Shown here piece by piece: positions 1-64,000 of a stretch of 64,000 nt of DNA. The notes beneath the pieces were generated by a model, which worked only from the letters and a program-made list of their open reading frames with translations, was not told where the DNA came from and searched no databases. A program made the translations under genes and the position numbers. Position 1 is the stretch's first letter. Each line of letters starts with the position of its first letter. The DNA comes from Candidatus Nomurabacteria bacterium (lineage in GTDB: Bacteria; Patescibacteriota; WWE3; UBA101185; UBA10185): assembly GCA_020631855.1 (NCBI GenBank), contig JACKGU010000001.1, positions 295,601-359,600 of the forward strand. Direction: 5' to 3'.

Positions 1-209
1 TTCTCACTTAAATCGAGATTGTGTCTGGCATTAGCAACTGCGGAATCAAGCACTTTTAGTATTAAAGTCGAAGCATTTGTTCGATTAAACATTAGTACTC
101 TTTTTGCCTCAGCTACGTTTTTGCCCCTTATCAGTGCTAAGACGGGATTCACCTTCTTAACAGATGACTTAGCGTATTTATGTTTTGCATAGACTATTGC
201 GTTACTCAT
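1..209 (-). CDS. rplV: 50S ribosomal protein L22, N-terminal part (gene runs off window start)
   Basis: Minus-strand translation from ATG (complement of 207-209): MSNAIVYAKHKYAKSSVKKVNPVLALIRGKNVAEAKRVLMFNRTNASTLILKVLDSAVANARHNLDLSE...; L22-like; immediately downstream of rpsS as in S10 operon. Confidence 0.75.
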   Translation of the reverse strand, partial: MSNAIVYAKHKYAKSSVKKVNPVLALIRGKNVAEAKRVLMFNRTNASTLILKVLDSAVANARHNLDLSE

Positions 210-211
210 TT

Positions 212-481
212 TTATTTCTTCTTCTTAGAGGAATGCCCTCTAAATGTCCTTGTAGGCGAAAATTCGCCCAACTTATGCCCCACCATTGCTTCCGAAATGG
301 ACACTTCAATGTGCTTTTTGCCATTGTGTACTGCTATAACCATGCCTACCATCTCAGGTGTTATAGTTGACGCTCGTGCCCATGTAATTATAGGGCCCTT
401 TTTACCGGCCGCTTTTATTTTAGCGACTTTTTCCATTAGTTTTTGGTCAACGTAAGGACCTTTTTTAAGCGATCTTGACAT
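212..481 (-). CDS. rpsS: 30S ribosomal protein S19
   Basis: 89 aa; [17 protein letters not shown]19 signature; operon position between L2 and L22. Confidence 0.95.
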
Positions 482-1314
482 TATTTACCCTTTCTCTTTC
501 TTGGTCGAGCTGTTACTACAAACTTATTAGTGTGTGTACGGCTACGTGTCTTAAACCCTCTTGTAGGTTTTCCCCAAGGAGTCTTTGGATGACCTGTACC
601 GTTATCTCTGTAAGAACCTGCATGTGGGTGGTCTTTTGGATTCGACATAGCGACACCTCGTACATGTGGTCTTCTACCCAAATGTCTCATTTTACCTGCT
701 TTTCCTAGTCTTGCAAGTCTATGGTCAGCATTCCCGAGGGTTCCTATTGTAGCATAGCATTTTGCAGCAACTTTTTTAACCTCTCCACTAGGGAGTTTAA
801 CGTTTACGAAATTTCCTTCTTTGGCCAAAACAACAGCGCTGTTACCTGCGCCCCTTACCATCTGTGCACCTTTTCCCGGGTTTAGCTCAATATTATGTAT
901 AGGCATACCTGCAGGAATGTTACTTAACGGTAAGCTATTTCCAACCTGAGCTTTTGCATCTTCCCCTACCTCAACGACCATCCCGACTTCTAAACCTTCG
1001 GGTGCCAAAATATAAGACTTCTCCCCATCTGCATAGTGTAAAAGGGCTAAATCGGGCCCTCGGTTCGGATCATATTCGATTGCGGCCACTTTTGCAGGAA
1101 TGCCGAATTTTATTCTTTTAAATTCTATTATTCTGTAATGCTTTTTTGCGCCTCTTTCTCTGAAGCGACTTGTAACAGTGCCTTTACTACGTCCAACATG
1201 GCCTTTTATTGATTTCGTTAATCTTTTTTCAGGCTTTGATTTAGTTATATTACTCTTTACGAGTGTTTTTCTTGTCCTAATTCCCGGACTTGTAGGCTTA
1301 TATTTTTTTAGCAT
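481..1314 (-). CDS. rplB: 50S ribosomal protein L2
   Basis: 277 aa; [19 protein letters not shown]... and basic C-terminus typical of L2. Confidence 0.95.
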
Positions 1315-1315
1315 T

Positions 1316-1609
1316 TTACTTCGTCTCCTCCGTCAGTTTTATCTTTTGCCCTTTTTTAATCTCGATTACCGCTTTCTTCCACTTTGGGGTTTTGGTAAAT
1401 CTTCTGGATTTCAGTATTCTTCTCTTTTTTCCGGGCATAATATATGTTTTTACATCCAAAACTTCAACACCAAACATTTTTGCCGCCACTTCAGCAATTG
1501 CACCTTTGGAGGCTTTCACACCCACTTCGAAAGTGTATTTGTTCTGCCCCTCGGCTTGTACAGACTTTTCGGTTATTATCGGTTTTTTAATTATTTCGTT
1601 TAACTTCAT
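1316..1609 (-). CDS. rplW: 50S ribosomal protein L23
   Basis: 97 aa, L23-like; operon position. Confidence 0.88.
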   Translation of the reverse strand: MKLNEIIKKPIITEKSVQAEGQNKYTFEVGVKASKGAIAEVAAKMFGVEVLDVKTYIMPGKKRRILKSRRFTKTPKWKKAVIEIKKGQKIKLTEETK

Positions 1610-2259
1610 TATTTAAATCTCCCTTTGTATTTTGTCTGTATTATATCAACGGCCTTTTTTGTAAAAATAACTTTGTGGGCATTCATAAGTTCATAAGCAT
1701 TAACATTTTGTACCAAAGCAGTATGAACCCAAGGAATATTGGCGACACTCTTTCTCACATTCATATCATTATCATCTAGTATTATTAAGGATCTTCTTGA
1801 GTCTAAACCGGCAGCCTTCATCATTGCTGCAAATTTAGAAGTACTTGGCTCTGCTGCCTTTAGCGTATCCACAACAAAAACGTTATCCTTAGACACCTTC
1901 AAAGATAGTGCGCTTAGAAGTGCTAAAGATTTCATCTTCTTTGTAAGTTTTAAGCTCCACGATTTTGGCTTAGGTCCGTGCACAATTCCACCTTTTCTCC
2001 ATAGAGGGCTTCTGATAGACCCGACTCTAGCGCGTCCCGTACCTTTTTGACGCCAAGGCTTTCGACCAGCCCCGGATACTTCAGCTCTGGTTTTAGTTGA
2101 TGAAGTTCCCTGTCGCATATTATGCAAAAAGACTCTTACATACTGTTTTAAAGTCTCTATACGAGGCTCAAGTTTAAACACAGAAGTATCAAGATCCATT
2201 TTCTCTAAAACTTCACCCTTTGTATTAATTACATTAATTTGCATTCTGTACCTCCTCAA
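1609..2259 (-). CDS. rplD: 50S ribosomal protein L4 (true start may be internal Met near 2244)
   Basis: 216 aa L4-like; operon order S10-L3-L4-L23-L2-S19-L22. Confidence 0.9.
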   Translation of the reverse strand: MRRYRMQINVINTKGEVLEKMDLDTSVFKLEPRIETLKQYVRVFLHNMRQGTSSTKTRAEVSGAGRKPWRQKGTGRARVGSIRSPLWRKGGIVHGPKPKSWSLKLTKKMKSLALLSALSLKVSKDNVFVVDTLKAAEPSTSKFAAMMKAAGLDSRRSLIILDDNDMNVRKSVANIPWVHTALVQNVNAYELMNAHKVIFTKKAVDIIQTKYKGRFK

Positions 2260-2671
2260 CGACTGTTCCTTGTTGCGGTAAATCTATGTAAATCGTTATA
2301 TCTGCGTTTCTCGCTCCCGGAACCGGGCCCGTTAAAGCTATGATTTTGGTTTCATTATTAATATCAACAATTCGCAGGCCTTTCAAAGTAACCTGCTTGT
2401 TGCCTTGGTTTCCGGCCATCTTCTTACCCTTAAAAACCTTGCTTGGTGTCTGAGCTCCAATAGAGCCGCCGGATCTTGCCTTGTCTGACTGACCTCGGGT
2501 AGCCTGGGCACCTTTAAAATTCCATTTTTTCATAACTCCTGTAAATCCTTTACCTTTGGAGATGCTGGAAATTACAACTTCATTATTTAAAACCGAGCTG
2601 TCTAAAGCAGACTCCAACGAAACATACGTAACGGGAATAACTTTACCTTCAGGTGTAAATACCTGACTCAT
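2234..2671 (-). CDS. rplC: 50S ribosomal protein L3 (short form, about 145 aa; ORF extends to 2719 but conserved N-terminus starts at MSQVFTPEG)
   Basis: FTPEGKVIPVT, KGKGFTGVMKKWNF, SKVFKGKKMAGNQGN match L3 motifs; middle segment (about 50 aa) present in E. coli L3 is absent. Confidence 0.85.
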   Translation of the reverse strand: MSQVFTPEGKVIPVTYVSLESALDSSVLNNEVVISSISKGKGFTGVMKKWNFKGAQATRGQSDKARSGGSIGAQTPSKVFKGKKMAGNQGNKQVTLKGLRIVDINNETKIIALTGPVPGARNADITIYIDLPQQGTVVEEVQNAN

Positions 2672-2831
2672 GTTAAGTTTCTTACCTTTTAATTTGTTCC
2701 AATTCTTATAGTCTTGCATTTTATCTCGCTAACTTCGCTTATTACTAAGCATTGGCTCTAAGCTCTATTTTAAACTTTTCAGTTTGTTTTTAGTAATAAA
2801 TGCCGAGCTAAAAGCATTTATATTATTTAAA

Positions 2832-2853
2832 TAAAAAAAGCCCTAAAGGGCTC
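2832..2853 (-). terminator. Rho-independent terminator on minus strand between rpsJ and rplC (stem AGCCCT/AGGGCT, loop TTA, then 7 U)
   Basis: Minus strand reads GAGCCCTTTAGGGCTTTTTTTATTT; canonical hairpin+U-tract. Confidence 0.5.
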
Positions 2854-2940
2854 CTAATACTTTATATTATTTGCCCTGTTATGTAAACCTTTTTATTAAA
2901 ATCAACATTTTTTATTTTGCGCAGTAGGCGCATTTGGCAG

Positions 2941-3264
2941 CTACATTTTAATAGAAATACCTACACCTGCCGGTAAGCTAAGGTTTGATAAGGTTTCTAT
3001 TGTTGCAGCTGTTGGATTGACTACATCCAACACTCTCTTGTGAGTTCTAAGTTCAAACTGCTCTCGAGACCTTTTATCTATGTGGGGGCCTCTTATTACA
3101 GTGTATCGTTCTGTTTTTGTTGGCAAAGGAACAGGTCCTACTATCGACGCTCCGGTTCGAACCGTTGCATCGGCAATTTTTTGGCAACTCAAATCAATGA
3201 TTCTGCTATCGTATGCCTTTAGTTTTATTCTAATTTTTATGTCTTTTTTTTCTGTTTTTGCCAT
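2941..3264 (-). CDS. rpsJ: 30S ribosomal protein S10
   Basis: 107 aa; [19 protein letters not shown]...[14 protein letters not shown] classic S10. Confidence 0.95.
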
Positions 3265-3274
3265 TTTTTCTGGG

Positions 3275-3299
3275 GAGGGGCGCCTGAATGGCGCCCCTC
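3275..3299 (-). promoter_or_regulatory. 10-bp all-GC perfect stem-loop (GAGGGGCGCC-UUCAG-GGCGCCCCUC on the mRNA (minus) strand) between tuf stop and rpsJ start, 10 nt upstream of rpsJ AUG; no U-tract
   Basis: Read directly; extremely GC-rich stem in AT-rich intergenic DNA; followed on the mRNA by CCCAGAAAAA-AUG. Confidence 0.5.
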
Positions 3300-3310
3300 A
3301 TTAAATAATC

Positions 3311-4489
3311 TTAAGCAAGCACCTTTGTAATAACTCCGGCTCCTACTGTGTGACCGCCTTCTCTAATTGCGAATTTTAGGCCTTCTTCTAATGCTACAGG
3401 TGTAATAAGCTTAACTTTTATGTTTGTGCTGTCACCCGGCATTATCATCTCAACACCTTCGGTTAAAGTGATTTCTCCGGTTACATCTGTTGTTCTAAGA
3501 TAAAATTGAGGCCTATATCCTGCAAAGAATGGCTTGTGTCTTCCGCCCTCTTCTTTTGACAGAACATATATTTCAGCTTCGAATTCGGTGTGAGGTGTAA
3601 CAGAACCTGCCTTGGCAAGTACTTGTCCTCTTTCTATATCTTCTCGACCAATACCTCTAAGAAGAATTCCGACGTTGTCTCCAGCCTGACCCTCCTGCAT
3701 TGATTTTTTGAACATTTCAACACCGGTTACTGTGGTCTTTCTAGTGTCTTTTATACCAACGATTTCGATTTCTTCTCCTACTTTAACGACACCTCTCTCG
3801 ATTCTTCCCGTTGAAACGGTACCTCTACCTGAAATAGAGAATACGTCTTCAACTGGCATCAAGAATGGCTTGTCAAGGTCTCTCTTAGGAGTTGGGATAT
3901 AACTGTCTACAGCGTCCATTAATTTAACAATTGACTCTGCGGCTTCAGCATCGCCTTCTAGAGCCTTTAATGCTGAACCTCTTATTACAGGGATCTCTTC
4001 TCCCGGGAAACCATACTTTGTTAGAAGCTCTCTAACTTCAAGTTCCACCAGATCTAAGAGCTCTGCGTCTTGAACCATGTCTGTTTTATTCATGAACACT
4101 ACTATTGCAGGAACGTTAACCTGTCTTGCAAGAAGTATGTGTTCTCTAGTTTGAGGCATCGGTCCATCAGGTGCAGAAACAACCAAAATAGCCCCGTCCA
4201 ACTGTGCAGCACCGGTAATCATGTTCTTGATGTAGTCGGCGTGACCCGGACAGTCAATATGAGCGTAGTGCCTTGCGGCGGTCTCGTACTCAACGTGGGT
4301 AATATTTATGGTAATACCTCTTGCTCTCTCTTCAGGAGCTTTGTCTATATCTTCAAATTTTTTAAAGTCTGCCATACCTTTGTCTGATAAGACTTTTGTA
4401 ATAGCAGCAGTAAGTGTTGTCTTTCCATGATCGACGTGACCGATGGTACCGACATTGGCATGTGGTTTATTTCTAATAAAATCTGCCAT
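3311..4489 (-). CDS. tuf: Elongation factor Tu
   Basis: 392 aa; [22 protein letters not shown] motifs. Confidence 0.97.
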
Positions 4490-4637
4490 TTTTGGCCTTT
4501 CTTTATATCTTCAACGGCTTGAACGTAATTTCAAACCCTAAAGACATAAACAATTCTATACTACTTGTTCTTAAAGCAACTAACAGTTAACCAAATAATC
4601 ACGAGAAAATCAAGCCTTTGGGCATAAAACAAAAAAC

Positions 4638-6728
4638 CTACCTATGACTTGAAATGTTTTCAGCAATGTTTGCGGGAACTTCTTCGTAGTGACTTGGCTC
4701 CATTGTAAAAGATGCTCGTCCTTGAGTCATGCCTCGAAGATCGGTCGCGTAACCAAACATTTCGGCAAGGGGAACCTTAGCTCTTACAACTGTTGCTTTT
4801 CCTCGTGTTTCAGTACCTTCTATCTTTCCTCGCTTTGAAGAAAGATTTCCTATGACATCGCCCATAAACTCATCGGGAGTGATTACTTCAACTTTCATGA
4901 TAGGCTCAAGAAGATAAGGCTTAGCCGCCCTCTGCGCCATTTTAAATGCTTCAGATGCCGCTATCTTGAAGGCTATTTCTGAAGAGTCAACTTCGTGGTA
5001 CGAACCATCAGTAAGTGTAACAGATACGTCTACAACCGGATAACCTGCAACTACCCCTGCCTCTGTAGCTTCTCTTATTCCCTTTTCTACAGCAGGAACG
5101 TATTCTTTGGGTATAGAACCTCCAACAATCTTATCGTGGAACTCTATGCCTTTTCCGGGTTCGAGAGGTGCCACAGTTATTACAACATGCCCGTACTGAC
5201 CGCGACCCCCTGACTGTCTTATATACTTGTTTTCTTTTTCAACTGTATCTTTAATAGATTCTCTGTATGCTACCTGTGGTCTGCCGGTGTTTACTTCAAC
5301 CTTAAATTCTCTTTTCATTCTATCTACAATAATTTCTAAATGAAGCTCGCCCATTCCATATAAAACTGTTTCACCGGTTTCAACGTCAGATTTCACCTTC
5401 AATGTAGGATCTTCTTCTAAGAATTTTTTAAGAGCTACGCCCATCTTATCTCGGTCGGTTTTTGTTTTTGGCTCTATCATGAGCCCTATAACAGGCTCTG
5501 CGAAATCAATTGATTCTAAAACAACAGGCCTGCCTTCGTCACAAAGAGTGTCTCCAGTGGTGGTCTCACTTAATCCCACTGCAGCTGCGATTTCTCCTGC
5601 AGAAATTTCTTTGATTTCTTCACGATGGTTTGCATGCATTAATAAAATTCGGCTTAATCTTTCTTTTTTGTCTTTTGTGGAGTTGTACAAATATGAGCCG
5701 GATGTTATTTTTCCAGAGTAAACTCTGAAGTAAGTGAGTCTTCCAACAAAAGGGTCGGTCTGAATCTTAAATGCAAGGGCTGTAAAAGGCTCATTCTCAT
5801 CTGTAAGTAATGTAACTTCTTGGTTATTTTTTGTGTTTACACAAACTATATCAGGAGTGTCTTGGGGAGAAGGTAAATATGCGGTTACACCATCTAAAAG
5901 CTTTTGAACCCCAACGTTTCCTAGCGCAGATCCGCAGAACACAGGATACAACTTAGCTTTTATTGTTAGTTTTCGAATGCCTGCCTTTATTTCTTCTGGT
6001 GTAAATTCATCTCCATTTAAGAACCTTTCAAGCATTGCATCGTCTGCCTCAGCAACCTTTTCAATTAACATGGCTCTAAACTCTTTTACTTTTTCTTTAT
6101 AATCTTCGGGAATCGGAATCTCAGAAACCTCTTCACCAAATTTTCCTGCAAAAGAATAGGCTTTCTGCTCTACTAAATCTATTACTGAGTGCATGTCATT
6201 TTCTATACCAATTGGAATCTGTACGGGAACTGCATCTTTTGACAAACGATCATGAATCGAGTTAAGAGACATGTAGAAATCGCCGCCAACTTTATCCAAT
6301 TTGTTAATGAAACATAAAAGAGGAACGTGATATTTTTCGGATTGTCGCCAAACTGTTTCACTTTGAGGTTCAACGCCCTGGGATCCGTCAAATACAACTA
6401 CTCCGCCATCCAAAACTCTTAATGATCTTTCAACTTCAGCAGTGAAATCTACGTGCCCCGGAGTATCAATAATATTAATTCTAAAATCACTCCAGAAACA
6501 AGTAGTAGCGGCAGATGTAATAGTTATGCCCCGCTCGCGCTCCTGCGCCATCCAGTCCATTTGTGCGGCGCCTTCGTGAACCTCGCCGATTTTGTGGGAT
6601 CTCCCTGTGTAGTAAAGAACACGCTCGGTTAGGGTTGTTTTACCGGCATCTACGTGGGCAATAATACCTATGTTTCTAATTTTATCTAGGGTATATTTTT
6701 TATCGGCATTTGCTTTGGACATAAACAA
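4638..6728 (-). CDS. fusA: Elongation factor G
   Basis: 696 aa; [17 protein letters not shown], full five-domain EF-G. Confidence 0.97.
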
Positions 6729-7193
6729 TTAGAACCTAAAATGCGCAAAAGCTCTATTTGCTTCAGCCATTTTATGAGTGTCATCTCTCTTTTTAACAGA
6801 ATCACCTATACCCTCGTAAGCGTTCTTAATTTCTACATATAATTTTTCTTCCATGGGCTTACCGTGCTTGGTTCTTGCAGATCTTACAATCCAGCGTAAA
6901 GCTAAAGCTTCAGCCCTTGTATGTTTAACGGGCATAGGAACCTGGTATGTCGCCCCACCTATTCTTCGAGATCTAACCTCTTGTTTTGGCATTACTACCT
7001 TAACGGCTTCTTCAAACATTGCGAGCCCTTCTTTTCGATCTTCAGCTAACTTTTCCAATGCTCCATAAACAACCTTTTCGGCGGTGGACTTTTCACCATC
7101 TAACATAACAATATTAATAAAACGTGCAACGACTCTTGATTTGTATAAAGGATCTGGGGTTGTTATTCTTTTTTTTGCTTTTTTAGATCTCAT
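6729..7193 (-). CDS. rpsG: 30S ribosomal protein S7
   Basis: 154 aa S7-like; str operon position. Confidence 0.95.
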   Translation of the reverse strand: MRSKKAKKRITTPDPLYKSRVVARFINIVMLDGEKSTAEKVVYGALEKLAEDRKEGLAMFEEAVKVVMPKQEVRSRRIGGATYQVPMPVKHTRAEALALRWIVRSARTKHGKPMEEKLYVEIKNAYEGIGDSVKKRDDTHKMAEANRAFAHFRF

Positions 7194-7207
7194 TAACTAT
7201 ATTCTCC

Positions 7208-7624
7208 TTAGTTAGCCTTTGGCTTTTTAGTACCGTAAATTGACCTTGATGATTTTCGCTTTTGAACTCCCTGTAAATCGTATTTTCCTCTCACAATTGT
7301 GTATTTAATACCGGGCAAGTCTTTAACTCTTCCGCCTCTAACTAACACAACAGAGTGTTCCTGCAAATTATGACCTTCTCCTGGAATATAAGCAGTTATT
7401 TCCTTTTTATTTGTGAGTCTTACCCTAGCAACTTTTCTCAAAGCCGAGTTTGGCTTTCTTGGTGTTTGCGTTTTAACTTGAATACAAACTCCTCGTTTAA
7501 AAGGGCCATTTAAATTTTTGAAGACTCTCTTTTTCGTGTTAAACATCAAAGACAAAGCAGGTGTACTGGCTTTTCTAACAGCCGTCTTTCTACCTTTTCT
7601 TACTAATTGATTAATTGTTGGCAT
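7208..7624 (-). CDS. rpsL: 30S ribosomal protein S12
   Basis: 138 aa; [12 protein letters not shown]... PNSALRKV S12 signature. Confidence 0.95.
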
Positions 7625-7660
7625 AACTTTCTTTCTTTATTCCATCTATCATAAACTCAA

Positions 7661-10600
7661 TTACTCTATCTCCGCCCGTTCGCCGGTTGGGATTAATCTA
7701 CCAATAATAACATTTTCTTTCAATCCCTGGAGCATATCGACTTTACCAGACGAGGCGGCATCGGTCAACACTTGGCTTGTCTGAATAAAAGCCGCGGCAG
7801 ATAAGAAACTGTCTGTATTGAGAGAGGCTTTTGTAATACCAAGAAGTGTGACTCTTGCAGTAGCAGGAGTTCCGCCCTCAGCTATAACCCTTTCGTTCTC
7901 CTCAATAAAGGTATCTTTTGTTGCTATATCGGTCGGCAAAAATGAAGTATCTCCCGCATCCTCAACCTTAACGTGGCCAAACATCTGCTTAACTATAACT
8001 TCAATATGCTTATCGTTCAAAGGCACTCCCTGACTTGCATAAACATTTTGAATTTCACTTAAGATATATTCTTTTGTCTTTGCTACACCCACAGTACTTA
8101 ACAAGTCCGCTAGATCAAGATGACCTTCGGTAAGCTTGTCGCCCTTGGCGACAAGCTGCCCATCCTCAACTATGATTGTTGCAATAGGATCGACAACATA
8201 CTCAACCATCTTTTGTTCCTCAGACGGATCACTTGCTTTAACAAGTATTTTTCTCTCATCTCCGGATTCAATAATAGTAACAGACCCTGTAATATCGCTC
8301 ATAACCGACAAGAATTTAGGAGCCCTGGCTTCAACTAATTCCTCTATTCTCGGCAAACCTTGAGTAATGTCTTTACCAACAACACCTCCGGTGTGGAATG
8401 TTCTCATTGTAAGCTGAGTTCCCGGCTCACCTATTGCTTGGGCTGCTGAAACTCCAACGGCCACGCCCATATCTACCAACGATTGGGTCATTATGTCGGC
8501 GCCATAACATTGTGCACAAATACCTCTGCGGGTTTCACAAGAAAGCGGCGATCTAATAACTACTGTATCTACTTTTTCGTCTTGCAATAAACGTAAATCC
8601 TCAGCTGTTAACATATGCCCACGCTCCAATAGCTTTTTATTGCCTTTCTTCACTTCTTCAGCTAAAATTCTTCCTTTAAATCTTTCCTCAAAGGAATTTA
8701 AGAGAGTCTTTTCTCCCACACGAATTGTTCTACCTGAGGTAGTTCCACAGTCATCTTGTCTAACAATAACCTCCTGGGCTACATCAACCAATTTTCTGGT
8801 CAAGTATCCTGCATCAGCAGTCTTAAGAGATTTATCAACTAGACCTTTACGAGCGCCTCTTGCACCTACGAAGTATTCCAAGGCTGACAATCCAAGCTTA
8901 TAGTTACCGAGCAAAGGCATGGTAACAATGTTTCCTGAAGCATCAAATACTAAACCTCTAATACCGGCCAATTGTGAAACTTGAGTTCTCGAAGCTCTTG
9001 TTGCTTTTGAGTTTATTAGTAATTTCAATGGGTTGCTGTCAGTCAAGTTGCCCCAGATTTTGTCATCTATCTCGGATCTTACGCCTTCCCATAAGTCTTC
9101 CGTATGTCTGTGTTTTTCACGTTCAGTAATGTATCCCATATTAAAGTTTTTATTTACCTCAAAAACTTTAGCTTTTCCTGCTTCAATTAAGGTTTCTCTT
9201 TCGGCTGGAATCGCGACATCGTCAAGTGAAACAGACTGGCCTGCCGATGTTCCGTATTTAAGACCAAAGTCTTTAAGATTGTCGATTAAATCTGCTATAT
9301 CTTGATTTGGGAGCTCATCAAAAACTTTTACTAAAATTTCTTCTACTTTACTCTTATCTACCGCCTCGTTCACAAATGCATAGTTTTCAGGCAAATACTC
9401 ATTAAATCTCAGTCTTCCCAGTGTAGTTTCAACTATTTTTCCGTTTATTCTTACCTTAATTAACTGTCTTTCGGAAATAATTGATAGAGCATCAAAGGCA
9501 TATCTTGCCTCTGCAGCAGAAGCGAATACTTTTTCGTAAAGCTCTGTACTATTATCAAGAGATGTAATGTAGTAAATACCAAACAAAACGATCTTTGCGG
9601 GAATTGAGAAAGGTTTACCGTCGGAAGGGCGTCTTAAATTAGCTATTGAAATCATCTTAGTTTTTGCTTCCTCAACTGATTGCTTTGATAAAGGAACCAA
9701 AACAGCCATTTGGTCTCCGTCAAAGTCAGCGTTATAGCCCGGGCATACGCACAAATGTAATCTAATAGCATTGCCTTCAATTAGCTTGGGATAAAATGCT
9801 TGAATACCTAACCTCCAAAGAGTTGGTTGTCTGTTCAGAAGCACTGGGTGATCTTTAACTACTTCCTCTAAGATGTCCCAGACTTCTGATACTCTTGATT
9901 CTAATACATACTTTGCACTTTTAACATTTGGGGCAATGCCTCGAGATAATAATTCTCTTAACACAAAAGGTTTAAAAAGTTCCAATGCCATTTCCTTTGG
10001 AATTCCACACTCATCCAATCTCAAAGTAGGGCCATTAACAATAACCCCTCTACCGGAGTAATCAACTCTCTTACCTAATAAGTTTTGTCTGAAACGACCC
10101 TGCTTACCTTTTAACTGGTCAGCTAAAGATTTTAAGGTCTTCTTTCCTCTTGAGGATCTCGCCTTATTTCGTTGCTTTGAAGAATCCAACAAAGCATCAA
10201 CCGATTCCTGAAGCATTCTTTTTTCATTTCTAATTATTACTTCCGGGGCTCCTAGATCCAACAATTTTTTCAATCGGTTATTTCTATTTATAACTCTTCT
10301 ATATAGATCGTTTGCGTCTGAAGTTGCGAAACGTCCGCCATCAAGCTGTACCATAGGTCTTAGTTCCGGCGGTATTACGGGCAAAACATCAATAACCATG
10401 CGCGCGGGCTGTATGCCGGCTCTTCTGAAACCCTCAACTACTTTTAATCTTTTCGATAGCTTTACTGCTTTTTGTCCCTTAGATCTCTCTAACTCAGACC
10501 TTAATGATTCGGAAAGATCGTTTAAATCAAGCTCTTCCAAAATATACTTTATGGCATCAGCTCCAATCGCAACTTCACAGAAAAGATCAATGTAATCTGC

Positions 10601-11332
10601 AAGATTAAGATATTCCATGTCTGAAAGAATTGAATGTAGCTGCAATCCTTCGATTTTCTTTTGAACTAGTGAAAAATGGCTTTCAAGATCTTTTATCGAA
10701 TCGTCGTGTTTTTCTTTAAGGACTTGCTGTTTTTGCTTAATCTTAAGTTCCGTTTCTTGTTTCGCCAAATCATTTCCCTTTTGGACACTCTTCAATTCGT
10801 CCTCAACGTCTTTTAGTGCCGAAGTTAGAGTCTTCTCTAAATAAGCTTTTTGCGCTTCTAAATCTTCTGAAATTTTTGAAATAGCCTCTGCTTTTTGATT
10901 CTTATCAATTTCAGTAATTATAAAAGATGAAAAATATATAACAGACTCAAGGCTTCTAGGAGATATATTCAACAATGTTGCCATTTTTGAAGGAATTCCC
11001 TTAAAGAACCAGACATGAACTACAGGGGAGGCCAAAGTAATATGCCCCATACGTTCTCGTCGAACTCTCGATAGAGTTACTTCTACTCCGCACTTATCGC
11101 AAATCACGCCTTTGTATCGGTAACCCTTATACTTACCGCAATAACAATGAAAATCTCGAACCGGTCCAAATATTCTTTCATCAAATAGGCCGTCGCGCTC
11201 AGGCCTAAAAGTTCTATAGTTTATAGTTTCCGGTTTGGTAATCTCGCCGTAAGACCATTCAAGAATATTTTCTTTTGATGCCAGCTCAATTTTTAATGCT
11301 TCAAAATCTTTAAGTTTGGTTAAATCTTTCAT
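7661..11332 (-). CDS. rpoC: DNA-directed RNA polymerase beta' subunit
   Basis: 1223 aa; NADFDGDQMAV catalytic motif, zinc-binding Cys cluster near N-terminus. Confidence 0.97.
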   Translation of the reverse strand: MKDLTKLKDFEALKIELASKENILEWSYGEITKPETINYRTFRPERDGLFDERIFGPVRDFHCYCGKYKGYRYKGVICDKCGVEVTLSRVRRERMGHITLASPVVHVWFFKGIPSKMATLLNISPRSLESVIYFSSFIITEIDKNQKAEAISKISEDLEAQKAYLEKTLTSALKDVEDELKSVQKGNDLAKQETELKIKQKQQVLKEKHDDSIKDLESHFSLVQKKIEGLQLHSILSDMEYLNLADYIDLFCEVAIGADAIKYILEELDLNDLSESLRSELERSKGQKAVKLSKRLKVVEGFRRAGIQPARMVIDVLPVIPPELRPMVQLDGGRFATSDANDLYRRVINRNNRLKKLLDLGAPEVIIRNEKRMLQESVDALLDSSKQRNKARSSRGKKTLKSLADQLKGKQGRFRQNLLGKRVDYSGRGVIVNGPTLRLDECGIPKEMALELFKPFVLRELLSRGIAPNVKSAKYVLESRVSEVWDILEEVVKDHPVLLNRQPTLWRLGIQAFYPKLIEGNAIRLHLCVCPGYNADFDGDQMAVLVPLSKQSVEEAKTKMISIANLRRPSDGKPFSIPAKIVLFGIYYITSLDNSTELYEKVFASAAEARYAFDALSIISERQLIKVRINGKIVETTLGRLRFNEYLPENYAFVNEAVDKSKVEEILVKVFDELPNQDIADLIDNLKDFGLKYGTSAGQSVSLDDVAIPAERETLIEAGKAKVFEVNKNFNMGYITEREKHRHTEDLWEGVRSEIDDKIWGNLTDSNPLKLLINSKATRASRTQVSQLAGIRGLVFDASGNIVTMPLLGNYKLGLSALEYFVGARGARKGLVDKSLKTADAGYLTRKLVDVAQEVIVRQDDCGTTSGRTIRVGEKTLLNSFEERFKGRILAEEVKKGNKKLLERGHMLTAEDLRLLQDEKVDTVVIRSPLSCETRRGICAQCYGADIMTQSLVDMGVAVGVSAAQAIGEPGTQLTMRTFHTGGVVGKDITQGLPRIEELVEARAPKFLSVMSDITGSVTIIESGDERKILVKASDPSEEQKMVEYVVDPIATIIVEDGQLVAKGDKLTEGHLDLADLLSTVGVAKTKEYILSEIQNVYASQGVPLNDKHIEVIVKQMFGHVKVEDAGDTSFLPTDIATKDTFIEENERVIAEGGTPATARVTLLGITKASLNTDSFLSAAAFIQTSQVLTDAASSGKVDMLQGLKENVIIGRLIPTGERAEIE

Positions 11333-11334
11333 AC

Positions 11335-14300
11335 TTACTCCTGATCTTCAGAAATTTCTACCTGTTCAATTTCGAGATCGTCCACAATCTCTTCATCTGA
11401 ATCAACAACAGTCATACCGTCATCCTCGTCCGAGTCATCGAGTAAAACTGCGTTCTTTAAATCGTCGGCGTCTATTGCGCTCTTTGCGGCATCAAATTTA
11501 TCTTGAATCTCGTCTTCTACCTCATCTTCCGAATCAGTACCAACCGATCCCGAAGGAGATATATTCAAGCACAATCCATTCAGCTCTCTTATTAAAAGCT
11601 TAAATGATTCAGGCACGTTAGATTCCGGAATTGGCTGGCCTTGTAATATAGCTTTATAAGCCTGCGTTCTTCCTAACCAGTCGTCCGACTTAATTGTGAG
11701 CATTTCTTTCAAAATATGGGCTGCCCCGTAAGCTTCAAGTGCCCACACTTCCATTTCTCCGAATCTTTGTCCGCCCATCTGAGACTTACCGCCCAAAGGT
11801 TGTTGGGTAATCAAGGAGTATGGTCCGGTAGATCTTGCGTGCATCTTGAGGCTACTCATGTGAACCAGCTTCAAAATGTATGTGCTTCCTACAACCACCT
11901 CGTTATCAAAATACTCTCCGGTTCTTCCGTCAATAAGCTTCATTTTTCCTGACAACGGAATGCCGGCTTCTTGAAGCTCTTTATCAATTTCTACGTGGGG
12001 AACCTCTTCAAAATTAGGCACAATATACTTTCGTCCTAATCTTTCTCCTGCCATGCTTAATGGGGTCTCTAAGAGCTGTCCCATATTCATTCTTTTAATG
12101 ATGGCCTCCGAAGAAAAAATAACGTCAATTATGGTTCCGTCTTCTAGATGAGGCATGTCCGATGCAGGCAAGATAGCTGAAATGACTCCTTTATTTCCGT
12201 GTCGACTTGAGAGCTTGTCTCCGACTTGTATTTTCTTTTGAGTTGCGACATAGACTGTAATTTCTTCAATAACTCCGGTCGGAAGATTGGAGTTTTCCTT
12301 CTTGCTCACTCTTTTAACCCCTATCACCACACCTTTTTTACCGTGAGGAAGTATAAGTGAGGTATCTCTAACTTCTTTTGCTTTCTCTCCGAATATAGCT
12401 CGTAGAAGCCTTTCCTCTGCAGAAAGCTCAACTTCACCTTTTGGAGCAACTTTACCTACCAAAATATCTCCTGCCTTCACTTTTGCGCCTATGGATATTA
12501 TTCCGTCTTCATTTAGATTCCTTAGAGCTTCTTCGGAAATATTAGGTATATCGAAGGTTAGCTCTTCAGGTCCAAGCTTTGTTTCGAGAACTGCAATCTT
12601 ATAATTTTCTATATGGACCGAGGTTAAAACATCTTCAGTAACAAGCCTATCTGACAAAATAATTCCGTCTTCAAACTCATAACCCTCAAAAATCATATAG
12701 CAAGCATTTAAATTTGCTCCTAAAGCAATCTCACCATCCTGCGAAGCCGGACCTTCTAATATAATGTCGCCTTTTTTAATTTTCTGGCCTGTAGATACCT
12801 TTACTCTCTGGTTTAAGGATGTGTCGGAGTTTGATTTAACAAACTTTTTAGCTAAATATTCGGCCGTACCTGCTTTTTCATATTTTACTTTTACTTTTGT
12901 GGAGTCTGCGTATAAAACCTCTCCTTTATCTTCTGCAACTATGACTATTCCCGAGTTACGGGCAATATCGCTCTCCAAACCTGTAGCTATAATCGGGGAT
13001 TCTACTTTCACTAAAGGTACTGCCTGAGACATTTGCTGAGTACCCATTAAAGCTCTGGAAATATCATCATTTGCCAAAAAAGGAATCTGGCTTGCCATAA
13101 TTCCAACCGCCTGTCCGGGAACAAGCTCCATATACTGAGCTTTTGCAGTAGATCCTAAAGTAAAGTCATTTCCTTTTCGCAAAGGAATTTGCTCCTGTGT
13201 TATAAAACCCTTTTCATCTATACTAACTGTGCTATCTGTTATGTAATAGAGCTCTTCGTCGTAGGCCGCCAAGTAAACCACCTCATCGGTTATTCTTACT
13301 TTGCCGTTCTTTTCTTCCAGCTTTACATATGGTGTCTCTAAAAAACCATACTCATTTACCCTAGCGTACGAAGCTATGTAGTTAATAAGACCGATGTTGG
13401 GGCCTTCGGGAGTTCTAACAGGACAGATCTTGCCGAATGAAGAATAATGAACGTCTCGTACAGACATGCTTGCTCTTTCTTTTGTAAGTCCTCCCGGACC
13501 GGTAACCGAAAGTCTGCGCAAATGATCCAGTGCCGTAACCGGATTTTGTTGGTCATGATGCTGTGAAAGCTGACCGGTAGCAAAAAAGCTGTGAATCGCT
13601 GAGGCTACTGTTCTGGAAGAAATGAGTAAAGATGGTTCAGGCATTTCTTCTCGAGGCTGCAAACTCATTCTTTCTTTTATGTTCCTCTCCATTCGAAGGA
13701 AACCGATTCTAATTTCATCTTGAAGTAATTCCCCCACAGAGCGCACTCTTCTGTTTGACAAGTGATCCAGGTCACTCTCCGATTCAATACCGTTGTTTAT
13801 ATTTATTACCTTTTTTAAAGCAGCTACAAGATCATCTTTGTGAAGTAAATAATGTTCCGGCTCATTAGGGAAATTTAAACCTAACACCTGATTCATTTTA
13901 AATCTACCGACTTTTCCTAGGCTATATCTTCTTCTATTAAAGAAGGTTCCTTGCACTAAAGAACGGGCATTCTCAAGCACTAAAGGCTCGCCCGGTCTCA
14001 TTTTTTTGTATATTTCAAGAATTGCTTCGTTATAGGAAGAGCTCGGATCCTTAGAAAGTGTGCTTTCAATAAAACTAATTTCGGGATTTGAATCAACATC
14101 TTCAAAGGCAGCTCTTATATCGTCATTGGTCTCCAGTCCAAAAATTCTAAGCAATACAGAAACAGGAATTTTTCGGCGTCTGTCTATTTTTACGCTCATC
14201 AAACCGGTCTTTGTTGTATCAACCTCTAACCAAGCCCCATTTTTCGGAAGAATCTTACATCCGCCTAAAATGGCCCCTGTGCTGGGGTGAATCTCTTTTG

Positions 14301-14709
14301 TGAAGAGCACACCTTCTGACCTTTTTAACTGACTAACAACTATTCTTTCAACACCATTAATAATAAAGGTCCCGGTAGGTGTCATTAACGGGATATCTCC
14401 CATATATATTTTTTGCTTCTTTTTCTTATTGTTTATCGGGTCTCGCATTTCAGCATTTAAATACCAAGGAGCGTCGTAGGTACGACCTTTGTATAAAGCT
14501 TCGTCCATTGATATGTTCGGCTTGTCAAAAGACGGATCTGAGAGTTCTAAAACCCATCCGCGACCTGAGAAGTCCTCAACGGGACCAATCTCATCTAAAA
14601 CCTCGGCTATGCCGTTTTTCAAGAGGTCGTTATAGGAGTTGATTTGAATTTCTATTAAATTTGGTACGATTTGGTTATTTTTTCTTTTTGAAAAATCGTG
14701 TCTTTTCAT
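11335..14709 (-). CDS. rpoB: DNA-directed RNA polymerase beta subunit, with about 70-aa acidic C-terminal tail
   Basis: 1124 aa; canonical beta-subunit blocks; C-terminus ...DSEDEVEDEIQD...DDSDEDDGMTVVDSDEEIVDDLEIEQVEISEDQE. Confidence 0.97.
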   Translation of the reverse strand: MKRHDFSKRKNNQIVPNLIEIQINSYNDLLKNGIAEVLDEIGPVEDFSGRGWVLELSDPSFDKPNISMDEALYKGRTYDAPWYLNAEMRDPINNKKKKQKIYMGDIPLMTPTGTFIINGVERIVVSQLKRSEGVLFTKEIHPSTGAILGGCKILPKNGAWLEVDTTKTGLMSVKIDRRRKIPVSVLLRIFGLETNDDIRAAFEDVDSNPEISFIESTLSKDPSSSYNEAILEIYKKMRPGEPLVLENARSLVQGTFFNRRRYSLGKVGRFKMNQVLGLNFPNEPEHYLLHKDDLVAALKKVININNGIESESDLDHLSNRRVRSVGELLQDEIRIGFLRMERNIKERMSLQPREEMPEPSLLISSRTVASAIHSFFATGQLSQHHDQQNPVTALDHLRRLSVTGPGGLTKERASMSVRDVHYSSFGKICPVRTPEGPNIGLINYIASYARVNEYGFLETPYVKLEEKNGKVRITDEVVYLAAYDEELYYITDSTVSIDEKGFITQEQIPLRKGNDFTLGSTAKAQYMELVPGQAVGIMASQIPFLANDDISRALMGTQQMSQAVPLVKVESPIIATGLESDIARNSGIVIVAEDKGEVLYADSTKVKVKYEKAGTAEYLAKKFVKSNSDTSLNQRVKVSTGQKIKKGDIILEGPASQDGEIALGANLNACYMIFEGYEFEDGIILSDRLVTEDVLTSVHIENYKIAVLETKLGPEELTFDIPNISEEALRNLNEDGIISIGAKVKAGDILVGKVAPKGEVELSAEERLLRAIFGEKAKEVRDTSLILPHGKKGVVIGVKRVSKKENSNLPTGVIEEITVYVATQKKIQVGDKLSSRHGNKGVISAILPASDMPHLEDGTIIDVIFSSEAIIKRMNMGQLLETPLSMAGERLGRKYIVPNFEEVPHVEIDKELQEAGIPLSGKMKLIDGRTGEYFDNEVVVGSTYILKLVHMSSLKMHARSTGPYSLITQQPLGGKSQMGGQRFGEMEVWALEAYGAAHILKEMLTIKSDDWLGRTQAYKAILQGQPIPESNVPESFKLLIRELNGLCLNISPSGSVGTDSEDEVEDEIQDKFDAAKSAIDADDLKNAVLLDDSDEDDGMTVVDSDEEIVDDLEIEQVEISEDQE

Positions 14710-14762
14710 TAAAAAATTCTACTTAAAATTTTGATAAACTAAGAAGCCAATAGACAAAGCGA

Positions 14763-14791
14763 AAGTTACCATTTTAACAGCATCCTGTCAA
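14763..14791 (-). promoter_or_regulatory. Candidate sigma70-type promoter for rpoB (minus strand TTGACA-N17-TAACTT)
   Basis: -35 complement of 14786-14791, -10 complement of 14763-14768, about 50 nt upstream of rpoB ATG; by-eye match only. Confidence 0.2.
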
Positions 14792-14801
14792 TAGTTTCGC
14801 A

Positions 14802-15404
14802 CTAAAAAAACATGATATCACTAATCGGCCAAAAACGAAACACAACTTTTCCAACAATGGCTTCTGATTGCACTATACCAAAAATCCTTGAATCTTGGGA
14901 AACATCTCGATTATCCCCCAATACAAAAAATTCATTTTCCTCAAGATGCAACGACCTTCCATCTCTAAATCTTGTACCTGAGGTTGTACACTGATCCGTA
15001 AATAAATACTTTTCCTCTAACTCAAACTTGCCATCGGAGTTAGATACATAGACCTTACAATTGAAAATTTTTATATCTTCTCCAGGTAAAGCTACGATTC
15101 TTTTTACATATTCTTTCTGCTCATGCCCCGGGGGATGCAACACAACTATGTCTCCGCGCCTATAAGGTTTAAAGTGCTTTGAAACTTTTTCGACTAAAAC
15201 CCTCTCTTTGTCGTATAAAGTAGGCTCCATGCTTGCCCCGTCAACTTTTTCTGGCACAGCAATAAGAGTAAAAATTAACAGCAGAACAATAAAAGACATG
15301 GAAACTGTTTCAATTATTTCCGCCAACAAGGCTTTGAAGGGTGTTTTTTTAAGCTCCTCATTCGAATCGCTCACTTGCTGTGAAGGCCTGCTGATTTTCT
15401 TCAT
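14802..15404 (-). CDS. lepB: Signal peptidase I
   Basis: N-terminal TM; GASMEPTL (box B), KRIVALPGEDI (box D), GDNRDVSQDSR (box E). Confidence 0.88.
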   Translation of the reverse strand: MKKISRPSQQVSDSNEELKKTPFKALLAEIIETVSMSFIVLLLIFTLIAVPEKVDGASMEPTLYDKERVLVEKVSKHFKPYRRGDIVVLHPPGHEQKEYVKRIVALPGEDIKIFNCKVYVSNSDGKFELEEKYLFTDQCTTSGTRFRDGRSLHLEENEFFVLGDNRDVSQDSRIFGIVQSEAIVGKVVFRFWPISDIMFF

Positions 15405-15408
15405 CTAA

Positions 15409-16041
15409 TTACCGTCCTTCCAAAATTACGTTCTTAAGTTGTTCCGGAGTATCAACAAGAAACTTGGGTGATTTTTTTGCTAAAGTTGCTGAGTCATTAA
15501 AGCCCCAAGTCACCGAGGCAATATCAATTCCTGCTTTTTCGCAAGCTACGATATCCCTAATCTCATCGCCAACATAGAGCGTTTCCTTTTTTCGTAAGTG
15601 CTTTTTTCGAAGCATTTTTTTTATTAATCTATGCTTTTTAAACAATTTACGCCCTGAATAAATGTCTAAAATGCCTGATATTTTGTGCATTTTAAGATAT
15701 GCCGTAACTATTCTCCTGTCATTGCTTGTAAGAATGTAAATTTTATAGCCATGCGACTGCAGCCCTGAAATTATCTCTGCCATTCCTTCAATGAGGGCTA
15801 AGTCGGAAAGATTATTTCGCATCTCTTCGCGAAGCATTTTTACAAAACGAGGTATTTTAAAAACATTTATATTAAATTCGCGGAAGATGTATCGCATAGA
15901 CAAACTCCTCAACTTAGGAATTTCGTTAGCATCAATACCGTCTATACCGTATTTTGAGGGATTAGAATTTACTACCTTTAATAAAAAGTTAAATGAATCG
16001 GCTATAGTACCGTCAAAATCAAAGATTATGTTTTTATACAC
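15409..16041 (-). CDS. HAD-superfamily hydrolase (phosphatase)
   Basis: IIFDFDGTIADS motif I, later DD motif. Confidence 0.7.
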   Translation of the reverse strand: MYKNIIFDFDGTIADSFNFLLKVVNSNPSKYGIDGIDANEIPKLRSLSMRYIFREFNINVFKIPRFVKMLREEMRNNLSDLALIEGMAEIISGLQSHGYKIYILTSNDRRIVTAYLKMHKISGILDIYSGRKLFKKHRLIKKMLRKKHLRKKETLYVGDEIRDIVACEKAGIDIASVTWGFNDSATLAKKSPKFLVDTPEQLKNVILEGR

Positions 16042-16078
16042 TTTAAAAATTCTCCAATAATATCATCAAAACTACCAA

Positions 16079-16195
16079 TCACCGCCAGCTTACGCAGGTG
16101 TTTTGCTGTAATTTCTTTTTGTTGCAAAGCCCAACATGCTGGGTAAGCTACCTCTACTAGCTTACGCAAGCAGCTATAAGTAACAAAATTATAAA
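16079..16195. repeat. Copy A of about 117-nt structured intergenic repeat family (copies at 30262-30380 and 32799-32919)
   Basis: About 85% identity by eye to the two other copies, same orientation; between secA stop and HAD gene start. Confidence 0.85.
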
Positions 16196-16196
16196 A

Positions 16197-18755
16197 TTAA
16201 GCGTCTTTGCCGTGGCATTTCTTGTATTTTTTACCGCTCCCGCAAGGACAAGGATCATTTCTACCAATCTTATCTACAGATTTAGTAGTTGGGGCTTTTG
16301 TACTTTTATTTTTTAACTTTGCTTCGTCTTCGACACCGCTATTTAGCTCTCCCTGCTCATAAACGGCCGACTGCAACTCACTCTTTAGTTTGCTTTCTAA
16401 TCTATTTTCTACGCTACGAACTTGCTCAGGAGCTCTTTTTATTTCTTTTAACCTCAGCAGTCTCTCGCTAATACCCGAGTATATACTATCAACCAGCATA
16501 TCAAATCTGGTGTGACCTTCTCGTTTATATTCAACAATAGGATCTTTTTGCGCGTAACCTCTGAGCCCAATTCCATCTCGTAAGTTGTCCATATCTACCA
16601 AATGCTCCATCCATAGCATATCAACAACTTCCACACTCAGCTGTGCAACAACCTGGGCCCATATTTCTTCACCTAGCTCTTTGCTATAATAATCCCAACG
16701 CTCCGAAACCTCAGAAGAAAGTTTTTCCAAAAACCAATCTTTGTGTGTCAAATCTTTGGACCCAATTTCAAGAATTCTACGCCTCAGTTTATACACTACT
16801 TCCCTATGCACATTCATAACATCGTCCATTTCAACGACCTGTTTTCGTCTGTCGAAGTTAAAGTTTTCAACTTTCTTTTGCGCGTTTTCGATAGCCTTAG
16901 ACACTATACCGGCTTCTAAAGGAACCGAATCATCTATGCCAAAGCGGTTCATCAACCTTTCTACCTGGGCGCCTCCGAAAACGCGCATCAGGTCATCCTG
17001 CAACGAAACATAAAACCTCGAAGAGCCGGGGTCGCCCTGTCGACCGGAGCGACCTCTCAACTGATTATCAATTCTTCTAGACTCATGTCTTTCGGTTCCA
17101 ATAACATGCAGGCCTCCAAGCTCCCTGATTTCAGCTTGTTCTTCTTCAGTCGACGGATCTCCACCTAATATAATGTCCACACCTCGGCCCGCCATATTAG
17201 TTGAAATAGTTACAGCACCTTTTTTACCCGCTTGAGCAACAATTAATGCCTCACGTTCGTGATTCTTTGCGTTTAATATCTCGTGTGGAATTTTTCTTCG
17301 TTGTAAGAAATTATGTAGAAGTTCGCTTTTTTCAACCGTTGTTGTACCAACAAGAACCGGCTGACCTTTTTCATGTAGTTTTGCTATTTCATCGGCCACG
17401 GCCTTAAATTTTCCTGCCTCTGTTTTGTACACCACATCGTTATAGTCAATTCTAGCTACAGGCATGTGGGTAGGAATTACAACTACTTCAAGTTTATAGA
17501 TTTTAAACAACTCCTCGGCCTCAGTCACCGCAGTACCGGTCATGCCGGCCAGCTTTGAATACATTCTAAAATAATTTTGATAAGAAATCTCAGCTACTGT
17601 TTTGCTTTCTTGCTGTATTTGAACATTTTCTTTAGCTTCAATTGCCTGATGCAATCCTTGAGAGAATCTATTCGAGGGCAAAAGTCTGCCGGTAAATTGA
17701 TCTACAATTACAACCTGGCCGTCTTTCACAACATAATCTCTGTCTTTCTCATACAAGGCGTGTGCGCTCAAAGACTGCTCTATCAAATGAACCATCTCGA
17801 AATCTTGTTCATAAAGATTATCTATTTTTAGTAAATTCTCAACTCTCCTTATACCAAAATCTGTTAGCGAGGCGTTTCTAAATTTTTCTTCTACTTCATA
17901 GTCAGTATTTTTTTCTAGCTGATCTATAATTCTGTTCGCCTGCATGTAACGTTCAGTGGGTTGAGCTGAAGAAGTGGAAATTATTAAAGGCGTTCTAGCT
18001 ACATCAATTAAAATTGAATCTACTTCATCAACAATAGCAAAATTATGGCTCCCCCAATCACCGTTTGGATTGGTCTGTACGGTTTGATCAAGTGTAAGTA
18101 CCATGTTATCTCTTAAGTAATCGAAGCCGAATTCGTGGTTAGTACCATAAGTTATATCTGCACGGTAGGCATCAGCCTTGCTGATCTCGCGCAGATGCTT
18201 TGTATACTCATCTTGAAACTCGGAACTAACAAACTCAGGATCGAAAATAAACGCTCGTTGCTGCATAATTACACCCGTCTTCAGTCCAAGATAATCGTAC
18301 ACTCCGCCCATCCATCCGGCCCCGTGTTTTGAAAGATAATCGTTAGGCGTTACGAGATGAGCACCCTTACCTGTTAGTGCATTAAGATACAAGGGTAAAA
18401 CGGCCGTAAGAGTCTTACCTTCGCCGGTCTTCTGTTCCGCTACCTTGCCTTGGTGCAAAGCAATGCCGGCCAACATTTGCACATCATGAATTCTGATTGT
18501 CTTATTCTCATCGCTCAAAACCCTTCTTGCCGCCTCTCTTACTAATGCGAAAGCTTCCGGCAAAATTGAATCCATATACCTTGAGGCTTCCTTGTCATCC
18601 ATTTTGGATAGAGCCTCTTTCCAAAAAGCCGTCTTTTGTAAAAAAGCAGGTCGGTCTAACCTCTCGAATTCAGGTTCAAAAGAACTGATCTTACTCAGTA
18701 TGGGGGCTTGCTTGGCAAGCAATTTTGAATTTGTATCGAAAAATTTTTTAAACAT
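16197..18755 (-). CDS. secA: Preprotein translocase ATPase SecA
   Basis: 852 aa; DEAD-like motor motifs; C-terminal zinc-finger [14 protein letters not shown]. Confidence 0.97.
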
Positions 18756-18818
18756 GCTGAATGATTATAGCACTATAGAAAAGTTGAAGTGTAAATTCTT
18801 TATTTATATAATTTTCTC

Positions 18819-19322
18819 ATGGGATATATACTCGACCTTGATACCGTTGTTTATATCTCACAAGACCTTAGAAGAAGAAAAAAGAAAATAATATACACCC
18901 ACGGAAGCTTCGATCTATTTCATTCCGGACACTCATACCTATTTAATAAAGCAAAAAAACTGGGCGACGTATTAATAGTAGGCGTAGATTCTGACGAAAA
19001 AGTAAGGAAATTTAAAGGGGAGAGAAGACCGGTAAATCAGCACTCGCTTAGAGCTGAGATGGTAAACAACCATAAAGATGTTGATATAGTCTTTTCAATA
19101 GAAGGGTTAGCAGAAAACGAGGAAGATTACTATGTTGGACTATATAAAAAGCTATCTCCGCACATCGTCGTTGTAGGAAACTCTTTTGGGTTTCGGAACA
19201 ATTTCAGAAAGAAACTTGCAAACACTGAGTTCGTTTTAATAGATCTTTTACCCGAACACCAGATCTCTACCACCGACATAATTCAAAAAGTATTAGATAC
19301 GCACGTAGAAAAGTCCGAGTAG
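18819..19322 (+). CDS. Cytidylyltransferase-family nucleotidyltransferase (TagD/RfaE-II-like); real start probably internal/non-ATG
   Basis: KKIIYTHGSFDLFHSGH (HxGH motif) typical of glycerol-3-P cytidylyltransferase-like fold. Confidence 0.55.
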   Translation: MGYILDLDTVVYISQDLRRRKKKIIYTHGSFDLFHSGHSYLFNKAKKLGDVLIVGVDSDEKVRKFKGERRPVNQHSLRAEMVNNHKDVDIVFSIEGLAENEEDYYVGLYKKLSPHIVVVGNSFGFRNNFRKKLANTEFVLIDLLPEHQISTTDIIQKVLDTHVEKSE

Positions 19323-20114
19323 AACCAAAACAATAAGAATCCTATAGACTATAAAGGTTGTTAAAGAATTGTTACGCAAAAATTTCATTAAAAAGCTTAT
19401 TGCTAAAATTCCGGTTATAAAGCTCGATAGAAAACCAACAACTACAAGCAGGCCGCCCAATTGCTGAAGACTTTCAAAAGAGGAATAGATTTTATACAAA
19501 GCGGCGCCGAGTATAGTGGGAATAGCCATAATAAAAGAGAATCTTGCCGCTTCTTTTCTGCTTAAACCAACGATCATGCCTCCGGAGATTGTGGATCCTG
19601 ATCTGGAGAAACCTGGCAACAAGGCGAGCATCTCAAAAAGTCCTATTGCGATTGATTTTTTTAAGGTAAGTTCTGACTTAGTTTCGATACGAGCAAATCT
19701 TTTTTCAGCCACGTACATTAAAATCGTGCCTAAAAGCAAAAAGAGCTCGACCCACAAAGCACTTCTAAAAACTTGTTCGAGAGTAGCATCTAATACAATA
19801 CCGGCGATACCTGCAGGAATAACTGCAACCAGAGCAAATAAGCCGTACTTTCCAGATCGGGAATATTCTTGCAACTTGTTTCTTTTTTGAGCAATGTTGA
19901 AAAATAAAGCCTTGGCAATATCCAAAAGATCGCGAAAAAAATACACTATAAGAGCAACCGAGGTTCCCACATGCAGGACCAAATCAAATGCCAAAGACTG
20001 CTCATTCCAGCGTAGAAGATAGGGTAAAAGAATGAGATGTCCTGAGGACGAAATAGGTAGAAACTCGCTAAGACCCTGAATAGTTCCTAAAACCAGTGCT
20101 TGAAAAATTGTCAT
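19293..20114 (-). CDS. uppP: Undecaprenyl-diphosphatase
   Basis: 273 aa, about 8 TM; LSEFLPISSSGHL signature. Confidence 0.9.
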   Translation of the reverse strand: MTIFQALVLGTIQGLSEFLPISSSGHLILLPYLLRWNEQSLAFDLVLHVGTSVALIVYFFRDLLDIAKALFFNIAQKRNKLQEYSRSGKYGLFALVAVIPAGIAGIVLDATLEQVFRSALWVELFLLLGTILMYVAEKRFARIETKSELTLKKSIAIGLFEMLALLPGFSRSGSTISGGMIVGLSRKEAARFSFIMAIPTILGAALYKIYSSFESLQQLGGLLVVVGFLSSFITGILAISFLMKFLRNNSLTTFIVYRILIVLVLLGLFYVRI

Positions 20115-20116
20115 AA

Positions 20117-20827
20117 CTAAGCTCGGCCAAAAATTAAAATATTATCGGCATTGCTTTTACCGGGAATGATTTCAGTCTCAACGTTTGTAAAAAAATCTTT
20201 TACATTATCCAAAAACATATGGGCCTCATCCTGGTGGTCATCGGTTTTATAGTATCTGTGAAACACAACTAAGCCCCCAGGGTGAGTCATGCTTTTTAAA
20301 AGTGAAAAAAAGTTTCCGGAATTCCCTAAATCTGGGTATACATCACCAATAAAAATATCAACAACAACAGCACTAAAAGATTGTTTACGCAGTCCGTACT
20401 TTTCAGGCGATACAACCACCGCACAAGCATCGGCAACTATAATCGAGTGGTTTGGAATCTCGTCCGCACGGAAATGTGTCCTTGCTATATCAACTACAAC
20501 CGGGTCAATTTCCACACTAACAATATGTACACCGGGATACGCTTTTGCAAGGAGATGCTGGAAAGTCGCGCCTCCCAGACCCATTACAAGAACACTCTGC
20601 AGTTCGGGCTCTTGCTCTTTAATGACCTGTACCATATTTCCCCACACCAATGCCTCAGCAGATTTGGAATCATGCGCTACAGAGTGAATCACACCATTAT
20701 TAATAAGTTTTTTTGTAGTTCCAACTTTTACGACCTTCAAAGATTTACTGAAATCCGATGATGTAGATAATATAACCTCAGGCTCCTTGATATTACTAAA
20801 TACGGAATACATATTTTGATAATACAA
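20117..20827 (-). CDS. Spermidine-synthase-like / class I SAM-MTase-fold protein
   Basis: VLVMGLGGATFQHLL...VHIVSVEIDPVVVDIAR...AVVVDIF pattern resembles PABS family. Confidence 0.4.
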   Translation of the reverse strand: MYYQNMYSVFSNIKEPEVILSTSSDFSKSLKVVKVGTTKKLINNGVIHSVAHDSKSAEALVWGNMVQVIKEQEPELQSVLVMGLGGATFQHLLAKAYPGVHIVSVEIDPVVVDIARTHFRADEIPNHSIIVADACAVVVSPEKYGLRKQSFSAVVVDIFIGDVYPDLGNSGNFFSLLKSMTHPGGLVVFHRYYKTDDHQDEAHMFLDNVKDFFTNVETEIIPGKSNADNILIFGRA

Positions 20828-20862
20828 TAAAATTTAATCTAAACATATACTGTACTCCATGC

Positions 20863-22164
20863 TCACTGAGGTCTGGGCTTATCTCTCAAAGAAATTGGTC
20901 TAATAACCTCCAAGCCATTCATGTAGGGCTTTAAAACTTCCGGTATTAAAACAGAGCCGTCTGCTTGCTGGTAATTTTCCAATATAGCGATAATTGTTCT
21001 TGACGTTGCAACTGCAGTTCCGTTTAACATGTGAACATACTCAGTGCCGCCTGTGTCTAATTTATACTTAATATTTAAATTTCTCGCTTGGTAATCTGTA
21101 CAATTTGAAGTGGATGTCACTTCCCCATAGTCTTTTCTACCAGGCATCCAAGCCTCTATATCATATTTTCTTGCTGCCATCGCACCTAAGTCTCCGGTGC
21201 ATTGCTTTAGAACCCTATAAGAAATGCCCAGGCCTTGGTAAATTGATTCTTCCATCTCCAGCAGATAATCATGCATCTGCATTGATTCTTCAGGCTTACA
21301 ATAAATAAACATTTCCACTTTTGTAAATTGGTGAACTCTATATAGCCCTTTTGAATACTTTCCATAAGCGCCGGCCTCTTTTCTAAAACAGTGAGAATAG
21401 CCAACATATTTTAAGGGTAAATTTTCCAGAAGTAGAACCTCGTCAGCATGCTTACCGGCAAGAGTTACTTCAGCAGTTGCAATTAAACCCAAATCCTCAC
21501 CTTCGATTGTATAAGTTTGGGCCTCATCTCCTCTAGGGGCATAGCCTGTTCCAAGATAATAACGGGACTTTGCTAAATCAGGCGTCAAGGTCGGAGTAAA
21601 ACCAGCTTTACTAAGCTTTTCAAACGCGTATTGCACAAGCGCAAGCTCCATTAAGACACCGGCACCATATAGAAAATAAAATTGAGAACCTGAAACTTTG
21701 GCACCGTCTTCAAAACTTATAATTCCGAGGGATTCTCCCAATTCAACGTGATCTTTTGGTTCAAAATCAAGCTTTGGAATGTCACCCACATGCTTTAATA
21801 TTTCATTTCCTGATTCATCTCTTCCTACAGGAACGTCTGCCGAAGGTATATTTGGAACAGCCATAACCATAGCGTCCAATTCGTTTTTTAAAACCAACAG
21901 TTTATCTTCCAACCCCTTTAGTTCCTCTTTCGTGTCACTAGCTTGTGTGATTAATTTTTCACGAGCATCGCCAGATACTTTTGAAATGTCTTGAGAGAGC
22001 TCGTTGCGAATTGCTCTAAGCTCTTCTACTTTCTTAAGTAAATTTCTATACTCAACGTCAACTTGTAGAAGCCTATCTATGTCCACAACGCCATTCATGT
22101 TTTTGTCTTCTATTGCTTTTTTTACAACCTCAGGGTTTTCTCTTATTATTTTTATGTCCAACAT
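20863..22164 (-). CDS. serS: Seryl-tRNA synthetase
   Basis: 433 aa; N-terminal coiled coil, class II motifs. Confidence 0.95.
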   Translation of the reverse strand: MLDIKIIRENPEVVKKAIEDKNMNGVVDIDRLLQVDVEYRNLLKKVEELRAIRNELSQDISKVSGDAREKLITQASDTKEELKGLEDKLLVLKNELDAMVMAVPNIPSADVPVGRDESGNEILKHVGDIPKLDFEPKDHVELGESLGIISFEDGAKVSGSQFYFLYGAGVLMELALVQYAFEKLSKAGFTPTLTPDLAKSRYYLGTGYAPRGDEAQTYTIEGEDLGLIATAEVTLAGKHADEVLLLENLPLKYVGYSHCFRKEAGAYGKYSKGLYRVHQFTKVEMFIYCKPEESMQMHDYLLEMEESIYQGLGISYRVLKQCTGDLGAMAARKYDIEAWMPGRKDYGEVTSTSNCTDYQARNLNIKYKLDTGGTEYVHMLNGTAVATSRTIIAILENYQQADGSVLIPEVLKPYMNGLEVIRPISLRDKPRPQ

Positions 22165-22578
22165 AATTTATTCCTAAAATATAAATAACTACTAACCGGG
22201 GATTGAGAATAAAAAACCCCCTGGTTTTACCCAAGAGGCTCAATACTAATGTATTGAAGGTGCCAGCCTTCTTCATACTTATTAACAGCTATAACGGGCA
22301 TTCCCGACTTGGCATTTCCTCCAAGCAGCTCCGTGATTGGAAAATTCACATCAAAGCTTTTTTAGTTTTTTTATACAAACAAACTCAATTATTTGTTAGT
22401 CTGTGTTCGTAAATATAACAATTAAGTGGTCGAGATTCAACCAGTAAATACTTTTTTTAGCAACGATTGATTGCTTTACAGGTCTGCAATCAACACTAAG
22501 AAATGATCCGGACGAAAAACCTGTTCAAACGGTAAGAGCTGGGGAAGAAGCGCAGAAACTTAAATGTTTAATCCCTAT
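22165..22578 (-). promoter_or_regulatory. Long (about 410 nt) structured 5' leader of serS; possible T-box-like attenuator, or an independent ncRNA
   Basis: Non-coding; intrinsic terminator at 22211-22237 (minus) about 47 nt before serS AUG, followed by UAGGA SD; minus-strand motif GAAGG-CUGGCACC-UUC (22271->22256) resembles T-box bulge UGGNACC with N=C matching tRNA-Ser G73. Confidence 0.3.
22211..22237 (-). terminator. Intrinsic terminator/attenuator hairpin upstream of serS (CUCUUGG-guaaaa-CCAGGGGG + UUUUUU, two G-U pairs)
   Basis: Read on minus strand: GAGCCTCTTGGGTAAAACCAGGGGGTTTTTTATTC. Confidence 0.45.
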
Positions 22579-24696
22579 CTATTTGGCTTGATTTTTGTAA
22601 ACATTGATCAAAAACTCTACATGTGCATCAAAACCCTCACCTAGTTGTTCAACACCATATAAAATCTCTTCACGATCAATTTTAGCCGCAAAAGCCCTAT
22701 CTTTAAATTTCTTCTTTACTGACGATACTTTCATGCCGTCGTAACCTTCGGGGCGCATCAATGCGTACGCATATAGAAATCCGGCCATCTCATCCACGGC
22801 AATAAGCGCAGAGGCCAGCCTGGTCTGAGGTTTTACATTGGTTCTCATGTGAGCATGAGCTGCAACTGCATGAATTAAACTCTCAGGATAGTTTCTCTCT
22901 TTAAACCATTCTAATGATTTTGCAGGATGCTCATCAGGGTATTCAAAATAATCAAGGTCATGTAATAAACCTGTGATATACCAGAGTTCGCGATCTTCAT
23001 TGAATTTTTCAGCATATGCTTCAAGACCGCGGGCGATCATAAGAGCATGCTGTATTTGATAGCTGTCCTTGACATGGTCCCGTAAAAGCGCCTCCGCCTC
23101 CTTTCTAGAAGGTAGAAATCCCTCGGAGCTAATGTATAAACTCTCGTTTAAATCAGTTTTACTTAGAGAGTCTTCTACTAGAGGATCGCTCTTGGATAAC
23201 CCGTAGATTTCAGCGTTTGCATCGTCGTAAACATGCTTCAATTGAGGAAATGGAACTCCTTCCCTTGCTGTAACATCCTCTAAAAACCAAAAAACTCTTT
23301 CTGAATGACCATAACCAAATGTCGGCGGCATGCCGTATTCAAGCATTTCAACATAATCAATATCGAGCCACTGCGCTTCCGAATCACCGGAATCTCTCAT
23401 TGACTGCTGTTCCGAAAATCGTTCAAACTGATCCAAGCCACTATTTATTTCCGACCAGCCATTTCCGAGTTCGGAGCCGGCAATAATTGGCTGGAAACGC
23501 TCTGTTATTCTGGTATCTTTTGGGTTCGCCTTTGCTAACGGCGACAAATACTTAGGGTGATTAATTAAAAAGGCAGGCCCCCCAATAGTTCTACGTATTT
23601 CTTTCCAAAGAGCGTCCACTAATCGTGGCCGATTCTCTGTCTCTGCCTTTATTCCGGCTTTTTCGCAAGCTAGCTTTAAATCTTCAATACTTGAATTGTG
23701 TACGTCTACTCCATATCTCTGCTTCATGATGTCAGAGAAATCAATCCTTTCCCACTCTTTTTTGGAGAAATCAACTTCAAAACCCCTAATACTGAACTTC
23801 TTCTTATCTCCGTAAAGAGATTCAATCACGTAATTAAAAAGGTCTTGAATAAAATCCATACCTGATTGCCAATCAGCGTAAGCCCAATAAACCTCCATCG
23901 CCATGTGTTCGGGAAGATGCTCGTCGGATAAACCCTCATTTCTGAATCTTGGGCCTATTTCATAAACTTTTTCATAGCCCCCTCCAATTAATCTTTTCAA
24001 AAAAAGTTCATGGGAAATTCTAAGATAAAGAGTCTCATCGATGGAGTCCATATGAGTCACAAAAGGATTCGCGTCTGCCCCTCCGGGCACTGCTTCTAAA
24101 ACAGGAATATTAATCTCATAGAAACCCCTTTTTTCAAAAAACTCGCGATGAGCAGCCCAAAACTTAGAACGTCTAATGTATCTATCACGAACATCATCAT
24201 TTATCCTTGTATCTAGATATCTTTTACGCATTCTGGTCTCTCTGTCTTTAAGCCCATCGTGCTTGTCGGGCAATGGTCTAAGGGATTTGGCCAATATTCT
24301 TATGCTGTGGGGCTCTATAGACTGCTCGCCGCTATTTGTTATTACTAAAGCTCCCTTGCACTCTATATAATCTCCAATATCTAATAAATCCAGCTCAGAG
24401 TAGGATATTTCACTATTTTTGTGTTCAACTTTTTCAAGATTTTGTTCCTTAATATATACCTGAATTGTGCCTGAAAAATCTTTTATATCAAAAAATGTCA
24501 GCTTTCCATGTCTTCTCAACGACATGATCCAACCGGCTAAAATTACTTCCTTTCCCCCAAGTTTGCCAAAGCTGCTTATAACTTCAGAGATTAGGTGGGT
24601 CCTAAAAGACGTTGCCGGATAAGGATCAACGCCTAGATCTTGAAGATTTTTAAGTTTTTGTAATCTTACATCCCTTAGCTCTTTTAAAGTGGCCAT
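22579..24696 (-). CDS. lysS: Lysyl-tRNA synthetase (class II) fused to a C-terminal HD-domain (YqeK-like) phosphohydrolase, about 705 aa from MATLKEL
   Basis: Core LysRS (FRNEGLSDEHLPEHMAMEVYWAYADW; ...PPTFGYGHSERVFWFL...VPFPQLKH) ends about residue 510; extra about 215 aa has H...HD...H..H..D pattern (IQHALMIARG...GLLHDLDY...AVAAHAH...AVDEMAGF). Confidence 0.9.
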   Translation of the reverse strand: MATLKELRDVRLQKLKNLQDLGVDPYPATSFRTHLISEVISSFGKLGGKEVILAGWIMSLRRHGKLTFFDIKDFSGTIQVYIKEQNLEKVEHKNSEISYSELDLLDIGDYIECKGALVITNSGEQSIEPHSIRILAKSLRPLPDKHDGLKDRETRMRKRYLDTRINDDVRDRYIRRSKFWAAHREFFEKRGFYEINIPVLEAVPGGADANPFVTHMDSIDETLYLRISHELFLKRLIGGGYEKVYEIGPRFRNEGLSDEHLPEHMAMEVYWAYADWQSGMDFIQDLFNYVIESLYGDKKKFSIRGFEVDFSKKEWERIDFSDIMKQRYGVDVHNSSIEDLKLACEKAGIKAETENRPRLVDALWKEIRRTIGGPAFLINHPKYLSPLAKANPKDTRITERFQPIIAGSELGNGWSEINSGLDQFERFSEQQSMRDSGDSEAQWLDIDYVEMLEYGMPPTFGYGHSERVFWFLEDVTAREGVPFPQLKHVYDDANAEIYGLSKSDPLVEDSLSKTDLNESLYISSEGFLPSRKEAEALLRDHVKDSYQIQHALMIARGLEAYAEKFNEDRELWYITGLLHDLDYFEYPDEHPAKSLEWFKERNYPESLIHAVAAHAHMRTNVKPQTRLASALIAVDEMAGFLYAYALMRPEGYDGMKVSSVKKKFKDRAFAAKIDREEILYGVEQLGEGFDAHVEFLINVYKNQAK

Positions 24697-24907
24697 TATT
24701 TTATTTCCTAAACTGAATACGTACTTCGCAATTATAACAGAAAAGGGGCAGGTACAAAGCACCCAAAAATAGTGCTAAAACATTTTTACGGCCTAAATTT
24801 TTTTATTTGCTTTTATATTGCTAACCCGAACAAAATTCTTTTAGTACATGGCCTAACCTGCTTATACTAGCCACAAACAACAAAGAACTGTAAAATATCT
24901 GCAGAGT

Positions 24908-25873
24908 ATGAAAAAAATAACTGAAGCTACGATCGCTCAAGGCACTAGGGTTTTTGTGAGTACAGATATAGATGTACCTATAGATAATGGGCATATTAGA
25001 AATACTTTTAGACTCGACCGTGGCTTAGAAACTCTTAAGTACATAGTAGATAAAGGAGCAATCCCAGTAATTGGGGGCCATATAAAAAATCCTCAAGGAA
25101 AATACGATCCCCAGCTTAGTACAGCACCTCTTAAAAAGTATTATAATGAAAAATTAGGGGAGGGTTCTTACGAACTATTAGAAAATCTGCGTTTTGACAT
25201 TAGAGAAGATCAGAATGAGGATACCTACGCACAGGAACTGGCAAATAAAACAGAGGTCTTTGTAAACGAGAATTTTGCAACCTCACATCGAACAAATGCT
25301 TCTTTAGTTGCTATTACTAAATACTTACCTTCATTCGCGGGACTTAATTTGAGCAGAGAAATCGAAGCTTTGGATAAAATACTTATCGACTACAAAAAGC
25401 CTTTTACTGCAGTTATTGGCGGAGCGAAAGTTGAAAGCAAGGCACCTGTTATTGATTCGCTTTGCAACATAGCTGACAATATCCTGCTTGGTGGGAAAAT
25501 AGGCTTAAACTATTCTACGGATAATGCTAGGGTGAGCTCTCCGGCCGACTACGCAGACGGTAATCAAGATATCGGCCCGAAAACAATCCTAAACTATACA
25601 GGATACATACTGTCAGCCCAAACACTTTTATGGGCCGGGCCTATGGGAGCTTATGAAAAAGACGAATTCTGTATTGGTACAAATCTAATCGCAGATGCGA
25701 TAGTGGAAGCAACAAAAGGCGGCGCTTATAGCATAATAGGAGGCGGAGATACGATTACAGCTTATAGCAAGAACCACGCATTGGGAGAAGTAAGTTTTGT
25801 TTCAACAGGAGGAGGGGCCATGCTGACATATCTGGCGCATAAGAATATGCCCGGCATTGAGGCTTTAGGATAA
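24908..25873 (+). CDS. pgk: Phosphoglycerate kinase (short, 321 aa)
   Basis: LENLRF, NENFATSHRTNASL, GGGAMLTYL motifs. Confidence 0.88.
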   Translation: MKKITEATIAQGTRVFVSTDIDVPIDNGHIRNTFRLDRGLETLKYIVDKGAIPVIGGHIKNPQGKYDPQLSTAPLKKYYNEKLGEGSYELLENLRFDIREDQNEDTYAQELANKTEVFVNENFATSHRTNASLVAITKYLPSFAGLNLSREIEALDKILIDYKKPFTAVIGGAKVESKAPVIDSLCNIADNILLGGKIGLNYSTDNARVSSPADYADGNQDIGPKTILNYTGYILSAQTLLWAGPMGAYEKDEFCIGTNLIADAIVEATKGGAYSIIGGGDTITAYSKNHALGEVSFVSTGGGAMLTYLAHKNMPGIEALG

Positions 25874-25876
25874 ATT

Positions 25877-26179
25877 ATGGCAAAAAGTTTAAAAGTTCAG
25901 TTTCCGGAACGTTGCATAGGCTGCGAACTGTGCATCATGGAAATACAAAGACAGCTTAAAAAACACGGCCTCGAAGGTTCTCTGATTAGAGTTTTTAAAA
26001 GTGCCAAAGAAGGAAAAGAAATATGCGAGACTCTGGAATACTCAATAGATCTAGACCCGAGCATAAATTCATACGACATTGAACAAATTAGGAAAATTTG
26101 CCCAAAAAGTGTTTTTGTTGTGGCCGACATGACAGAAGAAGAGAACTACGAAGACGCTCTGCTGGAACAGAAAGATTAA
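25877..26179 (+). CDS. Small ferredoxin-like protein (CxxCxxC ... CP)
   Basis: ERCIGCELC then distal ICPKS; 100 aa; tightly packed between pgk and AOR-like gene. Confidence 0.5.
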   Translation: MAKSLKVQFPERCIGCELCIMEIQRQLKKHGLEGSLIRVFKSAKEGKEICETLEYSIDLDPSINSYDIEQIRKICPKSVFVVADMTEEENYEDALLEQKD

Positions 26180-26181
26180 AT

Positions 26182-27015
26182 ATGCATAAATCAGTCTTAT
26201 TTGTTAATTTAAAAAATAAAACATACGAGGTTAAAAAATTTGACGAACTCGCAAAATACATAGGAGGAGTTGCTGTTGGATTTAAACTTCTTCTTGATAA
26301 TATAGAGCACGATCCAATTATATTTTCTATCGGACCTTTGAACGGCGTGTTTCCTTTCGCATCAAAAACTTCTATCGTTCTGCATAACAATGGCGTAGTC
26401 GAAGACTTATATATCGGGGGTTCCCTAAGCTCCAGAATGGCCTTTTCCGGGGTTGACTCCATAGTATTTATAGAATCCGCAGAAGAGCCCACATACGTTG
26501 AAATAACGAATGAGGAAGTGTTCTTTAAACCAATAACAACTGATATAGATTCTTTAGGATTACCGGGGAAAAGATCAGTTTTAAAACCAATTAAAAATAA
26601 ATACTTTTTAGATGATTATTTTTTAACTCCGGAGTTATTTTTTGAAGAAAAGCTTGCAAAGAAAAATGTAGGAGGAATAGTGTTAACAGGAACAAAAACA
26701 CGTGAAATAAAAAATCCTGAAAAATATAAGGAACTTTTACACGAAATATTAGGTAAAAAGTCTTTAATGGAAATAGATGAGGGAGATAGCCCCTCTTGCA
26801 CATTTTGTCCAATGGGGTGCTCAAAGTCTCGTACCGGAGAAATTGGAGGAAACATATTGGTACACAGCATGGTGGGATGCAAGCTTAGCCAAAAAATATA
26901 CAGCGACGTGGGAACAATTTTTTCTTGCTTGAGTGTGTTGGGCTATTCCTACACACACGAAGATATTGAAGACCTGCCTCTTCTGGTAAAAGAGGTACTG
27001 GAAAAATTAAATTAA
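26182..27015 (+). CDS. Aldehyde:ferredoxin oxidoreductase (AOR)-family protein, truncated: N-terminal domain + [4Fe-4S] CxxCxxxC motif only (about 277 aa)
   Basis: MHKSVLFVNLKNKTYEVKKFDELAKYIGGVAVGFKLLL...IFSIGPLNG...ASKTSIV...FSGVDSIVFIESAEEPTYVEI aligns with P. furiosus AOR N-domain; CTFCPMGC matches AOR cluster motif CxxCPxGC; ends at tpiA start. Confidence 0.65.
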   Translation: MHKSVLFVNLKNKTYEVKKFDELAKYIGGVAVGFKLLLDNIEHDPIIFSIGPLNGVFPFASKTSIVLHNNGVVEDLYIGGSLSSRMAFSGVDSIVFIESAEEPTYVEITNEEVFFKPITTDIDSLGLPGKRSVLKPIKNKYFLDDYFLTPELFFEEKLAKKNVGGIVLTGTKTREIKNPEKYKELLHEILGKKSLMEIDEGDSPSCTFCPMGCSKSRTGEIGGNILVHSMVGCKLSQKIYSDVGTIFSCLSVLGYSYTHEDIEDLPLLVKEVLEKLN

Positions 27016-27671
27016 TGAAATATTTAGTAGCAAACTGGAAATCTAATATGACAGTCTCCGAGGTTATTGTCTGGCTAAAAGCTTGGGATAAACTAATAAA
27101 AAGCGCAGAGAGTAATGATGCGGTAAGAGTTTTAGTAGCCCCTTGTTTTATACATCTTCCATTATTTACCGGTCTGGAAAATATTTATTCTTGCGGGCAG
27201 GATGTCTCGGAGAACAGCGTAGGGCCTTATACCGGATACGTGAATGCTACACAGCTAAGGGAATTCGCTGATTACAGCATAGTCGGGCACAGCGAAAGAA
27301 ATGAAGACTCTGAAACAGTTGTCAAAAAGATTAATCAGTGTAGAAATAACGGAATTGAGGCCATTGCTTGTTTCACTCACACTGAAAATGCAACAGAGTA
27401 TTCAAAATTCACAAAGATCTTAGCTTGGGAGGACCCTGAAAATATATCAAAACAAGGAAAGTATGCAGAATTAAGGTATGGTGAAATAAATCACTCTATT
27501 GAAAAAATTTACTCTAATATTGAACCCGATACTGTGTTATTATACGGAGGCTCTGTTAACTCGAATAATATTAGCGAATTAACTAGAATTAAGAGTATAT
27601 CGGGGTTTTTAGTAGGAAACGCAAGTCTGGACGTGGCTCACTTTTATAAGCTATACTGCTCCATGATCTAG
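27015..27671 (+). CDS. tpiA: Triosephosphate isomerase
   Basis: VANWKSN, IVGHSERN motifs; 218 aa. Confidence 0.9.
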   Translation: MKYLVANWKSNMTVSEVIVWLKAWDKLIKSAESNDAVRVLVAPCFIHLPLFTGLENIYSCGQDVSENSVGPYTGYVNATQLREFADYSIVGHSERNEDSETVVKKINQCRNNGIEAIACFTHTENATEYSKFTKILAWEDPENISKQGKYAELRYGEINHSIEKIYSNIEPDTVLLYGGSVNSNNISELTRIKSISGFLVGNASLDVAHFYKLYCSMI

Positions 27672-27750
27672 TACAATAAAGTGTAAGAAGTTAAAATTAA
27701 CTTTCTAAAGAAGTCTTTTTAATAGTAGAGAGCTAAGAGAAAAATTTAAA

Positions 27751-28815
27751 ATGAAATACATTGATGCGCATAAAAAAATAAATACAATTACTAAACCTGT
27801 AGCTAAAAAAAACTCAAAAGGAAGCTTCAAGGGTATTGCTACACTGGCACTTATACTTCTAATCTTCGTTGCCGTCGGGGGAACAGTTTTACTTTTTAAA
27901 AGCAAGCTGAACCCCGTTTCAATTGTTGCAAGCGCAACAAAGGCAAATATCAAAGAAACTGACGGGAGAACAAACATTCTAGTTCTCGGAAGCGACAAGA
28001 GAGATAACGGCAATGCTGTCACGTCAGTATTGACCGACACCATACTGCTAGTCTCAATAGGAAGGGTCGAGCACGACGTACTACTACTTTCCATGCCCAG
28101 AGATCTGTATGTTGAAAATTCAAAGGGATACAGTACAAAAATTAACGCTGTGTATACTTTAGAGGGGCCGGAGGAACTCCAGTCTGTAGTTGAAGACGTT
28201 CTTGGTGTTCCAATTCATTACTATGCCGTAGTTGACTTTAATTTGTTTGTAAATGCCATAAACGTACTTGGCGGCATTGATGTTAATGTTCAAAATGCGT
28301 TCACAGACTACCAGTATCCTATTGAGGGTAAGGAGAACGCGCCTATTGAGGAAAGATACGAAACAATATCTTTTGCGGCCGGAAAACAACACATGGACGG
28401 AGAGACAGCATTGAAATTCGCGAGATCAAGAAAAGGCGACAATAACGAAGGTACTGATTTCGCAAGAGCAGCAAGACAACAGTTGGTGATTGAGGCAATT
28501 AAGGAAAAGGCCCTATCCTTAAAAACAGTTACAAACGCTTCAAAGATTAAAGAGTTATACGACCTATACGCAGAAGGAATAGATACAAACCTGGGGTTTG
28601 CTGACGTCCAGGGCTTCTACCTATTGTCACAACAAATCAACTTTGACAGCATCAGATCTATTGTTCTCGACGACAGGAGCGAGGCAGATAAAGGTGGTCT
28701 ACTTTATGCTCCAATCGATACGGCCCTTTACGGCAATCAATATGTTCTCATTCCGCAGTCCGGAGACTATAGCCAAATACATGCATATGTTCAAAGATAT
28801 CTCTTTGGAGAATAA
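27751..28815 (+). CDS. LytR-CpsA-Psr (LCP) family cell-wall polymer transferase
   Basis: N-terminal TM; LVLGSDKRD...TDTILLVSI; GETALKFARSRKGDN...ARQQLVIEAIKEK typical LCP. Confidence 0.85.
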   Translation: MKYIDAHKKINTITKPVAKKNSKGSFKGIATLALILLIFVAVGGTVLLFKSKLNPVSIVASATKANIKETDGRTNILVLGSDKRDNGNAVTSVLTDTILLVSIGRVEHDVLLLSMPRDLYVENSKGYSTKINAVYTLEGPEELQSVVEDVLGVPIHYYAVVDFNLFVNAINVLGGIDVNVQNAFTDYQYPIEGKENAPIEERYETISFAAGKQHMDGETALKFARSRKGDNNEGTDFARAARQQLVIEAIKEKALSLKTVTNASKIKELYDLYAEGIDTNLGFADVQGFYLLSQQINFDSIRSIVLDDRSEADKGGLLYAPIDTALYGNQYVLIPQSGDYSQIHAYVQRYLFGE

Positions 28816-28817
28816 AA

Positions 28818-29456
28818 ATGATCGTTTTAGTTCACGGTAATAACTCTGTAAACAAAGCCGATGTAGTTTTTAAACTTAGTGAAAAAATCTCAACCCCAAG
28901 AAAATATCTTTCAATTGACGAGAATTCACCAACAGATGTTCTAACTGCAACAGCGACTAATAATATGTTTACCGGTGCACCAATTGTAATTCTGGATCTG
29001 GGTTCAAATACAAAAAGCGATGCAAAGAGTTTCCTAGATATTTTCCCGCGAGTACCTGCAAAAAGTTTGCTAATTTTATTGGCACAAAAAGAACTTCCTA
29101 AGTCAAATCAATTCCTTCAGCACGCACAGCAACAAGGCTATAAAATAATACTTAGCAACACTACTCCCACAGCAAACATTTTTTCTTTTGTCAGCTCCCT
29201 ATACTCAAAAAATAGAAAGAAAACATATAGAGAATACGAGACTTTAATAGCAGAAGGTGCTGATCCTTTTTACATTCTTTCTATGGTAATGTTCGGCGCG
29301 AGAAAGCAAGCAAAAGCTGTGAATGGGGATAAAATAGATGAAAAAACACTATCTTTATATAAATATATCTTCGAGACCGACCTAAAAACAAAAACCGGCA
29401 AAATTCCTGTTGACGTTGCTCTTCCTTTGATCATAGAAAAAGTGCTAACATCTTAG
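28818..29456 (+). CDS. Hypothetical; possible short DNA polymerase III delta subunit (HolA-like)
   Basis: MIVLVHGNNSVNKADVV ... MFTGAPIVILDL resembles HolA N-terminal pattern (YLLYGED...LF..rlvvv); weak. Confidence 0.3.
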   Translation: MIVLVHGNNSVNKADVVFKLSEKISTPRKYLSIDENSPTDVLTATATNNMFTGAPIVILDLGSNTKSDAKSFLDIFPRVPAKSLLILLAQKELPKSNQFLQHAQQQGYKIILSNTTPTANIFSFVSSLYSKNRKKTYREYETLIAEGADPFYILSMVMFGARKQAKAVNGDKIDEKTLSLYKYIFETDLKTKTGKIPVDVALPLIIEKVLTS

Positions 29457-29459
29457 TGC

Positions 29460-30215
29460 ATGGGAAAATTTAAAAAGAAGGTTTACCACAAAAAATATAC
29501 TAATGATCAGATCTATAACAACGTAAATCTGGGATTTACCTTAAAAAGCTCTGCGGTCCCACTTGTACTTACAGTTACGGCATGCGCCATATTTGCAACC
29601 CAAGTACTTTACCCGCTTATAAATTTTACGACCCAAGATCTTACGTCCGTCGCCGCTCAACACACAGCTTTAGCAAAAATATCAGGTTTTCGCGAGTTTC
29701 AATACTCAGAGTTACAAAGAAATGTACTAGGCTCAACAAATAATAGCGAACAGGTACAGGAGAAGTTTTATATTTCGATTCCAAAACTTAATATTGAAAA
29801 CGCTGAGGTAGAGACAAACTCTTCGAACCTAAATCCTGAAACCGCTCTTGGCCATTATCTGGGCTCAGCCTTACCGGGGCAAAATGGCACAGCGTTTGTG
29901 TACGGACACTCTGTGCTGCCTTTCTTTTACAACCCAAAAAACTATAAAACTATATTTTCAACCCTGGGAGATCTAGAAAAAGGAGATTTGATATATGTCA
30001 TATACGGCAATAGATCTTATACATACGAGGTAGAAGGGCAGAGAGAGCTTAAACCGGAAGAGGTTAATCCTATTGAGAACATAAAACCTGAATATCTACG
30101 AAAATCGTCCTTAGTTCTTATGACCTGCTCACCGCCGGGAACAAAGCTTAAAAGGCTACTTATAGACTCTGTTCTAATAAACACATCGATAATACAACAG
30201 AATTCAATAGAATAG
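29460..30215 (+). CDS. Sortase family transpeptidase
   Basis: N-terminal TM anchor; VYGHSV (His), LVLMTCSPPGT (TLxTC Cys motif). Confidence 0.78.
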   Translation: MGKFKKKVYHKKYTNDQIYNNVNLGFTLKSSAVPLVLTVTACAIFATQVLYPLINFTTQDLTSVAAQHTALAKISGFREFQYSELQRNVLGSTNNSEQVQEKFYISIPKLNIENAEVETNSSNLNPETALGHYLGSALPGQNGTAFVYGHSVLPFFYNPKNYKTIFSTLGDLEKGDLIYVIYGNRSYTYEVEGQRELKPEEVNPIENIKPEYLRKSSLVLMTCSPPGTKLKRLLIDSVLINTSIIQQNSIE

Positions 30216-30261
30216 TGTTATTTACTGACAATAGCAGATTTAATGAGCCAGGTCTTAAAAT

Positions 30262-30380
30262 CATCCGCCACCAGCTTACGCGGGTGGTTTGCTGTAATTT
30301 CTTTGCGTTGCAAACCCAACATGTTGGGTAAACTATACCTACTAGCTTAAGCAAGTAGTTTTAAGTAATGAGATTATAAA
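30262..30380. repeat. Copy B of about 117-nt structured intergenic repeat
   Basis: Aligned by eye to copies A and C (about 85-87% identity). Confidence 0.85.
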
Positions 30381-30392
30381 CAAGAATACAGA

Positions 30393-30413
30393 AATACGCC
30401 TCATGGGCGTATT
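30393..30413 (-). terminator. Candidate terminator for minus-strand gene 30460-31074 (AATACGCC-tcatg-GGCGTATT then U-rich)
   Basis: 8-bp stem read directly; followed on minus strand by TCTGTATTCTTGTTTATAAT. Confidence 0.35.
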
Positions 30414-30459
30414 CCTAAAATGTTCTATAATTATAGTGCTCTGGGCTCAACGCAGATAC

Positions 30460-31074
30460 CTAATCTCTTAGAATCTTCTTTTCAAATCTAGTTTTAATAT
30501 AGCTCTTTGGGTTCATGAAGAAGTTGTAAAAGACAAACGTAAACAATGTTAACGAAATTAGCAAACCCAAAGTTACGCTAGTAGAGCCAGTTACAGGAAC
30601 TGGTGCGGTAGTTTGAGTTGTTTGAATTACTCCCCCGCCACCTCCTGCTGCAGCAGCTAAGACTGCAGGTGTATTTACTCCTCCTACCGACTCGGAATCA
30701 CCAGCACCGGTTACTAAAGATGCAAAAACACTTGGCTCTTCCATTGCCCCATCGGTTGCCTGAGTCACGGAAGTTGTTGTAGGTTCAGCAGAACCTGTTT
30801 CTTTTATTGAATAAATTCCCATAACGGCCTCATTGTCGCCTGGAGTCTTTTTCTGAGCATTTTTAGAGGAAATTGAAGAATCGGAAATTGAAACCGAATC
30901 AACGGAAGTCTCAGAAACCATAAAATACAGCGCACTGAAAACCAAAACTGATATCGAAAAAGTTATTATAAATGTTTTTAAGCCATTCTTAGCTTGACTG
31001 TTAGTATTCATAGGCAGGAATCCTAATACTATCAATATACTGAATGTCGAGATCTCCCTTAAACGGCACAGCAT
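30460..31074 (-). CDS. Ser/Thr/Gly-rich secreted surface protein with C-terminal VPVTG + hydrophobic segment + basic tail (candidate sortase substrate); start possibly at internal Met (about 31011)
   Basis: N-terminal signal/TM; low-complexity S/T/G/A region; C-terminus ...APVPVTGSTSVTLGLLISLTLFTFVFYNFFMNPKSYIKTRFEKKILRD. Confidence 0.5.
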   Translation of the reverse strand: MLCRLREISTFSILIVLGFLPMNTNSQAKNGLKTFIITFSISVLVFSALYFMVSETSVDSVSISDSSISSKNAQKKTPGDNEAVMGIYSIKETGSAEPTTTSVTQATDGAMEEPSVFASLVTGAGDSESVGGVNTPAVLAAAAGGGGGVIQTTQTTAPVPVTGSTSVTLGLLISLTLFTFVFYNFFMNPKSYIKTRFEKKILRD

Positions 31075-31246
31075 TTATTCTAGCTTGTTCCGAAATTTCA
31101 AAGGATCTTGAGATCTCTTCTCTTCCTTTTGAAAGTACTATAAAAAGTATAAAGATACTTGAGCAAAAAATCAACAAGAACCATTTCATATTATTATTTT
31201 ATATCTTTCTACAAACAAATACTTCATAAAAATGCAAAGCTTAGTA

Positions 31247-31828
31247 TCAATTAATATAGTAAATAGCAAATGTAACTATAAGAGTATCCTTTCCGGAATT
31301 GGGATTGGAATCTACATCCGCCCGTGCACTAACCACTGCGTATACTCTTTTTGAGACACTCAGGTCCTGCAGAAATTTAGGCAAAGCAGAAATATCTCCT
31401 GTTAACTTAGCAGAATAGAGCTCAGAGTATTCAACATAATCCGACTTCGTCACACTGGAATCATTGGAGGATGTCCCCTTGACTTCATCAAGCGACAGTC
31501 CGTTAATCCTTGCTATCTGTGATAGTTCAAAAATCATACCATCGTAGTCCTTTTCAACGGGAACTCCATTCATAATAATTTCAGTTTTTAAATTTCTTAC
31601 TAAATAAGGCTCGAGCAGAGCTACACGATTTATATTGTTTTTTATAATAGTTCCTTGCTCCGAAAACTCTTTAACGAGATCTTTCTTATATTTATAGGCG
31701 GAATAACCCCTAACGGCACCGAAATATCCCACAACAACTACATTAAAAGCTAAAAAGCACAGAAACAAAACAAAATTTCTGTAAGGTCGGCTTTGTATTT
31801 CTCGATCATAATAATTATTCAACTTCAT
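31247..31828 (-). CDS. Bitopic membrane protein (PilO-like or FtsB/FtsL-like)
   Basis: Short cytoplasmic N-term, single TM (FVLFLCFLAFNVVVVGYFGAV), predicted coiled-coil/periplasmic domain; no specific motif. Confidence 0.3.
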   Translation of the reverse strand: MKLNNYYDREIQSRPYRNFVLFLCFLAFNVVVVGYFGAVRGYSAYKYKKDLVKEFSEQGTIIKNNINRVALLEPYLVRNLKTEIIMNGVPVEKDYDGMIFELSQIARINGLSLDEVKGTSSNDSSVTKSDYVEYSELYSAKLTGDISALPKFLQDLSVSKRVYAVVSARADVDSNPNSGKDTLIVTFAIYYIN

Positions 31829-32466
31829 TTGTATGTAACCTCTATCGAAATATCATACGAGCCCCCGCGATTTAAGCCTGCGTACAATAAACTGATTGAT
31901 TCTATATCTTTGTTTGAAAAAAGATTAGACATATAGATAGAAGCGTTTATCGGCTCGGAAACAACAATGTTTAGGTTTGCTTTATCAGTATCAAATGACG
32001 TGCTAGAGTAAAAACCCTTCGGCACATCCGTATTCATTACTTCTGCGTGTCTGCTGATCAGACTTCTTTTTGACTCTATAGATTTGTAAGTAGCTATACG
32101 ATCATTTACTTTAGTAACATCGGCAATAATATCTTTTCTGCTGCTGAAAGTATCTGACAAGTCTTCGACTTCTATTACAAGCTGCTCAAGCTGTCGGTTA
32201 ACTGAAAAGTTAAGCAGAAGGATAATCAAATATATTACCTGAATAAAAATGATTAAATAAACTATTATCCTCGGGGTAGAGTCGGGAATACTAATACTTT
32301 TTTCTTGAAATAAGTTTGGGGTATAAATAGGCTCAGTTGCCTCTAGCGGCTCATTTAGTGGCTGGTTTAGTCTTTGCTTTAGATTTTGAAGCTTTTTCTT
32401 TGCTGGCAGTAGAAACTTTAGTTTCTTTTTCAGCTGTATTTTTTTCTTTTTCTGGACCTTGGGCAT
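31825..32466 (-). CDS. Bitopic membrane protein (PilN-like); annotated Lys-rich N-terminus overlaps rpsT 3' end and is probably not real
   Basis: TM (IIVYLIIFIQVIYLIILLLNF) followed by coiled-coil-like region; ATGA overlap with downstream gene. Confidence 0.3.
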   Translation of the reverse strand: MPKVQKKKKIQLKKKLKFLLPAKKKLQNLKQRLNQPLNEPLEATEPIYTPNLFQEKSISIPDSTPRIIVYLIIFIQVIYLIILLLNFSVNRQLEQLVIEVEDLSDTFSSRKDIIADVTKVNDRIATYKSIESKRSLISRHAEVMNTDVPKGFYSSTSFDTDKANLNIVVSEPINASIYMSNLFSNKDIESISLLYAGLNRGGSYDISIEVTYK

Positions 32467-32728
32467 TGGCAGATACTTTCTTTGAAATCTTTGATTTTAT
32501 TCTGGCAGCCTTGTTCTTATGAATAACGTTATTTTTTGCAGCTTTATCTACTACTTTATACAATACTCTTTCCTGCTCTTTGATTATATCAAGTTCTTTT
32601 GTATTTGTAGAAAGCAATTTTTCTATTGCCTTCACAGAAGCCTTAATCTTGGTTTTCCAGAATATGTTATGAAGTCTTTTCTTCGCAGAAGATCTGACGG
32701 CTTTTTTTGCTGACTGTGTATTTGCCAT
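32351..32728 (-). CDS. rpsT: 30S ribosomal protein S20 with Lys-rich C-terminal extension
   Basis: MANTQSAKKAVRSSAKKRLHN...GLIHKNKAARIKSKISKK = S20; extra about 40 aa K/E/A-rich tail. Confidence 0.85.
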   Translation of the reverse strand: MANTQSAKKAVRSSAKKRLHNIFWKTKIKASVKAIEKLLSTNTKELDIIKEQERVLYKVVDKAAKNNVIHKNKAARIKSKISKKVSANAQGPEKEKNTAEKETKVSTASKEKASKSKAKTKPATK

Positions 32729-32798
32729 ACTGCGGTAGTATGATAACACAGTAGCACAATTTGACAATACTTTGTTATACTAGGACCCCATAACTGAT

Positions 32799-32919
32799 CA
32801 ACCACCACCAGCTGACGCAGGTGATTTGCTGTAATTTCTTTGCGCTGTAAAGCCCAACATGTTGGGCAAACTACATTTACTAGCTTACGCAAGTAGTTTT
32901 AAGTAACGAAATTATATAA
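32799..32919. repeat. Copy C of about 117-nt structured intergenic repeat
   Basis: Aligned by eye; lies in divergent region between rpsT and murJ. Confidence 0.85.
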
Positions 32920-32976
32920 GATAGCAAAAATTAAGACGGTGCTTAAATAATCGGCTGTGTACACAGGCCGTAATTT

Positions 32977-34671
32977 TTGCTAAAAAGAAACATACATAGA
33001 TACAAAAAAATGAAAAAGTTTTACAAAAACATAACCAATAAAATAAAAATTCGCGGAAGATGGAGCTTTATAGCCAAGGCGCAAAAAACTATACTTTCGG
33101 CAGCATTCGTGATCGCACTCTTTGCAGGCCTTTCTTCCATACTGGGCTTTGTCAAAGGGAGAATGCTAATTAACTTTTTCGGAGTTAGCGACGAGCTGGG
33201 TATCTTTTACGCCGCAGACAGAGTGCCCAACATGGTGTACTCAATAATAGTTGCCGGAGCTATATCCACTATATTCATTCCTGTATTCACCGATTTATTA
33301 AAAAAAGACAAAAAGGAGGCGTGGAAAACAGCCTCGAACGTCATTAACATTACACTGATTTCTTTCCTTTTTTTAGGGGGATTTCTGGTAATTTTTGCTT
33401 ATCCTGTCATGAATCTTTTATCCCTGGGCGAATTAACGCCGGAACAACTTAAGCTAGGGGCGGGCTTAATGAGAATAATGGTAGGATCACAGTTAATTTT
33501 AATTTTGAGCAGCCTGCTCTCAAGTATTCTCCAATCACATAAGTTCTTTTTAGTCCCAGCTGCAGCTCCAGTACTTTACAATGTGGGCATGATCGTCGGC
33601 TTGATTGCTCTATCCGGAAAATATGGGATATATGCTCCGGCGCTGGGCACAGTAGTTGGAGCCGCACTCCATTTGCTAATTCAGATACCTTTATTAAAAA
33701 AGACAAGCTTCTCCTATGTTGTAAGTAAAACATTGCTAAACAAAGAGACACGAAAAATTTTTTCACTTGTACCGCCTAGAATTGCGAGTGTGGTTCTAAC
33801 ACAGCTCTCCATTGTGGTCAACAACTCTCTTGCCATACTTATATCTCCTGCCTCGGTAGTTATCTTAAAATCCGCAAGCCAAGTTCAGTTTTTACCTGTA
33901 AACATTTTTGGGGCTTCTATGGCTTTAGCCTCGCTCCCCGTTCTTGCGGAACATGCGGATACAAGCGAGCACGACAAGTTTAAACGAATTTTTATAACCA
34001 CCTTACACCAAACCGCATACCTAGTACTTCCTTTTAGCGCCCTGATGCTTGTTCTAAGAGTTCCCATAGTGAGGATTGTTTATGGGGTTGCCAACTTTCC
34101 GTGGGAGGCCACGATAGAGACAGCCTTAACGCTTGGATTTTTCAGCTTATCAATATTTTCTCAAAGCGTAGTGTACCTGTTTACCAGAGCTTTTTATGCT
34201 CTAAAAGACACTACCACTCCTGTCACAGTGAGTTTGCTCACCATTATTATAAATACAACTCTTTCAGTATTTTTTGTACATTTTTTAAGATTGGGGGTGT
34301 GGTCTCTCGCAATGTCTTACACAATTACCAGCCTTCTGGACTCTATCTTACTTTTCTACAAACTGGATAGAAAATTAAACGGATTTATATTATCCGAGGT
34401 TTTAGTTCCTTTAATAAAGATATCGACCGCCTCCGCTATGATGGGTGTTTTCGTTTACGTGCCAATGAAAATACTTGATCTGTACGTTCTTGATACGTCC
34501 AGAACAATTCAACTTATCATAACCACAGGCACGTCTGCAGCGTCAGGGCTAGGGATCTACCTACTTCTTACTAAACTACTAAAAGTAGAGGAAGTGAATC
34601 TATTCTATAAACTGATACTCAAAATTAAACCGAAAAAAACTTTTCAAGAAGTAGTTTCAGAAGAACAGTAA
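32977..34671 (+). CDS. murJ: Lipid II flippase MurJ (MviN); start may be Met at 33010
   Basis: 564 aa polytopic; LGFVKGRMLINFFGVSDELGIFYAADRVPNMVYSIIVAGAIS matches MurJ N-terminal signature. Confidence 0.85.
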   Translation: MLKRNIHRYKKMKKFYKNITNKIKIRGRWSFIAKAQKTILSAAFVIALFAGLSSILGFVKGRMLINFFGVSDELGIFYAADRVPNMVYSIIVAGAISTIFIPVFTDLLKKDKKEAWKTASNVINITLISFLFLGGFLVIFAYPVMNLLSLGELTPEQLKLGAGLMRIMVGSQLILILSSLLSSILQSHKFFLVPAAAPVLYNVGMIVGLIALSGKYGIYAPALGTVVGAALHLLIQIPLLKKTSFSYVVSKTLLNKETRKIFSLVPPRIASVVLTQLSIVVNNSLAILISPASVVILKSASQVQFLPVNIFGASMALASLPVLAEHADTSEHDKFKRIFITTLHQTAYLVLPFSALMLVLRVPIVRIVYGVANFPWEATIETALTLGFFSLSIFSQSVVYLFTRAFYALKDTTTPVTVSLLTIIINTTLSVFFVHFLRLGVWSLAMSYTITSLLDSILLFYKLDRKLNGFILSEVLVPLIKISTASAMMGVFVYVPMKILDLYVLDTSRTIQLIITTGTSAASGLGIYLLLTKLLKVEEVNLFYKLILKIKPKKTFQEVVSEEQ

Positions 34672-34730
34672 TTATCTTTTCAATACAGAGAGGGGTTGTA
34701 GTTTTAGATCAAGAATTATAAAGTACTTTT

Positions 34731-36542
34731 GTGAACCATACAGCCAATATTAGAAATTTTAGTATTATTGCCCACATTGATCACGGCAAGTCTACCTTGG
34801 CGGATCGCTTGCTGGATATAACCGGCACTATAGAAAAAAGACAACTCAAAGATCAAACGTTAGACAGCATGGAGCTTGAAAGAGAAAAGGGTATAACAAT
34901 AAAGCTAAAGGCCGTTCGCATGAACTATACCCTCGATTCAATTGAATATCAGCTTAATCTCATTGATACGCCCGGACATGTGGACTTTTCCTATGAAGTT
35001 TCACGCTCTCTGGCTGCTTGTGAGGGCGCTGTTTTAGTTGTAGATGCTACACAAGGAATTCAGGCACAAACCGTTTCAAATGTTTATAAAGCTATAGATG
35101 CTAACCTAACAATCATTCCGGTCATAAATAAGGTAGATTTGGCAGGAAGTAATGTGGAAAAAACGGCCCAAGATTTAGTGGATACTTTTGGTTTTAAACA
35201 CGATGAAATTTTGCAAATCTCGGCAAAAACCGGCCTCGGGATTGAACGGCTACTTTCCGAAATTATTAAGAGAGTTCCTGCACCAAAAGATACCTATGAC
35301 AAGAATTTTCGAGGATTAATATTTGATACATATTACGATGAGTTCTTGGGCGTCATCGCGCTTATTAAGGTCGAGGACGGAAAAATTGAACTCCAGGATG
35401 TGAAAAACCATAGAAAAATATACTTAATGGCAACCAAAGCAGAGTCTGATCCTGAAAGTATAGGAATAATGGTTCCCCACCGCAAAGAAGTGGGATCTTT
35501 ATCTGCGGGGGAGGTTGGCTTCATCTCGACAGGCGTCAAAGATATAAAAACGGTCCGAGTAGGCGACACGGTTACTTTTAAAGATATCGCCTCCGCAACA
35601 CAGCAACTGGAGGGATACAAAGAAGTTAAACCCTTCGTATTCATGTCCATCTACCCAATTGAAAACGATAAATACCCTGAATTAAAAGACGCTTTAGAGA
35701 AGCTGTCTTTATCAGATTCTGCCCTTCAATACACCGCCGAAAGTAACTCCGCTCTAGGATTCGGATATCGTTGCGGTTTTTTAGGACTTCTTCACGCTGA
35801 CATAGTGCAGGAAAGGCTTGAAAGAGAATACAATCTGGAACTGATATCGACTACCCCTAGCGTAGAATATACCGCAACACTAACCACAGGGGAAACCGTA
35901 AAAGTGAAAAACCCATCAGAAATGCCCGAGCCCACTAGAATACAGAGTGTGCAAGAGCCGTGGATTATTTTACATATTTTTTCGCCGGCAACATACACAG
36001 GAGGGATAATTACCCTATGTGAAAGTCGGAGGGGCATTATGAGAAAAATGGAATACCCTACACAAGACACGATTATGTTTGAATACGAACTGCCTCTATC
36101 TGAACTTGTAAATAATTTTTTCGATGAACTCAAAACAATATCTTCCGGATATGCATCAATTGATTACGACTTTCTGGAATACAGAAATGTAAAAGTAATA
36201 AAAATGGACATTCTGGTACACGGAGCTGAGGTTGAGCCTTTGGCACAAATAGTTCTAAAAGATAACGCCCAAGCAATCGGCAAAAAAATAATAAACAGAC
36301 TAAAAGATGTAATACCACGACAACAGTTTGCAGTCGCTGTTCAAGCCGCCATAGGCGGAAAAATCATAGCTCGCGAGACCATACCGGCCATGAGAAAAGA
36401 TGTTCTATCGGGCATATATGGAGGCCACAGAGAAAGAAAAGATAAGTTATTAGAAAGACAAAAAAAAGGTAAAAAAAGAATGAAGAGACTAGGAAAAGTT
36501 GATATTCCGCAAGAAGCCTTTAGACAAGTTCTAAGTAATTGA
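34731..36542 (+). CDS. lepA: Elongation factor 4 (LepA), GTG start
   Basis: IRNFSIIAHIDHGKSTLADRLL; DTPGHVDF; LepA C-terminal domain. Confidence 0.95.
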   Translation: MNHTANIRNFSIIAHIDHGKSTLADRLLDITGTIEKRQLKDQTLDSMELEREKGITIKLKAVRMNYTLDSIEYQLNLIDTPGHVDFSYEVSRSLAACEGAVLVVDATQGIQAQTVSNVYKAIDANLTIIPVINKVDLAGSNVEKTAQDLVDTFGFKHDEILQISAKTGLGIERLLSEIIKRVPAPKDTYDKNFRGLIFDTYYDEFLGVIALIKVEDGKIELQDVKNHRKIYLMATKAESDPESIGIMVPHRKEVGSLSAGEVGFISTGVKDIKTVRVGDTVTFKDIASATQQLEGYKEVKPFVFMSIYPIENDKYPELKDALEKLSLSDSALQYTAESNSALGFGYRCGFLGLLHADIVQERLEREYNLELISTTPSVEYTATLTTGETVKVKNPSEMPEPTRIQSVQEPWIILHIFSPATYTGGIITLCESRRGIMRKMEYPTQDTIMFEYELPLSELVNNFFDELKTISSGYASIDYDFLEYRNVKVIKMDILVHGAEVEPLAQIVLKDNAQAIGKKIINRLKDVIPRQQFAVAVQAAIGGKIIARETIPAMRKDVLSGIYGGHRERKDKLLERQKKGKKRMKRLGKVDIPQEAFRQVLSN

Positions 36543-37445
36543 CGAGATATAGGACTTCAATTTTTTCAGCTTAATTACATCTTCTAGCCTTCTGGTGCCG
36601 GCCTTTATCTCCATATAATATTCAAAAATATTAGTCACATCGTTGAGAAACTTCTTTGTTGAAACAACATACCCGGCTATTAGAACGAGCTCGGAGATTT
36701 GTTTAGTACCCATAAATACATCGCGCACAACAAGTAGCAAAATACTAAGTTTAAAAAAAGACACTAATGATTGAAGGCTGAACCAGGAAATAAAACGAAA
36801 AGACTGAACATCACCATACTTACCCCAAACTTTCTCAGCATAACTTTTTACGCGATCATTAACCAAAAGCCGTGAGTAATATTTCTCTCTAACCTGATCG
36901 AATTTTTCGTATAAAACCTCATAGTGTCTTGAAAGAAAATAAGAAGAGATAATATAGAAAGATATCGCAGAAACCTCTAAATAAAAGACTCGTACATCAA
37001 TCAACAATAAGATGAAAGGGATTAAAATAAACTCAACAATTCCCTGAAAACCATCGTCAATCATATGAGTTACAAACCGTCTAATGGCATGAGTTAAATT
37101 ACGAACTGCCTGCACTACCTCCATACGGTCTTTTTCTTTCGGAGAAAACGTTATTAAAAAGTCTGTTTGAACTTCAACAAGCTTTTTTTCTGTCGTAAAA
37201 GAAATCAAAGATTTTGATCCGACACGAACAAGGTGCTCAATAATTTCTGTAACTAGAATAAGGGCAAGGGGCAAAACGATTTCGCTAAGGGACATTCTTT
37301 GCTCTATACGATAAATGCCTAATGAAAATAGAAAAGTTACTAAAAGAGGCCCTAAGGTGCAAATAAGACGCAACAAAATATACAGGTTATACTCTCGCGT
37401 GAAAAAAAATTTAATTAAGTAGTTTCTTATAAGACGGGCAGTCAT
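36531..37445 (-). CDS. Polytopic membrane protein resembling an ABC-exporter transmembrane domain without ATPase domain
   Basis: About 6 hydrophobic helices; ends where an NBD would begin; 12-nt convergent overlap with lepA. Confidence 0.3.
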   Translation of the reverse strand: MTARLIRNYLIKFFFTREYNLYILLRLICTLGPLLVTFLFSLGIYRIEQRMSLSEIVLPLALILVTEIIEHLVRVGSKSLISFTTEKKLVEVQTDFLITFSPKEKDRMEVVQAVRNLTHAIRRFVTHMIDDGFQGIVEFILIPFILLLIDVRVFYLEVSAISFYIISSYFLSRHYEVLYEKFDQVREKYYSRLLVNDRVKSYAEKVWGKYGDVQSFRFISWFSLQSLVSFFKLSILLLVVRDVFMGTKQISELVLIAGYVVSTKKFLNDVTNIFEYYMEIKAGTRRLEDVIKLKKLKSYISSIT

Positions 37446-37540
37446 GAATCAATTATACACAGCTAGACACTAGTTTAAACAAATTTTGCATTATAGGTTT
37501 TGTAAGAATTTCAAAGATTAATACAAGCAAACCATACTGC

Positions 37541-37576
37541 TTGACACTCTTAGCACTCATGATAATATAGTGACAA
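37541..37576 (+). promoter_or_regulatory. hrcA promoter (TTGACA-N16/17-TAATAT) overlapping a half-degenerate CIRCE-like operator (TTAGCACTC-N9-TAGTGACAA)
   Basis: -35 at 37541-37546, -10 about 37562-37568; left CIRCE arm perfect (37550-37558), right arm 6/9 (37568-37576); hrcA ATG at 37578. Confidence 0.45.
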
Positions 37577-37577
37577 T

Positions 37578-38309
37578 ATGTTGTTAACAGAAAGACAGAT
37601 AAACCTACTAAAAGCTATCATAGAAGAGTATTTAGATACTGCTCAACCTGTTGGGTCCTCTCTTATTGTCGAGAAATACAACGTTAAATGCTCCCCTGCC
37701 ACAGTTAGAAACGAAATGGCAAGATTGCTCAGCGAAGGTTTTTTGCAGATGGAGCATACATCTTCGGGAAGAATTCCAACTTCTTCGGCTTATAAGTTCT
37801 TTTTGGAGGAATTGATGGAAGAAGAAGAGCTGGATGTCCTGCAGGAAGTTGCGATGAAACAGAAACTTTGGGCTAACAGATATGAATTTGAAAAACTTCT
37901 AAGACAAGCGGTACTCGCGTTATCTGAAATAACGCAAGAATTGGCCCTAGCTACAACCGATGACGGATACGTAATTCATGCAGGATCGGTTAACCTTTTG
38001 GATCACAAGGAGTTCACTGATGAAAATACAATAAAAAGCATACTACATATGCTGGACAGACACGAGGCGCTAGCAAAAATATTTGAAAAAATAAGCTTAG
38101 TAGATGACGGAGAAGTAAAATGTCTGATAGGCGCAGATTTGGAGCACCCGAACTTAGAAGGTTGCAGCGCAATTGTCGCAAAATACAGCGTGGGGAAAAG
38201 AAAAGGTTATATAGCGGTATTAGGTCCCTCAAGACTTCAGTATCAAAGAATAATCCCTTCACTTAGGTACACTAAAAATTTAGTAGAAGAACTTGGCGGT
38301 TCTTGGTAA
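37578..38309 (+). CDS. hrcA: Heat-inducible transcription repressor HrcA (short)
   Basis: MLLTERQINLLKAIIEEYLDTAQPVGS winged-helix N-terminus typical of HrcA; followed by grpE-dnaK-dnaJ. Confidence 0.85.
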   Translation: MLLTERQINLLKAIIEEYLDTAQPVGSSLIVEKYNVKCSPATVRNEMARLLSEGFLQMEHTSSGRIPTSSAYKFFLEELMEEEELDVLQEVAMKQKLWANRYEFEKLLRQAVLALSEITQELALATTDDGYVIHAGSVNLLDHKEFTDENTIKSILHMLDRHEALAKIFEKISLVDDGEVKCLIGADLEHPNLEGCSAIVAKYSVGKRKGYIAVLGPSRLQYQRIIPSLRYTKNLVEELGGSW

Positions 38310-38776
38310 TCAAAATGACAAGTAAAAAAAGCACAACAAAAGTAGTCGAAGAACTACAGAAAAAAATTGAAGAATACGAAGAAAATTGGAAACGAGCTCT
38401 AGCGGACTATAAAAATCTTCAAAAAAGGGTTGAGGAAGAAAGGGCTGAGATATTCGGGTACGCAAATAAAAACCTAATTCAAAGATTTATACCTGTTCTG
38501 GACAACCTGGAAACTATGGCAAAGCACTTTGAAGACCAAGGAATAAAATTAATTTTAAAACAATTGATACAAATTCTTGAAGAAGAGGGTGTAGCAGAGA
38601 TAGAGTCCGATAAGAAAACGTTTGATCCACATGAAATGGAAGCAGTTGAGCATGTAGAAACCGGAGGCGATCTAGACAACAAAGTTATTGAGACTACTCA
38701 AAAAGGATACAAGATGGGAAACAAAGTTATCAGGCCTGCTAGAGTAAAAGTAGGCAAAACAAAAGGAGAAAAATAG
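38303..38776 (+). CDS. grpE: Nucleotide exchange factor GrpE
   Basis: [17 protein letters not shown]; GrpE C-terminal beta domain. Confidence 0.9.
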
Positions 38777-38777
38777 T

Positions 38778-40658
38778 ATGGGTAAAATAATAGGCATAGA
38801 CCTAGGTACAACAAACAGTGCGATGGCCGTAATGGAAAGTGGCCAACCAAAAATAATTCCAAACTCTGAGGGTATGAATACAACTCCCTCGATAGTAAAC
38901 CCTACTGCAAACTTGGTAGGCGTAGCTGCAAAGAGACAGCAGGTGGTAAATCCAAAAAACACCATTTTCAGCATCAAAAGGCTGATAGGTATGAAGTTCA
39001 ACGATCCTGAGATTGACACACTCAAAAAAAACTATCCCTACACTATAGTGGAAGGTAAAAATGGAATGGCTGCAGTAGAGGTAGACGGGAAAACCTTCAC
39101 GCCACAAGAAATATCAGCCATGATTTTAAGAAAACTTAAAGCTGATGCTGAAAAATATTTGGGGCAAGAAGTAACAGAGGCGGTAATTACCGTCCCTGCC
39201 TACTTTAATGACGCGCAAAGATCAGCAACTAAAGAAGCCGGACAAATAGCAGGCTTAGAGGTTAAAAGAATAATTAACGAGCCTACTGCAGCTTCTCTAG
39301 CCTATGGCTTGGATAAGAAATCAAATGAAAAGATAGTGGTTTATGACTTAGGTGGAGGAACCTTTGATGTTTCTGTACTTGAGGTGGGAGACGGAGTTTT
39401 TGAGGTTAAATCAACGAACGGAGATACACATTTAGGGGGAGATGACTTTGACGTATGTTTAATAAATTGGCTGCTTGAGGAGTTTAAGAAAGAAACAGGC
39501 ATAGAACTAACTCAAGACAAGCAAGCAATGCAAAGACTAAAAGATGCAGCGGAAAAAGCCAAAATAGAGCTATCAAGTACTCTTGAAACAGAAGTAAATA
39601 TACCTTTCATCACTGCAGATGCAAATGGCCCAAAACACATGAATATTAAACTCACTCGATCTAAATACGAACAACTAGTCGAGGAGTTGATTAATAAAAC
39701 ACTCAAGCCAATAGAAAACGCACTAAAAGATGCGTCCTTAGATAAAGGGCAGATAGACGAAATTGTGATGGTCGGAGGTATGACTAGAACTCCAAAAGTG
39801 AACGAGGTTGTTAAAAAATCTTTCGGAAAAGAGCCGCATAAAGGAGTTAACCCCGATGAAGTTGTTGCAATTGGGGCCGCTATACAAGGGGGCGTACTAG
39901 GTGGGGACGTAAAAGATGTTCTACTACTCGATGTCACACCCCTAACCTTGGGGATCGAAACACTAGGCGGAATTATGACTCCTTTAATTAAACGGAACAC
40001 AACAGTGCCGACTGCAGCAAATCAAATATTCAGCACTGCTGCCGATAGCCAAACTAGCGTGGAAATAAACATTCTTCAAGGAGAACGCGAAATGGCAATA
40101 GATAACAAGAGTCTTGGCCGCTTTATATTAGACGGAATACCGCCGGCCCCAAGAGGCGTTCCTCAGATAGAAGTTACATTTGACTTAGATGCCAGCGGCA
40201 TAATACACGTTAGCGCCAAAGACAAGACCTCAGGCAAAGAACAAAAAATAAAGATTGAAGGTGGAACAGGCCTTAGTCAAGAAGAAATAGATAAAATGGT
40301 AAAAGACGCCCAACTTCATGCTGAAGAAGATAAAAAGAAAAAAGAACAAATAGAGGCCAGGAATATAGCTGATAACATGTGCCATGCCGCAGAGAAAGCC
40401 TTAAAGGATTCCGAAGGTAAGCTGACAGAGGAAATTGTTTCTGATATTACAGCTAAGGTGAAGGGTGTCAGAGATGTTCTGTCCACAGCTTCCACAGAAG
40501 AACTCAAGCAAAAAACCGAAGAGTTAAGTAGCGCTATGCAGAAAATAGGAGAGCACCTTGCAAAGCAATCACAAACCGGCACGGAAGAGCAAGGAAATGA
40601 CCCTAAAAGAGAAGGTCCGGAGGATGAAGTAACAGAAGGGGAAGTGGTGCAAGAGTAG
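38778..40658 (+). CDS. dnaK: Chaperone DnaK (Hsp70)
   Basis: [18 protein letters not shown], full NBD+SBD, C-terminal acidic tail. Confidence 0.97.
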
Positions 40659-40689
40659 AGTTTACGGACAGATTCTGAGTGTCTTTTGG

Positions 40690-40715
40690 TGTGCGGGCCG
40701 TAAGGCCCGCACACT
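40690..40715 (+). promoter_or_regulatory. 11-bp perfect GC-rich hairpin with GNRA loop (GTGTGCGGGCC-GTAA-GGCCCGCACAC) between dnaK and dnaJ; no U-tract
   Basis: Read directly. Confidence 0.5.
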
Positions 40716-40746
40716 ACGTTAAAACTAAGAGAAAGAAAAGAACAAT

Positions 40747-41661
40747 ATGGAAAAAAGAGATTACTATGAAATACTAGGCATTTCTAAAAGCGCCTCTCCG
40801 GAAGAAATAAAAAGCGCTTACAGAAAACTTGCCAGAGAGCACCATCCGGATATGGTAAAAGATGGGGACAAGGCAGCTGCTGAGAAAAGATTTAAAGAAA
40901 TAAATGAAGCTTATCAAATATTAAGCGAGCCCGATAAAAGAAAAATGTACGATCAATTCGGCCACGAAGGCGCTAAATATCGAAATACCGGACAAGGTTT
41001 TAGCGGGGGAGGCGCCGGAGGTCCTTTCAGCTATACCTACACAACGGGAGGCGCGGGCTTTGACGGAATAGATCCTTTTGATATATTCGAACAATTTTTC
41101 GGGTTTCGCGGCTTCGGGGGAAGAAGGCAAAACAAAGGAAAGAATCTTTACTACGAACTACATGTTGCATTTGAAGACGCAGTGCATGGTGCAAAAAAAG
41201 ATATAACCACAGAAGCCGGCAAAATAACAATAAAAATCCCGCAAGGAGCCAGAGACGGTATAGAGCTAAGATTCGCGGGCAAGGGAATGCCGGGTCCGGC
41301 AAAAGACATACCTAACGGAGATTTATTTATAACATTAAGGATCGCAACACCGAAGATTTTTCAAAGAGCCGGAGATAATCTTGGGACACTACTAAAAATT
41401 GACTTCATTCAGGCTATATTGGGTGACGAGGTGCCTGTAGATGTAATAGATACATCAGAGAAAACAGGCATGGGCCACGTGAAACTTAAAATACCAGCGG
41501 GTACTCAAAACGGGGCCCAATTCAGGCTTAAAAACCGAGGTATGCCGAAACTTCAAGGAACAGGACAAGGAGATTTAATAGTTCAAGTTGAGGTAATAAC
41601 ACCAAAAAAAGTTTCAAAGAAACAGAAACAGCTACTTGAAGAATACCGTAAAAACTCATAA
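40747..41661 (+). CDS. dnaJ: DnaJ-family co-chaperone lacking the Cys-rich zinc-finger (CbpA/type II-like)
   Basis: J domain with HPD (REHHPDM), G/F-rich linker, C-terminal substrate-binding domains; no CxxCxGxG repeats. Confidence 0.85.
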
Positions 41662-41797
41662 AACAGGCATGGTAAGGGGGCGACTTTAGTACAACGCCGG
41701 TCTTAAAATAACATAATCATCAATGCACTATTTTAAGTTGCTAGATTTTCCTGTACACTTTCATACACACAAACTTAACATGGGAAGTTAAAGAATC

Positions 41798-42469
41798 ATG
41801 ACAACTATTTATCTAGTTAGACACGGAGAAAACCTAGCAAACATTACCAGAGAACTTTCTTATAAACACATAGACTATGAGCTGACGAACAAAGGACATT
41901 TTCAAGCAGCTCAAACTGCTACAGCCTTTGATAATATAACCATAGATGCAATCTACTCTTCTCCTCTTAAAAGAGCGATGCAAACGGCAGAATATATAGC
42001 TAAAAGAAAGAAACTAATACCAAAAATTTTAGAAAACTTCAGAGAAATAAATATGGGAAAGGTCGAAGGGATGAAGCCAAATGAAGAAAGTTGGAAACAA
42101 TATTTTTTAATCACACATAAATGGTATATGGGCGAAGAAGACATAAGCTTTCCTGAAGGAGAAAACTACTCTCAGCTAGTTAACCGCTTTGCAACGGGCC
42201 TACTAGAAGCAATCAAAAAAACTCTGCACGGTAATATTGCAGTTATTGGGCATGCAGGCATCTTTGCAGCCGGAGTGATCCATCTTTGTAAAATAGAAAA
42301 TAAAAAAGAGTTTTCTGCTATACAAAACCATAACTGCTCAATAAGCGAGCTGTCGGTCACACAAAACAATCAAAACCTATCTTACTCCTTAGTCAAGTGG
42401 GCCGACAGCTCGCACTTAACGGGCAGCGCCGCGAAACTAGTTAAAGGCATGCCCGAATCGTCATCCTGA
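41798..42469 (+). CDS. Histidine phosphatase (phosphoglycerate mutase-like) family protein
   Basis: IYLVRHGEN (RHG motif), later GH. Confidence 0.7.
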   Translation: MTTIYLVRHGENLANITRELSYKHIDYELTNKGHFQAAQTATAFDNITIDAIYSSPLKRAMQTAEYIAKRKKLIPKILENFREINMGKVEGMKPNEESWKQYFLITHKWYMGEEDISFPEGENYSQLVNRFATGLLEAIKKTLHGNIAVIGHAGIFAAGVIHLCKIENKKEFSAIQNHNCSISELSVTQNNQNLSYSLVKWADSSHLTGSAAKLVKGMPESSS

Positions 42470-42609
42470 GGCCAAGCTTGACCAACACACTTAATGTGTG
42501 GTAATTTACCTAGTGGACTTAAAAGGTGCTTAAAAACACCTATTAGCAAAAAACCATTATTCTTAGCCCAAGCTTAGGCTTGGAAAGATTAACTATAAAA
42601 ACAAAATGA

Positions 42610-42632
42610 GGTGGGAAGTTCCCGCCTTTTTT
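42610..42632 (+). terminator. Intrinsic terminator/attenuator about 46 nt upstream of nusA (GGUGGG-aaguu-CCCGCC + UUUUUU)
   Basis: Read directly; preceded by three further small hairpins in 42470-42600. Confidence 0.45.
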
Positions 42633-42678
42633 GATAGAATTATACTGTTAGTAAAGGTTAATTGCTAAAGTAATAAAT

Positions 42679-43815
42679 TTGGATAAAAAAATGGCAACAA
42701 CAGAATTTAAAGCAGCATTAATACAGGTGGCAACTGAAAGAGGAATATCGGCCGAAGATGTTATAGAGTCTATTAAAAGTGCGCTGATTTCGGCATACAA
42801 AAAAGATTATGGGGCTGATCTCACTGAAGAGCAAATAGAGGAAATTACTGTAATTGTTGATCCTGACACCGGAGAAGCTAAAATAATTAAAGACAAGAAA
42901 GACGTTACGCCTCCGGGATTTGGCCGCATTGCAGCTCAGACGGCAAAACAGGTTATTTTGCAAAAAATACGCGAAAGCGAGAAAAAGGTCTTATTCGACG
43001 AATTTAAAGATAAGATAGGAATCTTAATTACAGGACAAATTTTTAGAATTGAGAACGGTCTTATTATATTGGACATCGGAAAAGCACAGGGCGTACTACC
43101 TCAGTCGGAACAAGTTGAGAATGAGCATTACAGAATTAATCAAAGACTAAAAGTTTACGTAAAAGACGTTAGAACAGGCCCTAGAGGCACAGAAGTAATT
43201 TTAAGCAGGAGCGACGCTGAATTAGTAAGAAGGCTTTTTGAACAGGAAGTTCCTGAAGTGTCCTCCGGGGTCGTAGAAATAAAAGCTATAGCTAGAGAAG
43301 CCGGCTCACGAACAAAAATAGCGGTTTCATCAAACGACGCAAAAATAGATCCGGTGGGCAGCTGTGTGGGCCAAAAGGGTGTAAGAGTACAGGCTATAAT
43401 CTCAGAGCTATTCGGGGAAAAAATAGATATAATCCCCTTTTCTGCTAGTATTGAAAAGTACATAGCAGCAGCGCTATCGCCAGCTAGAGTTACGGGAGTA
43501 GAAATAATCGAAGATGAAAATAGGGCCGTAGTATCGGTTCCGGAAGATCAGCAGAGCCTTGCTATAGGACGCGAAGGACAAAACGCCCGCCTAGCAAATA
43601 AACTAACTAAATGGAAAATAGATATAAAGGGCACAAAAGGGGTATTCGACACAACCGAAGACACATCTTCACAGTCAACTGAAAATAGGGATGTGGTAGG
43701 AGTATGGGACGCTGCTATTGAAAAAGTAAACAAGCAGTTAGAGGACTCTGCCAAAACAACAGAAGAAAAAATACAAGAAAACACTGAGAGCGAAAAAACA
43801 GAATCTACCCAATAG
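42679..43815 (+). CDS. nusA: Transcription termination/antitermination factor NusA
   Basis: 378 aa; S1 + two KH domains. Confidence 0.95.
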   Translation: MDKKMATTEFKAALIQVATERGISAEDVIESIKSALISAYKKDYGADLTEEQIEEITVIVDPDTGEAKIIKDKKDVTPPGFGRIAAQTAKQVILQKIRESEKKVLFDEFKDKIGILITGQIFRIENGLIILDIGKAQGVLPQSEQVENEHYRINQRLKVYVKDVRTGPRGTEVILSRSDAELVRRLFEQEVPEVSSGVVEIKAIAREAGSRTKIAVSSNDAKIDPVGSCVGQKGVRVQAIISELFGEKIDIIPFSASIEKYIAAALSPARVTGVEIIEDENRAVVSVPEDQQSLAIGREGQNARLANKLTKWKIDIKGTKGVFDTTEDTSSQSTENRDVVGVWDAAIEKVNKQLEDSAKTTEEKIQENTESEKTESTQ

Positions 43816-43937
43816 TAAGACCTAAACAAGAAGCATTAGAGTGTGAGGAAAAAAATAAAAGGGCTTTTTAAATCCTTCCCGTGCTAAAATATTGCGTTAG
43901 ATTTACACATAATTAAAAGATCGGTGTATAGTAAAAG

Positions 43938-45440
43938 GTGAACATGAGTACAACAAATAAAACAAATACTAAATCAAATAAAGCTGTGAGACCTCCTATT
44001 GTAACAATAATGGGACATGTGGACCACGGTAAAACGAGCATACTGGATTACATTAGAAAAACAAAAATCCAAGAACGAGAGTACGGCGGAATAACTCAGC
44101 ACATAGGCGCATACCAAATAAGTCATAAATCTAAATTGATAACATTTATCGATACACCGGGGCACGCAGCCTTTTCTCAAATGCGTTCCAGAGGGGGCAA
44201 AGCTGCCGATTTGGTGGTTTTAGTTGTAGCCGCTGAAGAAGGCGTAAAGCCGCAAACAAAAGAAGCGATTCTACACGCTAAAGCGGCTGGGGTACCAATT
44301 ATTGTTGCAATAAACAAAATAGATAAACCCGGCGCGGATTCTCAAAAAGTAAAACAAGAGCTTGCCCAAGCCAATATAATGGTCGAGGATTGGGGCGGAG
44401 ACATAGTATGTGTAGAAACCTCAGCAATCTCCGGAAAAGGCATATCTGAGCTTTTAGACGCCATTTTAGCTGTAGCCGAGATGGAGAATTTAGTAGCAGA
44501 CAGCAATGCGGAACTTGAAGCAATAATCATTGAATCAAAACTTGACCCTAAAAGAGGTGTGGTTGTAAGTTGCATAGTTAAAAGCGGCTCCTTGAAAGTC
44601 GGCTCTGAAGTTACGGGCAGCGGCATAGAGGCAAAAGTAAAATCAATGGTAAATCCTTATGGTATAAGCATTGATATCGCAGGCCCTTCTACCCCTGTTG
44701 AAATACTGGGTTTTAAAACCACGCCGCACATAGGCGATTTGATTGTCGAAAAAGGAAGCGAACTTGCTGAGTTAAGCATTGTTGATGATCACAACGAAGT
44801 TATAGGGGCTAACACAAAACGTACTGTAGGAATTATTATTAGAGCCGACACGCAAGGCACACTCGAAGCAGTTAAACAGAGCCTAGCCAACCTCATTACC
44901 GAATCGGTGGGCTTAGACTTTTCTATAAAATTTGTACACACTGCAACGGGAGATATTACAGACTCAGACGTACTTCTGGCTTCAACAACCGACAGCGTTA
45001 TCGTGGGCTTTAATGTTAAAGAGGGAAAATCGGTTACTGAGCTCGCATCAGAACTAAAAGTAACAGCAAAAACATATAAAACTATATACGACCTCATAGA
45101 TGAAATAAAGGATCTTTTAGAAGGTACTGCGATTAAAGAGGAGCAAAAAATAAAAGGTCGTGCTCAGGTTATAAAAAAGTTTAAACTTCCATCCGGAGAC
45201 GTAATTTTGGGCAGTAAAATTTTGGCAGGAAAAGTAAAAGAAAACGACAGGGTCGGCATATTTCTAATCAATCCATCAGAGGCCACCGAGCAAGATACGC
45301 CTCTATATTACTCTAAAATTAAGAAAATCAAGGTTCAAAAAAACGAAGTAAAAGAAATAAAAAAAGGTCTTGAATGCGGCCTACTGTTAAAACCTCAAAT
45401 AGACGAAATCGAGCCCGGCATGTACATAGAAGTTCTTTAG
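43938..45440 (+). CDS. infB: Translation initiation factor IF-2 (short, lacks N-terminal extension)
   Basis: [19 protein letters not shown]; DTPGHAAF; NKID. Confidence 0.95.
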
Positions 45441-45507
45441 AAACTGCAGTTCGCAAGCAAATAAGGCCAATACATTGACACTATAGGACATTTATTGTAT
45501 ACTCTAC

Positions 45508-46191
45508 GTGTTCCAGCCCATACAGATTAATATGCAGATAGAAAACTACGACAATAATCAAATAGCCGAGCTTTTGCGTGATGCAAAAAGCGTTGGCATA
45601 ATAGCCTCAAGACTAAATCAACCGGATACTTTCTGTGCCGCTTCTGGACTCTACTTGATGCTCAAAAATACGTTCGAAGACAAAGAAATTAAACTTATTT
45701 ACAAAGGCGACATCCCCACAGAATGCAGCAATTTAATAAATAGCGAAGACGTTCACGCCAATGTCGATGAGAGAGACTTGGTAGTGACTGTGAACTACAA
45801 AGGGACAAGCGCATCAAAGGTACAATATAGCACTGAAGACGGAGTATTTCAGTTCAGGCTCGGCCCTGTGCCGAAATATTTTGATTTGGGCAACATTCAA
45901 AGCGTACTTTCAGGATTCGACTTCGATGTTGTGGTTACCATAGGTATTCCTGACCTCGAGGTAACAGGGAGTCTATACAGTAGCCTGAAGCACGAACTTA
46001 GCAGCGCAAAAATTGTAAACATAGACAATACAGGACTAAATAAAAGGTTTGGGAGCGTCAATGTAATTGATACGCAAGCAAGCTCACTTAGTACACTGGT
46101 CTTTAATTTAGCGGCAGAATGGAAACTCAAACCAACTGCAAAATCTGCAAAAATGCTGTTAGTAGGGGTTTCATCTACAAGCATAGACTAG
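45508..46191 (+). CDS. Degenerate DHH-family (NrnA/CnpB-like) protein lacking DHH catalytic triad and DHHA1 domain
   Basis: SVGIIASRLNQPDTFCAASGLYLML (motif I/II-like), IVNIDNTG where DHH expected; position downstream of infB matches known infB-rbfA-nrnA synteny in other phyla. Confidence 0.4.
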   Translation: MFQPIQINMQIENYDNNQIAELLRDAKSVGIIASRLNQPDTFCAASGLYLMLKNTFEDKEIKLIYKGDIPTECSNLINSEDVHANVDERDLVVTVNYKGTSASKVQYSTEDGVFQFRLGPVPKYFDLGNIQSVLSGFDFDVVVTIGIPDLEVTGSLYSSLKHELSSAKIVNIDNTGLNKRFGSVNVIDTQASSLSTLVFNLAAEWKLKPTAKSAKMLLVGVSSTSID

Positions 46192-46230
46192 TTGAAATAA
46201 GTATTTAATATTGTTACAATGTTTTAGCAT

Positions 46231-46491
46231 ATGGCATTAGATAAAAAGAATAAAACACAATTAATACAAGGTAGCAGACTTCACGATACCGACACAGGTT
46301 CCCCAGAGGTTCAAATAACTATATTGTCAAAAAGAATAGCCGAACTTTCTGAACACCTAAAAAAACACAAAAAAGACAACCACTCACGAAGAGGTCTTTT
46401 GCAAATGGTAAATAAACGAAGAAGGCTCCTTGCATTTTTGAAGAAAAAAGATCCTGAAAGATTCGAGAAATACGTAGAAAAACACGAGTAA
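46231..46491 (+). CDS. rpsO: 30S ribosomal protein S15
   Basis: 86 aa; [20 protein letters not shown] typical S15. Confidence 0.95.
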
Positions 46492-46506
46492 TGGCTTTTC
46501 CATATA

Positions 46507-46540
46507 TCGGGGTATAGCGCCCGAAACTTTTTCAGTTTTT
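46507..46540 (+). terminator. rpsO terminator (TCGGG-gtatagcg-CCCGA followed by CUUUUUCAGUUUUU)
   Basis: Read directly, 15 nt after rpsO stop. Confidence 0.45.
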
Positions 46541-46764
46541 CCATATTTATAGAGTATCTTGAGGCCAAGCCTGGGATCCATGTGCTTCAAAGCACTTAGG
46601 CAGATTTGCCAAATATACGCACAGCGTATAAAGTATATAGTTGAAAGTATAAAAATTAAGGCGGAAGCTTTGTGATTAGGGTCAGACATAATGTACATAA
46701 TGTTTTAAATATTATGGATAGTATCTCTCATCTTAGTCACACAACAGCACTCCGAATAAAATAA

Positions 46765-48999
46765 ATGAAACAAGTCAAAAAAGAAATAGACTTTAACGGT
46801 AAAAAAATTACGCTTGAAACAGGCAAATTAGCCCCTCAAGCAAATGTATCAATCAAGGCCACATACGGCGAAACGGTCATCTTGGTGACCGCAGTGTCAG
46901 GCGGGCAGAATCCAGACCTGGATTACTTCCCTCTTCAGATGTCTTACGAAGAGAAACTTTATGCAAGCGGAACAATAAAAACTTCCAGATTTGTAAAAAG
47001 AGACGGAAGACCCACTGACGATGCAACAGTCACACGAAGACTCATAGATAGAGCTATTAGACCTCTTTTTCCGGATGACTTTTCGGATGAAATACAAATA
47101 ATCATGACAGTATTATCCTTGGACGAAGATTCCGATCCTGCATTTCTAGCGGGCTTGGCGGCTTCTGCTGCGCTGCAAGCCTCAAATATTCCATTTGAAG
47201 GCCCCATGATTCCTGTAAAAGTAGGCTATGCGGATCAAAAATATATTCTCATACCGACCAGAAAACAAACCGAAGAAGATTCCGATCTTAATATGATGGT
47301 CTCTTTTTCAGGAACAGATAGAAAATTTTTATCAATTGATGCCAGCGCCAATATCTTGCCAGAAAAAGTAATTTTAGGAGCAATAGAATTTGCAAGAGAT
47401 AACGCGGAACCATTGTTAAACCTAGTTATGGATTTCGCTAAGGAATATAATCCAGATGGTACGAAATATACTTATATTTCATCAAAACCTTCGGATGAAG
47501 TCATTAACTCCGTAAAAGCAATTGTAAAAGACGAGCTCGCAACGTTAATAAAGGGAAACTACAAGTACAACGAAGCTTTAAATAATCAAAAGAGCATGCT
47601 TGTAGAAAAAGTCTTTACAGAACTTGAAGGCAAGTTTAAGAAATCCGAAATGGTTAAAGCGCTGGAGAAAATAGAGAAAAACATAGCTCGAGCTCTCATA
47701 ATGGAATCAGGAAAAAGAATTGACGGTCGTTCAGAGAGCGACCTTAGACCGATTTCAGGAGAAGTCGGGCTATTGCCACGAACACACGGCAGCGGATTAT
47801 TTAACAGAGGGCTGACTCAAGCTCTAACAGTTGCTACATTAGGAAATCCTTCTTTAGAGCTGCTTATTCAAGACATGTATGGAGAAAAAACAAAACGATA
47901 CCTCCATTACTATAACTTCCCTCCTTTTGCTACAGGCGAAGTAGGACGAATAGGCGGAGCCAATCCAAGAGAAATTGGCCATGGGATGTTAGCTGAAAAA
48001 GCACTTGTCCCTGTAATACCAAGCAAAGAAGAGTTTCCATATACAATTTTACTTATGACCGAAACTTTATCTTCAAACGGCTCCAGCTCGATGGCCGCGA
48101 CATGTGGCTCTACCCTGGCTCTGATGGATGCTGGCGTACCAATTAAAGGCGCTGTAGGAGGAGTTGCAATGGGACTTATGGCAAACGAAGATCAATCAGA
48201 ATTTATGATTCTTAACGATCTTAGCGGCTATGAAGACTCTGTTGGCTACATGGACTTTAAAATGACAGGAACAAAAGAAGGAATAACCGCTATACAAGTC
48301 GACATCAAACTAAAAGGCTTACCAATGGACTTGATTCCGAGAATAATTGAGAAATCGAGAGAAGCTCGACTGGAAATTATTGAAAAAATAGAAGAGATTA
48401 TCTCCTCACCAAGAGATAGTTTGAGTAAATACGCGCCGAAAATGTGTGTAGTCAAGATTGATCCTACAAAAATCGGAATGGTTATAGGCAGCGGAGGCAA
48501 AACCATCAAGGAAATTCAGGAGCAGACTAATACTGAGCTTGGCATCGATGATGATGGGACAGTATTTATCTCAGGAGAATCCGAAGAAGATGTTGCACGC
48601 GCTCAAGGAATGGTTGAGGGCCTGACCAAGGATATTGAGGTTGGAGAAGTGTACGAAGGAACTGTAAAAGAAATAGTAGACTTTGGTGCTTTCGTAGAAA
48701 TTCTTCCTAATAAACAAGGGTTACTTCATATAAGCGAGATTACAGATGATTACGTAGAAAAGGCTTCAGATCACCTAAAAGAAGGTCAAGTGGTTACCGT
48801 AAAGGTAATAGAAACAGGCCCTAATGGAAAAGTCTCTCTATCGATGAGAGCCATGAATCCCGGGTATGAGCCCAAACCAAGGCACAGCGACAGAGGAGGA
48901 AGATCTTCAAGTGGCGGACACAGCGGGCGCGATAGAAACTCACACAATTCCGGAGGCGGAAGAGATAGAGGCGGAAGGAACTTCAGAGATAGAAGATAG
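46765..48999 (+). CDS. pnp: Polynucleotide phosphorylase with Arg/Gly-rich C-terminal tail
   Basis: Two RNase PH domains, KH, S1; tail ...SDRGGRSSSGGHSGRDRNSHNSGGGRDRGGRNFRDRR. Confidence 0.97.
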   Translation: MKQVKKEIDFNGKKITLETGKLAPQANVSIKATYGETVILVTAVSGGQNPDLDYFPLQMSYEEKLYASGTIKTSRFVKRDGRPTDDATVTRRLIDRAIRPLFPDDFSDEIQIIMTVLSLDEDSDPAFLAGLAASAALQASNIPFEGPMIPVKVGYADQKYILIPTRKQTEEDSDLNMMVSFSGTDRKFLSIDASANILPEKVILGAIEFARDNAEPLLNLVMDFAKEYNPDGTKYTYISSKPSDEVINSVKAIVKDELATLIKGNYKYNEALNNQKSMLVEKVFTELEGKFKKSEMVKALEKIEKNIARALIMESGKRIDGRSESDLRPISGEVGLLPRTHGSGLFNRGLTQALTVATLGNPSLELLIQDMYGEKTKRYLHYYNFPPFATGEVGRIGGANPREIGHGMLAEKALVPVIPSKEEFPYTILLMTETLSSNGSSSMAATCGSTLALMDAGVPIKGAVGGVAMGLMANEDQSEFMILNDLSGYEDSVGYMDFKMTGTKEGITAIQVDIKLKGLPMDLIPRIIEKSREARLEIIEKIEEIISSPRDSLSKYAPKMCVVKIDPTKIGMVIGSGGKTIKEIQEQTNTELGIDDDGTVFISGESEEDVARAQGMVEGLTKDIEVGEVYEGTVKEIVDFGAFVEILPNKQGLLHISEITDDYVEKASDHLKEGQVVTVKVIETGPNGKVSLSMRAMNPGYEPKPRHSDRGGRSSSGGHSGRDRNSHNSGGGRDRGGRNFRDRR

Positions 49000-49011
49000 C
49001 TTGAATTTTGT

Positions 49012-49038
49012 ATGCGGCACATTACCAATGTGCCGCAT
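49012..49038 (+). promoter_or_regulatory. 11-12 bp perfect hairpin (ATGCGGCACAT-tacca-ATGTGCCGCAT) immediately after pnp; no U-tract
   Basis: Read directly. Confidence 0.5.
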
Positions 49039-49056
49039 ATCTGATAGAATTTAAAC

Positions 49057-50157
49057 ATGCCCGACAAAAACTTTAGCATTGCAGACACCCCCAATCTTTC
49101 AGCCGCAGACTACGCATTTGCGGAACTCAGAACACTTTCGTCACTGGTTAATGACACCAGAGATATTCCTGAAGACCTTAAAGATAGGCTGAACCAGATG
49201 CTCGATCGTCTTGATAGAATGGCTAAGCTTGGTCACTATGCCCAAGAGTTCGATACCCTTTCCAGATATATCGAGACTATTGCAGAAATACCTTGGGGAG
49301 AAAAAACAAAAGACAATCTTGATCTAACAGAAACAAAAAATATTTTGGATAAGAATCACTATGGAATGGAGTGGGTCAAAGAGAGAATACTTGAATACCT
49401 AGCAACTATAAAACTTTTAAAAGACAGACAAAAAGAAGGGGTTGGAAAATCTCCGGTTTTGTTATTAGTGGGCTTACAGGGCATTGGAAAAACCACACTT
49501 GCAATGTCAGTAGCTGAAGCCTTGGGCAGAAAATTTATTAGAATATCCATGGGAGGTATAGGGAGTACTCTAGAATTAAGAGGAAGAAGCAAAGCCTACC
49601 CTGAAGCTGAGCCCGGGCAAATAATTAAAGCGTTGATCAAAACTGGCGTTAAAAACCCGGTAATCTTACTTGATGAAATTGAAAAAGCAAGCGGAGAGTC
49701 GGGGCTTAGATCGGATATCATGGCGATACTTCTGGAAATACTTGATCCGAGCCAAAATAACAGCTTTAGAGACCATTATATTGACTATCCGATAGATTTA
49801 TCCGACGTATTGTTCATTTGCTCAGCAAACAACACCGGCACAATAACAACTGCACTTATGGATAGGTTGGAAATAATCAAAATGCCTTCCTACACGGATG
49901 CGGAAAAAGCTACTATAGCCAAAGACTACTTATTACCTAAAGTTATCGAACTAAGTGGACTAAAGCCGGAAGAATTAGAAATTGATCCGGCTCTTTGGCC
50001 TAGCATTGTGCGTCCTTTTGGTTTTGATAGTGGTATTAGAAGCCTAAGTAGAACTTTAGAGGCTATTTGCAGAAAAGTAGCCAAAGAAATAGTTGAAGGA
50101 AAAACTAAAAAAGTAAGGGTAGACGAATCAAATTTAAAATACTACCTTCCCAGCTAA
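49057..50157 (+). CDS. Lon-like AAA+ ATPase module without N-terminal LON domain and without S16 protease domain
   Basis: NHYGMEWVKERILEYLA...LLLVGLQGIGKTTLAMSVAEALGRKFIRISMGG...ILLDEIEKA...ILDPSQNNSFRDHYIDYPIDLSDVLFICSANN...LMDRLEIIKM = Lon AAA+ core; ends at ...NLKYYLPS, the junction where the protease domain begins in Lon. Confidence 0.8.
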   Translation: MPDKNFSIADTPNLSAADYAFAELRTLSSLVNDTRDIPEDLKDRLNQMLDRLDRMAKLGHYAQEFDTLSRYIETIAEIPWGEKTKDNLDLTETKNILDKNHYGMEWVKERILEYLATIKLLKDRQKEGVGKSPVLLLVGLQGIGKTTLAMSVAEALGRKFIRISMGGIGSTLELRGRSKAYPEAEPGQIIKALIKTGVKNPVILLDEIEKASGESGLRSDIMAILLEILDPSQNNSFRDHYIDYPIDLSDVLFICSANNTGTITTALMDRLEIIKMPSYTDAEKATIAKDYLLPKVIELSGLKPEELEIDPALWPSIVRPFGFDSGIRSLSRTLEAICRKVAKEIVEGKTKKVRVDESNLKYYLPS

Positions 50158-50192
50158 CACGAACGGGATAAACAGGTGTAAGCAAGAAAAAA

Positions 50193-50804
50193 ATGAGCCA
50201 AAATACAGAAAAACTACAAATTATAGAAAGAGAAATACGCAAGTGCGAAAAGTGTTCTCTGTGCAAAACTGCCCTACAGGCAGTACCCGGAGAAGGTTCA
50301 AGCACGGCAAAAGTAGTTTTTATCGGCGAAGCTCCGGGAGCAACAGAAGATAAAACAGGCCGACCATTTGTAGGAAGAGCCGGAAATCTACTGGAAAAGC
50401 TTCTTGAAAAAATAAACCTGTCGAGGGAGGAAGTTTGGATAGGAAATATTATCAAACACAGGCCCCCTAAGAACCGCGACCCTCTGCCTGAAGAAATTAA
50501 AGCTTGCAGAGGGTATCTTGAAAACCAATTGGCAGTAATAAAGCCATCCCTGATAGTGACTTTGGGGAGATTCGCAATGAACCACTTCTATCCCGAAGGA
50601 AAAATTACAAAAGATCACGGCAAACTAATCAAACTGCACAATTTCAATGTTTTTCCTGTTTATCATCCTGCCGCGGCTTTAAGAAACAGATCATTTGCTG
50701 AAGCTTTAGCAAAAGATTTTTTAAATATTCCGAACGTACTTACGGAACTTAGTAAAAATGAGAAGAGTACAAATAACACAATGATGGCGAAGCCGTTATT
50801 GTAA
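50193..50804 (+). CDS. Uracil-DNA glycosylase, family 4
   Basis: GEAPGATEDKTGRPFVGRAGNLL motif; Cys cluster near N-terminus. Confidence 0.85.
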   Translation: MSQNTEKLQIIEREIRKCEKCSLCKTALQAVPGEGSSTAKVVFIGEAPGATEDKTGRPFVGRAGNLLEKLLEKINLSREEVWIGNIIKHRPPKNRDPLPEEIKACRGYLENQLAVIKPSLIVTLGRFAMNHFYPEGKITKDHGKLIKLHNFNVFPVYHPAAALRNRSFAEALAKDFLNIPNVLTELSKNEKSTNNTMMAKPLL

Positions 50805-50841
50805 ATAACTAATTCACAATAGAAAGGATTTTTAGTTAATA

Positions 50842-52551
50842 ATGAATACAAATAATTTTAATAGCGTCAATTCAATTCAACCTGAATTACGAATAATAGG
50901 TTTTAGCGGCGCCGAAGGCGCCACAAAAAACATGACAGTATATGAGTCCGGAACCGATATCATAATCGTAGACTGTGGTATAGGCTTTCCCGACGACGAA
51001 CTAAGAGGGGTCGACGTAGTAATACCTGATTTCACGTATATTCTGGAAAATATCGAGAAAGTAAGAGGGCTCTTTGTAACACACGGGCACGAGGACCATC
51101 TTGGTGCCATACCATATCTCCTGAAAGAAGCGAATATCAAGATCTTCACAACCCCGATTGTTCAAGGATTTATAAGGTCTAGGCTTTTAGACAGAGGGTC
51201 TCAGAAAATACACGATGATGTGAGTTTTTATACAATGGTGCCCGGAGGAGAAGCAGTAACATTAGGAAATTTCTCTGTTTCAGCTTTTCATGTTAATCAT
51301 TCCGTACCCGATTCAGTAGGGCTTGCAATAAAAACTCCGCAAGGCACAGTATTGCATATGGCGGACTATAAAATTGACCTTGCACCGGTAATTGATAAGC
51401 CCATGGATTTTGCAGCAATATCAAACTTCGGTAAAGAGGGAGTGCTGTGCCTGCTTTCGGACTGTCTAGGAGCCAATAAAGAAGGCCATTCTAAATACGA
51501 GCAATCGATGAAGGGCGTTTTTACAGATCTCTACGAAAAGGGCGAAGGTAAGCAAATAATCATTACTACGATATCTTCAAATATATCCAGAATGTATCAG
51601 ATAATGGACGCCGCTACTAAATCAGGGAGAAAGGTTGTTTTATTAGGCAGATCAATAAATAACAGTGTTGAGATTGCAAGAGGTTTAGATATGTTGCCTT
51701 TTTCAGATGAACTTTTTGTCAGCCATAGAGACTCCATGAAACATAGTCAGTCGGAGCTGGTTTACATTGCGGCCGGATGTTTCGGCCAGCAAGGTTCCGC
51801 TCTCGATAGAATAAGTAGAGGAGAACACAGAGATGTTACGCTTGAAGAAGATGCGTTAGTGATTTTCTCGGCAGATCCTGCACCTCCGGGAACAAGAATA
51901 CCTGTCGAAAGATTAATGGACCAACTAACCTTAAAAGGTGCTGAGGTTATATACACAAAGATTCAGGACAATCTGCACGTCTCGGGGCACGGCCCAAAGG
52001 GAGATCTCGAACTTGTAGCCTCAATGGTAAATCCAAAATATTTCATACCGATTGGCGGAAGCGTAACTCAAATGAGAGCTTACACGAGCATGGTAAAAGG
52101 TTTGGGATATTCAACAGATCAGGTTTTTGAAATGCTTGAGGGGGAAATATTGGAATTTACTGAAAATGGAGCTTTGATGTTGGACGAGAAAATAGACGTA
52201 AAACAGGTCTATGTTGACGGCACAGATGTAGGAGAAATAGGCGAAGTAGTAATAAAAGACAGAGAAATCCTCGCAAATGAAGGTGTCTTTGTAGTTGTAG
52301 TTCCTTACTCAAAAACAGACAAACAGGTGAAGGGCAATTCTGACGTCATAACCAGGGGCTTTGTATATGTTAAAAACTCAAAACAACTCATGGGGACTGC
52401 TAAAGACTTAGTAAACAAAATTATCGATAAGTCATCAACGGACGAGCCTTGGACAAAGCTACAAGCTAAAATTGAACAAGAAGTCTCAAAACTACTGAAA
52501 AAAGAGACCGGAAGAGATCCGATGGTAATAGTCCATGCATTATACGTGTAA
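50842..52551 (+). CDS. rnj: Ribonuclease J (beta-lactamase/beta-CASP)
   Basis: HGHEDHLGAIPYL; beta-CASP and C-terminal domain; 569 aa. Confidence 0.9.
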   Translation: MNTNNFNSVNSIQPELRIIGFSGAEGATKNMTVYESGTDIIIVDCGIGFPDDELRGVDVVIPDFTYILENIEKVRGLFVTHGHEDHLGAIPYLLKEANIKIFTTPIVQGFIRSRLLDRGSQKIHDDVSFYTMVPGGEAVTLGNFSVSAFHVNHSVPDSVGLAIKTPQGTVLHMADYKIDLAPVIDKPMDFAAISNFGKEGVLCLLSDCLGANKEGHSKYEQSMKGVFTDLYEKGEGKQIIITTISSNISRMYQIMDAATKSGRKVVLLGRSINNSVEIARGLDMLPFSDELFVSHRDSMKHSQSELVYIAAGCFGQQGSALDRISRGEHRDVTLEEDALVIFSADPAPPGTRIPVERLMDQLTLKGAEVIYTKIQDNLHVSGHGPKGDLELVASMVNPKYFIPIGGSVTQMRAYTSMVKGLGYSTDQVFEMLEGEILEFTENGALMLDEKIDVKQVYVDGTDVGEIGEVVIKDREILANEGVFVVVVPYSKTDKQVKGNSDVITRGFVYVKNSKQLMGTAKDLVNKIIDKSSTDEPWTKLQAKIEQEVSKLLKKETGRDPMVIVHALYV

Positions 52552-52570
52552 TTTTGTTATTATCTAAGCA

Positions 52571-54832
52571 ATGTCCGCAAGAAGAGGCCGTAAAAAAAAG
52601 TTTAAGCTGAAGTTTAATATACGTGGGGAAACTGTACGATCAATTGCAGCGTTATTACTAATATTGCTGGCTGGGGTCGTGCTAGTGTCCTTTGCTGCAG
52701 GAGTAGTCTCAGTTGACTCATCTATTCAAAGAGTTCTAAAAATTCTATTTGGATACGCGCACCTTGCTCTAGTGCCGATTTTCCTTATCACCGGACTACT
52801 CTTAATAGACAGTATTGATTGGAGATTTGTAGAGGGCCGGGTCTTAGCCGGCTTCAGTATACTACTTTTCGGAGCATCGGGATTACTTCACGCATTCTAT
52901 CTCGGAGACGGCTACGAGGCAGCAAAAGCAGGAAAAGGCGGGGGAATAGTAGGATACAAGATTTTTTCTGTACTAAGTTCTAATACCAGCTCTCTTGGGG
53001 CAATTCTTGTTCTGCTTACCCTGGTTATAATCTCTATCCTTCTTATCTGGGATAAGCCTATCGAAGAACTTGCAGCAAAACTTTCTGCATTAGGTCTACC
53101 CTTCTCTAAACTCAAGGCGGCGGGACTTGAAAGAAAATCAAAGAACGCTAGCACACACCAGAAAGAGGATATTCACATTACTTCAGGACTCAATCTAAAC
53201 TTCAGCGATAACACAGGTTACAACGAAAGCATAGAGAGTTCTCCGGAAGAAGATGCAACAAATTATCACGACGAAGATTCTGCAGCCGAGGAGATAGAAA
53301 TAATTCCTTCTCTAGCCGAGCCTAAATCTAAGAATTCTCACGAATTCAAAACAAATCCAAAAGTAACAGATACTTTGGCCCCGGCACCCCTTCCCTATTC
53401 GGATAGGGTGTGGGAAAATCCCCCCTTGGATATCTTAAACGATCCTCCGAATACTCCCGTAGATCGAGGAGACATCAATCAGAGATCGGCAATTATTGTT
53501 AACGCCTTAGCTTCTTTCGGCATAAATGTTGTGGTTAAAGACGTGCGTTTTGGTCCCTCTGTAACCCAGTATGCGCTAGAAACGGAGCCGGGAACCAAAA
53601 TTACTAAAATTTTAAGCCACCAATACGACTTAGCCCTAGCTTTGGCTTCGCCCACAGGTTCGGTTAGAATAGAAGCTCCAATCCCCGGAAAAAGTTTAAT
53701 CGGTGTGGAAGTACCAAATAACACGAGGGTCGTAGTTCATTTCAAAGAACTCTTACTGTCTGAGCAGATGAAAAACATGAAATCAAAAATCGGCATGGTT
53801 CTGGGGCTTGATGTTGGGGGGCAGCCGAAAGTTTATAATATCGCAAAAATGCCACACTTACTTATCGCAGGAGCTACAAACTCAGGTAAATCGGTACTCA
53901 TTCACAACATAATGTTCTCAATACTTTTTAGGGCAAGTCCGGAAGAAGTAAAGTTCATACTCATAGATCCCAAGCGCGTTGAACTAATGTACTACAACGA
54001 CATACCGCACTTGCTAACCCCTGTAATCACAGAGACAGAAAAAGCTCCTGCAGCTTTTAAATGGTTGGTGGGCGAAATGACCAGGAGATACAACCTTCTG
54101 GAATCGGCGCACGTAAGAAATATAGAATCTTACAACGAAAAGTCGGGCTTTCAAGCAATGCCATACATAGTAATGATAGTCGACGAGCTGGGGGAAATAA
54201 TGGTAACCGATCCTGCAGCAGTAGAAAAAAGTATTATAAGACTAGCTCAATTAGCAAGGGCTACCGGAATACACTTGGTGTTAGCGCTGCAAAGGCCTTC
54301 CGCAAATGTAGTTACAGGACTTATTAAAGCCAACGTGCCTTGTAGGATCGCGTTTAATGTTACCAGCCAGGTAGATTCCAGGGTAATTATCGACCAGCCG
54401 GGGGCGGAAAAATTGCTAGGAAAAGGAGACATGCTTTTTATTCCTCCAGACGACTCCAAACCCACCAGAATTCAAGGCTCTTATATTGCCGATAACGAAA
54501 TCAATGCCCTGGTATCATATCTTAAAAGCACAGGCGTAAAACCCGACTATAAAGAAGAGATTCTCTCCACACACGAGCCGGAAAAAAGCGTCTCTCTAGG
54601 AGGAGATAATGTCGATGAATATTATGACGAAGCTATGCGAACTGTAATTTCGGAAGGCAGGGCTTCCGCATCCTTATTGCAGAGACGACTGCAGATAGGT
54701 TATTCACGAGCAGCAAGAATTCTGGACGAGCTTGAGGCAAACGGTGTTATAGGTCCGGCGAGAGGTGCAAAACCCAGAGAAATTCTAAACAACTCCATTG
54801 CCGATCTTGAAGACGAAGAAGATGTGATATAA
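52571..54832 (+). CDS. ftsK: DNA translocase FtsK/SpoIIIE
   Basis: N-terminal TMs; LIAGATNSGKS; IVDELGEIM; LALQRPSANVVTGLIKAN; C-terminal gamma winged-helix. Confidence 0.95.
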   Translation: MSARRGRKKKFKLKFNIRGETVRSIAALLLILLAGVVLVSFAAGVVSVDSSIQRVLKILFGYAHLALVPIFLITGLLLIDSIDWRFVEGRVLAGFSILLFGASGLLHAFYLGDGYEAAKAGKGGGIVGYKIFSVLSSNTSSLGAILVLLTLVIISILLIWDKPIEELAAKLSALGLPFSKLKAAGLERKSKNASTHQKEDIHITSGLNLNFSDNTGYNESIESSPEEDATNYHDEDSAAEEIEIIPSLAEPKSKNSHEFKTNPKVTDTLAPAPLPYSDRVWENPPLDILNDPPNTPVDRGDINQRSAIIVNALASFGINVVVKDVRFGPSVTQYALETEPGTKITKILSHQYDLALALASPTGSVRIEAPIPGKSLIGVEVPNNTRVVVHFKELLLSEQMKNMKSKIGMVLGLDVGGQPKVYNIAKMPHLLIAGATNSGKSVLIHNIMFSILFRASPEEVKFILIDPKRVELMYYNDIPHLLTPVITETEKAPAAFKWLVGEMTRRYNLLESAHVRNIESYNEKSGFQAMPYIVMIVDELGEIMVTDPAAVEKSIIRLAQLARATGIHLVLALQRPSANVVTGLIKANVPCRIAFNVTSQVDSRVIIDQPGAEKLLGKGDMLFIPPDDSKPTRIQGSYIADNEINALVSYLKSTGVKPDYKEEILSTHEPEKSVSLGGDNVDEYYDEAMRTVISEGRASASLLQRRLQIGYSRAARILDELEANGVIGPARGAKPREILNNSIADLEDEEDVI

Positions 54833-54878
54833 TTTTTTCATATACTGCATGTATCAGTAATCTAAAAATAAACTGCCT

Positions 54879-55166
54879 ATGGAATTACAAACATTTTTAA
54901 TAATTACCTTAATATTCATCACTTTAAGTATAGTTGCAGTTTCTGTTTACATAATACTAATACTTAGAGAGTTTAAATCCACGGTACAAAAAGTTAATGG
55001 TGTCCTCTCTGTTACCGAGACACTATCGACTAAGCTCGCTAATACGAGCATAACCTTTGGAAATATTGTAAATGCCGTAATGGGTGCTGTGAAAACTGTC
55101 AAAACAATAAGATCCATAGCTGATTTTGGAGATGAGGAGAATAAAGATGCCAAAAGCAAAAGGTAA
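54879..55166 (+). CDS. DUF948-like small membrane protein
   Basis: Single N-terminal TM then helical region; typical partner of YtxH. Confidence 0.5.
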   Translation: MELQTFLIITLIFITLSIVAVSVYIILILREFKSTVQKVNGVLSVTETLSTKLANTSITFGNIVNAVMGAVKTVKTIRSIADFGDEENKDAKSKR

Positions 55167-55446
55167 ATTCATAAAAGGTTTGTTTCTTGGTGCTGCTATT
55201 GGAACCGTGCTCGGGCTTCTTAACGCACCGGCAAAAGGCTCTGAAACAAAAAAAAGCCTTAAAAGCAAGTCAGAAAACTTTAAAAAGAAAATCAATGCTT
55301 TAGAACAAGAAGATATTGAGCAGCTCAAAAAAAGAGTAAATAAAGATGTGAAAAGCTCTATAAGCAAAAGTCTTAAAATACTAGCTTCAAAAATAGAAAA
55401 AGAAAACGAAAAATCTAACAAGGATAAAACAGATCGTATTGCATAG
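55147..55446 (+). CDS. YtxH-like protein (start taken at MPKAKG)
   Basis: KGLFLGAAIGTVLGLLNAPAKGSETKK = YtxH glycine-zipper signature. Confidence 0.55.
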   Translation: MPKAKGKFIKGLFLGAAIGTVLGLLNAPAKGSETKKSLKSKSENFKKKINALEQEDIEQLKKRVNKDVKSSISKSLKILASKIEKENEKSNKDKTDRIA

Positions 55447-55475
55447 TACTCCCGGAATAATGATACAATTACAGT

Positions 55476-56285
55476 ATGGACCTTAATGCTGCTCAAAACA
55501 CCAATAATCAACAGCTAAACTCGCACCCAGACGATGCTCAGAAAAATAAGCTCAATACGATTTTACCGGGCACCAATTCTCAAAGCTTGGGAGGGAATTC
55601 TCCGATTACAAGCATTGCAGGGGTGTCGGACGACGATCTTCAAAACAAAAGCATAAATCTAGACACGCAAGATACCCTAAGTACAGAAAATAAGACCAAC
55701 ACAAACAAAGAAATAGAAAAAGCAAAAGGCTACAAAGATGACATAAGTAAAATTGTATATGACTTTCTAGAAAAAAACGGAGAGAGCCTAGACAGTATGG
55801 AAGAGGTTCCATCAGACATAGGACCCTCAATAAATAACCATCCCGCAACACTTGGCCCCGGAAAAGGAAGAAGGGAGATTTTTACAAGCCCTGTAATAGG
55901 AACTATTAGTGAAAATGCGCCTATAAGCCATCGCGAAACCTTCCAAACTGAAATAGACCCGGCTTCTCAAACAGAGCAGATTTCTGTAGCTAAGGCAGAA
56001 ACATCCGCTCAAGAAGAAAAAAATTCTTCGGAAATTCAAAGTATACAGGAAGTATTACAAAACCCACAACCAGATTCCGAGAATTACGATAAAATATCAA
56101 CATTGATTCCAGAAACCGAACCTATACCGCAGCCGGATAGTGATTTGAACGTTGTTGACCTGAGAACAGGCCATGAAAATTTGCAACAAATTGCCGATCC
56201 AATAGATAAATTAACTGAAGAAGCAGATGAGAAAGAGGCAGACTTTATAACAAAAGTGGAGGATACACATGCTGTCGCTAACTGA
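55476..56285 (+). CDS. Acidic, Q/N/S/T-rich low-complexity (intrinsically disordered) protein
   Basis: 269 aa, no TM, no motif; 17-nt overlap with downstream ATPase gene. Confidence 0.4.
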   Translation: MDLNAAQNTNNQQLNSHPDDAQKNKLNTILPGTNSQSLGGNSPITSIAGVSDDDLQNKSINLDTQDTLSTENKTNTNKEIEKAKGYKDDISKIVYDFLEKNGESLDSMEEVPSDIGPSINNHPATLGPGKGRREIFTSPVIGTISENAPISHRETFQTEIDPASQTEQISVAKAETSAQEEKNSSEIQSIQEVLQNPQPDSENYDKISTLIPETEPIPQPDSDLNVVDLRTGHENLQQIADPIDKLTEEADEKEADFITKVEDTHAVAN

Positions 56286-58677
56286 TATAGCCTACAACAT
56301 CTTCTGGATACTCTTTTACATTATTTTCTTGGCGAGCACTATATTAGGAATATTTTATATGCTTGCCAAAACCAAAAGACAAAGATTTCTAAAAAACAAA
56401 CAATATAATTTGACCTTCTTCCATGTTAAAGTACCACAACAAAACGAATTCGAAATAGATGCGGCAGAACAACTTTTTGCAGGCGTGGCAGGTTTGAGAA
56501 GATCAACTCTGGAAGGACTTTTGAAAGGCCAATACCAAGTCTCATTTGAGATCTTGGCCAAACACGGGCAAATAGGCTTCTATATAGTAATGCCTGACGA
56601 ATTGGTGGAATTTATGGAAAAGCAGATTAACGGGGCCTATCCTACTGCCGAAATAGACATTATTGATCCAAACGAAGTTTGGGACAGAGGGCACTTCACA
56701 GCTATCGCAGAGCTAAAACTTAAAGGACCGGCATTCTACCCTATTAGAACGATAAAAGAGAAAGAAGGTGACCCGCTAAGCACTCTCACCTCGGTACTAA
56801 CAAAGCTGAAAAAAGACGAGGTTATAGCTATTCAGCTTGTAACCTCACCTGCCAGTAACTGGTGGAGGGCTGCAGGAAATGCTTTTATCGGACATGTCAA
56901 ACACGGCGGAAATCCCGAAAAGAAAAGTGCCCCAGACAACTCCATGCTGGAAGGTGTTGAGAAAAAAATAGGAAAAAGCGGGCTTGATGTCGTTGTGAGA
57001 GTTGTCTCAATAGCTGAAACCAAACACATAGCGGAAAGCCACATAATGAACGTTGTAACCGCCTTCGAGCAGTATACTGATGTTAAATACAATAAATTCA
57101 AAAAAAGCAGAGTTTTATTTAAAACAAAATTTGTAAATGATTTCATTTACAGAAACATAACGCCTCTAAATATATACATCCCGATTTTATATAACACACT
57201 TTATAGCAGAACCTCGGTACTGAATATTACTGAGATGGCAAACATCTTCCACATGCCTAACAAAAACATACAAACTCCAAACATTCTGTGGCTAATTGCA
57301 AGAAAGGCGTCAGCCCCGTCAAACATACCTCACGAAGGCCTGTATTTAGGAATCAATCAGTTTAGAGGCTCACAGAGAGGTATCTATATGAAAGAGAAAG
57401 ATCGTACACGACATATGTATATTATAGGGCAAACGGGCACAGGTAAATCCGAGTTTATGAAGACACTGGTACTACAAGATATTGCCGCGGGAAAAGGTTT
57501 GGCTCTAATTGATCCTCACGGAAGCGATATAGACGATATCTTAGAAAAAATCCCGGAAAGCAGAATAGACGACGTAATACTTTTTGATGTTTCAGATATA
57601 GAACGCCCGATGGGATTAAACATGCTTGAAGCTGAAACCGAGGAAGAGAAACACATGATTATTAACTCATTTATTGCCTTGTTATATAAGCTATACGACC
57701 CAAACAGACAAGGTATCATGGGCCCTCAACTTGAAAGGGCTATAAGAAACGTTATGCTAACCGCAATGGTAGATAAAGAATCAACCATGGTAGATGTTCT
57801 AAGGCTATTGATCGACAACAAATATGTAGAAACTTTTATACCAAGAATTCAAGATCCACTAGTTAAACGGTACTGGACTGATGAAATGGCCAACACAAGC
57901 GACTACCATAAAGGCGAGAAAATGGGCTATTTTGTATCAAAATTTGATAGGTTCGTAACAGAGAGGACCATGAGAAATATACTAGGGCAACCAAAAAGTG
58001 CATTTAATTTTAACAAGATTATGGCAGAAAAAAAGATACTGCTCGTAGACCTGTCTAAAGGTAAGATTGGAGAAGAGAATTCAAACTTTATCGGCCTGCT
58101 TCTGGTTCCACGAATACTTGCTGCAGCTCTATCCAGAGCTTCCCTTTTAGGTAAAGAGGATTTCCCTGATTTTTATCTTTATGTAGATGAGTTTCAAAAC
58201 TTTGCCACACCTGACTTTGCTACTATACTGTCGGAAGCCAGAAAATATAAACTAAATTTGGTTGTCGCGCACCAATTTGTGGCACAGTTAACCGACGACA
58301 TTAAAGAAGCCGTGTTTGGTAACGTAGGAACAACTTGTGTTTACAGGGTTGGTCCGGACGATGCCGAATATCTTGAAAAACAGTTTGACCCTTATTTCAC
58401 AAAGTCAGATTTATTAAACTTGCCAATTGGAAACGCTTACATGAGGCTGCTTGTCGACGGCCACCCAACAACGCCTTTTTCCCTTGCTGTAGATTGGGAC
58501 ATGGTTAATAAAACTAAAAAAGATCCTTCTGTGGCAAAGAGAATAAGAGAAAACTCAAGCATGAAATACGGAACACCAGTAAATGAGGTTGAGGAATACA
58601 TAAATAAAAGGGCAGGGCTGAATAAACAAGGCGAGGATAGCCAACTACTTGAAAAAAGAAGTTTAATACCTTTTTAA
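56269..58677 (+). CDS. Membrane-anchored FtsK/HerA-superfamily ATPase with VirD4/TraG/TraD-like (type IV coupling protein) C-terminal signature
   Basis: N-terminal TM hairpin; about 340-aa insert domain; Walker A IIGQTGTGKS; Walker B LYVDEFQNF; ARKYKLNLVVAHQFVAQL...VGTTCVYRVGPDDAEYLEKQF resembles TraG-D_C consensus (Rs.gi.l.l..Qs..QL ... eTaeylS). Confidence 0.6.
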   Translation: MLSLTDIAYNIFWILFYIIFLASTILGIFYMLAKTKRQRFLKNKQYNLTFFHVKVPQQNEFEIDAAEQLFAGVAGLRRSTLEGLLKGQYQVSFEILAKHGQIGFYIVMPDELVEFMEKQINGAYPTAEIDIIDPNEVWDRGHFTAIAELKLKGPAFYPIRTIKEKEGDPLSTLTSVLTKLKKDEVIAIQLVTSPASNWWRAAGNAFIGHVKHGGNPEKKSAPDNSMLEGVEKKIGKSGLDVVVRVVSIAETKHIAESHIMNVVTAFEQYTDVKYNKFKKSRVLFKTKFVNDFIYRNITPLNIYIPILYNTLYSRTSVLNITEMANIFHMPNKNIQTPNILWLIARKASAPSNIPHEGLYLGINQFRGSQRGIYMKEKDRTRHMYIIGQTGTGKSEFMKTLVLQDIAAGKGLALIDPHGSDIDDILEKIPESRIDDVILFDVSDIERPMGLNMLEAETEEEKHMIINSFIALLYKLYDPNRQGIMGPQLERAIRNVMLTAMVDKESTMVDVLRLLIDNKYVETFIPRIQDPLVKRYWTDEMANTSDYHKGEKMGYFVSKFDRFVTERTMRNILGQPKSAFNFNKIMAEKKILLVDLSKGKIGEENSNFIGLLLVPRILAAALSRASLLGKEDFPDFYLYVDEFQNFATPDFATILSEARKYKLNLVVAHQFVAQLTDDIKEAVFGNVGTTCVYRVGPDDAEYLEKQFDPYFTKSDLLNLPIGNAYMRLLVDGHPTTPFSLAVDWDMVNKTKKDPSVAKRIRENSSMKYGTPVNEVEEYINKRAGLNKQGEDSQLLEKRSLIPF

Positions 58678-58687
58678 GAAAGACGCT

Positions 58688-60565
58688 ATGGTAGAAACAG
58701 CAACCGCCGCAAATGACGCTTTAACAGCATTAAAGGGAAGGAGCGAAACAAAAGTTTCGCCTCTTGAAGAATTTTGGACAAATATAAATGCGCTTACTGC
58801 GGCTTCGCGACAACTGCTGACTAAAATAGAAACCAGCCCCCAGAGCGGACTGAATCAACGCAGAGCCGCACAGCTAGCTAGACAGGCTTTGGCTAGCTAT
58901 GAGATGACGACTAGCCTGACAGAAAATCCCACTAATAGAGAGGAAATTAATGCCCTTTCCAGGTTAGGCGCTGCGACAAACATCGACCCAACAAATCTAT
59001 ACAGAGAGACAATATTACTACAGCCGGAAGTACACTCGTATGAATATTCGGTCAAGCTGTTATTCTCCCACATAGTGTCTATGACCACTGAGGACAGAAG
59101 CAACACCACAAAAAACTTAGCATTGGTTTTAGCCGGGAATTGCTTAGACGGGAGTAAGGTTGATGTAAGAAAAATTCAAAACGAGCTCAGAGAATTAAAT
59201 TTTCCGAACCACCACTTATCAGAAGCAGCAGAGGCCATCGCTGCTATAATCCGGCATACGCCTTACAATCTAACAGATCATCAAGAAAAATTGGGGGTAA
59301 CAGGATACCCGGAAGTCTTGGCTAAAGCTTATAAGAGACTCTACGATCTAGCAACCAAACTTGATCCGGATACACCGCCTACAAAAGCGGAAGAAAGGTC
59401 ACAGCACCAACCCTATGCCAATTGGGAAGCCAGGGCCAAAGAAAGAGAATCGATACACTACAACAGTAATCCTAGAGAACACAAAATATTTTCACGTAAA
59501 GGAGAGATTTTGACTGCCAAGGGTTCGGAGAATAAAACAGCCCAAGTCTTAATTCCAACTGCCATACTTACCAGAACCGTACCTTTGGCGGACTTTGCAG
59601 GCAATGACAGGGCTTTCAATAAAGGATACGTAAAACTACAGCAGGTATTTACCTGCACAACATTTCAAGAAGTCGAAGCTACCCTTGAAATGCTAAACGC
59701 AGCATCTATTGCAGAAGAAGAAAAAACAGCACAGGTACCCATATATGTTCCTAAAACCGTGGTTCAAAATGGAAAAACAACAATTGAATATGAGATAACC
59801 TACATGGAGATGCCGATTGGAACCTATAATAGCTGGCGTAAAGCTTTAATGGAGGCTCGCAAATCCTACCTTAGAGCAGGATTTTCTATTCAAAACCAAG
59901 ATATAACTGCTGGAGTACGCTTAGCAACAGAGCAAGAGAATGCCTATGCAGAACAGACAATGTTGAATAGATATCAAGAGCTTTTGTCTGGACCTAGCCA
60001 TATCAAAGATTCTCTAGACGCATGGATGAGTCAAAGTCATTCAAGGGACAGATTTTACATTAAAGAATTGATGCAAAATACAATGGAACTAGTAAATGAG
60101 TTGACTGAAGAGCTTAATTTGACCCGAAACCCTCGCAATATAACATTAGAGGCTATGAAAACTCTTTATGAAGAAGGGCATGAGCAGCACCCACTGACGA
60201 TGGAAAAAGAAATAACACAGATGTTCGACAACAGAATGGCCGAGCGCTCTAACTATTATGTTGCAATGAAGGTAGCTTTGACAACTCTTGAAAATGTAAA
60301 TGCTTTACCGCCGCCAAGAGATCGCAAAGAAGCAAAAGAACAGATTAGAATGATTATAAATGTTCAAACACAAATAAAACAAATAATGCTTTTCTTGGCA
60401 CTTCAAGAAAAGGGCGTCTCCGAGAGCCGTGCCTCACAAGTCGCGCTGGAAAACTTCCCGGAACACTCAGTGATTAAAGCTCAAGTACCTTATAGGGCTA
60501 GAAATAGTCAAGCCAGAAGGGTTGCAGGAAAGAGACAAGCTGTTAGCAACCAAGGCTCTAGTTGA
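58688..60565 (+). CDS. Large (625 aa) soluble hypothetical protein adjacent to coupling-protein-like ATPase
   Basis: Long ORF, no TM, no recognisable motif. Confidence 0.5.
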   Translation: MVETATAANDALTALKGRSETKVSPLEEFWTNINALTAASRQLLTKIETSPQSGLNQRRAAQLARQALASYEMTTSLTENPTNREEINALSRLGAATNIDPTNLYRETILLQPEVHSYEYSVKLLFSHIVSMTTEDRSNTTKNLALVLAGNCLDGSKVDVRKIQNELRELNFPNHHLSEAAEAIAAIIRHTPYNLTDHQEKLGVTGYPEVLAKAYKRLYDLATKLDPDTPPTKAEERSQHQPYANWEARAKERESIHYNSNPREHKIFSRKGEILTAKGSENKTAQVLIPTAILTRTVPLADFAGNDRAFNKGYVKLQQVFTCTTFQEVEATLEMLNAASIAEEEKTAQVPIYVPKTVVQNGKTTIEYEITYMEMPIGTYNSWRKALMEARKSYLRAGFSIQNQDITAGVRLATEQENAYAEQTMLNRYQELLSGPSHIKDSLDAWMSQSHSRDRFYIKELMQNTMELVNELTEELNLTRNPRNITLEAMKTLYEEGHEQHPLTMEKEITQMFDNRMAERSNYYVAMKVALTTLENVNALPPPRDRKEAKEQIRMIINVQTQIKQIMLFLALQEKGVSESRASQVALENFPEHSVIKAQVPYRARNSQARRVAGKRQAVSNQGSS

Positions 60566-60628
60566 AAAATATCGAGGGCCTGTTTTTCAAATATACTACA
60601 AAAGCCCATTTATAGTATAATCAAGTAA

Positions 60629-61834
60629 ATGTTTAAACTGCCATTTAAAATAAATTTCAATAAAAAATCAAAAACGGATACTTTTTTAACAATAGACATA
60701 GGATCAAGCACAGTCAAAACACTAGCTTTTTATAATGACAGCGAAAGCAGATTAAAAGTAATCGGGCTGGGGAAGGAATTTTTACCCGAGGGTGCGGTAC
60801 GAGCCGGATATATAACTGATTTAAAAAGTGTCATAGAAGCAGTGGACGAAACAATTTATCAGGCCCTTGCTAATACGGAACACAGAATTACAGATGCGAT
60901 AATAGGAATATCCGAAAACCTGTGCTATTCGCAAGTTACAACCGGCCGGCTAAACAGAACTACGCCGGGAGAACTGGTTACAGAGAAAGAGCTGGATAAT
61001 TTGAAATACAAAATAATTGATGCTGCGTACAACACGGCCCTAGATGATTTTGTCTATAAAACCGGCGATCTTTCAACAGAGCTTATTCATATAAGCTCTA
61101 TTCCGGCCCATACAAAACTTGATTCAAAGATTGTTGACGACCCAACCGACTTGCCGGGAGCAAAAGTTGAGCTGGCAATTTACAATGCCTATTCCCCCGA
61201 ATATCATACAAAGCAACTGCAAAAAATTGCTGACACGCTAAAACTTTCAGTTTTAGCTATGGTTCCCAACATGTTCTCGTTAGGGGAAGCCCTAAAAAAA
61301 CTCACAAAGGACAATGAGTTGGATTGTATCATTTTAGATATCGGGGGAGAAACAACAGATGTAGGAATTATGTTTGGAGGGGGCCTTATAACTACAAAAA
61401 GCTTACCTATAGGAGGAAGGCACTATACAGAACAGCTATCTTTACAGAGCGGCCTTACTTGGGCAGAATCTGAAAAAAAGAAGAATCAGTACTATTTCGG
61501 ACAAACAGCAGATACAGAAACATCTTTCATCGAAACAGTAATGACTGAAACAACCGACCTGTGGCTCAGCGGGCTGGAAACCCTGTTTAATGAATTTAAT
61601 GGGGTCAGGACCTTTGCATCTGATATATTTGTAGTTGGGGGAGGAAGCTTGCTACCCGATATAATGGCAGCTCTAGAGTCCAGGCCATGGACAAAATCCA
61701 TACCTTTTAGAGAGCCGCCAAGAATAAAACGGGTCAGCATTTCTGAGCTGGATTTTGCTAGAGATACAACCGGCAAACTAAATGAATTGGATTATATTCA
61801 AGCCCTGTCTTTAGGTTTGATGGGAGAATATTAA
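60629..61834 (+). CDS. FtsA/PilM-family actin-like ATPase
   Basis: FLTIDIGSSTVKTLAF...LKVIGLG...GYITDLKSVIEAV phosphate-1 region; ILDIGGETTDVGIM phosphate-2; 401 aa. Confidence 0.7.
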   Translation: MFKLPFKINFNKKSKTDTFLTIDIGSSTVKTLAFYNDSESRLKVIGLGKEFLPEGAVRAGYITDLKSVIEAVDETIYQALANTEHRITDAIIGISENLCYSQVTTGRLNRTTPGELVTEKELDNLKYKIIDAAYNTALDDFVYKTGDLSTELIHISSIPAHTKLDSKIVDDPTDLPGAKVELAIYNAYSPEYHTKQLQKIADTLKLSVLAMVPNMFSLGEALKKLTKDNELDCIILDIGGETTDVGIMFGGGLITTKSLPIGGRHYTEQLSLQSGLTWAESEKKKNQYYFGQTADTETSFIETVMTETTDLWLSGLETLFNEFNGVRTFASDIFVVGGGSLLPDIMAALESRPWTKSIPFREPPRIKRVSISELDFARDTTGKLNELDYIQALSLGLMGEY

Positions 61835-63364
61835 ATGACAAAATTTGAAATTGAAATACACGACGATTTAATAAATGTGCTTGGAAAACTACAAACAATA
61901 AATGACGACGGAATTGAGCTCATTATTCCTGAAGGTTCAGTAATTTTTGAAAACATTTTAAATCTTAGAATTATTCAAAAAGAACTTGAAAAATCTGGAA
62001 AAACAATACATTTCGAGACGTCGGATGAAAACGGAAAAAGACTTATAGAAAATCTTGAAAATGACTCCTCCGGCCTTTCTTCCGAGCTGGATTTTACAGA
62101 AGCTGAAGCAACTGAAATAAACCCAAAAACACACAGAAAAAAACAACGCACGGTCTCGCTTGCATTACCTAAATTTAAATTTTCAGGGGGTACAAAATTT
62201 AAAATAGCAGGTTTAATAGGAGTTGTGACCGCCGTAATCATAGGAAGTTTATACCTATTGATTTGGAAACAGCATAAGGCAATCGTAAATTTAGTCGTGG
62301 AGGCACAGCCTCTGGTTAAGAGCGTACAGATTAGAGTGGCAACAAACAGCGAAACAAATACCGAACAAAAAACTCTAAAAGGCTCACAAGTAAGTACAAG
62401 CACCGTCCAGACCGCGAGCGTGCCAACAACAGGGGAAAAACTGGTAGGTAACCAAGCCTCAGGAACTGTAAAAATTTACAACAAAACAACAAATGGTAAA
62501 ACCTTTAAAAAAGGTACGGTTCTTGTCTATAAAAAAGACGATAAAACCCTAAAATATACACTTGACGAAGAAGTAGAAGTACCTGAAAGAACGGAAGATA
62601 TCTTGCAGGATCCGCCATTAATAACTTGGGGTGAAAAAGAAGTTGATGTTACAGCAGAGGAAATAGGAAATTCTTATAATATTGACTCGGGCGAAAGTTT
62701 GGATTTTGATGATTTCGACAAGGACGATTACACTGCAAAGAGCACGACAAAAATCAACGGGGGCAGCAGCGAGACACTTAAAATTGTGGCCCAAGAAGAT
62801 ATAGACAACCTACTTATCGAGCTGGAAAAAAGTGACGATAAAACTAAAACCGAGCTACAGCAAAAAACTTCGACAGGACGAAAATTAATTCCCGGGTCAA
62901 TCAGCCTTCAGACAACAAAAGATTCCTTTAGCGCCGAACTAGGAGACGAGGCGGAAAATCTAGAGCTTGTCAGAGAAGCGACGGCCACAGGGCTAACTTA
63001 TTCCGAAAATGAACTGGAAGTTCTACTAGACAGACTCGTAGATGATTTCGTCCCGGAAGGCTTTGAGCTATCGACAAAAGACAAGGAGATAAAAGCAGAG
63101 GTCTTAGGTGCAACGGAAACTACGACACTTTCAAGCGAACAGGCCGATTTACAGGTAACCATTAAGGCTTACGTGATACCAAAAATTGATGAGATCGAGC
63201 TAAGGGAGAATTTGGCAGGGGCCCCGTTGTCGAAAGCAGAAGAAATATTAAATGCTATTTCTAATGTTGCAACCTATTCTTTAGATGTAAAACCAAATAT
63301 TCCGCTGCTTAATTCCCTTCCCCATAATCCGGAAAATATAGAGATAACAGTAACTAAAAGGTAA
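61835..63364 (+). CDS. Bitopic membrane protein, about 120-aa cytoplasmic N-term, one TM, about 360-aa extracytoplasmic domain; translationally coupled to FtsA-like gene
   Basis: TM AGLIGVVTAVIIGSLYLLIW; TAAATG overlap with upstream gene. Confidence 0.5.
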   Translation: MTKFEIEIHDDLINVLGKLQTINDDGIELIIPEGSVIFENILNLRIIQKELEKSGKTIHFETSDENGKRLIENLENDSSGLSSELDFTEAEATEINPKTHRKKQRTVSLALPKFKFSGGTKFKIAGLIGVVTAVIIGSLYLLIWKQHKAIVNLVVEAQPLVKSVQIRVATNSETNTEQKTLKGSQVSTSTVQTASVPTTGEKLVGNQASGTVKIYNKTTNGKTFKKGTVLVYKKDDKTLKYTLDEEVEVPERTEDILQDPPLITWGEKEVDVTAEEIGNSYNIDSGESLDFDDFDKDDYTAKSTTKINGGSSETLKIVAQEDIDNLLIELEKSDDKTKTELQQKTSTGRKLIPGSISLQTTKDSFSAELGDEAENLELVREATATGLTYSENELEVLLDRLVDDFVPEGFELSTKDKEIKAEVLGATETTTLSSEQADLQVTIKAYVIPKIDEIELRENLAGAPLSKAEEILNAISNVATYSLDVKPNIPLLNSLPHNPENIEITVTKR

Positions 63365-63366
63365 AA

Positions 63367-63804
63367 ATGAAAAATAAAAATACTCCCTCAAAAAACACTA
63401 CCTATCTTGGGGTAGATTATGGAAAAAAGAGAACCGGCCTTGCGTTAGGAAGAAACGGACTCACTGCAATACTCACAGCAATAGACTCAAAAGACACGAT
63501 TTATGCATTAAATGAGTTGGCAAAGATTATTGCCCTAAATAAAGTGGATGTCATAGTTTTTGGACTTCCGCTCGATGCCGAGGGTAAAGACACTGCAATG
63601 TCTATAGAAGTTCGAACATTTGCAAACAGCCTAAAAAGAAAAATTAAAAAGAATATTCAATATGTAAACGAATTCCAGTCATCGGTGGAAGCAACAGAAG
63701 ATGCAATAAGCTCGGGTTTATCAAAAAAAGGTCGAAAATCTGTTGACAGTATATCTGCCGGAATTATTTTGAAAAGGTATTTCGAAAATCTTGATACAGA
63801 GTAA
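63367..63804 (+). CDS. ruvX: Holliday-junction resolvase-like YqgF/RuvX
   Basis: YLGVDYGKKRTGLALG N-terminus; RNase H-like fold length (145 aa). Confidence 0.85.
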   Translation: MKNKNTPSKNTTYLGVDYGKKRTGLALGRNGLTAILTAIDSKDTIYALNELAKIIALNKVDVIVFGLPLDAEGKDTAMSIEVRTFANSLKRKIKKNIQYVNEFQSSVEATEDAISSGLSKKGRKSVDSISAGIILKRYFENLDTE

Positions 63805-63832
63805 AGGCAGGGATCCCGTAGCGAATATGAGC

Positions 63833-64000
63833 TACCTCTTTTCCTCCATTACAACATCCTTTGAGCCGCACTTCATACATTCGAAATTTTCACCCGGCTT
63901 CAAACAAGCAGGGCAAATGTATAAACCGTCCTTATATATTAACTCGGACCTTTCGCATCTATTACATAAAAAAATAACATCGTCCTGTGAAACATCTCCA
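63833..64000 (-). CDS. Partial zinc-ribbon protein (3' end only; gene begins beyond window)
   Basis: Minus-strand frame ...FLCNRCERSELIYKDGLYICPACLKPGENFECMKCGSKDVVMEEKR* with three CxxC pairs. Confidence 0.3.

What the first reader, a model, noticed from the sequence alone, without database searches (positions are those of the whole stretch)
54879..60565. Orphan VirD4/TraG-like coupling-protein ATPase module embedded between ftsK and ftsA-like genes
- **Gene cluster.** Directly downstream of ftsK lies a co-directional, tightly spaced set (several overlaps): a DUF948/YtxH pair, a 269-aa acidic disordered protein, an 802-aa membrane-anchored P-loop ATPase, and a 625-aa soluble protein of unknown function.
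- **ATPase features.** The 802-aa protein has an N-terminal TM hairpin, an unusual about 340-aa domain before the Walker A box (IIGQTGTGKS), and a C-terminal region (VDEF...ARKYKLNLVVAHQFVAQL...VGPDDAEYLEKQF) that matches the TraG/TraD/VirD4 coupling-protein (TraG-D_C) pattern rather than FtsK's TQRP motif.
- **What is missing.** No VirB4, VirB6 or relaxase is recognisable nearby.
- **Inference.** This looks like an orphan coupling-protein-like translocase with a long novel insert and an uncharacterised partner. It might be a DNA/protein export or uptake module, possibly relevant to an epibiotic lifestyle if this is a Saccharibacteria-like organism.
Basis: partly seen in the sequence, partly recalled or inferred. 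Interest (0 to 1): 0.55.

Follow-up and report, generated by a model that had tools for sequence, protein, structure and literature searches.

The report
Orphan coupling-type ATPase, core to Patescibacteria
The 802-aa protein is a real, membrane-anchored type IV coupling-protein-like ATPase from a family found in nearly all Patescibacteria (CPR); its "novel" front domain has a VirB4-type fold, its supposed 625-aa partner is not conserved, and what it moves is still unknown.

Summary

- **What the ATPase is.** The 802-aa protein has one N-terminal membrane helix. A 310-aa domain follows (Pfam DUF8128), which a confident AlphaFold model matches only to the N-terminal domain of VirB4. The C-terminal half is a TrwB/VirD4-like ATPase with a helical insert and intact catalytic motifs.
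- **How widespread it is.** The family has 21,229 representatives and occurs in every major CPR class. It is as conserved as PNPase or FtsK.
- **Its context.** It is almost never next to type IV secretion system (T4SS) genes: 1 of 81 loci here, and 148 of 5,713 in the 2025 survey.
- **Relatives elsewhere.** Full-length relatives sit in the coupling-protein slot of Bacillus conjugation operons, in haloarchaeal T4SS clusters and in large Bacillus phages.
- **The 625-aa "partner".** It has no homologs and is absent from five of seven WWE3 relatives.
- **The recurring neighbour.** This is a small gene abutting the ATPase start; here it is the acidic 269-aa protein.
- **The ftsK/ftsA setting.** It is specific to WWE3.

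Orphan coupling-protein (T4CP) homologs in Patescibacteria were already reported in 2025, so this is a new member of a known kind. Function is unresolved. My best guess is a coupling or translocase motor for a T4SS encoded elsewhere.

The parts
56269..58677 (+). 802-aa membrane-anchored DUF8128 / T4CP-like ATPase, the core of the finding
   Evidence: ORF. Pfam DUF87, TraG-D_C and TrwB_AAD_bind are above cutoff. Homologs carry PF26449 = DUF8128. AF2 model: pLDDT 89.8, pTM 0.81. Foldseek matches VirB4, TrwB and HerA.
56278..56400 (+). N-terminal membrane anchor: one long helix (residues 4-44, hydrophobic 7-35), followed by the basic stretch KTKRQR. The rest of the protein is therefore predicted to be cytoplasmic.
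   Evidence: Hydropathy scan and AF2 secondary structure. Topology is inferred from the positive-inside rule.
56401..57336 (+). DUF8128 domain (residues 45-356), with a VirB4 N-terminal-domain-like alpha/beta fold
   Evidence: Domain model pLDDT 92.5. The 13 best Foldseek PDB hits are all TrwK/VirB4 (E 2.6e-7 to 6e-6, probability 1.0, TM 0.40-0.46). The next fold class reaches TM 0.18.
57337..58503 (+). RecA-type ATPase domain (residues 357-745). Walker A is GQTGTGKS (387-394) and Walker B is D640-E641. ARKY (R658, K659) and AHQ (Q669) are conserved. An all-helical insert spans residues 458-586.
   Evidence: These residues are invariant in the 119-sequence alignment. They align to TrwB GATGTGKS / DEL / GRKAGLRVVAGLQ. 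Secondary structure.
55476..56285 (+). 269-aa acidic protein, probably disordered, with a conserved C-terminal ~45-aa motif. It overlaps the ATPase start by 17 nt and is the only recurrent neighbour type across CPR.
   Evidence: pI 4.30. The C-terminus is 51% identical to the L001 counterpart. The WWE3 motif is aligned. Analogous small genes at position -1 occur in most CPR loci.
55126..55446 (+). YtxH-family small membrane protein. The true start is probably an internal ATG. It is conserved in this position in WWE3 only.
   Evidence: PF12732 E=1.2e-13. Present in L001, L004, L085 and L087.
54879..55166 (+). 95-aa small membrane protein (DUF948 only sub-threshold); a WWE3-specific neighbour
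   Evidence: Positional counterparts of 88-94 aa occur in L001, L085 and L087, without detectable similarity.
58688..60565 (+). 625-aa lineage-specific orphan ORF inserted between the ATPase and ftsA-like genes. It is not a conserved partner.
   Evidence: No homolog among 5.8 billion proteins except a fragment of itself. No Pfam, NCBIfam, PHROG or PADLOC hit. Absent in five WWE3 relatives. Codon usage is native.
52571..54832 (+). FtsK (context only)
   Evidence: FtsK_4TM, alpha, FtsK_SpoIIIE and gamma domains.
60629..63364 (+). Divergent FtsA-like protein (401 aa) plus a 509-aa single-pass membrane protein. In most WWE3 genomes this pair directly follows the ATPase (context only).

Best explanation
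**What it is.** The 802-aa gene encodes a core Patescibacteria ATPase of the VirD4/VirB4 branch of the FtsK-HerA superfamily. It belongs to a distinct subtype, here called the DUF8128-type coupling protein.

**Anatomy.** One N-terminal helix anchors it in the cytoplasmic membrane. A cytoplasmic VirB4-like N-terminal domain follows. The C-terminal half is a TrwB-like RecA ATPase with an all-helical insert and a complete catalytic set.

**Inferred mechanism.**
- By analogy with TrwB and VirB4, it assembles into a ring at the membrane.
- It uses NTP hydrolysis to recruit and push or pull a macromolecular substrate (protein or nucleic acid) through a membrane channel.
- The most parsimonious channel is the monoderm-type T4SS (VirB4/TrsD/VirB3/VirB6) that most Patescibacteria encode elsewhere. 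That system has no coupling protein of its own in its cluster.
- The small acidic protein translated from the overlapping upstream gene is proposed to be a dedicated adaptor, regulator or substrate that binds through its conserved C-terminal motif.

**Shown versus inferred.**
- Shown: the fold, the motifs, the distribution, the level of conservation and the gene contexts.
- Inferred: oligomeric state, substrate, coupling to the T4SS and the role of the small protein.
For: **Fold and sequence**
- The ATPase matches TrwB, DotL and Cag-beta by sequence and fold.
- DUF8128 matches only the VirB4 N-terminal domain.
- Walker A, Walker B, the R658-K659 pair and Q669 are invariant in 119 sequences.

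**Conjugation contexts of full-length relatives** (N-terminal-domain HMM E=7e-25 and 2e-33)
- In Bacillus plasmids they head Tcp-like conjugation operons. They lie directly upstream of a Replic_Relax relaxase. The same operon has a separate AAA_10 VirB4 (E=8e-116).
- Haloarchaeal plasmids have a split version inside a pilin/T4SS cluster.

**Published background**
- The Patescibacteria VirB4 clade is nested in the monoderm MPF_FATA class.
- T4CP homologs were found in 2,918 of 3,035 genomes.
- The Southlakia T4SS cluster lacks a recognizable coupling protein.

**Constraint**
- The protein is 65-67% identical across WWE3, and 81% in the ATPase domain. This equals or exceeds PNPase, RNase J and FtsK.

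**Small upstream gene**
- One abuts the ATPase start in most lineages.
Against: - Only 1 of 81 CPR loci has a VirB4-like gene within 10 kb, and none has a relaxase.
- The survey found only 148 of 5,713 homologs near virB4. It found T4CP homologs in more genomes (96%) than VirB4 (80%).
- The t4cp homolog of Southlakia was not essential in Tn-seq, while the T4SS genes were. I did not verify that that gene belongs to this family.
- The upstream small proteins of different classes show no detectable homology to each other. Their equivalence rests on position only.
- No interaction, oligomer or substrate was tested.
Confidence: 0.4

Rival explanations
1. An exapted housekeeping translocase that works without any T4SS. 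It would act on the cell's own chromosome or division machinery, for example in DNA segregation or clearance, or in assembling an envelope structure at the septum. The small acidic protein would be its regulator.
For: - Conservation is at housekeeping level.
- Synteny is stable within each class and involves DNA and division genes: ftsK and a divergent ftsA in WWE3; a XerC/D-type recombinase (18 loci) and DivIC (13 loci) in Microgenomatia and Dojkabacteria; dnaX (17 loci); and gyrB in Saccharibacteria.
- It is almost never near virB4.
- T4CP homologs occur in more genomes than VirB4.
- The authors of PMC12102498 themselves raise exaptation.
Against: - No neighbour is conserved across classes.
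- Small CPR genomes are dense with housekeeping genes, so such neighbours are expected by chance.
- The recombinase gene is on the opposite strand.
- A canonical FtsK is already present.
- The reported Tn-seq non-essentiality argues against an indispensable division role.
- The higher detection rate than VirB4 could reflect about two copies per genome in incomplete assemblies.
Confidence: 0.3
2. An import motor for host-derived nucleic acid (RNA or DNA). The ATPase would pull polymers taken from the host across the epibiont membrane, feeding PNPase and RNase J for nucleotide salvage.
For: - The family is nearly universal in a phylum that lacks nucleotide synthesis.
- In WWE3 the gene lies in one co-directional array with PNPase and RNase J.
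- A 2026 preprint reports host RNA uptake by a Patescibacterium and states that the route is unresolved.
- comEC is dispensable for growth in Southlakia.
- Archaeal Ced-type importers use ATPases of this superfamily. Here only weak P-loop hits to CedB and CedD were seen.
Against: - The PNPase/RNase J linkage is WWE3-specific.
- No nucleic-acid-binding feature was tested.
- The CedB/CedD similarity is limited to the P-loop.
- Nothing here addresses the direction of transport.
Confidence: 0.12
3. A remnant of an integrated conjugative element, or a defence-island ATPase, with no core cellular role.
For: - Relatives occur on plasmids and phages.
- ATPase-only relatives sit in a type III CRISPR / RT-Cas1 locus and in a NACHT/TPR island.
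- PADLOC mad8 hit at 1e-15.
Against: - The gene is present in essentially all CPR classes with class-stable housekeeping synteny.
- It is as conserved as the housekeeping genes flanking it.
- Codon usage is native.
- No integrase, relaxase or flanking repeats were found in the window.
- The defence-context relatives lack DUF8128.
Confidence: 0.03

Closest known systems
TrwB / VirD4 / TraD type IV coupling proteins (PDB 1e9r, 1gki; DotL 6sz9; Cag-beta 8dol)
   Same: - RecA-type nucleotide-binding domain with a helical insert between Walker A and Walker B.
- Sequence motifs GxTGTGKS, IDPxGD, DEF/DEL and (G/A)RK...Q align.
- Foldseek covers nearly the whole of TrwBdeltaN70 (TM about 0.6).
- The protein is membrane-anchored at the N-terminus.
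   Different: - One membrane helix instead of two.
- An extra ~310-aa VirB4-like domain lies between the anchor and the ATPase.
- No linked relaxase or T4SS.
- Scores far below the curated full-length TraD/VirD4 cutoffs (43 bits against 366).
- Chromosomal, and nearly universal in its phylum.
VirB4 (TrwK of R388; PDB 7o42, 7o43, 8rtd)
   Same: - The same two-domain layout and a similar length (~800 aa).
- DUF8128 matches the VirB4 N-terminal domain specifically.
- The N-terminal anchor helix resembles, in function, VirB3 or VirB3-VirB4 fusions. This last point is an inference.
   Different: - No sequence-level VirB4 signature: AAA_10 scores 20.5 bits against a cutoff of 27.5, TIGR00929 scores 13 bits, and there is no PF03135 hit.
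- In Bacillus plasmids the family coexists with a true AAA_10 VirB4 in the same operon, so it is a separate lineage.
"DUF87 domain-containing" proteins of Bacillus Tcp-like conjugative plasmids; Bacillus phage G gp156, phage JL gp150 and phrog_5156; haloarchaeal plasmid split versions
   Same: The same DUF8128 plus ATPase architecture, confirmed with a CPR-derived HMM and by fold.
   Different: - These proteins sit on mobile elements, next to a relaxase, a VirB4 or pilin genes.
- The Bacillus proteins lack the N-terminal membrane helix.
- Identity to the window protein is only 21-29%.
- None has been characterised experimentally, as far as the searched literature shows.
Orphan T4CP homologs of Patescibacteria (Quinonero-Coronel et al. 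2025, PMC12102498)
   Same: - VirD4-like.
- Nearly universal (2,918 of 3,035 genomes).
- Rarely near virB4.
- Possibly exapted.
- PGAP names family members [quoted passage not shown].
   Different: - I could not confirm gene by gene that this family is among their hits.
- In the passages I read, that paper does not mention the VirB4-like N-terminal domain, the small upstream gene or the plasmid and phage relatives.

Membership tests
Type IV coupling protein (VirD4/TraG/TraD/TrwB) | VirD4-type nucleotide-binding domain (Pfam TraG-D_C, TrwB_AAD_bind, T4SS-DNA_transf) | tested here: met
   - TraG-D_C scores 25.9 bits (cutoff 22) and TrwB_AAD_bind 21.1 bits (cutoff 20.5).
- The family profile finds TrwB at 3e-7 and DotL at 5e-6.
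- More distant family members also carry PF02534.
Type IV coupling protein (VirD4/TraG/TraD/TrwB) | All-alpha domain inserted in the nucleotide-binding domain | tested here: met
   Helices 458-586 lie between Walker A and Walker B. The Foldseek alignment spans about 410 of the ~420 TrwB residues.
Type IV coupling protein (VirD4/TraG/TraD/TrwB) | N-terminal membrane domain, typically two helices | tested here: inconclusive
   A membrane anchor is present, but it is a single helix.
Type IV coupling protein (VirD4/TraG/TraD/TrwB) | Genetic linkage to a relaxase and/or T4SS channel genes | tested here: not met
   None in the 64-kb window. A VirB4-like gene lies within 10 kb in 1 of 81 CPR loci, and no locus has a relaxase. 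The rest of this genome could not be searched.
Type IV coupling protein (VirD4/TraG/TraD/TrwB) | Passing curated full-length models (NCBIfam TraD, VirD4-like CD1115) | tested here: not met
   43.4 bits against a cutoff of 366, and 42 bits against 250.
Type IV coupling protein (VirD4/TraG/TraD/TrwB) | Substrate recruitment to, and dependence on, a T4SS | not testable with these tools
   Needs genetics or biochemistry.
VirB4 | VirB4-type N-terminal domain | tested here: met
   Met at fold level only. The top 13 Foldseek hits are TrwK (E 2.6e-7 to 6e-6, TM 0.40-0.46).
VirB4 | Sequence signature of the VirB4 ATPase (AAA_10, CagE_TrbE_VirB, TIGR00929) | tested here: not met
   AAA_10 scores 20.5 bits, below the 27.5 cutoff. 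There is no PF03135 hit. TIGR00929 scores 13.3 bits against 643.
VirB4 | Adjacent VirB3, VirB6 or VirB8 genes | tested here: not met
DUF8128-containing ATPases (PF26449 + PF01935 + PF12696) | DUF8128 domain followed by a DUF87/TraG-D_C ATPase in one ~800-aa protein | tested here: met
   The 120 best homologs (58-68% identity, most covering at least 94% of the query) carry PF26449. A domain HMM built here recovers 117 of 150 representatives. PF26449 is absent from the local Pfam copy, so the window protein was not scored against it directly.
FtsK/SpoIIIE | FtsK motor domain above threshold, plus alpha and gamma domains | tested here: not met
   PF01580 scores 18.2 bits, below the 24 cutoff, and covers the P-loop only. 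There is no alpha or gamma domain. The true FtsK is the upstream gene.
HerA | HerA central domain together with HerA-specific N- and C-terminal domains and a NurA partner | tested here: inconclusive
   DUF87 scores 31.1 bits (cutoff 23.2), and Foldseek finds HerA 4d2i at 1.4e-12. There is no HerA_C hit and no NurA nearby. The N-terminal domain matches VirB4, not HerA.

The most novel reading that the evidence does not exclude
The DUF8128 ATPase is a third lineage, intermediate between VirB4 and VirD4, that became a universal stand-alone membrane motor of Patescibacteria. With its small acidic partner it would drive uptake of host-derived nucleic acid (RNA or DNA), or another epibiosis-specific transport step. 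That would make it the missing energiser of the nutrient-acquisition route, which recent work describes as unresolved.
Probability: 0.1. Interest if true: 0.85.

Novelty: new member of a known kind. Interest (0 to 1): 0.4.

Why it matters
Patescibacteria make up a large share of bacterial diversity, yet how they take material from their hosts is unknown. Their T4SS is essential in the one species tested, and no coupling protein has been assigned to it.

This family is the obvious candidate, for three reasons:
- It is present in almost every genome.
- It is as conserved as core RNA and DNA enzymes.
- It is related to proteins in the coupling-protein slot of monoderm conjugation operons.

Showing what it binds and moves would explain either how the Patescibacteria T4SS is fed or reveal a new housekeeping use of a conjugation ATPase. 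Its VirB4-like front domain on a VirD4-like motor also bears on how the two T4SS ATPase families diverged.

The specific gene in this window adds nothing beyond another family member. The "partner" that made it look like a special module is not conserved.

Tried and rejected
- **625-aa protein as a conserved partner: rejected.** It has no homologs. It shows no similarity to the 822-aa protein in the same slot of L001, nor to the long C-terminal extensions fused to the ATPase in other lineages. It is absent in five WWE3 relatives.
- **Recent foreign insertion of the 625-aa gene: rejected.** Codon usage is native and there are no flanking repeats.
- **ftsK/ftsA linkage as a property of the family: rejected.** It occurs in WWE3 only.
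- **Common ancestry of the class-specific upstream small proteins: not detectable.** hhalign gave nothing, apart from a weak Microgenomatia-Dojkabacteria signal.
- **Promoter and terminator scan: uninformative.** Counts equal the shuffled expectation.
- **No hits.** Rfam and tRNA scans of the window. Literature searches for PF26449, DUF8128, and CPR together with DUF87.
- **Linking my loci to the T4CP table of PMC12102498, and finding the VirB4 status of WWE3: failed.** The stored supplement is truncated.
- **Cluster look-up for taxonomy of the fused architectures: gave no names**.
- **pLS20 as the source of the Bacillus plasmid homologs: rejected.** The pLS20 T4CP (gene 48) is a canonical two-helix VirD4.
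- **Not attempted.** Structure prediction of the 625-aa protein. With no alignment, a usable model was unlikely, so the second job went to the DUF8128 domain.
Full report
**1. Observation**

- Spacing is tight. The 269-aa gene overlaps the 802-aa gene by 17 nt, and 10 nt separate the 802-aa and 625-aa genes.
- Upstream is a complete FtsK with 4TM, alpha, motor and gamma domains.
- Downstream is a divergent FtsA: TIGR01174 E=3e-29 but below the cutoff, and PDB FtsA at 2.8e-11. A 509-aa single-pass membrane protein and RuvX follow.
- YtxH is confirmed (E=1.2e-13). DUF948 is sub-threshold.
- The 269-aa protein has pI 4.3.
- The quoted ATPase motifs are present.
- The rest of the window is housekeeping: SecA, a lysyl-type class II tRNA synthetase (LysRS), SerRS, MurJ, LepA, DnaK, NusA, IF-2 and PNPase. 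No T4SS gene is among the scanned ORFs.
- The closest relatives are candidate division WWE3, not Saccharibacteria.

**2. Anatomy of the 802-aa protein**

An AlphaFold2 model built on 119 homologs is confident (pLDDT 89.8, pTM 0.81). It shows four parts:

- A single long N-terminal helix (residues 4-44, hydrophobic 7-35), followed by KTKRQR. This is a single-pass anchor with the bulk of the protein in the cytoplasm, not a hairpin.
- An alpha/beta domain, residues 45-356.
- A RecA-type ATPase, residues 357-745, with an all-helical insert at 458-586.
- A helical tail.

Walker A (GQTGTGKS), Walker B (D640-E641), R658-K659 and Q669 are invariant across 119 sequences. They align to the TrwB catalytic motifs.

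**3. What the domains are**

*ATPase.* At sequence level it is T4CP-like.
- TraG-D_C and TrwB_AAD_bind are above their Pfam cutoffs.
- The best NCBIfam hits are TraD and a VirD4-like family, though far below their full-length cutoffs.
- The family profile finds TrwB (3e-7) and DotL (5e-6) in the PDB, and no VirB4.
- Foldseek aligns about 410 columns to TrwB, with TM about 0.6 and rmsd about 5 A.

*N-terminal domain.* It is Pfam DUF8128 (PF26449), as annotated on the homologs. That model is absent from the local Pfam copy.
- Modelled alone, the domain reaches pLDDT 92.5.
- Its 13 best PDB matches are all the N-terminal domain of TrwK/VirB4: E from 2.6e-7 to 6e-6, probability 1.0, TM 0.40-0.46.
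- The next fold class drops to TM 0.18.
- The full-length model also ranks VirB4 first, over about 900 aligned columns.

So the protein combines a VirB4-style front half with a VirD4-style motor. It lacks the sequence signatures of VirB4.

**4. Distribution and constraint**

- The exhaustive search found 21,229 representatives at E<=1e-3 and 5,250 at E<1e-30.
- More than 599 species-representative genomes carry a relative. They span WWE3, Microgenomatia, Dojkabacteria, ABY1-type groups, Paceibacteria-type groups, Berkelbacteria, Saccharibacteria and Peribacteria.
- Across WWE3 genomes the protein is 65-67% identical, and 81% in the ATPase domain.
- The same comparison gives 54% for PNPase, 50-63% for RNase J, 53-61% for FtsK, 26-44% for the FtsA-like protein and 16-25% for the acidic protein.

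**5. Gene context**

*Within WWE3.* The conserved order is FtsK - small membrane protein - YtxH - small acidic protein - ATPase - FtsA-like - ~512-aa membrane protein - RuvX.
- The 625-aa gene is missing from L003, L004, L085, L086 and L087.
- L001 has an unrelated 822-aa protein in that slot.
- The 625-aa protein has no homolog anywhere. Its codon usage is native and it has no flanking repeats.
- It is therefore a lineage-specific gene and not a partner.

*Outside WWE3.* None of the window's neighbours accompany the ATPase. The recurrent neighbours are class-specific:
- a XerC/D-type recombinase (18 loci) and DivIC (13 loci);
- DnaX (17 loci);
- GyrB in Saccharibacteria;
- an uncharacterised 213-aa protein at position +1 (18 loci), which is fused to the ATPase in P0217 (E=3e-17).

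*The one recurring feature.* A small co-directional gene abuts or overlaps the ATPase start in most lineages. It has a low-complexity N-terminus and a class-specific conserved C-terminal motif.
- In WWE3 these proteins are all acidic (pI 4.0-4.6). They share the motif VD.R...D.LT..AD..E.(D/E)FI..V...H.
- The classes are not detectably homologous to each other.

*Linkage to T4SS genes.* Only 1 of 81 loci has a VirB4-like gene within 10 kb, and none has a relaxase.

**6. Relatives outside Patescibacteria**

- *Bacillus plasmids.* Full-length relatives (885 and 913 aa, annotated "DUF87 domain-containing protein") match the CPR-derived DUF8128 HMM at 7e-25 and 2e-33. In the 27.5-kb plasmid the gene heads a Tcp-like conjugation operon and lies directly upstream of a Replic_Relax relaxase. 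The same operon has a separate AAA_10 VirB4 (E=8e-116). The 65-kb plasmid shows a similar operon with TcpD and TcpE family genes. That is the coupling-protein slot.
- *Haloarchaeal plasmids.* They carry a split version (a 395-aa gene plus a 1,003-aa ATPase) inside a pilin/T4SS-type cluster.
- *Large Bacillus phages.* Phage G gp156, phage JL gp150 and phrog_5156 share the whole architecture. In phage G the next gene upstream is a VirB-like ATPase.
- *ATPase-only relatives.* These are 44-49% identical but lack DUF8128. They are fused to TPR arrays or other N-termini. They sit in a type III CRISPR / RT-Cas1 locus and in a NACHT/TPR island. A PADLOC mad8 hit (1e-15) is in line with this.
- *pLS20.* Its own T4CP is a canonical VirD4, so the Bacillus plasmids found here are of a different type.

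**7. What is already known**

- Quinonero-Coronel et al. 2025 report 5,713 VirD4-like T4CP homologs in 2,918 of 3,035 Patescibacteria genomes. Only 148 are near virB4. VirB4 itself was found in 2,417 genomes. The t4cp homolog of Southlakia was not essential, and the authors note possible exaptation.
- Wang et al. 2023 state that the essential Southlakia T4SS lacks recognizable coupling and relaxase proteins.
- No paper in the library mentions DUF8128 or PF26449.
- That this family is among the published T4CP hits is an inference from its PGAP names. I could not verify it gene by gene.

**8. Interpretation**

The protein is a functional member, under strong constraint, of a distinct DUF8128 subtype of the VirD4/VirB4 ATPase clade.

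- *Best explanation (0.4).* It is a membrane-anchored ring ATPase. It acts as coupling or translocase motor for the monoderm-type T4SS encoded elsewhere, and the small upstream acidic protein is its adaptor, regulator or substrate.
- *Main rival (0.3).* It has been exapted to a T4SS-independent housekeeping role. The DNA and division gene neighbourhoods and its wider distribution than VirB4 suggest this. Both points are weak, given the dense housekeeping content of small genomes and the incompleteness of assemblies.
- *Speculative reading (about 0.1).* It is a motor for uptake of host nucleic acid. This is prompted by the PNPase/RNase J array in WWE3 and by the unresolved RNA-uptake route.
- *Disfavoured (0.03).* It is a remnant of a mobile element or a defence system.

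**9. Verdict**

- The T4CP-like identity and the orphan status hold.
- The "novel insert" is a known Pfam domain with a VirB4 N-terminal fold.
- The 625-aa "partner" and the ftsK/ftsA embedding are lineage-specific accidents.

This is a new member of a known, uncharacterised kind. Interest is moderate (0.4) and attaches to the family, not to this locus.

Noticed in passing
Outside the window: protein P0209 (1,474 aa; no DNA held); protein P0246 in L084:8001-10421: ATPase domains 44-49% identical to the window protein, but without DUF8128, occur in two conflict-system contexts. One is a TPR fusion inside a type III CRISPR-Cas locus (Cas6, a Cas_NE0113-family protein, RT-Cas1, Cas2). The other is a NACHT/TPR/RelA-SpoT island. 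This suggests that conflict systems have recruited the same motor.
   Followed up: partly
L083:4045-5082 (phage JL StbA); L089:166-1338 (Bacillus plasmid ParM/StbA); window 60629-61834 (FtsA-like): An actin-fold ATPase lies close to the DUF8128 ATPase in three unrelated settings: ParM/StbA in phage JL, ParM/StbA in a Bacillus plasmid, and the FtsA-like gene in WWE3. This could be coincidence, since plasmids need partition genes. It is recurrent nonetheless.
   Followed up: no
window 60629-63364; L001:14955-17777; L085-L087: The divergent FtsA-like gene is always followed, with zero spacing or a small overlap, by a ~510-aa single-pass membrane protein. That protein has no family assignment beyond a weak Baseplate_J hint. 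No FtsZ is adjacent. The pair evolves fast (26-44% identity within WWE3).
   Followed up: partly
Loci L043-L075 (e.g. L049:12571-13212); protein P0217: An uncharacterised ~213-aa protein with no Pfam hit sits directly downstream of the ATPase in 18 ABY1- and Paceibacteria-type loci. It is fused to the C-terminus of the ATPase in P0217 (E=3e-17). It is a better-supported partner than the window's 625-aa protein.
   Followed up: partly
Proteins P0143, P0146, P0151-P0155, P0164 (1,584-2,006 aa): Some family members carry C-terminal extensions of 770-1,200 aa. The one sequence I read (P0143) is acidic, P/A/E/V-rich, low-complexity sequence ending in a short conserved segment. The extensions cluster together by BLAST. 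They recall the acidic, disordered upstream protein of WWE3.
   Followed up: partly
L090:8764-12952 (Natrinema pellirubrum plasmid pNATPE02): In haloarchaeal plasmids the DUF8128-like part is a separate 395-aa gene directly upstream of a 1,003-aa ATPase. The pair lies next to a second T4SS DNA-transfer-family ATPase and a pilin gene.
   Followed up: partly
window 22579-24762 (- strand): A 727-aa class II aminoacyl-tRNA synthetase (Pfam tRNA-synt_2, families D/K/N; read here as lysyl-type) carries a C-terminal HD-domain extension (residues 570-651). This is an unusual fusion.
   Followed up: no
window 49057-50157 (+ strand); also L001, L085-L087: A 366-aa Lon-like AAA+ protein (AAA plus Lon_lid) has no protease domain. 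It is conserved between PNPase and UDG in WWE3, at 64-73% identity.
   Followed up: no
window about 24000-37000: Gene orientation switches from the - strand to the + strand near 24.8 kb, and cumulative GC skew reaches its minimum around 34-36 kb. This is the pattern expected near a replication origin. No dnaA-sized ORF was identified there.
   Followed up: no
L001:8261-8968: One WWE3 genome has a RodZ-like HTH_25 protein inserted between FtsK and the small membrane proteins. This is further evidence that the stretch between ftsK and ftsA tolerates lineage-specific insertions.
   Followed up: no
L044:1128-6163; L064:9959-18587: Two loci carry two family members close together, in tandem in L044. 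This fits the roughly two T4CP homologs per genome reported in the 2025 survey.
   Followed up: no
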